UHGV virus genome: UHGV-0130646
Length of the DNA: 18,996 bases
DNA from: a virus
Reading direction: 5' to 3' (one strand)
Shown here: piece by piece, positions 1 through 18,996 of the stretch
Numbering within the stretch: the stretch's first letter is position 1
Layout: the number at the start of each line of letters is the position of its first letter
Program-made: the position numbers and the translations under genes
Notes under the pieces: generated by a model
What the model was told of the DNA's origin: nothing
The model's database searches: none
The model's input: the letters and a program-made list of their open reading frames with translations, nothing else

Positions 1-429
1 GATTTCTCTTTGATTTTTCCATCTCCAAGTGGTGATTTTGAAGTTAAAAAGGTTAATGCTGTAAATAAACTTGAGCAACTGATTAAAACCAGTATTCAAA
101 GAGGTATTGCTGAAGATGCTTTGATTAAAATAATTGAATCATTAGATGATAAATCTGATGATAAGATGTTTTCATTTGCAAGAAGGTTTTATCTTGCAGT
201 TAAACTTGTTGATAATGAAGTTATAACTGAAAATGGTTTCGATGAGCAAGATAAACATATGTATATTGAAACTCTCATTAATCTGTCTGATTTTGCAATG
301 GTTCGACTAATATGTATTATTATTGCTTATCTGTCATGGCCTAATGTTGTTTATTTGAAAAAATCACCAGAAGTGATGGGAGTTATAAAATCAACAGGAT
401 TAAATACGTATATTAATTCATTGAAATAA
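1..429 (+). CDS. Hypothetical protein, 5'-truncated at the window edge; AT-rich cargo ORF
   Basis: Frame is open from position 1 (codons GAT TTC TCT precede the TTG at 10 used by the ORF track) to the TAA at 427-429. GC content is far lower than the adjacent int gene. No motif recognised in the translation. Confidence 0.5.
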   Translation, partial: DFSLIFPSPSGDFEVKKVNAVNKLEQLIKTSIQRGIAEDALIKIIESLDDKSDDKMFSFARRFYLAVKLVDNEVITENGFDEQDKHMYIETLINLSDFAMVRLICIIIAYLSWPNVVYLKKSPEVMGVIKSTGLNTYINSLK

Positions 430-430
430 T

Positions 431-457
431 GGCTGCATTGAGCAGCCTCTTATTTTA
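431..457. terminator. Hairpin with T-rich tail between the convergent cargo ORF and int; probable bidirectional terminator
   Basis: GGCTGC (431-436), loop ATTGA, GCAGCC (442-447), then TCTTATTTTA. Sits between the stop at 427-429 and the int stop at 464-466. Confidence 0.5.
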
Positions 458-463
458 TGTGGG

Positions 464-1663
464 CTATTCGTGTGTTTTTTTAAACACGAAGTTAGCCCAC
501 CAATTCATTAAATCAATTCGTTGATAAAGGTAAGTCGAACGATTATATGCTTTACGGACTTCATTTTTATCGCTATGCGCTAATGCTGCTTCAATAACAT
601 CGGGATTAAAACCTTCCTCATTCATAGCTGTACTGGCTATAGAACGCAAACCATGTGCAACAAGCTTTCCTCCATAACCAATTCTTTTTAATGCAGCATT
701 AGCTGTCTGACTATTCATTGGTTGCTTAGGATTATTTCTACTTGGGAAAACATATTCACGATGTGCACTAATAGGCTTCATTATCTCTAAAATATCTAAT
801 GCTCGAACCGACAGAGGAACAATATGTTCTCGCTTGGCTTTCATTCGTCCTGCAGGGATCGTCCAGAGTTTATTCTCAAGATCGATCTCTGCCCATTGAG
901 TACCAGAGGCTTCAGAAGGGCGTACAAGTGTTAGAAGCTGCCATTCGATAAGGCAGCGAGTCGATACAGATAAATTAGACATGGCTAAAGAACGCATTAG
1001 ATTTGGTAGTTCTTCTGGTCGTAGTGTTGGCATGTTTTGCTTTTTTGGCTTCTCAAAGGCCATTCCAACCCCGGAAGCTGGATTGGCATCGATCAGCCCT
1101 GTATTTACGGCAAAGATCATTATCTCGTTAATGCGTTGCACTAGCCGACGTACAGTCTCTAGCGCCCCACGAGCTTTGACTGGCTCAAGCGCTTCAACCA
1201 ACGTTCGGGCTTTGATTTGCTGAACTGGGAGTTCACCAACGGCAGGGAATACATCTTTCTCCAATGAGCGCCAAATGTCTCTTGCGTAATCAGGGGTTAC
1301 GCTTTTGCTTTTAAGCTGGAACCAGTTAGCGGCGACCGTTGTAAAAATACTGTCCTGTGCGATTTGCTGCTGTTCCTCTGCAATTTCAGCTTGAATTTGC
1401 GGGTCAATTCCGTTGGCTAACAAGGAAAGGTAATCCGCTCTTAACCGTCGGGCGTCAGCAAGTGAAAGAGCTGGGAAGGTACCTAGCCCCATCATTGTCC
1501 GCTGCTTTGTTGCCGGACGTTGATAACGGAAACGCCATAACTTCTTACCGTTCGTTTTAACGAGTAGAAAAAGACCATCGCCATCATGCAACGTTAGATC
1601 CTTTTCTAACGCTTTAGCGCGCAGTACTTCTGTGTTGGTCAGGGGGCGTGTCGTTCTTGCCAA
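464..1663 (-). CDS. int: Tyrosine site-specific integrase, P4 / CP4-57 IntA family
   Basis: 399-aa ORF. The N-terminus (MARTTRPLT...DGDGLFLLV...KLWRFRY) and the C-terminal catalytic region (HGLRSIAST...EAALAHSDKNEVRKAYNRSTY) resemble P4-type integrases as I recall them. Confidence 0.9.
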   Translation of the reverse strand: MARTTRPLTNTEVLRAKALEKDLTLHDGDGLFLLVKTNGKKLWRFRYQRPATKQRTMMGLGTFPALSLADARRLRADYLSLLANGIDPQIQAEIAEEQQQIAQDSIFTTVAANWFQLKSKSVTPDYARDIWRSLEKDVFPAVGELPVQQIKARTLVEALEPVKARGALETVRRLVQRINEIMIFAVNTGLIDANPASGVGMAFEKPKKQNMPTLRPEELPNLMRSLAMSNLSVSTRCLIEWQLLTLVRPSEASGTQWAEIDLENKLWTIPAGRMKAKREHIVPLSVRALDILEIMKPISAHREYVFPSRNNPKQPMNSQTANAALKRIGYGGKLVAHGLRSIASTAMNEEGFNPDVIEAALAHSDKNEVRKAYNRSTYLYQRIDLMNWWANFVFKKTHE

Positions 1664-1774
1664 TTTGGCCGCTCCTTCATGAATTGGTATACGCGTTTAG
1701 GTATACATCCTACCGTATACCTAAACGTATACCAATAATCACTGGATTTAGCTGGATATCCTCGGACAACAGTA

Positions 1775-1805
1775 GACACAAAAAAGCCCGCAGAGCTTGT
1801 GCCAT
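1775..1805 (-). terminator. Rho-independent terminator on the minus strand, downstream of the tRNA-like core and upstream of int
   Basis: Minus strand reads GCCCGCA-loop-TGCGGGC followed by TTTTTTGTGT (plus coordinates: A-tract 1775-1780, stem arms 1781-1787 and 1799-1805). Confidence 0.55.
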
Positions 1806-1847
1806 GCGGGCTTTCAGGATTTCTCCGGACGTATCCGGAAGAGCAAG

Positions 1848-1870
1848 TGGTGGAGCTGGCGGAGTTTGAA
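1848..1870 (-). other. att core resembling the 3' end of a tRNA/tmRNA gene
   Basis: Minus strand reads TTCAAACTCCGCCAGCTCCACCA, i.e. T-loop-like, acceptor 3' half and CCA. From memory this resembles the ssrA (tmRNA) 3' terminus and does not match leuX, the P4 target. No complete tRNA gene is present. Confidence 0.5.
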
Positions 1871-2010
1871 TAAATATTGTATTGCTTTGATTTTTAATGA
1901 TTTTGTTTAATTCATTTTTTGTGCGTATACCTAATCGTATACCAATGGCTGTAAGTTAATGTGAAATGAAAGCGCATTTTTACTTGGATTGATGCTATAT
2001 CGTACAGGAA

Positions 2011-2310
2011 AAAAATTTTTTTTCGAAAGAACTGTTCACACTGTTCACCTTTCTGTTTTCTCCTTTTATTTCAGAGTGATAGGTGGTGAATAATGGGTGA
2101 AGGGTGAACATTCGATTCTTCACCTCCGGCATTCTGCCGGTGTGACTCATACCGGTGATTAATCCCCCGTACTGAAATCACTCAGGAAGAAAAAAGTTTT
2201 TTTTGATTTGATTGTTCACACTGTTCACCTTTCGTTTTTCTCTTTTAATTTCAGTATGATAACGGGTGAATATACGGTGAAGGGTGAACAGTGGATTGTT
2301 CACCTGCGGG
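2011..2310. repeat. crr-like cis replication region: two ~120-bp direct repeats (period 180 bp) carrying TGTTCACC/GGTGAACA iterons
   Basis: Copy 1 about 2011-2125 and copy 2 about 2191-2305 align nearly base for base. Each holds several TGTTCAC(C/A) or GGTGAA(CA) octamers. Matches the P4 crr architecture bound by alpha. Confidence 0.75.
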
Positions 2311-2320
2311 GGATATCGGG

Positions 2321-2347
2321 ATAAAAAAAGACCGGCAGATGCCGGTC
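2321..2347 (-). terminator. Rho-independent terminator immediately downstream of alpha (minus strand)
   Basis: GACCGGCA / TGCCGGTC inverted repeat (2330-2347) followed on the minus strand by a T7 tract (plus-strand A-run 2323-2329). Lies 17 bp past the alpha stop. Confidence 0.6.
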
Positions 2348-2363
2348 AGGTGGGTCATGAGGG

Positions 2364-4697
2364 TCAGGTTGTTGCAGGGTCGTCACATTTTGGCAGCCAG
2401 TCGCCGTAGCTTTCCTCTTTCAGCGTCAGGTTGGTCTGTATCCCCTGTTTGGTATGGCGCTTCTCGTAATTCAGTCCGTATTCCTTCAGCATCACCGGCA
2501 GCCCCAGCCCGAACATTTTCAGACTGAGTACATTCCGGTAGCCGTTTGCCTCCATGTAGGCCAGATAGGCGTGATAGAGGTATTTACGGTAATTGCGCGG
2601 GATGATACTGGCGTTCCCCATATACATGCCGCTGGTCTGCGGCAGGGTTTCCAGATAGCCGATAAAATCAAACGTCGGGTCGGCATCCCGTTTGATGTTC
2701 AGTGCCTCGTCTGAGTTCTGCTGGGACTGAAGCAGTGACCGGGCGAGCATCGGGTCGCTGAACTTCTGCATCAGGTGACGCACGATGACCGCCAGCTCGC
2801 GGGTGATTTTGTCCTTAAGCTGCGGGTCGCGCTCCTGCGGGGCTATCTGTTCCGGGAAGTGAATAATCACCCGCCGGCGTGACACGCCGCCGCTGCGGTC
2901 GGTGAAGCGCATCGGGTTATTGTTCACGGCCAGAATCACCGCCGGGATGTGCGTGGAGTACGCATCCCGGTATTTCGGGTCCACGGACACCGCATCGCCG
3001 CCGGTGATGGCCTTGAGTCCGGCACCGTCGCCGCTCCATTTTTCCTGGTCCGGCAGGCGTATCAGTGAGAAGCCAGTTAACGCGGCACGTTCACGCGGGG
3101 ATTCCAGCGTCTCGATGGTGGCCGACGTGGCGTTATCCTCCCCGGCCAGCAGGGTGGCTATTTCGGCCATGATACTTTTGCCGCTGCCGCCGGGACCGGT
3201 CACCTCCAGAAAGAGCTGCCAGTCGTAGCGGTTTGCCAGCACCATAAACAGTGCGGCCAGAATCACGTCGCGTTTTTCCGCACGGCCACCGGCGGCACGG
3301 TCAAGCCAGCGCCAGAACGCGGGGGCGTGGGTTTCCAGCGTTTCACCGTCCACCGGCGGGGTGAAATCCACATCACACAGGGTACGCATCCAGTGTGACG
3401 GACTGTGCGGGTGGAACGTGCCGTTCTGCGTGTCGAGCACGCCGTTACGAAAGCCAATCAGGCGGCGGGAGGGGGCTTCCTGCTGCGGAATAATCAGCTT
3501 CAGGGTGTCCACCACGGAGGCCACCTTCCCGGAGGAGAACGGCGCACGCAGCCGCTGAAACAGCCCGGCCACATCCCGGGCAAAGTCCTGTGGTGGCAGC
3601 ACCTTCCAGACACCATTTTCATAACGGGACAGAAGCTGGCCGTTGGCATCGACCGCGAGCGCCTCGCCGTAATGCTCATAGATACGCATGGCCTTTTCAC
3701 TGGTACTCATGGCGGAAAACTCCGCTTCGCTCATGGTGTCGAACGGGCTTTCAGCCGGTGGCCGGATGGCATCGTAAATGGCCTTACGGGTGGCTTCCCC
3801 GCCGTACTGCGTGAAGGCATCATTCCAGTCACCGAAGACCGGCGGCAGGGCAACAACACCTTCACACGCATCTGCGGCTGCGGCGGCTTTTTTCTGGCCG
3901 TCACCGCTGAGGTCACGGTCTGCGGCAAGGACAATCTGACAGGCCGGATGCTTCTGCCGGGCAAGGCTGGCCAGAGAAAGGAGGTTCACGGAAGAAAGCG
4001 CCACCATCACCGTTTCACCGGTCAGGTGATGTACGGTAAGTGCGGTCGCGTATCCCTCCGCTATCCACAGACGTTTTCCGGCCTGATTCTGTCCTTCAAG
4101 GATGTGACAGGTGCCCCTGACCTGCCCGCCTTTCAGGGTGCGCTTACGGCCGTCAGCGCTGATTAACTGAAGGTTAACAAGTTCGCCGCTGTCGTCATAC
4201 AGTGGCACCACAAGGTCACCGGCGCGCCAGCTCACGCCACCGGCTCTGTGTGTGCCGGTCAGCATCCGGCATTCCCGGCCGGGAAAGCCCTTGCGGGTCA
4301 GGTAGGCGTTACCGGTTCCGGTACGGGTTTTCGCCATCAGGGTTTGTGCCAGTGCGGCGGCGTTCTTCCGGGCAGCGTCTGTTTCAGCACCGGCGGCGGC
4401 CGTCACTGCCGGGTCAGCCGGGGGCAGGCTGCCGGTCACGGCAGCCACCTTTGTGGCCGCGTCGGACGGGGAGACACCAAACACCTTTTCAACCAGTTTC
4501 AGGCCGTCACCGGCACCACACTGATTGCAGTACCAGGTGCCGCGCCCCTCCCTGTCATCAAAACGGAAGCGGTCACTCCCGCCACAGACCGGACAGGGCT
4601 GATGACGGTTTTTCAGCACCTGAATCCCCAGCGCCGGGAGGATACGCGGCCAGTGGCCGAGCGCATGGCTGACGGTGGCGGTTACGTTCATTTTCAT
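2364..4697 (-). CDS. alpha: DNA primase-helicase (P4 alpha type)
   Basis: 777-aa ORF, the same length as P4 alpha. N-terminal zinc-binding motif CPVCGG...YCNQCG, a primase/TOPRIM-like middle region, and a C-terminal Walker A motif (GPGGSGKS). Confidence 0.92.
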   Translation of the reverse strand: MKMNVTATVSHALGHWPRILPALGIQVLKNRHQPCPVCGGSDRFRFDDREGRGTWYCNQCGAGDGLKLVEKVFGVSPSDAATKVAAVTGSLPPADPAVTAAAGAETDAARKNAAALAQTLMAKTRTGTGNAYLTRKGFPGRECRMLTGTHRAGGVSWRAGDLVVPLYDDSGELVNLQLISADGRKRTLKGGQVRGTCHILEGQNQAGKRLWIAEGYATALTVHHLTGETVMVALSSVNLLSLASLARQKHPACQIVLAADRDLSGDGQKKAAAAADACEGVVALPPVFGDWNDAFTQYGGEATRKAIYDAIRPPAESPFDTMSEAEFSAMSTSEKAMRIYEHYGEALAVDANGQLLSRYENGVWKVLPPQDFARDVAGLFQRLRAPFSSGKVASVVDTLKLIIPQQEAPSRRLIGFRNGVLDTQNGTFHPHSPSHWMRTLCDVDFTPPVDGETLETHAPAFWRWLDRAAGGRAEKRDVILAALFMVLANRYDWQLFLEVTGPGGSGKSIMAEIATLLAGEDNATSATIETLESPRERAALTGFSLIRLPDQEKWSGDGAGLKAITGGDAVSVDPKYRDAYSTHIPAVILAVNNNPMRFTDRSGGVSRRRVIIHFPEQIAPQERDPQLKDKITRELAVIVRHLMQKFSDPMLARSLLQSQQNSDEALNIKRDADPTFDFIGYLETLPQTSGMYMGNASIIPRNYRKYLYHAYLAYMEANGYRNVLSLKMFGLGLPVMLKEYGLNYEKRHTKQGIQTNLTLKEESYGDWLPKCDDPATT

Positions 4698-4711
4698 GGT
4701 GTTGTTCTCCT

Positions 4712-5032
4712 TCAGTGCAGTACCGGCGCTTTTATGTGACGGGCACAGAGTTCATCCATCACAACCAGCCCGAGAAAGGACAGCGACGGCGCGGCCTTCA
4801 GGGGGCCGGATTCCATTAAATCTTCCAGCAGGGCACAGGCTATCTGACGCCCTTTTTCCTCACCGTGCTGGCGCAGATAAAAGCCTTCCAGCTCAGCGGC
4901 GATGGCCGCCTCCAGTGATTCAAGGGTGAGATGCGGGTAGCGGTGCTGACGTTCGCACACGGTCAGCCAGGCACAGGCGACAGCGCGACGGTAAAGGGCA
5001 GCGCGTAAGACGGGCGGTAAGGGTGTTTTCAT
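4712..5032 (-). CDS. P4 orf106-like hypothetical protein
   Basis: 106-aa ORF immediately upstream of alpha in the same operon, with GGAGG 7 nt upstream of the ATG. Position and length match P4 orf106 as recalled. Confidence 0.65.
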
Positions 5033-5167
5033 TTGCTTTCCTCCCTGTGACAGATGACTGCATTCCGTGCCGGTTGCATTAACTGATAAGGCATATCTGC
5101 GTCTCCTGAAGACGTGCGTATCCCTGCGCGAATACGCACATTTAATTTTTCGGGTGTCGTTTTTTAA

Positions 5168-5623
5168 TTACAGATAATTGCGGTAACTGTTATCCGGGGT
5201 GATTTCCGGGTCAGGCTCCGTGCGGGGAATTTCCCGCCATTCCCGCGCCACCGGTGCTGCCCGGCTGACCGGAACAGGGTCCTGCGGGTAAATATCCAGA
5301 TATTTCTCACGCCATTTCTGTAATTCCGGGTCTCCGGCCATTTCTTTCAGTACCGCATGCCGGTTTACGGGGCTGCGTTTGAACAGGTCAGGACGGTCAC
5401 AGGTAAATTCCCGCAGAAAACGCCCCAGCGGGATGTCTGTGGTGCGCCCGTCAGCGAGGATACGCACAAGGATACTGAATTTACGGCGGTACGGGTTCCA
5501 GACAATGTCCGGGCAGCGGTACGGCATTTCCCACGGAATACCGTCTTCCAGAATGCCGACCACGGCCACATCGGGAAAACCGGCAGAACGGTAAATCTCA
5601 CCGGGCTGGGGAAAATCAAACAT
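5168..5623 (-). CDS. P4 orf151-like hypothetical protein
   Basis: 151-aa ORF in the left operon; its start overlaps the stop of the upstream 95-aa ORF by 8 nt. Position and length match P4 orf151. Confidence 0.65.
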   Translation of the reverse strand: MFDFPQPGEIYRSAGFPDVAVVGILEDGIPWEMPYRCPDIVWNPYRRKFSILVRILADGRTTDIPLGRFLREFTCDRPDLFKRSPVNRHAVLKEMAGDPELQKWREKYLDIYPQDPVPVSRAAPVAREWREIPRTEPDPEITPDNSYRNYL

Positions 5624-5903
5624 GCGTCCTGTCTCCCCGGTCTTTCTGCTGGGCGAGAAAATCGCGGCACAGGCCTTTGGCTTTCAGCTCATTCAGCACA
5701 AAATCAATATCTTCATTCAGGTAACTGAAAATATGCGGAATGTAGAGCTGATGCAGGCCGGAGAGTTCACGGTGAATCAAATCCCCCCCAACAAACCGGG
5801 ATACGGCGCTGGCGCGGTTGAGCTTATGGTAAGCCTCAATGCTGAGGTGTTCACGGGCGTCATGACGCGCTGAGACGGTCTGAGGGGCTTTTTTATTACG
5901 CAC
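5616..5903 (-). CDS. Small left-operon protein, possibly an epsilon-like antirepressor
   Basis: 95-aa ORF translationally coupled to orf151. Assignment to epsilon is positional only; identity is uncertain. Confidence 0.45.
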
Positions 5904-6495
5904 GGGACACCTCCATCACCGGCAGACGGGCAGCAAGGGAGAGCACATAGTCACGGACAAGGGAACGGCGGGCGCTGCGTTCATCACCGGCGACGGTGCG
6001 AAGCATACAGATACGGGGATGACGGTCTGCGCGACGGACAGCCGCAAACACAAAGACAAATTCAGGGTGTGAGGGGGTAAGGGTCGTAGCCATAAGGCAG
6101 CCTCCTTCGAGTAGCAAATAACTGCTATCGCCGGAGTTTCCACGCTCAATGGCGATAGCCCAGACGGGGGTGGAAATACCGGCCTCGAAGAATACCGGCC
6201 AGCCCGGAGGCTGCCCCGCCTGAGCTACCATTGACTCTGCGGCATAATGAGCGGACGCGGGCAGGATGCACGGAATGCCATCTGCACGACTGACCACACA
6301 CCACACCATAATCTGGCGCTCTGTGGCGTTGATTGCGACACAAAAAAAGACGCATGGCGCGTCATATGTCGCCTTCGAGTTACACGGGTTTCCACGCCCG
6401 GCTGCCGATTTTGCGGCAGCGGAAAAACTATATCCGCAAATGCCGGAAAAAGGCAAGCCAGAAAAAGGGACTTTTTGCAGAGCGGGCATCATCAT
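5896..6495 (-). CDS. orf199-like reading frame spanning the immunity region (kil-like N-terminus?); coding status uncertain
   Basis: Three in-frame ATGs (minus-strand ATGATGATG, plus 6487-6495) overlap the vis stop and give a 199-aa frame. In P4 this interval holds kil and the CI RNA immunity determinant, so the long ORF may not be fully translated. Confidence 0.3.
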
Positions 6496-6758
6496 GCGTC
6501 GTACCCCCGTTTGCGTCCGGCAATGCGCCCGGCCATCCATGCGGTGACTTCAGAGTGCAGCCAGGCCACATTTTTACCGCCAAGACTCACCTGCGGCGGA
6601 AATTCCCCCTTACGGATGAGTTCATAGATGGTCGAGCGTGACAGGCCGCACAGGTGCATCACTTCCGGCAGACGTAAAAAACGCTCCTGCGTGATGTCCG
6701 GCAGCGGCATCAGTGGCGTCACAGGGGCGGGAGACGGGGAAGAAAAAACAGCTTGCAT
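6492..6758 (-). CDS. vis: Vis / AlpA-family helix-turn-helix regulator (excisionase-like)
   Basis: 88-aa ORF with an AlpA-type HTH ([44 protein letters not shown]). GAGGT lies 5 nt upstream of the ATG. Confidence 0.8.
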
Positions 6759-6860
6759 CGGGCTACCTCGTTAATGTCCATACAGCACCGGATAAGTCCG
6801 TCCGGCTTCGGGTAGCGCTTTATTTTGTGAATATTTTCAGCAGACGCAACAGGGGGGATT

Positions 6861-6878
6861 TGTTCCGGCAGTCTTACA
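6861..6878 (-). promoter_or_regulatory. TGT-N12-ACA activator (Delta/Ogr-type) site upstream of vis; PLL-like late promoter
   Basis: TGTtccggcagtcttACA, about 100 bp upstream of the vis start codon (6758), the distance expected for a -55-centred activator site on a late promoter with a short leader. Confidence 0.5.
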
Positions 6879-6903
6879 ATGCTTGTGTATTTTTTGTTCA
6901 TCT

Positions 6904-6933
6904 CCACTTAAAGTCATTTAAAGCCACTTAAAG
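6904..6933. repeat. Three tandem 10-bp repeats (CCACTTAAAG / TCATTTAAAG / CCACTTAAAG)
   Basis: Read directly from the sequence. The 10-bp period places the copies on one face of the helix. Located between the PLL-like site and the ori1-like iterons. Confidence 0.6.
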
Positions 6934-7037
6934 CAATTCGTAATTTTTATAGTGAAATACAAATCGTTTTTTCTTATTCATTCCCGGCGAATTAATAAAA
7001 ACAAACAGTAATAAACAGCACAAAAAGTCTATGAGCG

Positions 7038-7142
7038 GGTGAACAGTGGTGAACAGACGGTGAACAGTCATTACTGCGATTGTTCACCCTTTAACTTACT
7101 GTATTACTTATCTTTTTTCTTAAGGTGAACAGAGGTGAACAG
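7038..7142. repeat. ori1-like origin iterons (GGTGAACAG x5 direct, one inverted)
   Basis: GGTGAACAG at 7038, 7048, 7058, 7124 and 7134, plus inverted TGTTCACCC at 7081, within an AT-rich stretch. Same octamer as in the crr repeats. Confidence 0.7.
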
Positions 7143-7220
7143 TAAAATATAAAAAAACAAACAGTAAGCCGGTTTTTCCTGCGACCTTTTCCTGGCTTGC
7201 CGGTCTGAGGATGAGTCTCC

Positions 7221-7276
7221 TGTGTCAGGGCTGGCACATCTGCAATGCGTCGTGTTGTTGTCCGGTGTACGTCACA
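7221..7276 (+). promoter_or_regulatory. Psid-like late promoter with two TGT-N12-ACA activator sites
   Basis: TGTgtcagggctggcACA (7221-7238) and TGTccggtgtacgtcACA (7259-7276), centres 38 bp apart, upstream of the sid start at 7311. Confidence 0.6.
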
Positions 7277-7310
7277 ATTTTCTTAACCTGAAGTGACGAG
7301 GAGCCGGAAA

Positions 7311-8045
7311 ATGTCTGACAACACCATCCCTGAATATCTGCAACCCGCACTGGCACAACTGGAAAAGGCCAGAGCCGCTCATCTTGAGAACGCCCGCCTG
7401 ATGGATGAGACCGTCACGGCCATTGAACGGGCAGAGCAGGAAAAAAATGCGCTGACGCAGGCCGACGGAAACGACGCTGACGACTGGCGCACGGCCTTTC
7501 GTGCAGCCGGTGGTGTCCTGAGCGACGAGCTGAAACAGCGCCACATTGAGCGCGTGGCACGCCGGGAGCTGGTACAGGAATATGACAATCTGGCCGTGGT
7601 GCTGAATTTTGAACGCGAACGCCTGAAAGGGGCGTGTGACAGCACGGCCACCGCCTACCGGAAGGCACATCATCACCTTCTGAGTCTGTATGCAGAGCAT
7701 GAGCTGGAACACGCCCTGAATGAAACCTGTGAGGCGCTTGTCCGGGCAATGCATCTGAGCATTCTGGTACAGGAAAATCCGCTCGCCAACACCACCGGCC
7801 ATCAGGGCTACGTCGCACCGGAAAAGGCTGTCATGCAGCAGGTGAAATCATCGCTGGAACAGAAAATTAAACAGATGCAAATCAGTCTCACCGGCGAGCC
7901 GGTTCTCCGGCTGACCGGACTGTCAGCGGCAACACTCCCGCACATGGATTATGAGGTGGCAGGCACACCGGCACAGCGCAAGGTGTGGCAGGACAAAATA
8001 GACCAGCAGGGTGCAGAGCTTAAGGCCAGAGGACTGCTGTCATGA
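7311..8045 (+). CDS. sid: Capsid size determination protein Sid (external scaffold)
   Basis: 244 aa from the ATG at 7311 (GAGGAG 6 nt upstream); the ORF track's GTG at 7293 is probably not the start. Coiled-coil-rich translation; stop overlaps the delta start. Length matches P4 Sid. Confidence 0.88.
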   Translation: MSDNTIPEYLQPALAQLEKARAAHLENARLMDETVTAIERAEQEKNALTQADGNDADDWRTAFRAAGGVLSDELKQRHIERVARRELVQEYDNLAVVLNFERERLKGACDSTATAYRKAHHHLLSLYAEHELEHALNETCEALVRAMHLSILVQENPLANTTGHQGYVAPEKAVMQQVKSSLEQKIKQMQISLTGEPVLRLTGLSAATLPHMDYEVAGTPAQRKVWQDKIDQQGAELKARGLLS

Positions 8046-8542
8046 TTTACTGCCCGTCGTGTGGACATGTTGCTCACACCCGTCGCGCACATTTCATGGA
8101 CGATGGCACCAAGATAATGATTGCACAGTGCCGGAATATTTATTGCTCTGCGACATTTGAAGCGAGTGAAAGCTTTTTCTCTGACTGTAAAGATTCAGGA
8201 ATGGAATACATTTCAGGCAAACAGAGATACCGCGATTCACTGACTTCTGCCTCCGGCAGTATGAAACGCCCGAAAAGAATGCTTGTTACCGGATATTGTT
8301 GTCGGAGATGTAAAGGCCTTGCACTGTCAAGAACATCGCGGCGTCTGTCTCAGGAAGTCACCGAACGTTTTTATGTGTGCACGGATCCGGGCTGTGGTCT
8401 GGTGTTTAAAACGCTTCAGACCATCAACCGCTTCATTGTCCGCCCGGTCACACCGGACGAACTGGCAGAACACCTGCATGAAAAACAGGAACTGCCGCCA
8501 GTACGGTTAAAAACACAATCATATTCGCTGCGTCTGGAATGA
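8042..8542 (+). CDS. delta: Late-gene transcriptional activator Delta (tandem Ogr-type zinc finger)
   Basis: 166 aa with two Ogr-like Cys4 halves (CPSCG...C..YC and CCRRC...CTDPGC). Length matches P4 Delta. Confidence 0.88.
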   Translation: MIYCPSCGHVAHTRRAHFMDDGTKIMIAQCRNIYCSATFEASESFFSDCKDSGMEYISGKQRYRDSLTSASGSMKRPKRMLVTGYCCRRCKGLALSRTSRRLSQEVTERFYVCTDPGCGLVFKTLQTINRFIVRPVTPDELAEHLHEKQELPPVRLKTQSYSLRLE

Positions 8543-8615
8543 GGGCTGCCGGTTAACACCGGCCGTCGCCGCACACCGTATTTTTATTCTTCAGCATGAT
8601 GAGAAAGAGATAACG

Positions 8616-9188
8616 ATGGAAAGCACAGCCTTACAGCAGGCCTTTGACACCTGTCAGAATAACAAAGCAGCATGGCTGCAACACAAAAATGAGCTGGCAG
8701 CGGCCGAACAGGAATACCTGCGGCTTCTGTCAGGAGAAGGCAGAAACGTCAGTCGCCTGGACGAATTACGCAATATTATCGAAGTCAGAAAATGGCAGGT
8801 GAATCAGGCCGCCAGTCGTTATATTCGTTCGCATGAAGCCGTTCAGCACATCAGCATCCGCGACCGGCTGAATGATTTTATGCAGCAGCACGGCACAGCA
8901 CTGGCGGCGGCACTGGCACCGGAGCTGATGGGCTACAGTGAGCTGACGGCCATTGCCCGAAACTGTGCCATACAGCGTGCCACAGATGCCCTGCGTGAAG
9001 CCCTTCTGTCCTGGCTTGCGAAGGGGGAAAAAATTAATTATTCCGCACAGGATAGCGACATTTTAACGACCATCGGATTCAGGCCTGACGCGGCTTCGGT
9101 GGATGACAGCCGTGAAAAATTCACCCCTGCGCAGAACATGATTTTTTCGCGTAAAAGTGCGCAACTGGCATCACATCAGTCTGTGTAA
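8616..9188 (+). CDS. psu: Polarity suppression / capsid decoration protein Psu
   Basis: 190 aa; N-terminus MESTALQQAFDTCQNNKAAWLQ matches my recollection of P4 Psu. Last gene before cos. Confidence 0.88.
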   Translation: MESTALQQAFDTCQNNKAAWLQHKNELAAAEQEYLRLLSGEGRNVSRLDELRNIIEVRKWQVNQAASRYIRSHEAVQHISIRDRLNDFMQQHGTALAAALAPELMGYSELTAIARNCAIQRATDALREALLSWLAKGEKINYSAQDSDILTTIGFRPDAASVDDSREKFTPAQNMIFSRKSAQLASHQSV

Positions 9189-9230
9189 AATTCCCCGAAA
9201 ATCCGCCCGTTTTTACTGAAAAAAGCCATG

Positions 9231-9265
9231 CATCGATAAGGTGCATGGCTTTGCATGCGTTTTCC
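9231..9265 (+). terminator. Rho-independent terminator downstream of psu
   Basis: GCCATGCA (9235-9242), 9-nt loop, TGCATGGC (9252-9259), followed by TTTGCATGCGTTTT. Confidence 0.55.
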
Positions 9266-9352
9266 TGCCTCATTTTCTGCAGACCGCGCCATTCCCGGCG
9301 CGGCCTGAGCGTGTCAGTGCAACTGCATTGAAACCGCCCCGCAAAGCGGGCG

Positions 9353-9371
9353 GGCGAGGCGGGGAAAGCAC
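9353..9371. other. cos site: 19-nt P2/P4 cohesive-end sequence
   Basis: GGCGAGGCGGGGAAAGCAC matches the P2/P4 cohesive end as I recall it. It is uninterrupted, so this is a cos junction and not a mature genome end. Confidence 0.8.
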
Positions 9372-9502
9372 TGCGCGCTGGCGGTGGTGCTGATTTTATT
9401 TTTTAGCGTCTCAGCGCGTCGTGATGGCGTTTAGATTGTGCGCCGGGGCGTTGGTGTGTCTGCGGGCTGTTTTGTGCGGTGGTGAGCGTGTGAGGGCGTG
9501 AT

Positions 9503-9524
9503 GACGGGGTGTAAAAAAGCCGCC
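9503..9524 (-). terminator. Rho-independent terminator downstream of Q (minus strand)
   Basis: GCCGCC / GGCGGC stem (9509-9524) followed on the minus strand by T6 (plus-strand A-run 9503-9508). Confidence 0.5.
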
Positions 9525-9539
9525 CGCAGGCGGCGATGT

Positions 9540-10574
9540 TCAGCCGTTGTCAGTGTCCAGTGAGTAGTTTTTAAAGCGGATGACCTCCTGACCGAGCCAG
9601 CCGTTTATTTCCCGAATCCTGTCCTGTAACGGGATAAGCTCATTGCGGACAAAGACCTTTGCCACTTTCTCAATATCGCCCAGCGACCCGACGTTCTCCG
9701 GCTTGCCGCCCATCAACTGAAAGGGGATGCGGTGCGCGTCCAGCAGGTCTGCGGCACTGGCTTTTTTGATATTAAAAAAATCGTCCTTCGTCGCCACTTC
9801 ACTGAGCGGGATAATTTTGATGCCGTCTGGCTTTCCCTGTGGTGCATAGAGAAACAGATTATTAAAGTTATTGCGTCCTTTCGACCTGGCCATGTTTTCG
9901 CGAAGTGAGTCAATGTAATCGCGATCCTGCAATGCGTCAGTGATATACATGATATATCCGGCATGTGCGCCGTTTTCGTAATACTTGCGGCGGAACAGCG
10001 TGGCCGACTCATTCAGCCAGGCGGAGTTAAGGGCGCTGAGATATTCCGGCAGGCCGTACAGCTCCTGATTAATATCAGGCTCCAGCAGGTGAAACACGGA
10101 GCCGGGCGCGAAGGCTGTCGGCTCGTTGAAGGACGGCACCCACCAGTAAACATCCTCTTCCACGCCACGACGGGTATATTTTGCCGGTGAGGTTTCCAGT
10201 CTGATGATCTTACCGGTAGTGCTGTAACGCTTTTCCAGAAACGCATTACCGAACACCAGAAAATCCAGCACAAAGCGGCTGAAATCCTGCTGGGAAAGCC
10301 ACGGGTGCGGGATAAACGTTGAGGCCAGAATATTACGTTTGACGTAAATCGGTGAGCTGTGATGCACGGCAGCACGCAGGCTTTTTGCCAGACCGGTAAA
10401 GCTGATTGGTGGCTCATACCATCTGCCGTTACTGATGCACTCGACATAATCCAGAATGTCACGGCGGTCGAGTACCGGCACCGGCTCACCAAAGGTGAAT
10501 GCCGCCATTTTCGGGGCGCTGGCGGTCATTTTTTTTGCCGCAGGTTGCGGTGTTTTCCCTTTTTTCTTGCTCAT
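9540..10574 (-). CDS. Q: Portal protein (P2 gpQ type)
   Basis: 344 aa, same length as P2 Q, with a lysine-rich N-terminus. Start overlaps the P stop in a TGATG arrangement. Confidence 0.9.
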   Translation of the reverse strand: MSKKKGKTPQPAAKKMTASAPKMAAFTFGEPVPVLDRRDILDYVECISNGRWYEPPISFTGLAKSLRAAVHHSSPIYVKRNILASTFIPHPWLSQQDFSRFVLDFLVFGNAFLEKRYSTTGKIIRLETSPAKYTRRGVEEDVYWWVPSFNEPTAFAPGSVFHLLEPDINQELYGLPEYLSALNSAWLNESATLFRRKYYENGAHAGYIMYITDALQDRDYIDSLRENMARSKGRNNFNNLFLYAPQGKPDGIKIIPLSEVATKDDFFNIKKASAADLLDAHRIPFQLMGGKPENVGSLGDIEKVAKVFVRNELIPLQDRIREINGWLGQEVIRFKNYSLDTDNG

Positions 10575-12346
10575 CAGTAAAACTCCAGAATGGTGGATGT
10601 CAGCGGGGTGCTGATACCGGCGGTGAGTGGCTCATTTAACAGGGCGTGCATGGTCGCCCAGGCGAGGTCGGCGTGGCTGGCTTCCTCGCTGCGGCTGGCC
10701 TCATAGGTGGCGCTGCGCCCGCTGCTGGTCATGGTCTTGCGGATAGCCATAAACGAGCTGGTGATGTCGGTGGCGCTGACGTCGTATTCCAGACAGCCAC
10801 GGCGGATAACGTCTTTTGCCTTGAGCACCATTGCGGTTTTCATTTCCGGCGTGTAGCGGATGTCGCGCGCGGCGGGATAGAACGAGCGCACGAGCTGGAA
10901 CACGCCGACACCGAGGCCGGTGGCATCAATACCGATGTATTCGACGTTGTATTTTTCGGTGAGTTTGCGGATGGATTCAGCCTGGGTGGCAAAGTCCATG
11001 CCTTTCCACTGGTGACGCTCAAGTATTCTGAATTTGCCACCGGCCACCACCGGCGGTGCCAGCACCACGCATCCGGCGCTGTCGCCACGGTGTGACGGGT
11101 CGTAACCAATCCATACCGGGCGGGAGCCGAACGGATTCGCGGCAAACGGCGCATAGTCTTCCCATTCTTCCAGCGTGTCGACCATGCAGCGTTGCAGCTC
11201 CTCGAACGGGAACACCGACGCCTTGTCGTCAACAAATTCACACATGAACAGGTTTTTAAAATCGTCGGCGCTGTTTTCGCGTTTAAGCTGCTCAATGTCG
11301 AACAGCGTGCAGCCGCCTTTCAGGGCGTCCTCAATGGTGACAATCTGCCGCCACTGGCCGTCCGCACAGAGAAGCCCACCGGCAAGGGCGTTATGACTGA
11401 CGTCGATTTCCACGCGTTCGGCGGCGCTGGCGCGTCCCCGGTTGAACAGTTCACCCGACCAGAACGGATAGGCGTCGTGCGCCAGCGTGGACGGGGTGGA
11501 GAAATAGGTCGAGCGCAGGTGACTCTGTGAGGCCATACCTGATGCCACCTTACGCAGTACCTGAAAATTCGGGATCCAGAAAATCTCATCGACGTACAGG
11601 TCGCCGTTATGGCTCTGCGCGGTGTTGGAGTTGGTGCCGAGAAAAATCAGTTTTGCGCCGTTATTGCCCAGGACAATCGGGTCACCGGTCAGGTCAACGT
11701 CAACCAGCCGGGCAAAGGCGATGATGTATTCGCGGAACACATACGCCTGCGTTTTACTGGCCGACAGAAAAATCTGGTTATGACCGGTTTTCAGGGCGCG
11801 CAGCAGCGCCTCGCGGGAAAAATAAAACGTCGCGCCAATCTGGCGGGATTTCAGGATATCGCGGATACGGTGCTCAAGCCCGGCGCGATACCAGTGCAAC
11901 TGATATTCGAAAGACTGCTCAAAGAAAATCTGCTCCAGCTTTTCGATAGCCTCGTCACTGAAAAAATTCTTTTTCGGTTTGCGACGCCCGCCTTTGTTGC
12001 GGTTAGCGACGTTCGGATTAAGGTCTGCCTCGTTGCCGGTCTGACTGTAGCGGTTGACCCGCGCCAGCCGTTCAATCTGGCGTCCCAGCAGGTCAATTTC
12101 CTTGAAGTCACCGCCGGTTTTCTGCGGTTTGATGATGAGCTGGGTCAGCCGCGCTTCCAGACTCATTTCGACACGGCTGATGGGGGCAACGCTGTCCCAG
12201 CCGTCGCGCTGTTTCCAGCTCTGCACCGTCGGGCGTTTCATCTGCAACATGGCGGCAATCTGCGGCACGGAAAATCCCTGCCAGTACAGCAGCGCCGCCT
12301 GACGACGCGGGTCGTGTAAAAGAGTGGTGTCTGTGGTGATGGTCAT
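10574..12346 (-). CDS. P: Terminase large (ATPase) subunit (P2 gpP type)
   Basis: 590 aa from the internal ATG at 12346 (MTITTDTTLL..., GAGGT upstream), matching P2 P; the ORF track's 600-aa start is probably too far upstream. Confidence 0.9.
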   Translation of the reverse strand: MTITTDTTLLHDPRRQAALLYWQGFSVPQIAAMLQMKRPTVQSWKQRDGWDSVAPISRVEMSLEARLTQLIIKPQKTGGDFKEIDLLGRQIERLARVNRYSQTGNEADLNPNVANRNKGGRRKPKKNFFSDEAIEKLEQIFFEQSFEYQLHWYRAGLEHRIRDILKSRQIGATFYFSREALLRALKTGHNQIFLSASKTQAYVFREYIIAFARLVDVDLTGDPIVLGNNGAKLIFLGTNSNTAQSHNGDLYVDEIFWIPNFQVLRKVASGMASQSHLRSTYFSTPSTLAHDAYPFWSGELFNRGRASAAERVEIDVSHNALAGGLLCADGQWRQIVTIEDALKGGCTLFDIEQLKRENSADDFKNLFMCEFVDDKASVFPFEELQRCMVDTLEEWEDYAPFAANPFGSRPVWIGYDPSHRGDSAGCVVLAPPVVAGGKFRILERHQWKGMDFATQAESIRKLTEKYNVEYIGIDATGLGVGVFQLVRSFYPAARDIRYTPEMKTAMVLKAKDVIRRGCLEYDVSATDITSSFMAIRKTMTSSGRSATYEASRSEEASHADLAWATMHALLNEPLTAGISTPLTSTILEFY

Positions 12347-12519
12347 GAATACCTCGCCGTGATGAATACACGGCAAGGCTACTGAGTCGCGCCCCGCGAT
12401 TCGCTAAGGTGCTGTTGTGTCAGTGATAAGCCATCCGGGACTGATGGCGGAGGATGCGCATCGTCGGGAAACTGATGCCGACATGTGACTCCTCTAATCA
12501 CTATTCAGGACTCCTGACA
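12347..12519. promoter_or_regulatory. Divergent late promoter region (PP / PO type)
   Basis: 173-bp gap between the divergent P and O starts, as in P2. I did not find a perfect TGT-N12-ACA here, so the call is positional only. Confidence 0.45.
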
Positions 12520-13374
12520 ATGGCAAAAAAAGTCTCAAAATTCTTTCGTATCGGCGTTGAGGGTGACACCTGTGACGGGCGTGTCATCAGTGCGCAGGAT
12601 ATTCAGGAAATGGCCGAAACCTTTGACCCGCGAGTCTATGGTTGCCGCATTAACCTGGAACATCTGCGCGGCATCCTGCCTGACGGTATTTTTAAGCGTT
12701 ATGGCGATGTGGTCGAACTGAAGGCCGAAAAGATTGACGATGATTCGGCGCTGAAAGGCAAATGGGCGCTGTTTGCGAAAATCACCCCGACCGATGACCT
12801 TATCGCGATGAACAAGGCCGCGCAGAAGGTCTATACCTCAATGGAAATTCAGCCGAACTTTGCCAATACCGGCAAATGTTATCTGGTGGGTCTGGCCGTC
12901 ACCGATGACCCGGCAAGCCTCGGCACGGAATACCTGGAATTCTGCCGCACGGCAAAACACAACCCCCTGAACCGCTTCAAATTAAGCCCTGAAAACCTGA
13001 TTTCAGTGGCAACGCCCGTTGAGCTGGAATTTGAAGACCTGCCTGAAACCGTGTTCACCGCCCTGACCGAAAAGGTGAAATCCATTTTTGGCCGCAAACA
13101 GGCCAGCGATGACGCCCGTCTGAATGACGTGCATGAAGCGGTGACCGCTGTTGCTGAACATGTGCAGGAAAAACTGAGCGCCACTGAGCAGCGCCTCGCT
13201 GAGATGGAAACCGCCTTTTCCGCACTTAAGCAGGATGTGACTGACAGGGCGGATGAAACCAGCCAGGCATTCACCCGCCTGAAAAACAGTCTCGACCACA
13301 CCGAAAGTCTGACCCAGCAGCGCCGCAGCAAGGCCACCGGTGGTGGCGGTGACGCCCTGATGACGAACTGCTGA
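12520..13374 (+). CDS. O: Capsid scaffolding protein (P2 gpO type)
   Basis: 284 aa from the ATG at 12520 (MAKKVSKFFRIGVEGDT...), matching P2 O; the ORF track's upstream start at 12454 is probably wrong. Confidence 0.88.
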   Translation: MAKKVSKFFRIGVEGDTCDGRVISAQDIQEMAETFDPRVYGCRINLEHLRGILPDGIFKRYGDVVELKAEKIDDDSALKGKWALFAKITPTDDLIAMNKAAQKVYTSMEIQPNFANTGKCYLVGLAVTDDPASLGTEYLEFCRTAKHNPLNRFKLSPENLISVATPVELEFEDLPETVFTALTEKVKSIFGRKQASDDARLNDVHEAVTAVAEHVQEKLSATEQRLAEMETAFSALKQDVTDRADETSQAFTRLKNSLDHTESLTQQRRSKATGGGGDALMTNC

Positions 13375-13432
13375 CCGGCGTCAGTCAGTCCGGGAAAACC
13401 TTCACGATTAACCCTTAATTTCAGGAAAAACT

Positions 13433-14506
13433 ATGCGCCAGGAAACCCGCTTTAAATTTAATGCCTACCTGTCCCGTGTTGCCGAACTGAACGGCATCGA
13501 CGCCGGTGATGTGTCGAAAAAATTCACCGTTGAACCGTCGGTCACCCAGACCCTGATGAACACCATGCAGGAGTCCTCTGATTTTCTGACCCGCATCAAC
13601 ATTGTGCCGGTCAGCGAAATGAAAGGGGAAAAAATTGGTATTGGTGTCACCGGCTCCATCGCCAGCACCACAGACACCGCCGGTGGCACCGAGCGTCAGC
13701 CGAAGGACTTCTCGAAGCTGGCGTCAAACAAGTACGAATGCGACCAGATTAACTTCGATTTTTATATCCGCTACAAAACGCTGGACCTGTGGGCGCGTTA
13801 TCAGGATTTCCAGCTCCGTATCCGTAACGCCATTATCAAACGCCAGTCCCTTGATTTCATCATGGCCGGTTTTAACGGCGTGAAGCGTGCCGAAACCTCT
13901 GACCGCAGCAGCAATCCGATGCTGCAGGATGTGGCGGTCGGCTGGCTGCAGAAATACCGCAATGAAGCCCCGGCGCGCGTGATGAGCAAGGTCACTGACG
14001 AGGAAGGCCGCACCACCTCTGAGGTTATCCGCGTGGGTAAGGGCGGTGATTATGCCAGCCTTGATGCACTGGTGATGGATGCGACCAACAACCTGATTGA
14101 GCCGTGGTATCAGGAAGACCCTGACCTTGTGGTGATTGTGGGACGTCAGCTACTGGCGGACAAGTATTTTCCCATCGTCAACAAGGAGCAGGACAACAGC
14201 GAAATGCTGGCCGCTGACGTCATCATCAGCCAGAAACGCATCGGTAACCTGCCGGCGGTACGCGTCCCGTACTTCCCGGCGGATGCGATGCTCATCACGA
14301 AGCTGGAAAACCTGTCCATCTACTACATGGATGACAGCCATCGCCGCGTGATTGTGGAAAACCCGAAACTCGACCGCGTGGAGAACTACGAGTCAATGAA
14401 CATTGATTACGTGGTGGAGGACTACGCCGCCGGTTGTCTGGTGGAAAAAATTAAGGTCGGTGATTTCTCCACACCGGCTAAAGCGACCGCAGAGCCGGGA
14501 GCGTAA
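13433..14506 (+). CDS. N: Major capsid protein (P2 gpN type)
   Basis: 357 aa, same length and position as P2 N. Confidence 0.9.
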   Translation: MRQETRFKFNAYLSRVAELNGIDAGDVSKKFTVEPSVTQTLMNTMQESSDFLTRINIVPVSEMKGEKIGIGVTGSIASTTDTAGGTERQPKDFSKLASNKYECDQINFDFYIRYKTLDLWARYQDFQLRIRNAIIKRQSLDFIMAGFNGVKRAETSDRSSNPMLQDVAVGWLQKYRNEAPARVMSKVTDEEGRTTSEVIRVGKGGDYASLDALVMDATNNLIEPWYQEDPDLVVIVGRQLLADKYFPIVNKEQDNSEMLAADVIISQKRIGNLPAVRVPYFPADAMLITKLENLSIYYMDDSHRRVIVENPKLDRVENYESMNIDYVVEDYAAGCLVEKIKVGDFSTPAKATAEPGA

Positions 14507-14509
14507 CCG

Positions 14510-15253
14510 ATGACGAGTCCCGCACAGCGCCACATGATGCGGGTCTCGGCAGCGATGACCGCGCAGCGGGACGCCGCCCCGCTGCGACATGCAACTGTCT
14601 ATGAGCAGATGCTGGTCAAGCTGGCCGCAGACCAGCGCACACTGAAAGCGATTTATTCAAAAGAGCTGAAGGCCGCGAAAAAACGCGAACTGCTGCCGTT
14701 CTGGTTGCCGTGGGTGAACGGCGTGCTGGAGCAGGGCAAAGGTGCACAGGATGACATTCTGATGACGGTCATGCTGTGGCGTCTGGATACCGGCGATATT
14801 GCCGGTGCGCTGGAGATTGCCCGTTATGCCCTGAAGTACGGTCTGACCATGCCGGGTAAACACCACCGCACCCCGCCGTACATGTTCACCGAGGAGGTGG
14901 CGCTTGCGGCCATGCGCGCCCACGCGGCCGGTGAGTCTGTGGATACCCGCCTGCTGACGGAGACCCTTGAACTGACTGCCGCTGCTGACATGCCTGATGA
15001 AGTGCGCGCAAAGCTGCACAAAATCACCGGTCTGTTTCTGCGTGACGCTGGTGATGCCGCAGGGGCGCTGGCGCATCTGCAACGTGCGACACAGCTCGAC
15101 TGTCAGGCAGGCGTCAAAAAAGAGATTGAACGACTGGAGCGGGAGCTGAAACCGAAGCCGGAGCCGCAGCCAAAAGCGGCCACCCGTACCCCGCGTAAGA
15201 CCCGGAGCGTGACACCGGCAAAACGTGGACGCCCGAAAAAGAAAGCCAGTTAA
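14510..15253 (+). CDS. M: Terminase small (endonuclease) subunit (P2 gpM type)
   Basis: 247 aa with a basic C-terminal tail (KRGRPKKKAS); follows N after a 3-bp gap, as in P2. Confidence 0.88.
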   Translation: MTSPAQRHMMRVSAAMTAQRDAAPLRHATVYEQMLVKLAADQRTLKAIYSKELKAAKKRELLPFWLPWVNGVLEQGKGAQDDILMTVMLWRLDTGDIAGALEIARYALKYGLTMPGKHHRTPPYMFTEEVALAAMRAHAAGESVDTRLLTETLELTAAADMPDEVRAKLHKITGLFLRDAGDAAGALAHLQRATQLDCQAGVKKEIERLERELKPKPEPQPKAATRTPRKTRSVTPAKRGRPKKKAS

Positions 15254-15352
15254 CAACCGAATGCGCCCCGCGCCAGGGCGGCACGCCGGTCAGTGAGGGT
15301 GAATCACCTGACACTGCACCGGCGTCCACCGCCCGACTTTTCAGAGGTAGTC

Positions 15353-15862
15353 ATGATGACGCTGATTATTCCGCGAAAGGAGGCTCCCGTGTCCGGTGAG
15401 GGTACGGTGGTCATCCCGCAACCGGCAGGCGACGAGCCGGTGATTAAAAACACGTTCTTTTTTCCCGATATCGACCCGAAGCGCGTCCGGGAACGTATGC
15501 GCCTTGAGCAGACCGTCGCCCCCGCCCGTCTGCGTGAGGCTATCAAGTCAGGCATGGCGGAGACAAATGCGGAGCTGTACGAGTATCGCGAACAGAAAAT
15601 TGCCGCCGGTTTTACGCGTCTGGCGGACGTCCCGGCGGACGACATCGACGGTGAAAGCATCAAAGTTTTTTACTACGAGCGCGCCGTGTGTGCGATGGCG
15701 ACCGCGTCGCTTTATGAGCGTTATCGCGGCGTGGATGCCAGTGCCAAGGGCGACAAGAAGGCCGACAGCATTGACCGCACCATTGATGAGCTGTGGCGGG
15801 ATATGCGCTGGGCAGTGGCGCGCATCCAGGACAAGCCGCGCTGCATCGTGAGTCAAATCTGA
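15353..15862 (+). CDS. L: Head completion / stabilisation protein (P2 gpL type)
   Basis: 169 aa from the ATG at 15353 (GAGGTAG upstream), matching P2 L; stop overlaps the X start. Confidence 0.85.
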   Translation: MMTLIIPRKEAPVSGEGTVVIPQPAGDEPVIKNTFFFPDIDPKRVRERMRLEQTVAPARLREAIKSGMAETNAELYEYREQKIAAGFTRLADVPADDIDGESIKVFYYERAVCAMATASLYERYRGVDASAKGDKKADSIDRTIDELWRDMRWAVARIQDKPRCIVSQI

Positions 15863-16065
15863 TGAAGACCTTTGCGCTACAGGGCGACACGCTCGACGCC
15901 ATTTGTGTCCGGTATTACGGGCGCACTGAGGGCGTGGTTGAGGCCGTGCTCGCCGCAAATCCGGGACTGGCTGAACTGGGTGCTGTGCTGCCACACGGCA
16001 CCGCCGTCGAACTGCCCGACGTTCAGACCGCGCCCGTGGCTGAAACTGTCAATCTGTGGGAGTAA
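15862..16065 (+). CDS. X: Tail protein X (P2 gpX type, LysM-like)
   Basis: 67 aa (MKTFALQGDTLDAICVRYYGRTEGVVEAVLAANPGLAELG...). Below the ORF-track threshold when counted from the correct start. Confidence 0.8.
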   Translation: MKTFALQGDTLDAICVRYYGRTEGVVEAVLAANPGLAELGAVLPHGTAVELPDVQTAPVAETVNLWE

Positions 16066-16068
16066 CGC

Positions 16069-16350
16069 ATGACAGCAGAAGAAAAAAGCGTCCTGTCGCT
16101 TTTCATGATTGGGGTGCTGATTGTTGTCGGCAAGGTGCTTGCCGGTGGTGAACCCATCACCCCGCGTCTGTTTATCGGGCGCATGTTGCTTGGTGGTTTT
16201 GTCTCGATGGTTGCCGGTGTTGTTCTGGTGCAGTTTCCTGACCTGTCACTGCCTGCGGTGTGCGGTATCGGCTCCATGCTGGGTATCGCCGGTTATCAGG
16301 TGATTGAGATTGCCATCCAGCGCCGCTTTAAGGGCAGGGGGAAACCGTAA
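16069..16350 (+). CDS. Y: Holin (P2 gpY type)
   Basis: 93 aa with hydrophobic transmembrane segments and a charged C-terminus. Confidence 0.85.
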   Translation: MTAEEKSVLSLFMIGVLIVVGKVLAGGEPITPRLFIGRMLLGGFVSMVAGVVLVQFPDLSLPAVCGIGSMLGIAGYQVIEIAIQRRFKGRGKP

Positions 16351-16847
16351 TGCCGGTTATTAACACGCATCAGAATATCGCCGCCTTTCTCGACATGCTG
16401 GCCGTGTCCGAAGGGACGGCGAATCATCCGCTGACGAAAAACCGGGGCTATGACGTGATAGTCACCGGACTGGACGGAAAGCCGGAAATTTTCACCGACT
16501 ACAGTGACCACCCGTTCGCGCATGGCCGACCGGCGAAGGTGTTTAACCGTCGCGGTGAAAAATCCACGGCCTCCGGTCGCTATCAGCAGCTTTACCTGTT
16601 CTGGCCGCACTACCGCAAACAGCTTGCCCTGCCGGATTTCAGTCCGTTGTCACAGGACAGGCTCGCCATTCAGTTGATCCGCGAACGCGGTGCACTGGAT
16701 GACATCCGGGCGGGACGCATTGAGCGCGCCATTTCACGCTGTCGCAATATCTGGGCGTCCCTGCCGGGTGCCGGTTACGGTCAGCGTGAGCATTCACTGG
16801 AAAAACTGGTCACCGTCTGGCGTACCGCCGGCGGTGTACCGGCTTAA
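16350..16847 (+). CDS. K: Endolysin (P2 gpK type)
   Basis: 165 aa, immediately after the holin; length and position match P2 K. Confidence 0.88.
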   Translation: MPVINTHQNIAAFLDMLAVSEGTANHPLTKNRGYDVIVTGLDGKPEIFTDYSDHPFAHGRPAKVFNRRGEKSTASGRYQQLYLFWPHYRKQLALPDFSPLSQDRLAIQLIRERGALDDIRAGRIERAISRCRNIWASLPGAGYGQREHSLEKLVTVWRTAGGVPA

Positions 16848-16861
16848 ACGGAGTAAACACC

Positions 16862-17287
16862 ATGAAGAAATTATCCCTTTCACTGATGCTGAACGTGTCG
16901 CTGGCGCTGATGCTGGCACTGTCCCTGATTTACCCGCAGAGCGTGGCCGTCAATTTTGTCGCCGCCTGGGCGATTCTGGCGACGGTTATCTGTGTGGTTG
17001 CCGGTGGTGTCGGCGTGTATGCCACTGAGTATGTGCTGGAACGCTACGGGCGGGAGCTTCCGCCGGAATCGCTGGCCGTGAAGATTGTCACGTCGCTGTT
17101 TTTGCAGCCGGTGCCGTGGCGCAGACGGGCAGTAGCTCTGGTGGTGATGGTGGCGACATTTATCTCGCTGGTCGCTGCCGGGTGGATTTTTACCGCGCTG
17201 ATTTATCTCGTGGCATCGGTGTTCTTCCGGCTGATACGTACGGCCTGCCGTCAGCGTTTTGAGGGGCGGGAACCATGTCAAGGCTGA
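16862..17287 (+). CDS. lysA: Lysis timing membrane protein LysA
   Basis: 141 aa, strongly hydrophobic with several predicted TM segments; position matches P2 lysA. Confidence 0.8.
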   Translation: MKKLSLSLMLNVSLALMLALSLIYPQSVAVNFVAAWAILATVICVVAGGVGVYATEYVLERYGRELPPESLAVKIVTSLFLQPVPWRRRAVALVVMVATFISLVAAGWIFTALIYLVASVFFRLIRTACRQRFEGREPCQG

Positions 17288-17700
17288 TGATTGTGCTGGT
17301 CGTGTTGTTATCGCTGGCGGTGGCGGGTCTGTTTCTGGCGAAGCATAAAAACGCCAGCCTGCGCACCTCACTGGACAGGGCAAACAACGTAGCCAGCGAG
17401 CAACAGGCGACCATCACCATGCTGAAAAATCAGCTTCATGTTGCGCTCACCAGGGCAGACAAAAACGAGCTGGCGCAGGTGGCACTGCGTCAGGAACTGG
17501 AAAACGCCGCGAAGCGTGAAGCTCAGCGCGAGAAAACCATCACGAGATTACTCAATGAAAACGAAGATTTCCGCCGCTGGTATGGCGCTGACCTGCCTGA
17601 TGCTGTGCGCCGGTTGCACCAGCGCCCCGCCTGCACCGACGCCAGTGATTGTCCACAACGCCTGCCCGAAAGTGAGCCTTTGCCCGATGCCGGGCAGTGA
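17275..17700 (+). CDS. lysB: Rz-like inner-membrane spanin LysB
   Basis: 141 aa with an N-terminal TM anchor and a coiled-coil periplasmic domain; overlaps the lysA end. Confidence 0.8.
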   Translation: MSRLMIVLVVLLSLAVAGLFLAKHKNASLRTSLDRANNVASEQQATITMLKNQLHVALTRADKNELAQVALRQELENAAKREAQREKTITRLLNENEDFRRWYGADLPDAVRRLHQRPACTDASDCPQRLPESEPLPDAGQ

Positions 17701-17845
17701 CCCGCAGACGAACGGCGATTTAAGTGCCGATATCCGGCAGCTTGAGAACGCGCTGGCACACTGTGCCAGCCAGATAAAAATGATTAAACACTGTCAGGAC
17801 GAAAACGATGCTCAAACCCGACAGCCTGCGCAGGGCGCTGACTGA
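17555..17845 (+). CDS. lysC: Rz1-like outer-membrane lipoprotein spanin LysC, starting inside lysB in another frame
   Basis: 96 aa from the internal ATG at 17555; signal peptide with lipobox LCAGC and a proline-rich mature region. Embedded out of frame in the 3' part of lysB. Confidence 0.75.
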   Translation: MKTKISAAGMALTCLMLCAGCTSAPPAPTPVIVHNACPKVSLCPMPGSDPQTNGDLSADIRQLENALAHCASQIKMIKHCQDENDAQTRQPAQGAD

Positions 17846-18275
17846 TGCCGTCACGGTGCTGAAAACCAGTCCCGAGATGTTGCGGATATTCGTGGATAAC
17901 GGAAGTATTGCCTCCACACTGGCGACGTCGCTGTCATTCGAAAAGCGTTACACGCTCAATGTGATTGTGACCGACTTTACCGGTGATTTTGACCTGCTCA
18001 TTGTGCCGGTGCTGGCGTGGCTGCGGGAAAATCAGCCCGACATCATGACCACCGACGAAGGCCAGAAAAAAGGCTTCACGTTTTATGCAGACATCAACAA
18101 TGACAGCAGCTTTGATATCAGTATCAGCCTGATGCTGACCGAACGCACGCTGGTCAGTGAGGTGGGCGGCGCGCTGCATGTGAAGAATATCCCGGAACCC
18201 CCGCCGCCGGAGCCGGTCACCCGCCCGATGGAGCTTTATATCAATGGCGAACTGGTGAGTAAGTGGGATGAATGA
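17808..18275 (+). CDS. R: Tail completion protein (P2 gpR type)
   Basis: 155 aa, same length and position as P2 R. Confidence 0.85.
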   Translation: MLKPDSLRRALTDAVTVLKTSPEMLRIFVDNGSIASTLATSLSFEKRYTLNVIVTDFTGDFDLLIVPVLAWLRENQPDIMTTDEGQKKGFTFYADINNDSSFDISISLMLTERTLVSEVGGALHVKNIPEPPPPEPVTRPMELYINGELVSKWDE

Positions 18276-18720
18276 GTTTAAGCGTTTTGAAGACCGGCTG
18301 ACCGGGCTGATTGAATCGCTGTCACCGTCAGGGCGTCGGCGACTGAGCGCCGAACTGGCGAAACGTCTGCGTCAGAGTCAGCAGCGTCGGGTGATGGCAC
18401 AGAAAGCCCCGGACGGCACCCCCTACGCGCCACGTCAGCAGCAGAGCGCCAGAAAAAAGACCGGTCGCGTTAAGCGAAAAATGTTTGCGAAACTTATTAC
18501 CAGTCGTTTTTTGCATATCCGCGCCAGCCCGGAACAGGCATCAATGGAATTTTACGGCGGGAAGTCGCCGAAAATCACCAGTGTGCATCAGTTCGGTCTG
18601 TCGGAAGAAACCCGGAAAGACGGTAAGAAAATTGATTATCCGGCGCGTCCTCTGCTCGGCTTTACCGGTGAGGATGTGCAGATGATTGAAGAGATTATCC
18701 TGGCTCACCTTGAGCGTTAG
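18268..18720 (+). CDS. S: Tail completion protein (P2 gpS type)
   Basis: 150 aa, overlaps the R stop; same length and position as P2 S. Confidence 0.85.
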   Translation: MNEFKRFEDRLTGLIESLSPSGRRRLSAELAKRLRQSQQRRVMAQKAPDGTPYAPRQQQSARKKTGRVKRKMFAKLITSRFLHIRASPEQASMEFYGGKSPKITSVHQFGLSEETRKDGKKIDYPARPLLGFTGEDVQMIEEIILAHLER

Positions 18721-18754
18721 TTTTATCCAGGCAGAGGCTGATGCGCAATTAAAC

Positions 18755-18783
18755 ATTGAGCGGCCATGCTGGTCGCTCAATGT
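18755..18783. terminator. 9-bp perfect hairpin between S and a convergent minus-strand ORF; probable bidirectional terminator
   Basis: CATTGAGCG (18755-18763), 11-nt loop, CGCTCAATG (18775-18783), flanked by T-rich sequence on both strands. Confidence 0.5.
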
Positions 18784-18791
18784 TTAGAGGC

Positions 18792-18996
18792 TTATGAGTG
18801 ATTTTTATTTGATGCTTTGTATTCTACAACCTTCTTATTGGCGTAAAGGAATTTTGTATATGACAGAAATATAACCAGGCCTGAAATGAAATAGATGAGG
18901 GATATTATTAATAATGCTTTTTTTTGGCTGTTATTATCTTTAATTTCCTGACTTAACCATTCCGAGTCCTCCTCGTTTAGCCGTAAGAGCTTATTG
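18792..18996 (-). CDS. Hypothetical small membrane protein, 5'-truncated at the window edge; AT-rich ORF at the S-V variable position
   Basis: Minus-strand frame is open from the window edge to the stop at 18792-18794 (67 codons in window: ...SQKKALLIISLIYFISGLVIFLSYTKFLYANKK...), with one predicted TM helix. Not in the ORF track because no start codon lies within the window. Confidence 0.45.
   Translation of the reverse strand, partial: NKLLRLNEEDSEWLSQEIKDNNSQKKALLIISLIYFISGLVIFLSYTKFLYANKKVVEYKASNKNHS

Follow-up and report, generated by a model that had tools for sequence, protein, structure and literature searches.

A linked gene pair in the cargo slot of an ssrA-integrating P4-like satellite is a candidate two-component abortive-infection system

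The cargo gene at the window edge and its satellite

The stretch of DNA analysed here, hereafter the window (18,996 nucleotides; UHGV virus genome UHGV-0130646), opens inside a protein-coding gene. Frame 1 of the plus strand has no stop codon from nucleotide 1 until a TAA at 427-429, which leaves 142 sense codons, and the remaining five frames of positions 1-429 contain 4-27 stops each. At a composition of 28% GC, the computed chance of 142 stop-free codons is ~2e-6. This frame, described in the initial annotation as an ORF open to the window edge, is the 3' end of a gene that we call B (1..429, plus strand; codons 107-248 and the stop) and matches WP_001269066.1 of E. coli E3. An intact 248-aa protein of E3, which is also encoded on IMG/VR contigs, agrees with the translation over residues 107-248 without a mismatch (100%), so that the fragment belongs to a real gene.

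The stop codon of B is followed by a stem-loop of six pairs (GGCTGC-ATTGA-GCAGCC, 431..447), after which a T-rich tail (TCTTATTTTA) runs to 457. In a terminator scan, 431-457 scored as terminator-like on both strands, and the element is common to B and to the tyrosine integrase gene int of an ssrA-targeting P4-like satellite, which lies on the minus strand (464..1663; 399 aa). The same hairpin structure is found between B and int in E3. The convergence of B on int across a shared hairpin was therefore read correctly from the bare sequence. A sharp fall in GC content at the int stop had been noted as well. The fall is real (28.4% in 1-429, 44.8% in int and 56% in the remaining satellite), but it is gradual and starts within the 3' third of int, where 464-800 has 36% GC and 801-1663 has 48%. 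The difference between the cargo (29-35%) and the satellite core (54-61%) fits an acquired cargo.

An attP region follows int (1683..1946), of which the left half equals the attL side of E3 and the right half its attR side. It contains CGTATACC-type arm repeats (1683-1736 and 1923-1946), a hairpin resembling the ssrA terminator (1783-1814) and the att core, which consists of the last 23 nt of ssrA (1848-1870, minus strand). Between 1640 and 1870 the window does not differ from the attL (int-ssrA) side of E3, and from the core TGGTGGAGCTGGCGG onward the window follows the attR-crr-alpha side. ARAGORN and Rfam detected no tmRNA in the window, which contains no more of ssrA than its last 23 nt. 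Judged by this sequence arrangement, the satellite is in its excised (attP) form or forms a tandem junction, and is not the end of an integrated prophage. A 45-nt attP-specific probe had no exact match in IMG/VR or JGI metagenome contigs. Just past attR, E3 has another integrase gene together with recombinase fragments and IS1 (locus L001, 4811-6040 and 2357-4528); its ssrA site thus holds tandem islands.

The remaining satellite features are those of P4. The crr with its two 120-nt direct repeats is located at 2010..2309 and the alpha primase gene at 2364-4697 (minus strand). On the same strand, Rfam models of C4 antisense RNA, of isrK and of the a1/b1 C4 targets match at 6148-6433, which appears from these matches to be a complete P4-type RNA immunity region. 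Downstream of psu (8616-9188) lies the cos 19-mer GGCGAGGCGGGGAAAGCAC (9353..9371), which we take to be the P2/P4 cohesive end. The core genes (alpha, sid, delta, psu and int) are 97-100% identical to those of the E3 locus. Identity to the E3 satellite ends at 9378/9379, seven bases past the cos 19-mer, and P2-like genes (Q, P, O, N, M and following) fill the window to its end. Because the window matches P2-like prophages starting at 9250-9320, the join must lie within ~130 bp of the common cos sequence. Possibly, recombination inserted a circular satellite at the cos of a P2-like phage; an assembly that linked satellite and helper DNA through cos is also a possible origin. Neither the whole window nor the psu-cos-Q junction was found in any complete E. 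coli genome or phage record searched. The identity of the cargo is unaffected by this join.

The A-B operon and its products

Window positions 1-1870 match seven complete E. coli chromosomes (99.6-99.9%) and two IMG/VR contigs (99.9-100%), from which the upstream part of the cargo was recovered. The gene order in E. coli E3 (locus L001) is ssrA (complete)-int-B-A-cos-psu-delta-sid...alpha-crr-attR. This is the order of a P4-like satellite inserted at ssrA, whose psu/cos-int interval holds two cargo genes. The initial annotation had assigned the ORF to exactly this slot of a P4-type satellite and had proposed that most of the cargo lies outside the window, and both statements are borne out by E3: 106 codons (318 nt) of B and all of A lie to the left, so that the window holds the distal 57% of B. 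The frame of B is not disrupted upstream, as the full-length gene is intact in the near-identical elements. B encodes 248 aa, and the window sequence gives residues 107-248 with zero differences from E3. Upstream of B lies A, which encodes 273 aa (WP_000868779.1); its stop codon overlaps the start codon of B by 4 nt (ATGA). The two genes (NZ_CM130010.1, 1137056-1138779 with the upstream region and the terminator) are, from their arrangement, an operon with a terminator after B. A promoter scan upstream of A in E3 returned no consensus sigma-70 site above chance. In the integrated relatives, the operon begins ~150 nt to the right of the cos 19-mer.

The pair is rare, as it was present in 7 of 5,426 complete E. 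coli genomes. The int-ssrA side is matched by more than 1,000 genomes, and only these 7 carry A-B, so that the cargo content of the locus varies across satellites. With the integrases of other ssrA-type satellites (88% identity), the alignment starts only at nt 496. The boundary of cassette swapping thus seems, from these alignments, to lie ~30 nt inside the coding end of int and not at its stop.

B is, by its sequence, an inner-membrane protein with transmembrane (TM) helices at approximately residues 3-25 and 44-62. The positive-inside rule (R2 before TM1, an acidic loop at 26-43, a run of K/R after TM2) suggests that both termini face the cytoplasm, which would make the domain encoded in the window cytoplasmic. 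The AlphaFold2 model (pLDDT 88) is all-helical apart from a small beta-hairpin; TM1 is followed by TM2, which continues as a long stalk helix, then by the beta-hairpin and a helical bundle. A third hydrophobic stretch with the conserved polar residues N200, D203 and R208 was observed at residues 195-225 (window 265-357). It is listed as a Phobius TM helix in the Rousset table and is modelled by AlphaFold2 as two short packed helices, two calls that conflict on the topology of the C-terminal domain.

We collected 37 full-length homologues of B, down to 31% identity, 36 of which were aligned (alignment A1). Of its columns, 17 are invariant and another 16 nearly so, and the invariant positions concentrate in W37-G-Q-F-G-D-Y-F-G-G-V-L-N-P50. 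The WGQFGDYFGGVLNP motif, invariant in the B family, is located at the periplasmic face of the second TM helix, and GDYFGG...NP is invariant in alignments A1 and A3 (N-terminal two-TM module). At E<=1e-30, a library-wide HMMER search with B returned 109 clusters (50% identity), most of them matched over the full length; at E<=1e-3 it returned 6,735, which represent a membrane-module superfamily. The weaker matches share the N-terminal part only, and some of them bear the putAbiC domain PF16872 downstream. In hhalign comparisons of B with its relatives, including PF16872 proteins, the match (probability 99.8, E 4e-29) was restricted to residues 5-112. PF16872 itself was absent from 36 of 36 B family members even at E<=1, and the control proteins P0041, P0050 and P0053 did match it. 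Some B members are labelled 'Phage abortive infection protein' in UniRef. The C-terminal helical domain, which is the part encoded in the window, is family-specific. The window fragment had been described as free of recognisable motifs. This is correct for the window part and does not extend to the whole protein, since the AbiC-like membrane motif lies upstream and the window contains only the family-specific domain.

A has no hydrophobic segment and is soluble, and its structure model (pLDDT 87, pTM 0.84) predicts a C-terminal OB-fold barrel. We recognised no DNA-binding or antitoxin fold in A. Distant homologues (32-38% identity) reach or narrowly miss the thresholds of DUF7946 (N-terminal half) and DUF7947 (C-terminal barrel), with 27-29 bits for P0273, P0298, P0303 and P0109 against PF25678/PF25679 (gathering threshold 27 bits); E. 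coli A gave no match to either model at E<=1. A is more conserved than B between E. coli and Aeromonas (86-88% vs 67-69%; alignments A1, A2) and between E. coli and Cronobacter sakazakii (63% vs 50%).

Neither A nor B scored above threshold with any Pfam, NCBIfam or PADLOC model. In PADLOC-DB 2.0 no component matched either protein over its full length, and the hits comprised ZorB noise for B (E 0.009) and a partial match to PDC-S25 for A. The latter is weak: residues 122-205 of A match positions 91-171 of PDC-S25 (81 of 517 positions; E ~1e-5) in 5 of 23 members. Since B does not match PDC-S25 (517 aa), we rejected the possibility that this candidate is a fusion of A and B. PHROGs places A and B in the families phrog_8999 and phrog_13337, which carry no function. 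Profile searches of both proteins against PDB sequences gave no match at E<=1, and a Foldseek search of B against the viral structures of BFVD gave none at E<=0.001. Profile-HMM and structure searches with the full proteins, as proposed in the initial annotation, hence led to no characterised family above threshold. Identity with gop, beta or cII of P4, which would have made the cargo a known one, was also rejected: in 50,697 phage records, among them P4 (NC_001609.1 and X51522.1), tblastn with A and with B matched only Klebsiella phage Kp4865-4.

Linkage and genomic contexts of A and B

Wherever a full-length B was found (>50 loci), A is its immediate upstream neighbour. In GTDB, sampled with one genome per species, A was found immediately upstream on the same strand at 20 of 20 such loci, to which one divergent Pseudomonas pair is added; in IMG/VR it was present at 25 of 25 loci, plus one divergent pair. 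The pair also occurs in the Klebsiella phage (Kp4865-4), in an IncX1/X3 plasmid and in an Acinetobacter plasmid, and its hosts are Gamma- and Betaproteobacteria and one acidobacterial MAG. Beside relatives that share only the membrane module, A was found at 0 of ~60 loci (GTDB, one genome per species). Thus, A co-varies with the C-terminal domain of B and not with the AbiC-like module. In Pseudomonas koreensis (L032, 6758-14307), three paralogues of the AbiC-like membrane module lie within 8 kb, none of them with an A-type partner.

Two contexts account for most copies. In E. coli E3 and six more complete genomes, A-B occupies the psu/cos-int interval of P4-like satellites, for which the proposed carriage of anti-phage systems is well documented, as this interval is an experimentally validated anti-phage hotspot (PMC9122126). 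Outside E. coli, the pair is mostly located in the P2-type hotspot, where it is convergent with the portal gene Q in Pectobacterium, Pantoea, Cronobacter and ~17 IMG/VR prophages (L005, L090, L092, L096-L108, L117, L118 and L157; at ~7,100-8,750 in most). The P2 locus beside Q is likewise an experimentally validated reservoir of anti-phage systems (PMC13586616). The two hotspots flank cos on opposite sides. According to a 2026 survey, P2 and P4 swap defence genes almost never, and the presence of A-B in both, at a protein identity of 50-63%, is an exception to this near absence of exchange.

Other neighbourhoods are more varied. In Pollutimonas, A-B adjoins transposase fragments and a SIR2-STAND gene; in Serratia its neighbour is an Ogr/Delta remnant, and in V. 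cholerae it is found at the edge of a filamentous prophage. Divergent copies (~30-37% identity in B) are carried by plasmids (L174, 3141-4696; L175, 3156-4738): in conjugative plasmids of the IncX1/X3 type they are flanked by DinQ-like type I toxin genes, and in the Acinetobacter plasmid by two RelE/ParE modules.

The pair has been catalogued before. It is system 31 in Table S1B of Rousset et al. (2022; PMC9122126), given as hypothetical + hypothetical with no Pfam match and with 49 occurrences in the P4 hotspot, and it is absent from the tables of cloned systems of that study. The new P4 systems that received names in 2026, six in number (Crouga, Bandua, Aernus, Toga, Reve and Hailong; PMC13586616), differ from A-B in domain content, and there is no sign that A-B was one of the systems assayed that year. 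A full-text literature search on A, B and their families returned nothing relevant. The suggestion that the ORF is a candidate for unexplored cargo is supported, with one refinement: both proteins match no characterised family above threshold and were not among the systems cloned by Rousset et al. (2022), and the pair is already listed as system 31.

Proposed function and comparison with known systems

A-B is probably a phage-defence pair, and we regard a defence function as likely for this candidate. More specifically, we propose that A-B is a two-component abortive-infection system carried as cargo by an ssrA-integrating P4-like satellite, with the distal part of B in the window, and we assign this reading a probability of about 0.6. 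We infer a sequence of events in which A, docked on the C-terminal domain of B, would act as a cytoplasmic sensor or regulator. Infection would reach A as a cue, potentially a phage protein or a single-stranded nucleic acid to which the OB-fold binds, and A would then free or activate the membrane module of B. B would damage the inner membrane and the infection would be aborted, which might shield the lysogen population and the satellite. We speak of 'membrane damage' by analogy to transmembrane effectors of other kinds, because the mechanism of lactococcal AbiC (Durmaz, 1992, as reviewed in PMC13064643) is not established. The division of roles, with A as sensor or regulator and B as membrane effector, is put forward tentatively and at less than even odds. 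It is tempting to speculate further that the OB-fold protein (DUF7946/7947) senses a product of phage replication and, through the domain encoded in the window, gates an AbiC-type effector, which would be a new two-component Abi system; in this detailed form the proposal is rather doubtful.

The main rival to abortive infection is an addiction module. A-B might be a toxin-antitoxin system that stabilises the mobile element, with B as membrane toxin and A as its neutraliser, and any anti-phage effect would then be incidental or absent. The operon structure would suit this, since the putative neutraliser comes first and overlaps the next gene by 4 nt, as in type II toxin-antitoxin operons, and A is consistently the better conserved protein. 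The plasmid copies are located among toxin-antitoxin genes (DinQ-like, RelE/ParE), where addiction fits equally well. However, a typical antitoxin is small and labile, whereas A has 273 aa in two structured domains and no antitoxin fold, and most copies occupy P2 and P4 slots that are proven to hold defence systems. We therefore consider addiction an unlikely principal function. It is also compatible with abortive infection and is partly a sub-case of it. Superinfection exclusion, in which B at the inner membrane would block the entry of phage genomes without killing the cell and A would assist its folding or positioning, is less likely still, and we give it little credence. Like many exclusion proteins, B is a small inner-membrane protein encoded on prophages and satellites, and its conserved motif at the periplasmic face could touch the injection apparatus. 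Known exclusion proteins, however, usually act singly, and the strict coupling of a large cytoplasmic domain to a soluble OB-fold partner speaks for intracellular sensing. Moreover, the AbiC-type proteins that carry the homologous module exert their effect once phage DNA is already inside the cell (PMC13064643).

From the window one could have suspected a pseudogene, a gene in decay or a chance ORF in AT-rich DNA, without function, since the fragment is AT-rich, is cut by the edge and has no Pfam match. We rejected this reading as highly improbable. It is contradicted by the intact full-length gene in identical elements, by the 17 invariant and 16 near-invariant columns among 36 homologues that extend to 31% identity, by a confident structure prediction, by ~109 clusters (50% identity) that match over the full length, and by an open frame with a chance of ~2e-6.

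The P4 and P2 hotspots are a repeated source of new immune systems, in which system 31 still stood as 'hypothetical + hypothetical'. It can now be defined as a linked gene pair that combines an AbiC-like membrane module, a family-specific coupling domain and an OB-fold partner. Sensor and effector are apparently separate polypeptides, which could open AbiC-type membrane effectors to experiment. If the more detailed proposal, of an OB-fold sensor that gates an AbiC-type effector, is true, A-B would be a genetically separable sensor/effector version of an AbiC-like superfamily, of which ~6,700 clusters (50% identity) share the module, and would bear on a mechanism unsolved since 1992. One defence family would then be present in both P2-type and P4-type hotspots. 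With copies in P2 and P4 hotspots, on conjugative plasmids and at the edge of a filamentous prophage, A-B may also serve as a tracer of cassette movement between helper phages, satellites and plasmids.

Among known systems, the lactococcal AbiC and putAbiC proteins are the closest comparison. They share with B the N-terminal two-helix membrane module, the invariant WGQFGDYFGGVLNP motif and the long stalk helix that follows; their size is similar to that of B, and both occur on mobile elements. However, the PF16872 domain is missing from the B family, in which the C-terminal domain is a different helical domain. By its sequence B thus falls outside Pfam putAbiC, although the membrane module is common to both. 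AbiC further acts as a single gene, whereas B was never found without A, which argues against single-gene action. For A, the likeness to DUF7946 and DUF7947 (PF25678/PF25679) is marginal and was observed in its distant homologues, and both DUFs are without known function. PDC-S25 is a single 517-aa candidate to which only a short stretch of A aligns. A-B differs from other cargo of the P4 hotspot in being unrelated in sequence to gop, beta, cII or the PADLOC models of validated systems. By position and composition, it is nevertheless a member of this class: like gop-beta-cII, PARIS, Rst_Hydrolase-3TM and RT-nitrilase+TM, it is an AT-rich, cassette-swapped cargo between cos and int, and several validated systems of the hotspot likewise combine a soluble protein with a transmembrane protein that is taken as the effector (PMC9122126). 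In summary, to an already catalogued pair this study adds a candidate AbiC-like membrane effector coupled to a separate, predicted OB-fold partner, and the linkage of the two genes is its strongest new result.

Follow-up and report, generated by a model that had tools for sequence, protein, structure and literature searches.

The int-attP interval of a P4-like satellite: evidence for an ssrA-specific cassette of the CP4-57 type

The integrase gene and the interval beside it

The window, by which we mean the whole stretch of DNA that was analysed (18,996 nucleotides of the UHGV virus genome UHGV-0130646), carries a tyrosine integrase gene, int, and next to its start codon an interval that ends where the homology to the satellite P4 begins (Table 1). 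The int gene starts with TTG and has a GGAG Shine-Dalgarno sequence 8 nt upstream. In its product we find the Pfam domains Arm-DNA-bind_3 (residues 8-91, E = 5e-23), Phage_int_M and Phage_integrase (E = 6e-33), as well as an HGLR motif at residues 337-340. A preliminary description of this DNA, made from its letters alone, had called the integrase IntA-like. This is correct: the protein is 61% identical to the K-12 IntA of CP4-57, ungapped over 393 aa, and 35% identical to P4 Int. Furthermore, an identical coding sequence is present in RefSeq (WP_000124721.1), and the public assembly index lists the exact protein in 1117 blocks.

To the right of the interval, positions 2010-9352 are 98.2% identical to positions 4291-11624 of P4 (megablast against phage records). 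This stretch runs from crr over alpha and the immunity region to sid, delta, psu and the right cos end. Independently of megablast, Rfam places the P4 immunity RNAs C4, isrK and c4-a1b1 at 6148-6433. In summary, the core set of a P4-like satellite is complete, that is, alpha, vis/alpA, sid, delta, psu, the CI/C4 RNA, crr and cos are all present. For positions 1-2009 we were not able to find a match among the phage collection records. The P4 genes gop, beta and cII are replaced in this satellite by two uncharacterised low-GC genes, and no Pfam or PADLOC family above threshold was found for the cargo genes beside int.

Table 1. Features of the int-attP region and of other parts of the window, with the sequences of the junctions
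Feature	Position	Strand	Remarks
int, tyrosine integrase	464..1663	-	399 aa; IntA/CP4-57-like
Whole non-P4 attP interval	1664..2009	.	int start codon to first base of P4 crr homology
P-arm	1684..1735	.	four arm-type motifs, two inverted and two direct; near-palindrome of about 52 bp
Rho-independent terminator	1780..1815	-	11-pair stem capped by a 3-pair stem-loop, then U6
Small hairpin between core and terminator	1822..1842	-	UCUUCCGGAUACGUCCGGAGA; MFE and centroid folds
Common core O	1848..1862	-	15 bp; plus strand TGGTGGAGCTGGCGG, minus strand CCGCCAGCTCCACCA
Imperfect T-loop-like core extension	1863..1870	-	attP TTCAAACT, ssrA TTCAACTC; junction alignments
P'-arm	1924..1945	+	two direct arm-type motifs, CGTATACCTAATCGTATACCAA
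crr (P4 type)	2010..2309	+	two 120-bp repeats with TGTTCACC iterons
vis (AlpA family)	6492..6758	-	88 aa; Pfam Phage_AlpA, E = 7e-21; block 98% identical to P4
cos cohesive-end sequence	9354..9372	+	GGCGAGGCGGGGAAAGCAC; satellite right end meets left end of P2-like genome
attP junction, plus strand			CCGGAAGAGCAAG-TGGTGGAGCTGGCGG-AGTTTGAATAAA
ssrA-side lysogen junction, plus strand			CCGGAAGAGCAAG-TGGTGGAGCTGGCGG-GAGTTGAACCCGCG (ssrA)
Far junction of AF40, plus strand			TTCAATCATGAT-TGGTGGAGCTGGCGG-AGTTTGAATAAA

The plus strand of the core is the reverse complement of the final 15 nt of E. coli ssrA, the CCA end included, and this 3'-terminal 15-mer of ssrA has its single occurrence in the window here, without a mismatch. 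In terms of the tmRNA, the core includes the final 4 nt of the T-stem and continues over the 3' acceptor strand and the discriminator to CCA. It had been proposed that the minus strand reads like the 3' end of an RNA gene ending in CCA, and we see this at 15 of 15 positions. The proposed core (1848-1870) was too long, since the eight bases 1863-1870 (AGTTTGAA) merely resemble their ssrA counterpart (GAGTTGAA, T-loop region). Because the junction sequences diverge past the core, the block of exact identity is 15 bp and not 23 bp.

Arm-type repeats were expected on both sides of the core, and both sides do carry them. The motif CGTATACCWA, with at most one mismatch, occurs at 1684-1693(-), 1698-1707(-), 1714-1723(+), 1726-1735(+), 1924-1933(+) and 1936-1945(+). 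These six copies within the attP interval are all that the 18,996 bases contain; 0.82 copies would be expected by chance, and six or more were found in none of 200 shuffles. A repeat search has additionally shown a 23-nt direct repeat with 96% identity (1714-1736 and 1924-1946) and two perfect inverted repeats (1683-1693/1726-1736 and 1694-1706/1715-1727). The P'-arm is preceded by an AT-rich spacer (1871-1923). The P-arm occupies the stretch 21-72 bp upstream of the int start, which must also contain the int promoter. A promoter scan gave no sigma-70 promoter for int above threshold; the best candidate, read by eye, is a weak, sub-threshold TTGGTA-17 nt-TAGGAT at 1735-1707 on the minus strand, with 8 of 12 positions matching.

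On the strand on which the core reads as an RNA 3' end, a terminator follows downstream, as had been described, and it starts about 33 nt after the CCA (33-68 nt) instead of extending over 45-70. Its fold has a z value of -3.6, none of 200 shuffles folds as well, and it is conserved with paired changes in AF40, D53-1 and the K-12 CP4-57. The small hairpin between core and terminator is invariant in four lysogens, and a different hairpin is found at the same place in CP4-57. This hairpin may act as a 3'-trailer element or as a site for protein binding. In the native flank of ssrA (L002), the closest hairpin that resembles a terminator and has a T run is found about 130-150 nt downstream.

Integrated copies and the empty site

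Next, we compared positions 400-1870 of the window with complete E. coli chromosomes. The identity reaches 99.9%, and the best matches end inside the annotated ssrA gene. Five E. coli strains, E3, GMF065, AF40, D53-1 and Z1323HEC0423, have the genes arranged as smpB, ssrA, int, cargo, psu, delta, sid and so forth, and vis and alpha follow in the four of them that were read to the far end (all but E3). In these five strains and in S. Typhi Ty2, where the exact Int is also found beside ssrA, the ssrA body is fused to the int side of the site, which extends to 1862. In the four strains read to the far end a distance of about 10.6 kb separates this junction from the crr-side sequence (from 1863 on). 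A second copy of the core precedes that sequence, the P'-arm is kept beside it, and the DNA flanking this copy belongs to the host or to another island. For example, the crr-side half of GMF065 lies 10.6 kb from the ssrA junction and adjoins ypjA, the D53-1 satellite adjoins another prophage, and that of Z1323HEC0423 adjoins a CP4-57-like remnant. Two assemblies (L012 and L013) have a tandem array, in which the satellite lies behind a 186/P2-like prophage that carries 45 nt of ssrA 3'-end sequence as a copy of its own. The other half-site (window 1848-2060) is present in 309 genomes at a coverage of at least 80%.

The two parts of the satellite in the window, 1-1870 and 1848-9378, are both 99.9% identical to one 10.65-kb prophage of GMF065. 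The match is circularly permuted, and the parts overlap at the core. When the junction halves of GMF065 were joined in silico, they reproduced window 1664-2009 at 346 of 346 bases. The earlier reading of the site as attP, rather than attL or attR, agrees with this and with the junctions of the lysogens (Table 1). Since both halves are joined in the window, the site is in the excised configuration, be it circular, linear in a virion or concatemeric. In GMF065 and Z1323HEC0423, the core copy at the far junction has a one-base deletion (TGGTGG-GCTGGCGG on the plus strand), which suggests that the strand exchange occurs 3' of the deleted base.

In the lysogens the annotated tmRNA of 363 nt is retained and ends in the core, and the terminator of the element and int then follow on the same strand. 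This is the arrangement that had been predicted, namely that integration rebuilds the 3' end of the RNA gene and its terminator with int downstream in the same orientation; the predicted targeting of ssrA likewise agrees with the position of the lysogens and the origin of the core. A search of host chromosomes for the empty site had also been proposed. When an empty attB was assembled synthetically from the far flank, the core and ssrA, 2644 of 5426 complete E. coli genomes turned out to carry it intact; in strain N3, for instance, ypjA lies 160 nt from ssrA with nothing between. On the other hand, joined int-attP-crr was found in none of the 5426 genomes (at least 80% coverage of window 400-2400), and an exact 42-mer across the core had no match in IMG/VR, the GTDB species genomes or the JGI metagenome contigs. 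As the joined attP is missing from all collections searched, the excised form is documented by this window only.

We therefore have here a recombinase, a core identical to that of attB, arm sites on two sides and reciprocal attL and attR, as in attP sites of the lambda/P4 type with a heterobivalent Int. Integration at the ssrA 3' end in CCGCCAGCTCCACCA and an integrase orthologous to IntA are those of an ssrA module of the IntA/CP4-57 type. Very probably, 1664-2009 represents the attP of a P4-like satellite whose leuX-specific P4 cassette has been replaced by an ssrA-specific one of the IntA (CP4-57) type.

The window as a whole and alternative readings

In its right half (9353-18996) the window matches bases 1-9645 of P2-like (Peduovirus) genomes at 97.5% identity, with Q, P, O, N, M, L and onward. 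The switch from the satellite to the P2-like sequence lies exactly at the 19-nt cohesive end, at a stretch common to both genomes (P2 homology from 9311, P4 homology to 9352). The lysogens have 1265 bp of cargo after cos; this cargo is absent from the window, where P2-like DNA comes next. The junction psu-cos-Q has no match in complete E. coli genomes, IMG/VR or the GTDB species genomes. An unintegrated topology had been suggested; it holds for the att site, but seen in full the window consists of a satellite whose right cos end is fused to the left end of a P2-like genome. This fusion may be a cos-annealed heteroconcatemer, a cointegrate or a chimeric assembly.

We consider it possible, though not likely, that the sequence of the attP is correct while its unintegrated state and the fusion of satellite and P2-like genome are artefactual. 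Possible sources are a chimeric assembly through the shared cos region, annealing or ligation of cos ends in the DNA preparation, or a deliberate concatenation. The exact position of the switch, inside a stretch common to both genomes, and the absence of the psu-cos-Q junction from every collection searched both speak for this. However, unless the join was made by computation, reads that connect the halves of attP must still stem from satellite DNA that had been excised or was replicating, and the join is perfect to the base. Moreover, such an artefact would bear on the provenance of the window and not on the identity of 1664-2009.

Rather improbable, in our view, is that the window represents a physical molecule, an excised satellite joined via cos to a P2-like helper. 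A heteroconcatemer would be one form of such a molecule; another would be a cointegrate that arose when the two genomes recombined within the cos region of about 100 bp that they have in common. The intact attP, the position of the switch at the cohesive end and the lack of this junction in the collections searched would be compatible with it. If this were true, the satellite would sit inside the helper genome between two cos sites with its own attP unused, so that it could be carried and packaged without the action of Int.

A tandem prophage would have a P'-core-P junction identical in sequence to attP, so that the site could be the internal junction of two satellite copies at ssrA and the element still chromosomal. 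Tandem arrays at ssrA are indeed real (L012, L013, D53-1 and Z1323HEC0423). We nevertheless judge this reading very unlikely: a tandem array predicts cargo and int after psu-cos, where the window has base 1 of the P2-like genome, and among the complete E. coli genomes the contiguous arrangement was not seen once.

Two further readings are refuted, and we give them practically no weight. That the site is attL or attR of an integrated element with a real ssrA gene would fit a core that equals the ssrA 3' end, but the gene scan that had been named as a potential refutation found no such gene (ARAGORN detects no tRNA or tmRNA gene in the window, and Rfam no tmRNA at gathering level or E <= 10); a full-length tmRNA with tRNA-like domain and tag reading frame is not there. 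The identity to ssrA ends after 15 nt, what follows past 1862 is the P' arm of the satellite with crr, found about 10.6 kb from ssrA in the lysogens, and the junction sequences and the permuted match to GMF065 also contradict it. A leuX-specific attP of the P4 type would agree with the 98% identity of 2010-9352 to P4 and with the layout of the site, but all lysogens are at ssrA, the identity of Int to P4 Int is only 35%, the P4 core TGGTGCCGAAGGCCGGACTC and the ATGCCCCCAAT-type arm repeats are absent from the window, and 1664-2009 has no significant similarity to P4 3927-4290 (8-10-mers at chance level only). The P4 core is unrelated to that of the window except for the TGGTG end, in line with the earlier suggestion of a target other than leuX.

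Exchange of the cassette and proposed recombination

While the sequences differ, the attP of P4 follows the same plan as the ssrA-specific attP: int, arm repeats that overlap the int start and lie just upstream of it, a core (20 bp in P4), two arm repeats and crr. From the int start to the core there are 152 bp in P4 and 185 bp in the window, and from the core to the distal arm repeats 54 bp in both (counted from 1870 in the window). Both cores are 3' ends of RNA genes, leuX (tRNA-Leu) in P4 and ssrA here, and both enzymes are tyrosine integrases of the P4-type family with an arm-binding domain. The homology to P4 starts at window position 2010, which is P4 position 4291 and the first base of crr; crr is thus outside attP and forms the right edge of the exchanged cassette. 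Because the breakpoint coincides with the first base of crr and there is no similarity on the cassette side, the whole int-attP cassette has been exchanged. This shows that P4-like satellites swap the cassette as a unit, with this right breakpoint, and keep the P4-type Vis.

The closest comparison for the cassette is CP4-57 of K-12 (with IntA = SlpA, and AlpA). It has the same target, ssrA, with the same 15-bp CCGCCAGCTCCACCA at the junction, and the K-12 annotation starts CP4-57 at this very 15-mer. Its spacer between ssrA and intA can be aligned with window 1664-1862, the terminator is kept, and repeats are found at corresponding positions. The arm sites, on the other hand, do not share one specificity: at the aligned positions they are GTATACC in the window and of the GGCCCA type in CP4-57. 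The arm-binding domain is also the most diverged part of Int with respect to IntA (57% identity, compared with 64-65% in the other two domains). From the sequences, this is the pattern expected if arm motifs and arm-binding domain co-evolve, and the pairing of a homologous spacer with another arm motif and a diverged arm-binding domain serves as a natural example of such co-variation. Both elements have a protein of the AlpA family. Behind the cassette, however, lies a complete P4-like satellite (alpha, CI/C4 RNA, vis, sid, delta, psu and cos) and not the gene set of CP4-57.

The gene ssrA is a classic integration hotspot, and a P4-like satellite that targets it will not surprise specialists. 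The retronphage phiR73 is a P4-like satellite that integrates at selC with its own int-att cassette. It is a precedent for a P4-like satellite with a different cassette and a small-RNA target, although the gene, selC, and the integrase differ from those described here.

In Hochhauser et al. 2023 (PMC10121019), the E. coli tmRNA locus is hotspot #9, with P4-like satellites among the integrated elements, and is targeted by multiple integrase subfamilies. A survey of 2026 delimited 2168 P4-like satellites by pairs of att sites (PMC13586616), and the satellite of the window is 99.9% identical to prophages of the surveyed class. The satellites of both surveys are integrated copies; the joined attP, its arm-site motif and the relation to CP4-57 were not found in the available text. 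As P4-like satellites at the tmRNA locus are thus already in the literature, the novelty is low, and the finding is correct but ordinary, since the same element is found at 99.9% in sequenced E. coli and the integrase in S. Typhi Ty2. Its value lies mainly in a clean annotation of the satellite boundaries (the size being fixed at 10.65 kb), the ssrA target and the exact 15-bp exchange block.

How would integration proceed? By analogy with P4 and lambda, Int monomers would bind the CGTATACCWA arm sites with their N-terminal domain and connect them with core-type sites that surround the 15-bp block, probably with the help of host bending proteins. Int would catalyse the exchange of strands, which, if the analogy holds, must lie inside the 15-bp core. 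Because the core supplies the last 15 nt, CCA included, the mature tmRNA is unchanged on integration. As the lysogens show, the 3' trailer and the native terminator are swapped for the hairpin and terminator of the element (1842-1780), giving the order ssrA, terminator, P-arm, int, in which the terminator would end the ssrA transcript and insulate int. P4 Int has been reported to repress its own gene (PMC7286903). Since the P-arm sites overlie the expected int promoter, Int of the window satellite probably does the same.

Excision would probably be mediated by the AlpA-family Vis of the satellite. In P4, Vis has roles in excision and in the repression of Pint (PMC7286903); the vis product of the window is probably a recombination directionality factor, and we infer by analogy that it acts on this attP. 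This raises the question of how one AlpA-family directionality factor serves integrases with unrelated arm sites. Several points weaken the inferred steps: besides the lack of an int promoter in the scan, the IHF consensus WATCAANNNNTTR has no match within attP, and no convincing Vis box emerged, as the attP of the window, the P4 attP and the region upstream of vis share no 9-mer and three patternless 8-mers. As a lead only, we note that CCGGATAMGTCCG occurs at 1828-1840 and again at 6787-6799, with 12 of 13 positions matching and an estimated chance probability of about 0.2.

Satellite junctions at cos and at ssrA

Next to the satellite's psu gene, the right end of the satellite is joined to base 1 of a P2-like genome, exactly at the cohesive-end sequence (window 9311-9400; cos 9354-9372). 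No match to this satellite-cos-P2-like junction exists in 5426 complete E. coli genomes, in IMG/VR or in the GTDB species genomes. In the lysogens, cos is followed by 1265 bp of cargo, and these 1265 bp are missing from the window.

Tandem arrays are seen at ssrA (1-3820 of the assemblies L012 and L013, and also L004 and L018, the latter from E. coli Z1323HEC0423). In L012 and L013, a 186/P2-like prophage carries its own 45-nt copy of the ssrA 3' end and the satellite lies directly behind it; thus, a helper-type phage and the satellite can share one attachment locus. In D53-1 the satellite adjoins another prophage, and in Z1323HEC0423 a CP4-57-like remnant that is disrupted by IS100.

The far-end copy of the core has a 1-nt deletion, TGGTGG-GCTGGCGG, in two lysogens, namely GMF065 (L002 3241-3254) and Z1323HEC0423 (L018, about 5054-5067); in AF40 and D53-1 all 15 bases of the core are preserved. 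The outer flanks of the two deletion-bearing lysogens differ, one being the native ypjA flank and the other the CP4-57-like remnant. Should this deletion be carried along by attP, the strands would be exchanged on the CCA side of the deleted base.

Cargo between cos and int

The cargo consists of two genes (273 and 248 aa) of low GC content (29.5%) and sits between cos and int, that is, in the position of the known P4 defence hotspot. Neither gene had a family above threshold in Pfam or PADLOC. The same cargo adjoins the identical integrase in S. Typhi Ty2, in a prophage that we take to be ST2-27. The low-GC cargo of ST2-27 is reported to be transcriptionally active (PMC2704369).

Features of the satellite, its cargo and the fusion
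Feature	Position	Strand	Remark
Cargo ORF in window	10-429	+	cargo part within window 1-429
Full cargo genes	L002 (GMF065) 10900-12464		
C4/CI antisense RNA	within 6148-6433	minus	76.7 bits
isrK	within 6148-6433	minus	74.2 bits
a1b1 target	within 6148-6433	minus	51.1 bits
psu	8616-9188		satellite right end
Q	9540-10574	minus	P2-like side; P, O, N and onward come next

RNA matches and minor features of the att region

The P4 immunity RNAs are intact (see table). Rfam gave a sub-threshold match to the Salmonella sRNA IsrM (RF02763) at window 1780-1968 (-); it scored 29 bits, where the gathering score is 376, and its E-value is about 1e-6. In its 3' third, the IsrM model aligns to a degenerate 3' end of ssrA, after which comes the terminator also present at 1780-1815. 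The isrM gene therefore appears to be the decayed remnant of an att junction from an IntA-type island.

Within attP, CGGACGTATCCGG occurs at 1828-1840, and a near-copy (12/13) is found on the opposite strand at 6787-6799, just upstream of vis. It is possibly a Vis-binding motif; by a rough estimate, however, the probability that such a match arises by chance is about 0.2.

A GTG ORF of 73 aa at 1648-1869 (+) covers the P-arm, terminator and core and is almost certainly spurious; a similar ORF, predicted by GeneMark only, lies across P4's attP in the P4 RefSeq record.

Follow-up and report, generated by a model that had tools for sequence, protein, structure and literature searches.

The immunity interval and its features

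We analysed an 18,996-nt window of viral DNA (UHGV-0130646), in which the minus strand between positions 5896 and 6495 carries a 199-codon open reading frame, eta, with a set of RNA elements inside it and a second gene, kil, nested in frame at its 3' end (Table 1). The eta frame runs from an ATG at 6495 to a stop at 5896-5898. It follows vis directly, and the kil stop overlaps the GTG start of epsilon (5903..5901). The nucleotide alignment of window positions 5700-6900 with positions 7972-9172 of phage P4 (X51522) showed 96.5% identity over 1201 nt; window coordinates were obtained from P4 coordinates by subtracting 2272, and seqA, seqB and seqC were located by the same alignment. Gene order and reading-frame lengths are those of P4 (88, 199/65, 95, 151, 106 and 777 aa), and family profiles (Pfam/NCBIfam) assigned vis to AlpA and epsilon to the "Derepression" family. 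Promoter, terminator hairpin, CI fold and the ATGATGATG overlap between vis and eta are also as in P4, and the kil product has a single amino-acid difference. The integrase and the left 2 kb of the present element are not P4-like.

Against Rfam, the minus strand gave full-length matches above the gathering score to three RNA families: C4, isrK and c4-a1b1 (RF03163; 6381-6433, 51.1 bits, gathering score 46.7). Work on P4 knows these elements as CI RNA and as the leader with seqA (PMC3632133, PMC4825925). A first-pass annotation of this DNA, made from the letters and their reading frames, had taken the interval by its position for the kil-cI region of P4, and both the alignment and the three Rfam scores bear this out. 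Judged from its sequence, the interval is the immunity region of a P4-like satellite.

Table 1. Positions of genes, RNA elements and signals in the immunity region (window coordinates)
Feature	Position	Strand	Evidence
vis (P4 orf88), AlpA-family helix-turn-helix regulator/excisionase	6492..6758	-	Pfam Phage_AlpA 7.3e-21; alignment to P4 ORF88
eta (P4 "orf199"; older label "cI/ash protein", 137 aa)	5896..6495	-	ORF; Pfam Phage_ASH
ATGATGATG, three in-frame eta starts (199, 198 or 197 codons)	6487..6495	-	sequence
Promoter PLE, TTGCCT - 18-nt spacer - TATAGT	6427..6456	-	consensus scan; -10 at 6432..6427
PLE leader RNA (isrK-like) with seqA and t1	6343..6420	-	Rfam isrK (RF01394) 74.2 bits, gathering score 50
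seqA box-1 target GUGGAAA, in the 8-nt loop CGUGGAAA of a 4-bp hairpin	6395..6389	-	complementarity and covariation with seqB
seqA box-2 target CUCGAAG	6379..6373	-	complementarity and covariation with seqB
Intrinsic terminator t1 (predicted), GACGCG-CCA-UGCGUC + U7	6363..6342 (stem 6363..6349)	-	terminator scan, fold
cI gene, CI antisense RNA (Rfam C4)	6148..6235	-	76.7 bits, E 9e-14, full length, gathering score 45
seqB box 2 CUUCGAG, loop of CI hairpin 2	6190..6184	-	complementarity
seqB box 1 UUUCCAC, single-stranded joint of CI	6176..6170	-	complementarity
9-bp hairpin displaying seqC box 1	6124..6159	-	inverted repeat, fold, covariation
seqC	6094..6147	-	P4 alignment; seqB-seqC pairing; inverted repeat; duplex energies
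seqC box-1 target GUGGAAA	6143..6137	-	P4 alignment, seqB complementarity
seqC box-2 target CUCGAAG	6111..6105	-	abuts and overlaps kil Shine-Dalgarno GGAGG (6105..6101)
kil, 65 codons, in frame at eta 3' end, Icd-like cell-division inhibitor (predicted)	5896..6093	-	NCBIfam phage_ICD_like
Position of P4 Rho-dependent terminator timm (X51522 8365-8209)	5937..6093	-	P4 coordinates plus offset; function by homology

The -10 element of PLE is identical to that annotated in P4 record X02534, and the transcript start was predicted near 6420, the position at which the isrK model begins. From about 6420 the leader comprises one hairpin, the hairpin that carries the box-1 target, the box-2 target and finally t1, followed by a variable spacer of 107 nt before CI. 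PLE and t1, here predicted from sequence, are identical or nearly so in P4. Folded alone, the leader was no more stable than its shuffles (z -1.05).

Downstream of CI and seqC, kil starts with an ATG at 6093, and its product matched the NCBIfam model NF033153 with 76.1 bits (cutoff 25; 1.6e-21). By analogy with P4, kil would be the first gene translated from PLE transcripts. The RNA that corresponds to timm, whose P4 coordinates are published (PMC3177188), is rich in C and poor in G, with a C/G ratio of 1.61 compared with 0.97 in the eta-specific part.

The CI antisense RNA

CI folds into a cloverleaf-like structure made up of a 17-bp stem and two hairpins (MFE -48 kcal/mol, z -4.6). In an alignment of 108 sequences this pairing was kept in 99.8% of cells, with 7 compensatory pairs. 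The RNA ends given in Table 1 follow the family model and are the probable ends of CI in the present element. Hairpin 2 accounts for a duplicated TACCGGCC that had been noted before at 6187-6194 and 6203-6210: the repeat is real and lies 10 nt lower, at 6177-6184 and 6193-6200 (as the 10-mer AATACCGGCC, 6175-6184/6191-6200). Its copies are the two arms of the hairpin (GCCGG/CCGGU), and they were invariant and 100% paired in the 108 sequences. Hairpin 1 (6206-6215) is perfectly complementary over 10 nt to the kil Shine-Dalgarno region (6096-6105). We dropped this pairing as a candidate; it was 87.8% paired among relatives and showed no covariation beyond controls.

Co-varying boxes and predicted immunity specificity

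Most substitutions that separate the window from P4 lie in three short stretches, seqA, seqB and seqC, and these match one another (pairwise alignment). Both seqA and seqC read GUGGAAA ... CUCGAAGG in the window and GUGAGAA ... UUCACAGG in P4. The seqB patch reads CUUCGAG (box 2) ... UUUCCAC (box 1) in the window, where P4 has CCUGUGAA and UUCUCAC, respectively. Predicted energies of the cognate duplexes ranged from -32 to -41 kcal/mol and those of the crosses between window and P4 from -22 to -25 kcal/mol, cross-pairing being 10-16 kcal/mol weaker. Since the changes in seqA, seqB and seqC are concerted and compensatory, immunity specificity should differ from that of P4, and we predict that the element is heteroimmune to P4.

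Related loci were collected by searching IMG/VR with two degenerate CI DNA patterns, which we used in place of an epsilon-protein search of genome contigs that had given only 6 loci. Among 60 close relatives, box 1 had two alleles and box 2 at least eight, and the three sites agreed with one another in nearly all. The pair of box alleles found in the window occurred in 4 of these 60 and is not unique. Across about 145 distinct loci we counted 11 box-1 and 35 box-2 alleles in 56 combinations. Watson-Crick runs between the boxes and the upstream and downstream regions averaged 6.9-8.1 nt for cognate and 4.2-4.8 nt for non-cognate partners. In the 108-sequence alignment, seqB and seqC were 95.3% paired versus 67.7% in shuffles, all 14 of the 14 pairs were compensatory and none of 500 shuffles reached the score.

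The first-pass annotation had proposed a small RNA and not a protein as the immunity factor; the three Rfam families and the RNA-RNA covariation agree with this, and the RNA is a structured one. The principle is that of heteroimmune P4-like elements such as the retronphage phiR73, in which specificity is set by co-varying boxes within an otherwise conserved region; for phiR73, Sabbattini et al. (1996) reportedly traced the differing immunity of P4-like elements to seqA, seqB and seqC sequences that co-vary. Reading the seqB boxes and their targets would predict which P4-like satellites exclude one another.

A conserved hairpin with the downstream target in its loop

A 9-bp stem with an 18-nt loop had been placed at 6134-6142 and 6161-6169 by the first-pass annotation. 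The inverted repeat exists, and its arms lie 10 nt lower, at 6124-6132 (GCTATCGCC) and 6151-6159 (GGCGATAGC), with the 18-nt spacer. In the RNA, GCUAUCGCC (6159..6151), which is also the outer 3' arm of CI, pairs with GGCGAUAGC (6132..6124), and an inner 3-bp GAG/CUC stem closes an 8-nt loop, identical to that in seqA, which is the seqC box-1 target. The fold had an energy of -18.6 kcal/mol (z -2.9). Mononucleotide shuffling of the interval produced a perfect 9-bp inverted repeat with a loop of 3-30 nt in 84 of 2000 cases, and by itself such a repeat is only mildly unusual. The comparative evidence is stronger: among 108 distinct relatives the pairing was kept in 96% of cells (12-54% in slid controls), with compensatory changes at 5 of the 9 pairs and a score reached by 0 of 500 shuffles. 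This covariation indicates a selected structure. The same two-tier hairpin, built from unrelated arm sequences, lies downstream of a C4-like RNA in PY54, phiKO2, a Ralstonia phage and a skin P2-like phage.

We interpret the hairpin as the way in which the downstream target is displayed. As its 5' arm is the 3' arm of CI, the hairpin and the outer CI stem are mutually exclusive, and the hairpin spans the likely 3' processing site of CI. It may in addition compete with the folding of CI, or belong to the atypical terminator t4. The possibility that it is an element in its own right, either the factor-independent atypical terminator t4 of P4 or a switch through which competition with the CI stem controls CI maturation, deserves to be taken seriously even though we think it unlikely. 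The covariation, the shared arm and the conservation in distant C4-type systems all speak for such an element, and Briani (2000) reportedly placed t4 between cI and timm. Against it, the U-rich tract that follows the stem (AGUUAUUUG) is not conserved in relatives, for which reason we rejected a classical intrinsic terminator; the far more stable CI stem wins in the full-length fold; and the downstream alternative structure is not above shuffles. That alternative, a 3:4 hairpin of the MFE fold sequestering the kil Shine-Dalgarno, was rejected at 79% paired, no better than shuffles.

More tentatively still, we suggest that the hairpin is a conserved conformational switch shared by every phage immunity system of the C4 type, namely those of P4-like satellites, N15-like phages, Ralstonia phages and the P2-like skin phage. 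If true, the switch could set whether the antisense RNA matures or whether the downstream target is shown, or termination takes place there. We found no annotation or description of such a switch in the literature that we consulted. Together, a two-box code of at least 11 x 35 alleles and a hairpin switch, if both hold, would make the cross-immunity groups of satellites readable from sequence. What we add is modest: covariation support for a hairpin that shares an arm with CI, and its wide distribution.

The eta frame is kept open

The first eta ATG and the TGA of the 88-codon vis (6494..6492) form an ATGA overlap, and this stop sits inside the triple ATG ATGATGATG (6495..6487), as the first-pass annotation had noted. 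The eta of P4 is given as either 197 or 199 codons long. Upstream of its ATG the frame stays open to 6540 and would give 214 aa. The ATGA overlap (GCATGATGAT) recurs in 87 of 149 distinct related loci, and the overlap is probably a translational-coupling junction, by analogy with P4, where translation of eta is coupled to the alpA homologue (PMC10111431, summarising Forti 1999). The suggestion that vis is coupled into the next reading frame therefore agrees with both the published account and the recurrence of the overlap.

Within its 199 codons the frame spans PLE, seqA, t1, CI and seqC, and ends as kil. Three observations argue for selection on its continuity. In 126 of 146 loci the eta frame ran without a stop over at least 330 nt upstream of the kil ATG; each of the other two frames did so in far fewer, 8 and 2 loci. 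The distance from the eta ATG to the kil ATG took nine values between 354 and 402 nt and was divisible by 3 in 85 of 87 loci. Finally, relative to P4 the window carries two indels between CI and kil, one of +1 and one of -1, separated by 28 nt, which recode ten eta residues and restore the frame directly before kil.

Continuity of the frame is not accompanied by conservation of its amino acids. Counts of variable sites at codon positions 1/2/3 were 8/11/13 in the eta N-terminus, 11/10/9 in the leader, 24/27/26 in the spacer, 11/13/12 in CI and 10/12/12 in seqC. A third-position excess of substitutions appeared in kil only (17/13/50). Without such an excess, the first 134 codons of eta are unlike a conventional protein, and the simplest reading is that in this part the open frame is preserved and not the amino-acid sequence. 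The kil part is, by its sequence, a genuine Icd-like protein under amino-acid constraint. On the same simplest reading eta must be translatable from end to end, which fits the anti-termination by translation reported for P4; there, kil is nested in eta and translation of eta prevents termination (PMC10111431).

A functional Eta protein of the Bro/Ash network, whose N-terminal sequence matters and in whose real gene the RNA elements are embedded, seems improbable to us. The Pfam family Phage_ASH (PF10554) matched eta residues 22-146 (1.8e-23, 83.5 bits), which could mean a protein domain and not mere read-through; the reading frame is conserved, and eta has been placed among Bro-network proteins (PMC10111431). 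The matched region has no third-position excess, the three codon positions are equally variable in every eta-specific segment while kil differs sharply, and the indel pair has replaced ten residues between CI and kil wholesale relative to P4. The Pfam family itself may merely mirror conservation at the nucleotide (RNA) level.

Still harder to sustain is the opposite view, in which the 199-codon frame exists mostly by chance and vis-coupled ribosomes, which soon stop or fall off, translate no more than its N-terminus. The first-pass annotation had leaned this way. It was right that the frame is no ordinary gene, as the missing third-position excess over the N-terminal 134 codons confirms, and most of the frame is indeed occupied by RNA elements. 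Translation of the N-terminus alone is not supported by the comparison: despite high sequence variability the frame is open in the great majority of loci, its nine length classes preserve the reading frame, the indels relative to P4 compensate each other before kil, and the constrained part is the C-terminal kil. Read-through translation of eta that prevents termination has moreover been reported (PMC10111431). The same annotation had set a stable small RNA with premature 3' ends against detection of the full 199-aa product. This is a false dichotomy; small RNA, premature termination and full-length translation, the last from the upstream late promoter, coexist in P4.

A conventional protein repressor with incidental RNA structures, as implied by the P4 GenBank and RefSeq annotation ("cI gene product, 137 aa"; "transcriptional repressor"), can draw on the long open frame and the Phage_ASH match and is scarcely credible, given three Rfam families above their gathering scores, strong RNA-RNA covariation at all three sites, a supposed repressor part that lacks any codon-position signature, and later literature in which the immunity factor is an RNA (PMC4825925, PMC3632133, PMC10111431).

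We regard the frame held open without amino-acid constraint, as a signature of eta, as a further modest addition. It offers a clear natural case in which a frame stays open so that translation itself can take place (anti-termination), and its amino acids drift.

Proposed mechanism

All the sequence-level hallmarks of the P4 system appear to be present, and the best explanation of the interval, to which we give a probability of about 0.9, is a P4-like satellite immunity region that works as in P4. The system is already known, and its accepted mechanism is unchanged by our analysis. The CI/seqA/seqC mechanism of P4 has been described (PMC4825925, PMC3632133). Our own data cover homology, membership of RNA families, structures, complementarity with its covariation, conservation of the frame and codon-position patterns; where the account below deals with processing and termination, with dependence on Rho, with coupling or with the immunity phenotype, it follows the P4 and P1 literature. 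Systems of the P4 type are characterised by a stable RNA of about 70-80 nt, processed with RNase P and PNPase, by PLE transcripts that end prematurely in lysogens and by superinfection immunity of defined specificity.

Constitutive transcription from PLE would proceed leftwards through seqA, t1, cI, seqC and kil and then epsilon, orf151, orf106 and alpha. The primary transcript would be processed to a stable, cloverleaf-like CI RNA of about 80 nt (6235..6148), whose single-stranded boxes (CUUCGAG, UUUCCAC) would pair with seqA upstream and seqC downstream on new PLE transcripts. Pairing at seqA would lead to termination at the intrinsic terminator t1. Pairing at seqC would cover the kil ribosome-binding site, leaving the C-rich kil RNA untranslated, and transcription would stop short of the replication genes (t4, Rho-dependent timm). 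Once the late promoter, which lies upstream of vis, is active, ribosomes that end vis would re-initiate at ATGATGATG and translate eta through the leader, CI and seqC into kil, masking targets and terminators. Such masking would make transcription from the late promoter insensitive to immunity.

Comparison with known systems

The P1/P7 immI operon encodes a c4 antisense RNA with boxes a' and b', in the order a1b1, c4, a2b2, icd, ant. In the comparison with P1-type systems we take kil to be the homologue of Icd and epsilon to be the analogue of the anti-repressor. The immI operon and its equivalents in N15, PY54 and phiKO2 share with the present element the same RNA families (Rfam C4 and c4-a1b1) and the same order: upstream targets, a processed RNA, downstream targets over the ribosome-binding site of an Icd-like reading frame, and an anti-repressor-type gene. 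Systems of the N15/PY54/phiKO2 type also have the two-tier hairpin showing the box-1 target. Unlike P1/P7, elements of the P4 type have the nested, vis-coupled eta frame and a second, late promoter, and the controlled downstream genes are the replication genes of the satellite. Outside CI, sequence identity between the present element and P1/N15-type systems is low.

The PLE leader also resembles IsrK of Salmonella Gifsy-1, matching the isrK model from end to end. Each is a short 5' transcript with an intrinsic terminator at its end and a C4-like RNA downstream. IsrK is described as a trans-acting RNA that opens its own long isoform (orf45-anrP) for translation, and the homologous segment of P4 as the seqA target of CI (PMC4825925, PMC3632133).

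Distribution, annotation and genome context

Of 5426 complete E. coli genomes, about 1040 carry a copy of the region and 21 match a 371-bp region with at least 99% identity. In E. coli GMF065 the region is 100% identical; PGAP names eta an "Icd-like protein" there, and no RNA is annotated. Public records in general label the interval as a protein, either as a "transcriptional repressor" (P4 RefSeq) or as a 199-aa "Icd-like protein" (PGAP), with no RNA gene marked. The value of the present case lies mainly in annotation and as a worked example, being a clean natural variant in which the RNA and both of its targets have changed together.

No complete E. coli genome contained both halves of the window contiguously, the junction of P4, cos and P2 was not found in IMG/VR, and between int and alpha we detected no tRNA or tmRNA fragment that would indicate an attachment site. 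At 9353-9371 of the window lies an intact cos site (GGCGAGGCGGGGAAAGCAC), with the psu end of the P4-like genome on one side and the Q end of a P2-like genome on the other. Inside the satellite part, int, about 700 bp and alpha are contiguous, which is the excised or virion topology and not the prophage order seen in genomes.

Immunity targets among relatives and annotation of the immunity region

CI, the antisense immunity RNA of the P4-like satellite, carries seqB, which is complementary to seqA upstream and seqC downstream. Among IMG/VR loci, the relatives that we collected with degenerate CI DNA patterns, a minority have a seqB that is matched by their own seqC and not by their own seqA. 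Of the 145 loci, 19 had less than 6 nt of continuous upstream complementarity to box 2, and examples of the mismatch include a P4-type seqA found together with CUUCGAG-type seqB and seqC. These seqA-mismatched loci look as if different immunity types had recombined, or as if the elements depended on seqC alone.

Hairpin 1 of CI (GGCAGCCUCC, 6206-6215) is also perfectly complementary over 10 nt to the Shine-Dalgarno region of kil (GGAGGCUGCC, 6096-6105). Across relatives, 87.8% of this complementarity was paired, and a test for covariation in the same pairing found none above controls. One IMG/VR contig (L074) contains two CI-type genes on the same strand, 2.6 kb apart (7262-7288 and 9892-9918 of that contig). 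Separately, at PLE, the constitutive promoter of the immunity region, a direct repeat (GCCGGAAAAAGG / GCCAGAAAAAGG, 6442-6468) lies across the -35 element.

Annotation of the immunity interval in public records is outdated or incomplete: the P4 records X51522 and NC_001609 label it "cI gene product 137 aa" or "transcriptional repressor," and PGAP-annotated genomes (E. coli GMF065) call it an "Icd-like protein" of 199 aa and mark no ncRNA there.

Overlapping reading frames in the left operon

Downstream of vis, successive genes overlap at their ends. Together with the ATGA shared by vis and eta, the 199-codon frame whose last 65 codons are kil, the two overlaps beyond it suggest that ribosomes are handed over along the whole left operon.

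Positions of gene overlaps and of the cos site in the window
Feature	Position	Detail
kil/eta stop overlapping epsilon GTG	5896-5903	GTGCGTAA
epsilon / orf151 overlap	5616-5623	8 nt
Intact P2/P4 cos site	9353-9371	19 nt; at the satellite / P2-like junction

The cos junction and the integrase end

At 9250-9560, the intact cos site connects the P4-like satellite, at its psu end, directly with the left end of a P2-like phage (Q, P, O, N ...). The two halves of the window were contiguous in none of the complete E. coli genomes searched, and a search of IMG/VR did not find the junction. It could represent a cos-joined hetero-concatemer, a recombinant in the cos region, or an assembly join made via the shared cos repeat.

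At the other end (1-2364), the integrase (464-1663), a further ~700 bp and then alpha are all contiguous. This contiguity of int and alpha is the excised, or attP, topology; the prophage order in genomes, beside ssrA, is int-cargo-psu...alpha. The integrase and the left 2 kb of the window are unrelated to P4. A search for tRNA and tmRNA fragments between int and alpha found none; the sole match was to IsrM, far below threshold. In two related sequences (L179 and L180), a P2/186-like prophage encoding a GPA replication protein, a CI repressor and an integrase directly adjoins the integrase end of the satellite, so that in some genomes helper and satellite lie in tandem at one locus.

Follow-up and report, generated by a model that had tools for sequence, protein, structure and literature searches.

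The window, namely the whole 18,996-bp stretch of DNA analysed here, contains the region of satellite phage P4 that extends from the alpha gene through the vis gene to the origin of replication. From position 6500 to 7400 it is 97.8% identical to P4 (X51522) along the whole length, and subtracting 2272 from a P4 coordinate gives the window coordinate. The gene order of P4 is kept around the three tandem repeats of interest: alpha (2364-4697, minus strand), vis, a non-coding region that holds the promoter PLL and the origin, and then sid, delta, and psu on the plus strand. The vis gene (ORF88; 6492-6758, minus strand) encodes an excisionase/regulator of the AlpA family (PF05930, E-value 7e-21) and is the first gene transcribed from PLL. 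Upstream of it lies a block, TATTTTGTGAATATTTT in plus-strand letters (6821-6837), which is kept in nearly all related satellites and is probably the -10 region of PLL on the minus strand. It is followed by the TGT-N12-ACA dyad TGTTCCGGCAGTCTTACA (6861-6878), the delta/Ogr-type late-activator site of PLL. The ori type I iterons, GGTGAACA / TGTTCACC, are present in six copies at 7038-7141 and are the reported sites of the alpha protein. In the late promoters of P2 and P4 we take the activator dyad to be centred at -55, and the start of transcription from PLL is on that assumption estimated to lie near 6815. No sigma-70 consensus promoter was found in 6700-7350, as is to be expected of a late promoter that depends upon an activator. 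A terminator scan flags GGTGAACAGTCATTACTGCGATTGTTCACC at 7059-7088, which corresponds to two type I iterons in inverted arrangement within ori1.

The attP of P4 is intact in the window. The right end of P4 is followed by the shared 19-nt cos sequence GGCGAGGCGGGGAAAGCAC (9352-9370) and, directly after cos, by the left end of a P2-like phage that continues to position 18996 with Q, P, O, N, M, L, etc. Within this part the portal gene Q (9540-10574) and the terminase gene P (10574-12376) are both on the minus strand. The junction of P4, cos, and P2-like DNA occurs in 0 of 5426 complete E. coli genomes, and it looks like either a cos-to-cos hetero-concatemer or an assembly chimera that arose via the shared cos region.

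The repeats at 6904-6933 read CCACTTAAAG TCATTTAAAG CCACTTAAAG with an exact 10-bp period. Tandem Repeats Finder delineates them from 6904 to 6934, with a period of 10, 3.1 copies, 80% matches, and a score of 48. Both the sequence and the program thus confirm the preliminary description, which had recorded three tandem repeats with an exact 10-bp period. Its placement of the repeats between PLL and the iterons likewise holds, for they are flanked by the dyad at 6861-6878 on one side and by the type I iterons at 7038-7141 on the other. All 30 bp are identical to positions 9176-9205 of P4 X51522 (30/30), and 20 substitutions are found elsewhere in 6500-7400. The P4 record carries three features named "ori type 2 repeat" at 9176-9185, 9186-9195, and 9196-9205, which correspond to 6904-6913, 6914-6923, and 6924-6933 of the window on the plus strand, and it places all three inside a rep_origin feature that spans 9086-9809. 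In the older P4 record, X02534, the same place is marked as imperfect direct repeats 3 and 3'. When up to two mismatches are allowed, a single decamer has 13 matches in the window versus 12.3 expected. The decamer word itself is therefore not enriched, and the signal resides in its phased arrangement. The hexamer TTAAAG is found on the plus strand five times in the whole window, and three of these copies are in the repeats.

The consensus of the P2 cox-box has been given as TTAAAG/CNCA and later as TTAAA(G/C)NC(A/C), with the starts of the boxes positioned 10-11 bases apart (PMC3936717; consensus also PMC5009727). With the frame of the decamers shifted by 4 nt, three such boxes are observed on the plus strand. 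The first, TTAAAGTCA (6908-6916), and the second, TTAAAGCCA (6918-6926), match the consensus at 9/9 positions, and the third, TTAAAGCAA (6928-6936), matches at 8/9; GCAATTC comes after it, just as it comes after the final box in the Pc operator of P2. The starts at 6908, 6918, and 6928 are separated by 10 and 10 bp on one strand. A triple of this type, defined as same-strand boxes with at least 8/9 matches each and a spacing of 10-11 bp, is found a single time in the 18,996 bp analysed, at the repeats, and was absent from all of 1000 first-order Markov simulations. The preliminary description had found no known consensus that the motif would match, a statement that must be revised given the fit to TTAAA(G/C)NC(A/C) and the annotation in X51522. 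Its proposal that a small protein binds cooperatively to one face of the helix, on the other hand, agrees with the published mode of P2 Cox and of directionality factors (PMC3936717; PMC7498355).

A local alignment of positions 6905-6939 (CACTTAAAGTCATTTAAAGCCACTTAAA-GCAATTC) with P2 positions 25951-25986 (CACTAAAAGGCATTATAAGACA-TTAAACGCAATTC) reveals 30/36 identities. The P2 segment overlaps the annotated -10 (25962-25967) and -35 (25982-25987) elements of Pc. When the segment surrounding the P4 boxes was compared with 18 helper switch regions, P2 gave the best score with a z of about 7 against shuffles, and the next best had a z of 3.6.

P2 Cox is known to bind upstream of PLL and to activate it, which leads to derepression of the P4 prophage (Saha et al. 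1989, cited in PMC3936717 and PMC5009727), and the RefSeq annotation of P2 cox states that it "activates P11 promoter of satellite phage P4". At PLL, the initial cox-box has been described as facing away from the -10/-35 regions, such that the promoter stays accessible (PMC3936717). PLL fires leftwards and its dyad is located at 6861-6878, and thus the plus-strand boxes lie upstream of PLL and are directed away from it, in agreement with that description. Cox forms an oligomeric filament by which DNA is bent or wrapped, and the filament is proposed to grow along the direction of the boxes. The protein protects at least 70 nt and is reported to have at least six boxes, and bending requires more than four (PMC3936717). 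The Cox protein of WPhi neither binds to cox-boxes nor activates P4 (PMC5009727). Near PLL there are three strong boxes and two candidates at 7/9, as compared to the literature value of at least six. The candidates, both on the plus strand, are TTCATCTCC (6897-6905), which begins 11 bp before box 1, and TTATAGTGA (6947-6955), 19 bp after box 3. Each may be a weak box, and the latter would fall within the region of at least 70 nt that Cox reportedly protects. Judging from secondary statements and from the match to the consensus, the protected region would extend from 6897 to 6965.

Taken together, the three decamers are very probably the Cox-binding boxes of the helper P2 upstream of PLL and, as such, the helper sensor of P4. 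Determined here were the sequence of the repeats with its period and chance level, its agreement with the consensus, its homology to the operator at P2 Pc, and its position and orientation. The binding of Cox upstream of PLL, the activation of PLL by Cox, and the failure of WPhi Cox to do either are taken from the cited papers. The exact edges of the footprint, the coordinate of the start site, and the consequences downstream are inferred or drawn from established knowledge of P4. The repeats as such are already known, being annotated in the P4 record and tied to the activation of PLL by Cox since 1989. The gain with respect to them is that the protein is reassigned, from Vis to Cox, and that the motif is named; little else about them is new.

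A possible sequence of events can be outlined as follows. A P2-type helper that goes lytic would produce the small winged-helix protein Cox, which forms oligomers that bend or wrap DNA. This protein would nucleate cooperatively on the boxes, one per helical turn, at approximately -93 to -121 from the PLL start, and the resulting filament would spread away from PLL. In this position Cox would be expected to switch PLL on rather than off, because the boxes are upstream of the promoter and not over it as they are at P2 Pc. Transcripts from PLL presumably express vis and the left operon up to alpha, and thus the satellite would be excised and replicated as a result of helper Cox. Specifically, transcription would supply the excisionase encoded by vis and, with the downstream left operon, the primase-helicase alpha, and the P4 prophage would be derepressed, excised, and replicated. 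The box array would in this way function as the sensor by which the satellite perceives its helper.

The boxes are situated in a variable cassette of 47 bp (6897-6943). Within it, this P4 and the P4-like elements of E. coli are 51-53% identical, whereas the flanks in an alignment of four E. coli elements (L385-L388) are 96.7-100% identical on the left and about 95.5% identical on the right. The P4-type vis-PLL segment (409 nt) is present in 1412 of 5426 complete E. coli genomes, with 981 records at 95% identity or more, but the P4-type slot region (81 nt) is found in only 441 E. coli genomes. Among the vis-PLL matches listed, many end at window position 6895-6896, just short of the boxes. The sequences that replace the P4 version in E. 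coli are again 10-bp phased direct repeats, such as ACTGGAAGGGTCTCAAAGGGTTCTGAAGGACCTGGAA and CCAGATAGCTTTAAAACGCTCTGGAAGGAGCTGGAAAA. In 38 satellites from many genera the slot nearly always contains 3-6 direct repeats with a period of 10-11 bp, and in loci L006-L045 it lies about 125-225 bp upstream of the vis homologue. Arrays of the TGGCAA type occupy the slot in Klebsiella, Enterobacter, Citrobacter, Kluyvera, Raoultella, and other genera. A changing slot next to a conserved Vis and conserved type I iterons fits a site for a helper protein. Two IMG/VR contigs of genome 2660238469, L211 (4645-13096) and L234 (4-8442), carry two vis and two sid homologues in tandem, which suggests that either the sid-ori-vis segment was duplicated locally or two satellites are nested in head-to-tail order.

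The annotated Apl operators of phage 186, between pR and pL (L046:2557-2624), read TGGCTA..CGCAAT..TGGCAA..TGGCAA..GTCAAA..TGCAAA..TGGCTA. At least three phased words of the TGGCAA type are found in 12 of the 38 slots, but in none of 11,400 shuffled slots and in none of 1,429 other 140-bp windows taken from these loci. A BLAST search of 2.3 Gb of phage DNA with the cassette of L006 had its best matches at the annotated Apl site of 186 and also located the cI-apl intergenic region of Klebsiella Peduoviridae; among the cassettes searched in this way, L006 alone matched Apl operators directly.

All cassettes were then scored, with shuffle controls, against the 18 helper switch regions, which represent the main Cox and Apl groups of the phage collection. 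The best z is at least 5 in 21 of 37 cassettes, a count of interrelated satellite loci rather than of independent events, and the matches are selective. Note that shuffling destroys the repeat structure, such that the shuffle null is lenient and the off-diagonal scores provide the fairer control. The P4 cassette of the window is matched best by P2 (z of about 7, as above), those of L006 and L027 by phage 186 (z of about 11), and those of L022, L024, and L040 by Yersinia phage MHG75 (z of 9-11). The cassette of L041 is paired with Klebsiella phage Kp4852-2, in reverse orientation, at a z of about 11. That of E. coli W150 is paired with Salmonella phage SW3 (19/22 identical, z of 6-7), and that of L010 with phage 720R8 (z of about 4.8). 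In seven of the eight best alignments displayed, the orientation is the same as in the P4/P2 pair, the one pair for which the literature provides experimental support (PMC3936717, PMC5009727).

Among the 18 helpers sampled, no convincing counterpart was observed for the cassettes of L014/L021, L016, L023/L043, L029, L032, and L039. For the E. coli USMARC/O157 cassette, a resemblance to the 12-nt Cox repeat of WPhi, noticed by eye only, was rejected after the scored alignment gave a z of about 2; its best helper is phage ev239 with a z of just about 4. BLAST searches of the 2.3-Gb phage collection with the cassettes of L014 (TTGGCC), L009 (TGGYAA), L041 (TTGCCA), and USMARC (CTGGAAGG) yielded either no matches or chance matches to unrelated phages. 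In pattern scans of IMG/VR the TTGGCC array retrieved other satellites only, and neither it nor the GTGCA array retrieved a helper switch region. The GTGCA scan did reveal a site that is conserved close to the portal gene in distant P2-like phages. The site, GTGCA-N5-GTGCA-N5-RTGCA, is positioned about 450 bp beyond Q in L268, L271, L274, L292, and others, a group with Q about 45% identical, and it is possibly a site for a packaging (cos-region) protein, unrelated to the P4 boxes. Searches for related loci with Apl and Cox returned near-identical copies only and added little diversity. In L397 (phage fiAA91-ss, KF322032 26223-27087) an IS21 istB occupies the place of C/cox, and a partial match to Cox remains.

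The preliminary description had put forward Vis as a candidate for the protein that binds the three repeats, in a cooperative manner and with autoregulation of PLL as the outcome. The vis gene lies directly downstream of PLL, and Vis reportedly acts as a repressor of that promoter. Furthermore, Vis is an RDF, and RDFs bind to direct repeats that are spaced by roughly one turn of the helix (PMC7498355). The variability of the slot argues otherwise. In a sample of 42 loci with Vis homologues (65-100% identity, many Enterobacterales genera), residues 24-65, which comprise the helix-turn-helix and the wing, are essentially invariant, yet the slot repeats differ completely. Unrelated words, namely TTAAAG, TGGCAA, TTGGCC, GTGCA, and CTGGAAGG, occur in the slot among Vis-encoding loci. 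Indeed, an identical Vis protein, WP_001149160.1, is encoded by two E. coli elements with different cassettes. RDF sites away from att are known to resemble those at att (PMC7498355), but the best local score between the slot and the int-to-core attP region at 1664-1845, where Vis has been reported to bind, is only 12 (z = -1.2). That same region contains neither cox-box matches of at least 8/9 nor a TTAAAG-type word. In addition, a position at about -93 to -121 is an odd location for a repressor, and the family of Vis (Phage_AlpA, PF05930) is not that of Cox (PF10743). Vis is thus probably the wrong protein for these boxes, and we consider it very unlikely that it reads them; its link to them would be an indirect one only, in that vis is the gene expressed first from the promoter under the control of the boxes. 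A better, albeit weak, candidate for a Vis site in the PLL region is suggested by sequence comparison to be CCGGATAAGTCCG in the PLL leader (6788-6800). This is the best element common to the PLL region and attP, with 12/13 matches to the reverse complement of attP positions 1826-1838, although the corresponding z of 1.9 is not significant alone. The int-to-core attP region has 10-bp phased direct repeats of its own at 1747-1776 and 1814-1840 (CTGGATTTAG/CTGGATATCC/TCGGACAACA and TCAGGA/TCCGGA/TCCGGA), which may correspond to the two Vis boxes that have been reported.

The label "ori type 2 repeat" inside the rep_origin feature of X51522 points to a different function, in which the "type II" repeats would be an accessory part of ori1, where the binding of alpha or of a host factor helps the origin to open or to become organised, and the distance of about 100 bp to the type I iterons accords with this. 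The decamers, however, do not resemble the type I iteron, no word such as TGTTCACC or GGTGAACA being common to them, and the iterons keep their sequence and position across relatives in which the slot is replaced. A site specific for alpha should co-vary with the other sites of alpha, and thus replacement of the slot is unexpected for a site that alpha reads. Moreover, alpha is said to have been shown to bind the type I iterons only. An origin function as the explanation for the repeats is therefore highly improbable in our estimation, although an additional role in replication may exist given the GenBank label. Finally, the occurrence of AAA every 10 bp upstream of a weak promoter raises the issue of a bend that requires no protein, whereby three phased A-tracts would curve the DNA upstream of PLL and stimulate transcription alone. 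Against this stand the length of the tracts, just 3 bp, and the same-slot cassettes of close relatives, which are devoid of phased A-tracts. Furthermore, the repeats agree with a protein-binding consensus and, beyond the A-tracts, with the P2 operator, which is much more specific, and we assign to intrinsic curvature a probability close to negligible.

A broader proposal extends from P4 to its relatives. The slot at approximately 6897-6943 might equally be, or not be, a swappable helper-sensor cassette of P4-like satellites, which in each lineage would be a look-alike of the Cox or Apl operator of a particular P2-like helper, placed upstream of a PLL-type promoter, and which would decide which helpers wake the satellite. 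A full-text literature search, with little coverage of the older literature, returned no description of such a pattern, and no mention of Cox or PLL was found in the main survey of P4-like satellites; the observation is possibly new. According to a statement in PMC8628076, over 30% of Enterobacterales genomes contain P4-like satellites. If the proposal is true, about 45 bp may allow the helper range of these satellites to be read in part, and the cassettes would represent a clear case of a parasite that tracks the regulatory protein of its host by capturing that protein's binding site. The boxes themselves are ordinary, and it is the pattern of cassettes across satellites that merits further study.

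The closest known counterpart of the P4 boxes is the operator of the Pe-Pc switch of P2. It shares with them the consensus word, the head-to-tail arrangement with a spacing of 9-10 bp, and the GCAATTC tail (30/36 identical), and the same protein, Cox, has been reported to bind to both (PMC3936717, PMC5009727). At P2 Pc, however, the boxes overlap the -10 and -35 elements and Cox represses, whereas in P4 they are located about 60-90 bp upstream of the promoter core and face away from it, and Cox activates. The Cox site at attP of P2 (protein_bind 24399-24472, NC_001895) is likewise bound by Cox and contains several boxes about 10-11 bp apart. Its matches are weaker, its boxes face both ways, and its role is in the directionality of recombination rather than in promoter control. 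The Apl operators of phage 186, with seven sites between pR and pL and five at attP, resemble the P4 boxes in being short direct repeats every 10-11 bp that are bound cooperatively, with at least three adjacent sites needed (PMC7498355), a number that agrees with the three boxes of P4. Their word is TGGCAA-like rather than TTAAAG, and the Pfam model for Cox does not recognise Apl. Arrays of the Apl type fill the slot in other P4-like satellites but not in P4.

The X1-X1.5-X2 sites of lambda Xis also comprise three head-to-tail sites upon which a small winged-helix protein forms a micro-filament and bends the DNA. Xis and its sites differ from the P4 system in family and in sequence, and they serve excision at attR rather than activation of a promoter in another element. 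Within P4 itself, the type I iterons (TGTTCACC) are, like the boxes, short repeats, and the two are neighbours in the annotated origin. The iterons nevertheless have another word, are of mixed orientation, and are conserved across satellites in which the cassette varies. In the SaPI/PICI systems the satellite is silent until a specific helper protein appears, and the SaPI repressor Stl is inactivated by protein-protein contact. The logic of derepression is the same in P4, which instead possesses a DNA copy of the operator of its helper's regulator.

Follow-up and report, generated by a model that had tools for sequence, protein, structure and literature searches.

In native P4-like satellites, psu and cos are followed by cargo genes and then by int (17 places), and in native P2-like prophages a variable accessory region stands before the cos-Q segment, with gpA beyond it (14 prophages). 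These are the layouts that the initial annotation of the DNA analysed here had already taken to be canonical for satellite and helper. Helper-independent P4::P2 hybrids are said to have been built in the laboratory by Lindqvist in 1981. The cos site of the satellite is cut by the terminase of the helper, a point for which Ziermann and Calendar (1990) are cited in PMC9122126, and since the satellite cos is recognised by the helper terminase, the two genomes have identical cohesive ends of 19 nt. The speculation of Rousset et al. 2022 (PMC9122126) is that P2-like and P4-like elements may recombine through their cos ends, and recombination of this kind was proposed to drive turnover of the defence hotspots found next to cos in the two types of element.

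The window, by which we mean the whole stretch of DNA analysed (18,996 bp), is the entire contig ena:ERZ783044:NODE_1_length_18996_cov_3.842617 in reverse orientation. The contig name is of the SPAdes style and gives a k-mer coverage of 3.84 for NODE_1 of ERZ783044. There are no Ns in the window and the cos region is unbroken. Across the junction, psu ends with its stop at 9188, the 19-nt cohesive end ggcgaggcggggaaagcac lies at 9353-9371, and Q starts on the minus strand from 9540, so that the genes called and the cohesive end bear out the psu-cos-Q order and both gene boundaries read earlier from the sequence. Window position 9353 is the first base of the linear records of P2-like phages such as HQ103 and L-413C, and 9352 is the last base of the linear P4 record. 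The contig is best read as two separate replicons joined at cos, and psu-cos-Q most probably does not represent a genuine genetic element.

The satellite and helper parts of the contig

Left of 9344, the window is a known ssrA-integrating P4-like satellite with 99.9% identity to the element of E. coli GMF065. It codes for neither capsid nor terminase, and it holds the complete core set of a P4-like satellite, comprising integrase, alpha, epsilon, an AlpA-like gene, sid, delta and psu, together with a C4-type CI RNA with its targets and a helper-type cos beside psu. The exact Int and Psu proteins recur in many Salmonella and E. coli genomes in a single fixed arrangement: smpB, ssrA, int, a 248-aa gene, a 273-aa gene, cos, psu, delta, sid ... 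alpha. The contig begins within the cargo gene of 248 aa, of which only the 3' part is present (10..429, plus strand); the gene is annotated in the GMF065 lysogen (locus L064) at 10978..11724, and family searches with it gave no confident family. The satellite integrase (464..1663, minus strand; 399 aa) is ssrA-targeting and contains the Pfam domains Arm-DNA-bind_3, Phage_int_M and Phage_integrase; the exact protein adjoins smpB/ssrA in Salmonella Typhi Ty2 and in E. coli.

An intact attP (1688..1945) is followed by the cis replication region crr (2010..2309), which has two 120-bp repeats and aligns to P4 4291-4590, annotated as crr. The alpha primase-helicase (2364..4697, minus strand; 777 aa; Pfam Zn_Ribbon_Prim, Toprim_3, D5_N and Pox_D5) matches P4 alpha. 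The early and immunity region (4712..6758, minus strand) contains orf106, orf151, epsilon (5616..5903, minus strand), the cI/ash ORF (5896..6309, minus strand), the CI RNA (6148-6235; Rfam C4 antisense RNA, 76.7 bits) and orf88/AlpA (6492..6758, minus strand), and its Pfam families are DUF5375, Derepression, Phage_ASH and Phage_AlpA. Targets of the CI RNA are found at 6343-6433 (Rfam isrK, 74.2 bits, and c4-a1b1, 51.1 bits), and the Rfam scores for the RNA and its targets all exceed the gathering scores. The plus strand carries sid (7311..8045), coding for the capsid size-determination scaffold of 244 aa, which has a 98% DNA match to P4 sid and is annotated as sid in L064, the late-gene activator delta (8042..8542; Pfam Ogr_Delta) and psu (8616..9188; Pfam Psu, 292 bits). 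The satellite-type right end (9189..9343) that follows is the same as in native satellites.

Base-level alignment to lysogen L064 places both attachment arms of the satellite in the window. Positions 1-1870 equal L064 11296-13165, which is the int/attR side, and positions 1848-9378 equal the attL side through psu and cos; the window tracks attR through TGGTGGAGCTGGCGG and then attL from GCTGGCGGAGTTTGAA. The attP core TGGTGGAGCTGGCGGAGTTTGAA (1848-1870), with the crossover at 1855-1862, is an imperfect reverse complement of the 3' end of ssrA, and the arm repeats gtatacc..gtataccaat flank it on either side. The attL and attR of L064 have just 8 exact nt in common (1855-1862), and because this is shorter than any assembly k, the attP is not a graph artefact; a second assembler mis-join at this point is thereby ruled out. 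Furthermore, no tmRNA or tRNA gene was found in the window and the attP is exact, with the left arm of attR and the right arm of attL, which rules out an integrated prophage beside another island. As an exact excision product, the attP indicates that the satellite was free in the sample, in circular or packaged form, and such a free satellite probably had cohesive or circularised ends. A closed satellite circle would measure 10,642 bp, of which 1,265 bp of cos-proximal cargo (L064 10031-11295) are missing from the contig. A tandem integration of helper and satellite at ssrA was rejected as the source of psu-cos-Q, since in the tandem arrays of loci L014 and L015 the phage abuts the int end of the satellite rather than psu-cos.

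Right of 9378, the window is the left arm of a P2-like prophage at 98.4% identity, and the whole of 9312-18996 is colinear with P2-like prophages of E. coli at that same identity. The cos site, the divergent Q-P and O-N-M-L genes, the lysis genes, R and S together identify a P2-like helper (Peduovirus). The helper-type left end (9379..9539), which is the P2-like sequence from cos to Q, differs by one base from locus L021. It is followed by Q, coding for the portal protein (9540..10574, minus strand; 344 aa; Pfam Phage_portal), and by P, coding for the large terminase (ATPase) subunit (10574..12346, minus strand; Pfam Terminase_6N/6C). The exact P protein is present in 26,576 collection blocks, with a normal P2 context in 10 of the 10 places displayed. 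The P2-like late genes O, N, M, L, X, holin, endolysin, lysA, lysB, lysC, R and S (12520..18720, plus strand) are assigned by Pfam (Phage_GPO_N, Phage_cap_P2, Phage_term_smal, Phage_GPL, P2_Phage_GpR and Phage_tail_S) and by colinearity with L021 at 98.4%. The contig stops within an AT-rich accessory gene between S and V, of which only the start is present (18792..18996, minus strand).

The cos core and the occurrence of the junction

The switch from satellite to helper is confined to 9344-9378, as the window matches the native satellite up to 9378 and the native P2-like prophage from 9344. These 35 nt, made up of 9 nt, the 19-nt overhang and 7 nt, form a cos core common to satellite and helper that holds both the crossover and the cohesive end, and they are the sole exact sequence that the two elements of the window have in common. 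The initial annotation had suggested that alignment of the cos flanks would locate the crossover, and comparison with native satellites and P2-like prophages does place it in this interval; the shared cos region of ~50 bp that it had assumed is too long for an exact repeat, since only 35 nt are identical. Left of cos, the window is identical to satellite L003 in 170 of 170 nt. Native satellites turn into their own cargo 7 nt past the cohesive end, with complete divergence from 9379 (~60 loci), and helpers diverge from the satellite starting 10 nt to the left of cos. The base at 9343 is an A in all ~60 satellite loci and a G in 14 of 14 helpers, and the window carries the satellite-specific A; position -10 from the cut thus offers a single-base marker for left flanks of cos, with A being satellite-type and G helper-type. 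The native satellite junction reads psu-cos-AATATGTTGATCAC and the native helper junction accessory-cos-TGGCGGTGGTG.

The 19-nt cohesive end is identical in the ~60 satellite loci and the 14 helpers, and the exact stretch across cos that the satellite has in common with each of these helpers measures 26-36 nt (35 nt for the closest ones). No helper with a psu-cos-like right arm that would give a repeat of >55 nt was found, the maximum among the 14 helpers being 36 nt. The conserved side of the cut differs between the elements: in satellites ~170 nt are conserved on the psu side and just 7 nt opposite, and in helpers it is the Q side that is conserved. The hybrid cos of the window keeps each base that is conserved in satellites and in helpers, and, judged by its sequence, it would probably be cut by terminase if it exists as DNA. 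The position of the crossover fits homologous exchange, cohesive-end joining and a graph mis-join alike and does not by itself discriminate between them. As in a chimera, the breakpoint lies inside sequence identical in both parents (9344-9378), and on either side the contig is colinear with a parent known as an element of its own, at 99.9% and 98.4% identity.

Searches for the junction covered complete genomes, phage records and metagenomic collections. With a 2-kb query across psu-cos-Q, none of the 5,426 complete E. coli genomes covered both sides, and the result was the same with the whole window; at least one side, in the form of Q and/or psu homologues, is present in 2,292 of these genomes. 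Neither query found the junction among 50,697 phage records. A pattern composed of the psu end, a gap of 150-180 nt, cos and the P2 left end occurred neither in IMG/VR nor in the GTDB representatives, and the control pattern without the P2-specific tail returned 39 native satellites from IMG/VR. In the same collection, a diagnostic-base pattern for a satellite-left/helper-right junction gave no hit, nor was the reciprocal junction of a helper left side with the cargo of this satellite found there, and the native helper junctions that served as control numbered at least 120. In all, IMG/VR yielded at least 159 native cos junctions and 0 heterologous ones. Within the window itself there is no second joint, be it helper right arm-cos-cargo or P2 late region-satellite left arm.

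The sole other public case of the junction is a contig referred to here as L075 (ERZ835980 NODE-29637; 1,863 bp, coverage 2.31), the single match in the metagenome collection. It is made up of half of psu, cos, the P2 left end and part of Q, and its alleles differ from those of the window (95.9% identity), so that it represents an independent occurrence. In the largest ORF of L075, the first two thirds of a ThrE-family exporter run into the C-terminal half of Psu. A metagenome locus whose neighbourhood is firmicute-like matches the ThrE part at 94.5% identity; the only named relative of this part comes from a Faecalibacterium prausnitzii MAG, and comparison with E. coli at megablast sensitivity gave no counterpart. 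The switch from ThrE to psu takes place at GCACTGGCGGCGGCACTGGCA, a stretch of 21 nt that is identical to psu and has one base different from the nearest native ThrE relative, with 17 nt exact. An artefact of assembly is the best reading of this cross-phylum fusion in mid-gene at 17-21 nt. By default, the smallest k in SPAdes is 21, and the fusion of L075 at a stretch of ~21 nt means that such assemblies do mis-join at repeats of about that length. The junction thus recurs just once, and in an assembly with demonstrable mis-joining at short repeats.

Origin of the psu-cos-Q join

On balance, the join is probably the work of the assembler, which would have fused an excised P4-like satellite (~10.6 kb) to a P2-like helper at the 35-nt cos core. 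We infer the following course of events. Two replicons, the excised satellite with its ssrA-type integrase and its P2-like helper, would both have been in the sample, and at a k-mer coverage of ~3.8x the true neighbours of cos may have remained uncovered, these being the AT-rich left arm of the satellite and the accessory region of the helper, for which we propose a similarly AT-rich composition. Under-coverage of such AT-rich DNA would leave native edges at cos missing from the graph, those of the satellite at least. In the low-k stages (k=21 or 33) of a multi-k de Bruijn assembly, the cos core would then form an unbranched bridge from psu to Q, and the psu-cos-Q path obtained at low k would be carried into the final contig.

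The composition of the contig bears on this course of events. Its GC content is 29.5% at the left end and 33% at the right end, both ends lying inside accessory genes, and 50-64% in the remainder; the missing 1,265-bp arm of the satellite has 32.5% GC, and the first 100 nt past cos have 24%. A Poisson model with a k-mer coverage of 3.84, K=55 and a length of 19 kb predicts 6.5-37 breaks, and the contiguity of the contig would therefore lean in places on lower-k contigs, for which the 35 nt are a repeat in the graph, an argument that assumes default multi-k SPAdes settings. The final k of metaSPAdes is usually 55. The 35-nt repeat is at least as long as k=21 and k=33 and shorter than 55, with the reservation that the actual k of the assembler may differ, and a plain collapse at a final k of 55 would therefore not explain the join. 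This counts against an assembler mis-join, which would require carry-over from k=21 or 33, as does the genuine attP, since with a free satellite a physical end-to-end join is possible too. The mis-join is favoured by the confinement of the switch to 35 nt, the very low coverage, the absence of the junction from finished genomes and the chimeric nature of L075. Among the three explanations put forward in the initial annotation, the collapse of an assembly on the shared cos is accordingly the one that gains from the comparison.

Beside those three there is a fourth option, in which identical cohesive ends are ligated end to end and give spanning reads without a heritable link. Such a physical, non-heritable join, with the right end of the satellite annealed to the left end of the helper and sealed by ligase either during library preparation or by the host after co-injection or abortive packaging, is a strong rival, though less likely than the mis-join. 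Satellite and helper have the same cos overhang, which falls entirely within the crossover interval, and with overhangs that are identical and non-palindromic, satellite right end to helper left end is the sole heterologous join allowed, which is the orientation seen. The attP as a true excision product means that free satellite DNA was present, and with a final k that is usually 55, a repeat of just 35 nt favours genuine spanning reads. Rousset et al. 2022 (PMC9122126) moreover propose that the joining of cos ends between P2-like and P4-like elements gives rise to recombination. However, the contig with the sole other case of the junction also contains an unrelated mis-join between phyla, an indication of software rather than chemistry, and the at least 159 native cos junctions of IMG/VR are accompanied by no heterologous one. 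At low DNA concentration, as in this 4-6x sample, intramolecular ring closure should also outcompete intermolecular joins, an expectation that comes from general polymer knowledge and speaks against annealing between two molecules.

Whether by the assembler or via annealed ends, the 35-nt cos core can bridge helper and satellite in low-coverage short-read assemblies, and metagenome contigs that combine a satellite with its helper should therefore not be taken for hybrids unless reads support the join.

We consider it unlikely that the psu-cos-Q molecule is real, either as a propagating P2::P4 cointegrate or hybrid or as the outcome of an in vivo swap of terminase-cut cohesive ends; if the junction were real, the satellite would be physically linked to the structural genes that it parasitises. 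The heritable forms, namely a cointegrate, a nested satellite or a single-cos hybrid, have little probability even when taken together. In a cointegrate, or with the satellite lodged inside a helper prophage, the circular satellite would have recombined with the helper at cos by a homologous or terminase-mediated route, and the heritable product would have the layout helper right arm-cos-satellite-cos-Q with two cos sites. The intact attP is as expected for entry via cos rather than via att, the hybrid cos retains all conserved bases, and beyond the left end of the contig there is space for the missing 1,265 bp and for another cos. Nevertheless, this arrangement is improbable: the junction is absent from all 5,426 E. 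coli genomes, including the 2,292 with Q and/or psu homologues, and from the phage records, the GTDB representatives and IMG/VR, the last of which does not contain the reciprocal junction either, the homology available amounts to just 35 bp, and a circle with two cos sites would be expected to resolve into two genomes in each round of packaging. The hybrid or cointegrate and the nested satellite, which the initial annotation had listed with the assembly collapse, thus find no comparative support in E. coli genomes, in the 50,697 phage records or in IMG/VR. A natural P4::P2 hybrid phage with a single cos, in which satellite replication and regulation replace the P2 early region beside the P2 late genes, is very improbable, since none occurs among the 50,697 phage records or in IMG/VR and the second novel joint that it requires is absent from the window, even if the one cos between psu and Q agrees with it and ~25 kb of P2 late genes with ~9.4 kb of satellite would be expected to fit a P2-size head.

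Comparison with known satellites, helpers and hybrids

The satellite of the window is P4-like, but it is not P4 itself. Phage P4 (NC_001609) is 98.2% identical from crr to the right cohesive end, with P4 4291-11624 corresponding to window 2010-9352. The two differ in integrase and attachment site, with 399 aa at ssrA in the window and 440 aa at leuX in P4, and the satellite of the window is without the P4 cargo genes gop, beta and cII. Its closest relatives are the ssrA satellites, such as those of GMF065 (NZ_CM183923.1 1199240-1209904) and Salmonella Typhi Ty2 (AE014613), and window 1-9378 is an element of the GMF065 type at 99.9% identity. The int gene, the attP arms, crr, alpha, epsilon, the CI RNA, sid, delta, psu, cos and the cargo gene are common to the window and these satellites. 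In the genomes, the ssrA satellites are integrated, with attL and attR, and their cos is followed by their own 273-aa and 248-aa cargo genes, whereas the window has a rejoined attP, and Q of the P2-like part comes after its cos.

On the helper side, the P2-like prophage of E. coli DETEC-P881 (NZ_CP116100.1) is colinear with window 9312-18996 at 98.4% identity, from cos through Q and P to R and S. In P2-like prophages, that of DETEC-P881 included, cos is preceded by the variable accessory (defence) region and gpA, whereas in the window it is preceded by psu.

The P4::P2 hybrids reportedly made in the laboratory resemble the window in having satellite and helper on one cos-bounded molecule. They differ in that they are said to have been constructed or selected and verified as phage, whereas the window is a low-coverage contig with no second joint. 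The turnover of defence hotspots described by Rousset et al. 2022 (PMC9122126) is an evolutionary hypothesis whose intermediates are yet to be observed, and the window is known from a contig alone. The product expected from a swap of cohesive ends between satellite and helper is psu-cos-Q, and if such a swap had taken place in vivo, the window would be the first intermediate to be seen of the cos-end recombination proposed there (PMC9122126).

Satellite attachment site and linkage to a helper-family prophage, apparently at ssrA

The attP of the satellite is the exact product of excision. Its core lies at 1848-1870, with the crossover placed within 1855-1862. Arm repeats flank it on both sides, one set near 1688-1735 and the other near 1923-1945. 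The core sequence, GGCGGAGTTTGAA, mimics the genuine ssrA 3' end, GGCGGGAGTTGAA, imperfectly, and attL and attR of the lysogen E. coli GMF065 have only 8 exact bases in common.

At two native satellite loci, a prophage of the P2/186 family directly adjoins the satellite integrase (L014 1-11200, GCA_013893255.1; L015 1-11200, GCA_032968665.1). This prophage carries genes for gpA, a CI-type repressor and a 337-aa integrase, and it apparently stands in tandem with the satellite at ssrA. At these loci, a phage of the helper's family and the satellite are genuinely linked on the chromosome, but not via cos.

Bases flanking cos and a second psu-cos-Q contig

Position 9343, at -10 from the cos cut, is an A in all of the approximately 60 P4-like satellite loci examined, whereas the corresponding base is a G in the P2-like prophages (14 of 14 examined). 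Among the loci examined, this base is a fixed one-base distinction between satellites and helpers. In the satellites, conservation around the overhang extends for about 170 nt toward psu but for just 7 nt on the opposite side.

The sole other public contig with a psu-cos-Q arrangement (L075, ERZ835980 NODE-29637) contains a chimeric ORF at 953-1681, in which a Faecalibacterium-like gene for a ThrE exporter is joined to the C-terminal half of psu. At the fusion point, 21 nt are identical to psu and 17 nt match the nearest native ThrE relative exactly. This ORF, from a publicly available metagenome, is clearly an artefact of assembly that joins sequences of different phyla.

Gene calls of cI/ash and Q

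The cI/ash ORF of the window (5896-6540) is called as a gene of 137 aa, while its longest ORF encodes 214 aa; in near-identical satellites, it is called at 137, 184, 196 or 199 aa. These differences in length may stem from the choice of start codon or from frameshifts. The exact Q (portal) protein (9540-10574) is found in no other contig of an index of 153 billion genes, and the terminase protein next to it is present there in 26,576 blocks. Q may be unique because it is a rare allele, or because the consensus contains errors at a coverage of 3.8x.

Accessory genes of helper and satellite

Between helper genes S and V lies an AT-rich 261-aa gene on the opposite strand (18792-18996, where the right end of the contig falls inside it, and 13480-14265 in the related P2-like prophage L021), making this interval a possible further accessory slot. 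The satellite cargo consists of two genes of about 30% GC, encoding 273 and 248 aa (10-429, and 10160-11724 in the lysogen locus L064). Searches against Pfam and PADLOC assigned them to no confident family, the sole match being a weak one to the candidate system PDC-S25 (E=1e-5). Both cargo genes sit where P4 has its defence hotspot.

Follow-up and report, generated by a model that had tools for sequence, protein, structure and literature searches.

Three regions of P2-like phage genomes have been described as variable, and the orf30 region is one of them (PMC3091744, citing Nilsson et al.; PMC6823313); in phage R18C, a different ORF occupies the orf30 position (PMC6823313). The two other variable regions of P2 carry the anti-phage genes old, tin, and fun (PMC9122126; PMC9519451). 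In P2 itself, features follow one another in the order gene S, a terminator, orf30 (on the opposite strand and labeled “nonessential”), a binding site for the activator of the V promoter, and gene V. The orf30 product is recorded as a “putative 30.4 kDa protein” (AAD03281.1, phrog_2407), and neither orf30 nor the slot between S and V (hereafter the S–V slot) is mentioned in the accessible literature on P2 defense hotspots. Here we examine this slot starting from a single window, i.e., the whole 18,996-nt stretch of viral genome UHGV-0130646, which ends just after gene S and within the gene that follows it (Table 1).

Table 1. [quoted passage not shown]
Feature	Position	Strand	Basis
Gene S, tail completion / virion morphogenesis protein, 150 aa	18268..18720	+	ORF list; P2 counterpart annotated gpS; RefSeq homologue “phage virion morphogenesis protein”
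Spacer between convergent genes S and orf30, 71 nt	18721..18791		First 70 of 71 bases identical to P2
Hairpin, 17-nt arms (18750-18766 and 18770-18786), 3-nt loop, 94% complementarity	18750..18786		Inverted-repeat search
orf30, 3' part: TAA at 18792-18794, codons for residues 195-261 of 261	18792..18996	-	Translation; 94.9% nucleotide identity to P2 orf30
Predicted transmembrane helix 3 of Orf30, residues 221-239	18861..18917	-	Hydropathy scan; within AlphaFold long helix 202-260

The window ends in an allele of P2 orf30

The last 276 bases of the window were 94.9% identical to positions 9368-9643 of the P2 genome (AF063097), a segment annotated as orf30 plus a terminator. They matched 21 phage records, including Peduovirus P24A7b at 99.3% identity, and 60 of the 67 visible residues equal those at the C-terminus of P2 Orf30. 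The window copy and P2 orf30 are thus alike in being the same gene, in their convergent layout with S, and in a near-identical hairpin, and they differ in 7 of these 67 residues, with only the last 67 codons lying inside the window. We are close to certain that 18792-18996 on the minus strand is the last third of P2 orf30, in an allelic variant cut by the window edge, and that 18750-18786 is the terminator annotated in P2. A first-pass annotation, made from the sequence letters, had noted that P2 carries a non-essential and compositionally atypical gene at this position, which agrees with the P2 record (“nonessential”, GC 0.34). It had also held that 67 codons could not decide whether the content here was orf30-like; the DNA and residue identities decide it as orf30, and the comparison with P2 returned the outcome which that annotation had named in advance as counting against its own reading, namely that the full ORF is simply P2 orf30. 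Both orf30 and its terminator are already known, and in this respect the finding is ordinary.

The same 276 bases were found with 100% identity in Escherichia coli DETEC-P881, in which an intact 261-aa “hypothetical protein” is followed by baseplate gene V. This DETEC-P881 copy is 84% identical to P2 Orf30 over 261 aa, with the N-terminal helix as the most divergent part, and it matches phrog_2407 over its full length (1-261 of 261, E 6e-143). Gene V begins ~84 nt beyond the orf30 start in DETEC-P881, in P2, and in 26 further loci; the window displays the S side and the convergent orientation of this arrangement, with V lying past its edge. Upstream, 3 kb of DETEC-P881 sequence showed 54 mismatches to the window, and the best complete E. 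coli genomes reached 98.7% identity over 4 kb. Across 5426 complete E. coli genomes, 464 (about 9%) carried a match to the 276 bases at ≥90% identity, one of them at 100%, and the match spanned ≥80% of the 276 bases in 463 of these 464. Since the window comes without the first 194 codons, we judge the intactness of this particular copy from its relatives. The copy itself matters little: it is truncated, and the P2 reference and ~9% of complete E. coli genomes carry the gene as well.

Composition and selection on the open frame

Base composition steps down along the end of the window, from a GC content of 0.543 in S to 0.493 in the spacer and 0.322 beyond it; put differently, the late-gene region has an overall GC of 0.57 vs 0.32 in the orf30 part. 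The first-pass annotation had described a switch to AT-rich sequence immediately after the S stop codon: the drop exists, but its onset coincides with the stop codon of the ORF, ~70 nt past that of S. The minus-strand frame that it had reported as open to the window edge and converging on S is present where it had been placed, running from 18995 through 67 codons to a TAA stop, and the remaining two minus-strand frames contain many stops. When the 276 bases were shuffled by mononucleotide, 13% of the shuffles also had a frame that stayed free of stops for ≥67 codons. The open run is therefore within chance, and gene status rests on homology rather than on length.

We compared 28 loci carrying orf30, which included 22 distinct alleles, all of them intact at 261 aa, with a pairwise dN/dS of ~0.4. 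Between P2 and DETEC-P881, dN/dS was ~0.2 in the two loops of the protein and ~1.2 in the N-terminal tail plus helix 1 (codons 1-30, L001 vs L002). At the level of sequence divergence, these ratios show orf30 to be a maintained gene under purifying selection, with fast evolution localized at its N-terminal end. In E. coli B REL606, a defective P2-like prophage (L097, NC_012967 2108700-2113975) has kept orf30, V, W, and J intact; next to them, S and the portal gene are both pseudogenes, truncated and fused beside an AAA-ATPase gene.

This bears on the reading of the window copy as a truncated or decaying remnant, or as a chance frame, in either case encoding nothing functional. Such a reading could draw on the small number of codons visible, on the share of shuffles that are open for as long, and on the unusual P4–P2 junction in the window, which is absent from complete genomes (see the last section). 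However, the 276 bases are fully identical to those of a genome with an intact gene, the gene is intact with dN/dS ~0.4 in every one of the 28 loci, and nearly all E. coli matches (463 of 464) cover ≥80% of the segment, so that we regard a remnant or chance frame as scarcely credible.

A conserved hairpin separates the convergent genes

The spacer and its hairpin differ from P2 in one base only, located beside the orf30 stop codon. The first-pass annotation had noted a 9-bp hairpin shared between S and the converging frame; this hairpin exists, but it is longer than claimed, the 9 bp being the G+C-rich core of 17-nt arms. Its predicted folding energy was -29.4 kcal/mol on the plus strand (z -6.4) and -22.9 on the minus strand (z -5.3), and none of 200 shuffles folded as well. 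It lies 29 nt past the S stop codon and 5 nt past that of orf30, and is an exact match to the “putative rho-independent terminator for O operon” annotated in P2 (9397-9433). It was kept in all 28 orf30 loci, with a few substitutions at most, at or beside the loop.

A stable, G+C-rich stem thus follows both convergent stop codons, as expected for the stem-loop of a rho-independent terminator. The U-run is short and interrupted on both strands, with outer stem arms TAAACATT and AATGTTTA, and a simple consensus terminator scan did not call the hairpin because the T-run is weak. Rfam searches returned only generic hairpin matches, far under threshold. Overall, the hairpin is likely a bidirectional terminator, serving the O operon on the plus strand and orf30 on the minus strand; the P2 annotation lists it as putative.

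The S–V slot alternates between empty and single-gene states

Gene S provides the conserved left flank of the slot, and we used its product to collect the same position from relatives. The resulting set comprised 85 loci: 80 from IMG/VR and 3 from genomes (gpS ~98-99% identical to that of the window in these 83), the locus of P2 itself, and L003, which belongs to a P2-like prophage at greater distance and was included via its Orf30 relative. A gpS search of GTDB genomes yielded only 3 loci. The slot was empty in 48 of the 85 loci, where S and V are separated by a 69-nt G+C-rich spacer with a hairpin of its own, and held orf30 in 28. The other loci carried a very distant orf30 relative (1 locus), an unrelated 268-aa gene (2 loci, L035 and L045), an unrelated 357-aa gene with membrane helices (4 loci, L028, L034, L047, and L051), a 366-aa gene with a RelA_SpoT domain (1 locus, L007), or an aberrant 253-nt gap that probably reflects a frameshift in V (1 locus). 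All cargos were single genes, antisense to S and V, with a GC content of 0.33-0.36. The earlier suggestion that the S–V locus is an insertion point is hence borne out by the predominance of empty and orf30-bearing slots and by the other antisense, AT-rich cargos found in the rest.

The RelA_SpoT cargo (Escherichia sp. MOD1-EC7003, 4451-5760 of the locus) matched the Pfam RelA_SpoT family with an E-value of 1.8e-21 and the PADLOC candidate PDC-S33 with an E-value of 3.3e-16; judging from these matches, it is possibly a defense gene of the small-alarmone-synthetase type. Neither the 268-aa nor the 357-aa cargo had a match in Pfam or PADLOC. Hydrophobic helices of the 357-aa cargo lie near its C-terminal third.

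The ends of the cassettes were examined next to the empty state. Empty-slot spacers part from the orf30-type spacer 5 nt from where the S stop codon starts, and the orf30 cassette replaces the entire stretch from S stop to V start, the late-promoter region of V included. The 71-nt spacer of the window belongs to the orf30 cassette and shares no homology with the 69-nt spacer that separates S and V in empty slots. The empty-site spacer begins with TAGTTGTGCCATTCCCGACACCTCATCG, and the locus with the RelA_SpoT gene retains this whole 28-nt stretch upstream of its cargo. In L035, only the first ~13 bases of the 28-nt stretch are retained exactly. At the other side, L003 retains the final ~15 nt of the empty site (GGCGGCATCCTTCCC). 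What is left of the spacer differs among L007, L035, L003, and the orf30 loci, which indicates that junctions differ between cassettes. Short repeated sequences of the promoter region may mediate cassette exchange.

Compared with the established hotspots of P2-like phages (tin/old between gpA and the portal gene, and Z/fun), the S–V slot is similar in that it is short, has conserved flanks, and alternates between unrelated AT-rich cargos. As in those hotspots, one of the alternative cargos is a defense candidate, here the RelA_SpoT protein. Unlike those hotspots, it holds one gene or none, always in antisense, and one family dominates our sample rather than hundreds of arrangements; anti-phage activity is, also unlike for those hotspots, not reported for it in the accessible literature.

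Orf30 is a predicted three-helix membrane protein

The first-pass annotation had proposed a small membrane protein, with one transmembrane helix in the fragment. The fragment in the window does contain a single hydrophobic segment, the 19-residue ALLIISLIYFISGLVIFLS corresponding to residues 221-239 (Kyte-Doolittle 2.58), but three helices are predicted by hydropathy scan in the full-length protein (residues ~11-29, 109-127, and 221-239), and with 261 aa this protein is not especially small. Helix 1 is followed by a loop of ~80 residues (loop 1), which holds the most conserved motif of the family, D-x-Q-L-F-(K/R)-x-x-N-G-I-N-V...D-A. Between helices 2 and 3 lies an alpha/beta domain of ~90 residues (loop 2) with two near-invariant cysteines, C177 and C194. 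After helix 3 comes the C-terminal tail, which is rich in Lys (window 18795-18860).

Charge was averaged over 24 family members. The N-terminal tail has no K or R and a net charge of -1.5, the flanks of loop 1 have net charges of +2.3 and +1.8, those of loop 2 are roughly neutral, and the C-terminal tail has a net charge of +2.5. This K+R bias, together with the confinement of the cysteine pair to loop 2, leads to a predicted N-out/C-in topology under the positive-inside rule. Specifically, loop 1 is predicted to be helical and cytoplasmic, loop 2 to form an alpha/beta domain that is periplasmic and disulfide-bonded, and the Lys-rich tail to be cytoplasmic.

An AlphaFold model built from a 24-sequence alignment reached a pLDDT of 83.7 and a pTM of 0.74, and displayed a long helix spanning residues 202-260; a model built from 4 close sequences had a pLDDT of 51 and was unusable. 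Foldseek comparison of the Orf30 model with the PDB and BFVD gave no match below E 0.3, and an HMM search of PDB sequences returned noise only. Homology to CorA/Mrs2/ZntB was considered and rejected: identity was 5-9% over ~120 aligned residues, and long helices inflate the Z-score in such comparisons. Orf30 also lacks the GMN motif of CorA, and its helices differ in number and order from CorA, which has two at the C-terminal end. In addition, the alpha/beta domain is cytoplasmic in CorA and predicted to be on the opposite, periplasmic side of the membrane in Orf30.

A divergent family largely tied to one position

A word-indexed search of 5.8 billion proteins retrieved only 4 clusters, all of 261 aa and ≥75% identical, and a second profile round added little. 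Given this small yield, an exhaustive search was needed to reach the family: HMMER applied to 1.84 billion representatives returned 42 relatives, of which many span the full length (250-271 aa) with 17-32% identity. All 24 aligned members matched phrog_2407, for which a function is not given. Nine of these 24 also matched Pfam PF19723 (DUF6216, function likewise not given), at E-values up to 0.1. P0024 alone passed the gathering threshold of DUF6216, scoring 28.9 bits vs 27.3 in a full-length match to the 270-position profile, and Orf30 and its close alleles gave no reportable DUF6216 score and fall short of that threshold. Orf30 is thus alike to DUF6216 in its length and through the full-length match of P0024, and unlike it in the score of Orf30 itself; on these profile scores, the relation between the two is remote and transitive. 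Among Pfam families of known function Orf30 had no match, and NCBIfam returned noise only. In PADLOC-DB 2.0, no match was found at E≤1 for P2 Orf30 or the E. coli copy, nor at E≤0.01 for the relatives P0043, P0024, and P0006.

The genomic context of the relatives was informative. P0043, P0024, P0006, and P0025, which are 18-32% identical to Orf30, all occupy the antisense S–V slot of other P2-like prophages, and one further family member sits in the portal-adjacent classical defense hotspot. Wherever genomic context was readable, the family is confined to P2-like prophages, and mostly to one position. In a prophage remnant (L096, 2551-4259), tandem Orf30 paralogues of ~256-273 aa and 252 aa adjoin baseplate gene V. 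On short metagenomic contigs (L091, 66-1743), the relative P0017 is divergently oriented from a DsbA/thioredoxin-like gene, a neighborhood that fits a reading of the conserved cysteine pair as a periplasmic disulfide.

Candidate functions of Orf30

What we propose is that orf30 would form an accessory “moron” cassette, equipped with a terminator of its own and transcribed apart from the late genes and probably in the lysogen, and that Orf30 in the inner membrane would guard the lysogen from other phages. The likeliest mode would be superinfection exclusion, in which the variable periplasmic and membrane parts of the protein would hinder DNA entry at the inner membrane. This defense reading is favored because 48 of 85 close relatives have an empty slot and the cargos that take the place of orf30 are lone, AT-rich genes in antisense, including one with a RelA_SpoT domain; it is favored also because one family member lies in the portal hotspot and because the other variable regions of P2 carry old, tin, and fun. 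In the P2 reference record, the searched databases, and the accessible literature, we found no experiment or annotation that assigns an exclusion or defense function to Orf30. In the 84-nt spacer between orf30 and V, no convincing sigma-70 promoter was seen upstream of the orf30 start, so that expression in the lysogen is an assumption of this model.

We take P22 SieA, T4 Imm, and HK97 gp15 to be inner-membrane superinfection-exclusion proteins of prophages and name them as analogues. The likeness is that of small inner-membrane proteins with several membrane passes, each the product of an accessory gene of a prophage, and serves as a working analogy rather than as a comparison of sequences or structures.

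Overall, we consider the full explanation, i.e., the identity of the gene, the description of its protein, and the proposed mechanism, to be probable. The specific claim that orf30 encodes a lysogen-expressed inner-membrane protein protecting against other phages, with superinfection exclusion as the simplest mode, is put forward tentatively, as a reading that may well turn out otherwise. The position of the most conserved residues is relevant here: they fall in the predicted cytoplasmic loop, and a sensor or partner-binding role therefore fits at least as well as a periplasmic block.

Such a role would suit an abortive-infection effector, in which the cytoplasmic loop would sense infection and the helices would oligomerize into a pore or channel, collapsing the membrane potential and killing the cell. 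The conserved loop and a channel-like resemblance speak for this possibility. However, the resemblance to CorA is weak (5-9% identity, no GMN motif), Foldseek found nothing, PADLOC gave no match, and the alpha/beta domain, cytoplasmic in CorA, is predicted to face the periplasm in Orf30, which makes abortive infection an unlikely account.

Location also lends itself to a role in the phage cycle itself, e.g., in the timing of lysis, in assembly of the tail or baseplate, or in interplay with satellite P4: orf30 stands between the lysis/tail-completion and baseplate operons, its product is a membrane protein as lysis proteins are, and the family occurs in P2-like phages wherever context is readable, mostly at one position. 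Yet the gene is antisense to both late operons and annotated as non-essential in P2, it is missing from the 48 phages whose slot is empty and whose S is ~98-99% identical, its GC of 0.32 vs 0.57 marks it as foreign, and it has remained intact in the defective E. coli B remnant that lost S and the portal gene. We therefore hold a phage-cycle function to be very improbable.

Protection from other phages would, finally, not be involved if Orf30 were a lysogenic-conversion factor acting on the host envelope, e.g., through resistance to stress, serum, or colicins or through envelope modification. A prophage-borne, AT-rich gene for an inner-membrane protein with a predicted disulfide-type periplasmic domain would be compatible with this, as would the DsbA-like neighbor of one family member and the presence of the gene in 464 of the 5426 complete E. 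coli genomes. On the other hand, Orf30 lacks an enzymatic domain and does not resemble known conversion genes, and the dN/dS of ~1.2 at the N-terminal helix, together with the strong divergence of the family, points to an arms race rather than to a housekeeping envelope function. Conversion thus appears distinctly unlikely.

Returning to protection against other phages, a broader version of this reading would make the S–V junction a third single-gene anti-phage slot of P2-like phages, and Orf30, with its phrog_2407 and DUF6216-like relatives, a fast-diversifying family of inner-membrane exclusion or abortive-infection proteins whose fold is unlike solved structures. We offer this broader version with still more reserve, as a possibility short of an even chance; if true, it would give a function to a P2 gene so far without an assigned one. 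Beyond the window copy, what retains value is a maintained three-helix membrane protein that occupies the same slot down to 18% identity and alternates there with an empty site and a defense-like cargo, which makes orf30 an inexpensive and clearly delimited target for assays of exclusion or defense.

A P4–P2 junction in the wider window

Further from the slot, in region 2010-9372, the window at 2010-9352 is 98.2% identical to positions 4291-11624 of satellite phage P4 and reaches the right end of P4. This P4-like part runs straight into a P2-type cohesive-end sequence, GGCGAGGCGGGGAAAGCAC, after which a P2-like left arm begins (Q, P, O, N...). Matches to window positions 8900-9800 were present in 2280 complete E. 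coli genomes; none of these genomes spanned the junction, and the best match covered 60%. With no complete genome spanning the junction, the window looks like a P4 right arm and a P2 left arm joined at cos. This could result from cos-end joining, from an assembly chimera of a mixed lysate, or from concatenation, and is not a normal prophage arrangement. Positions 1-2010 lie outside the best match to the P4 reference and include a 399-aa ORF on the minus strand (464-1663); here, the P4-like element presumably has a divergent integrase or att-side segment.
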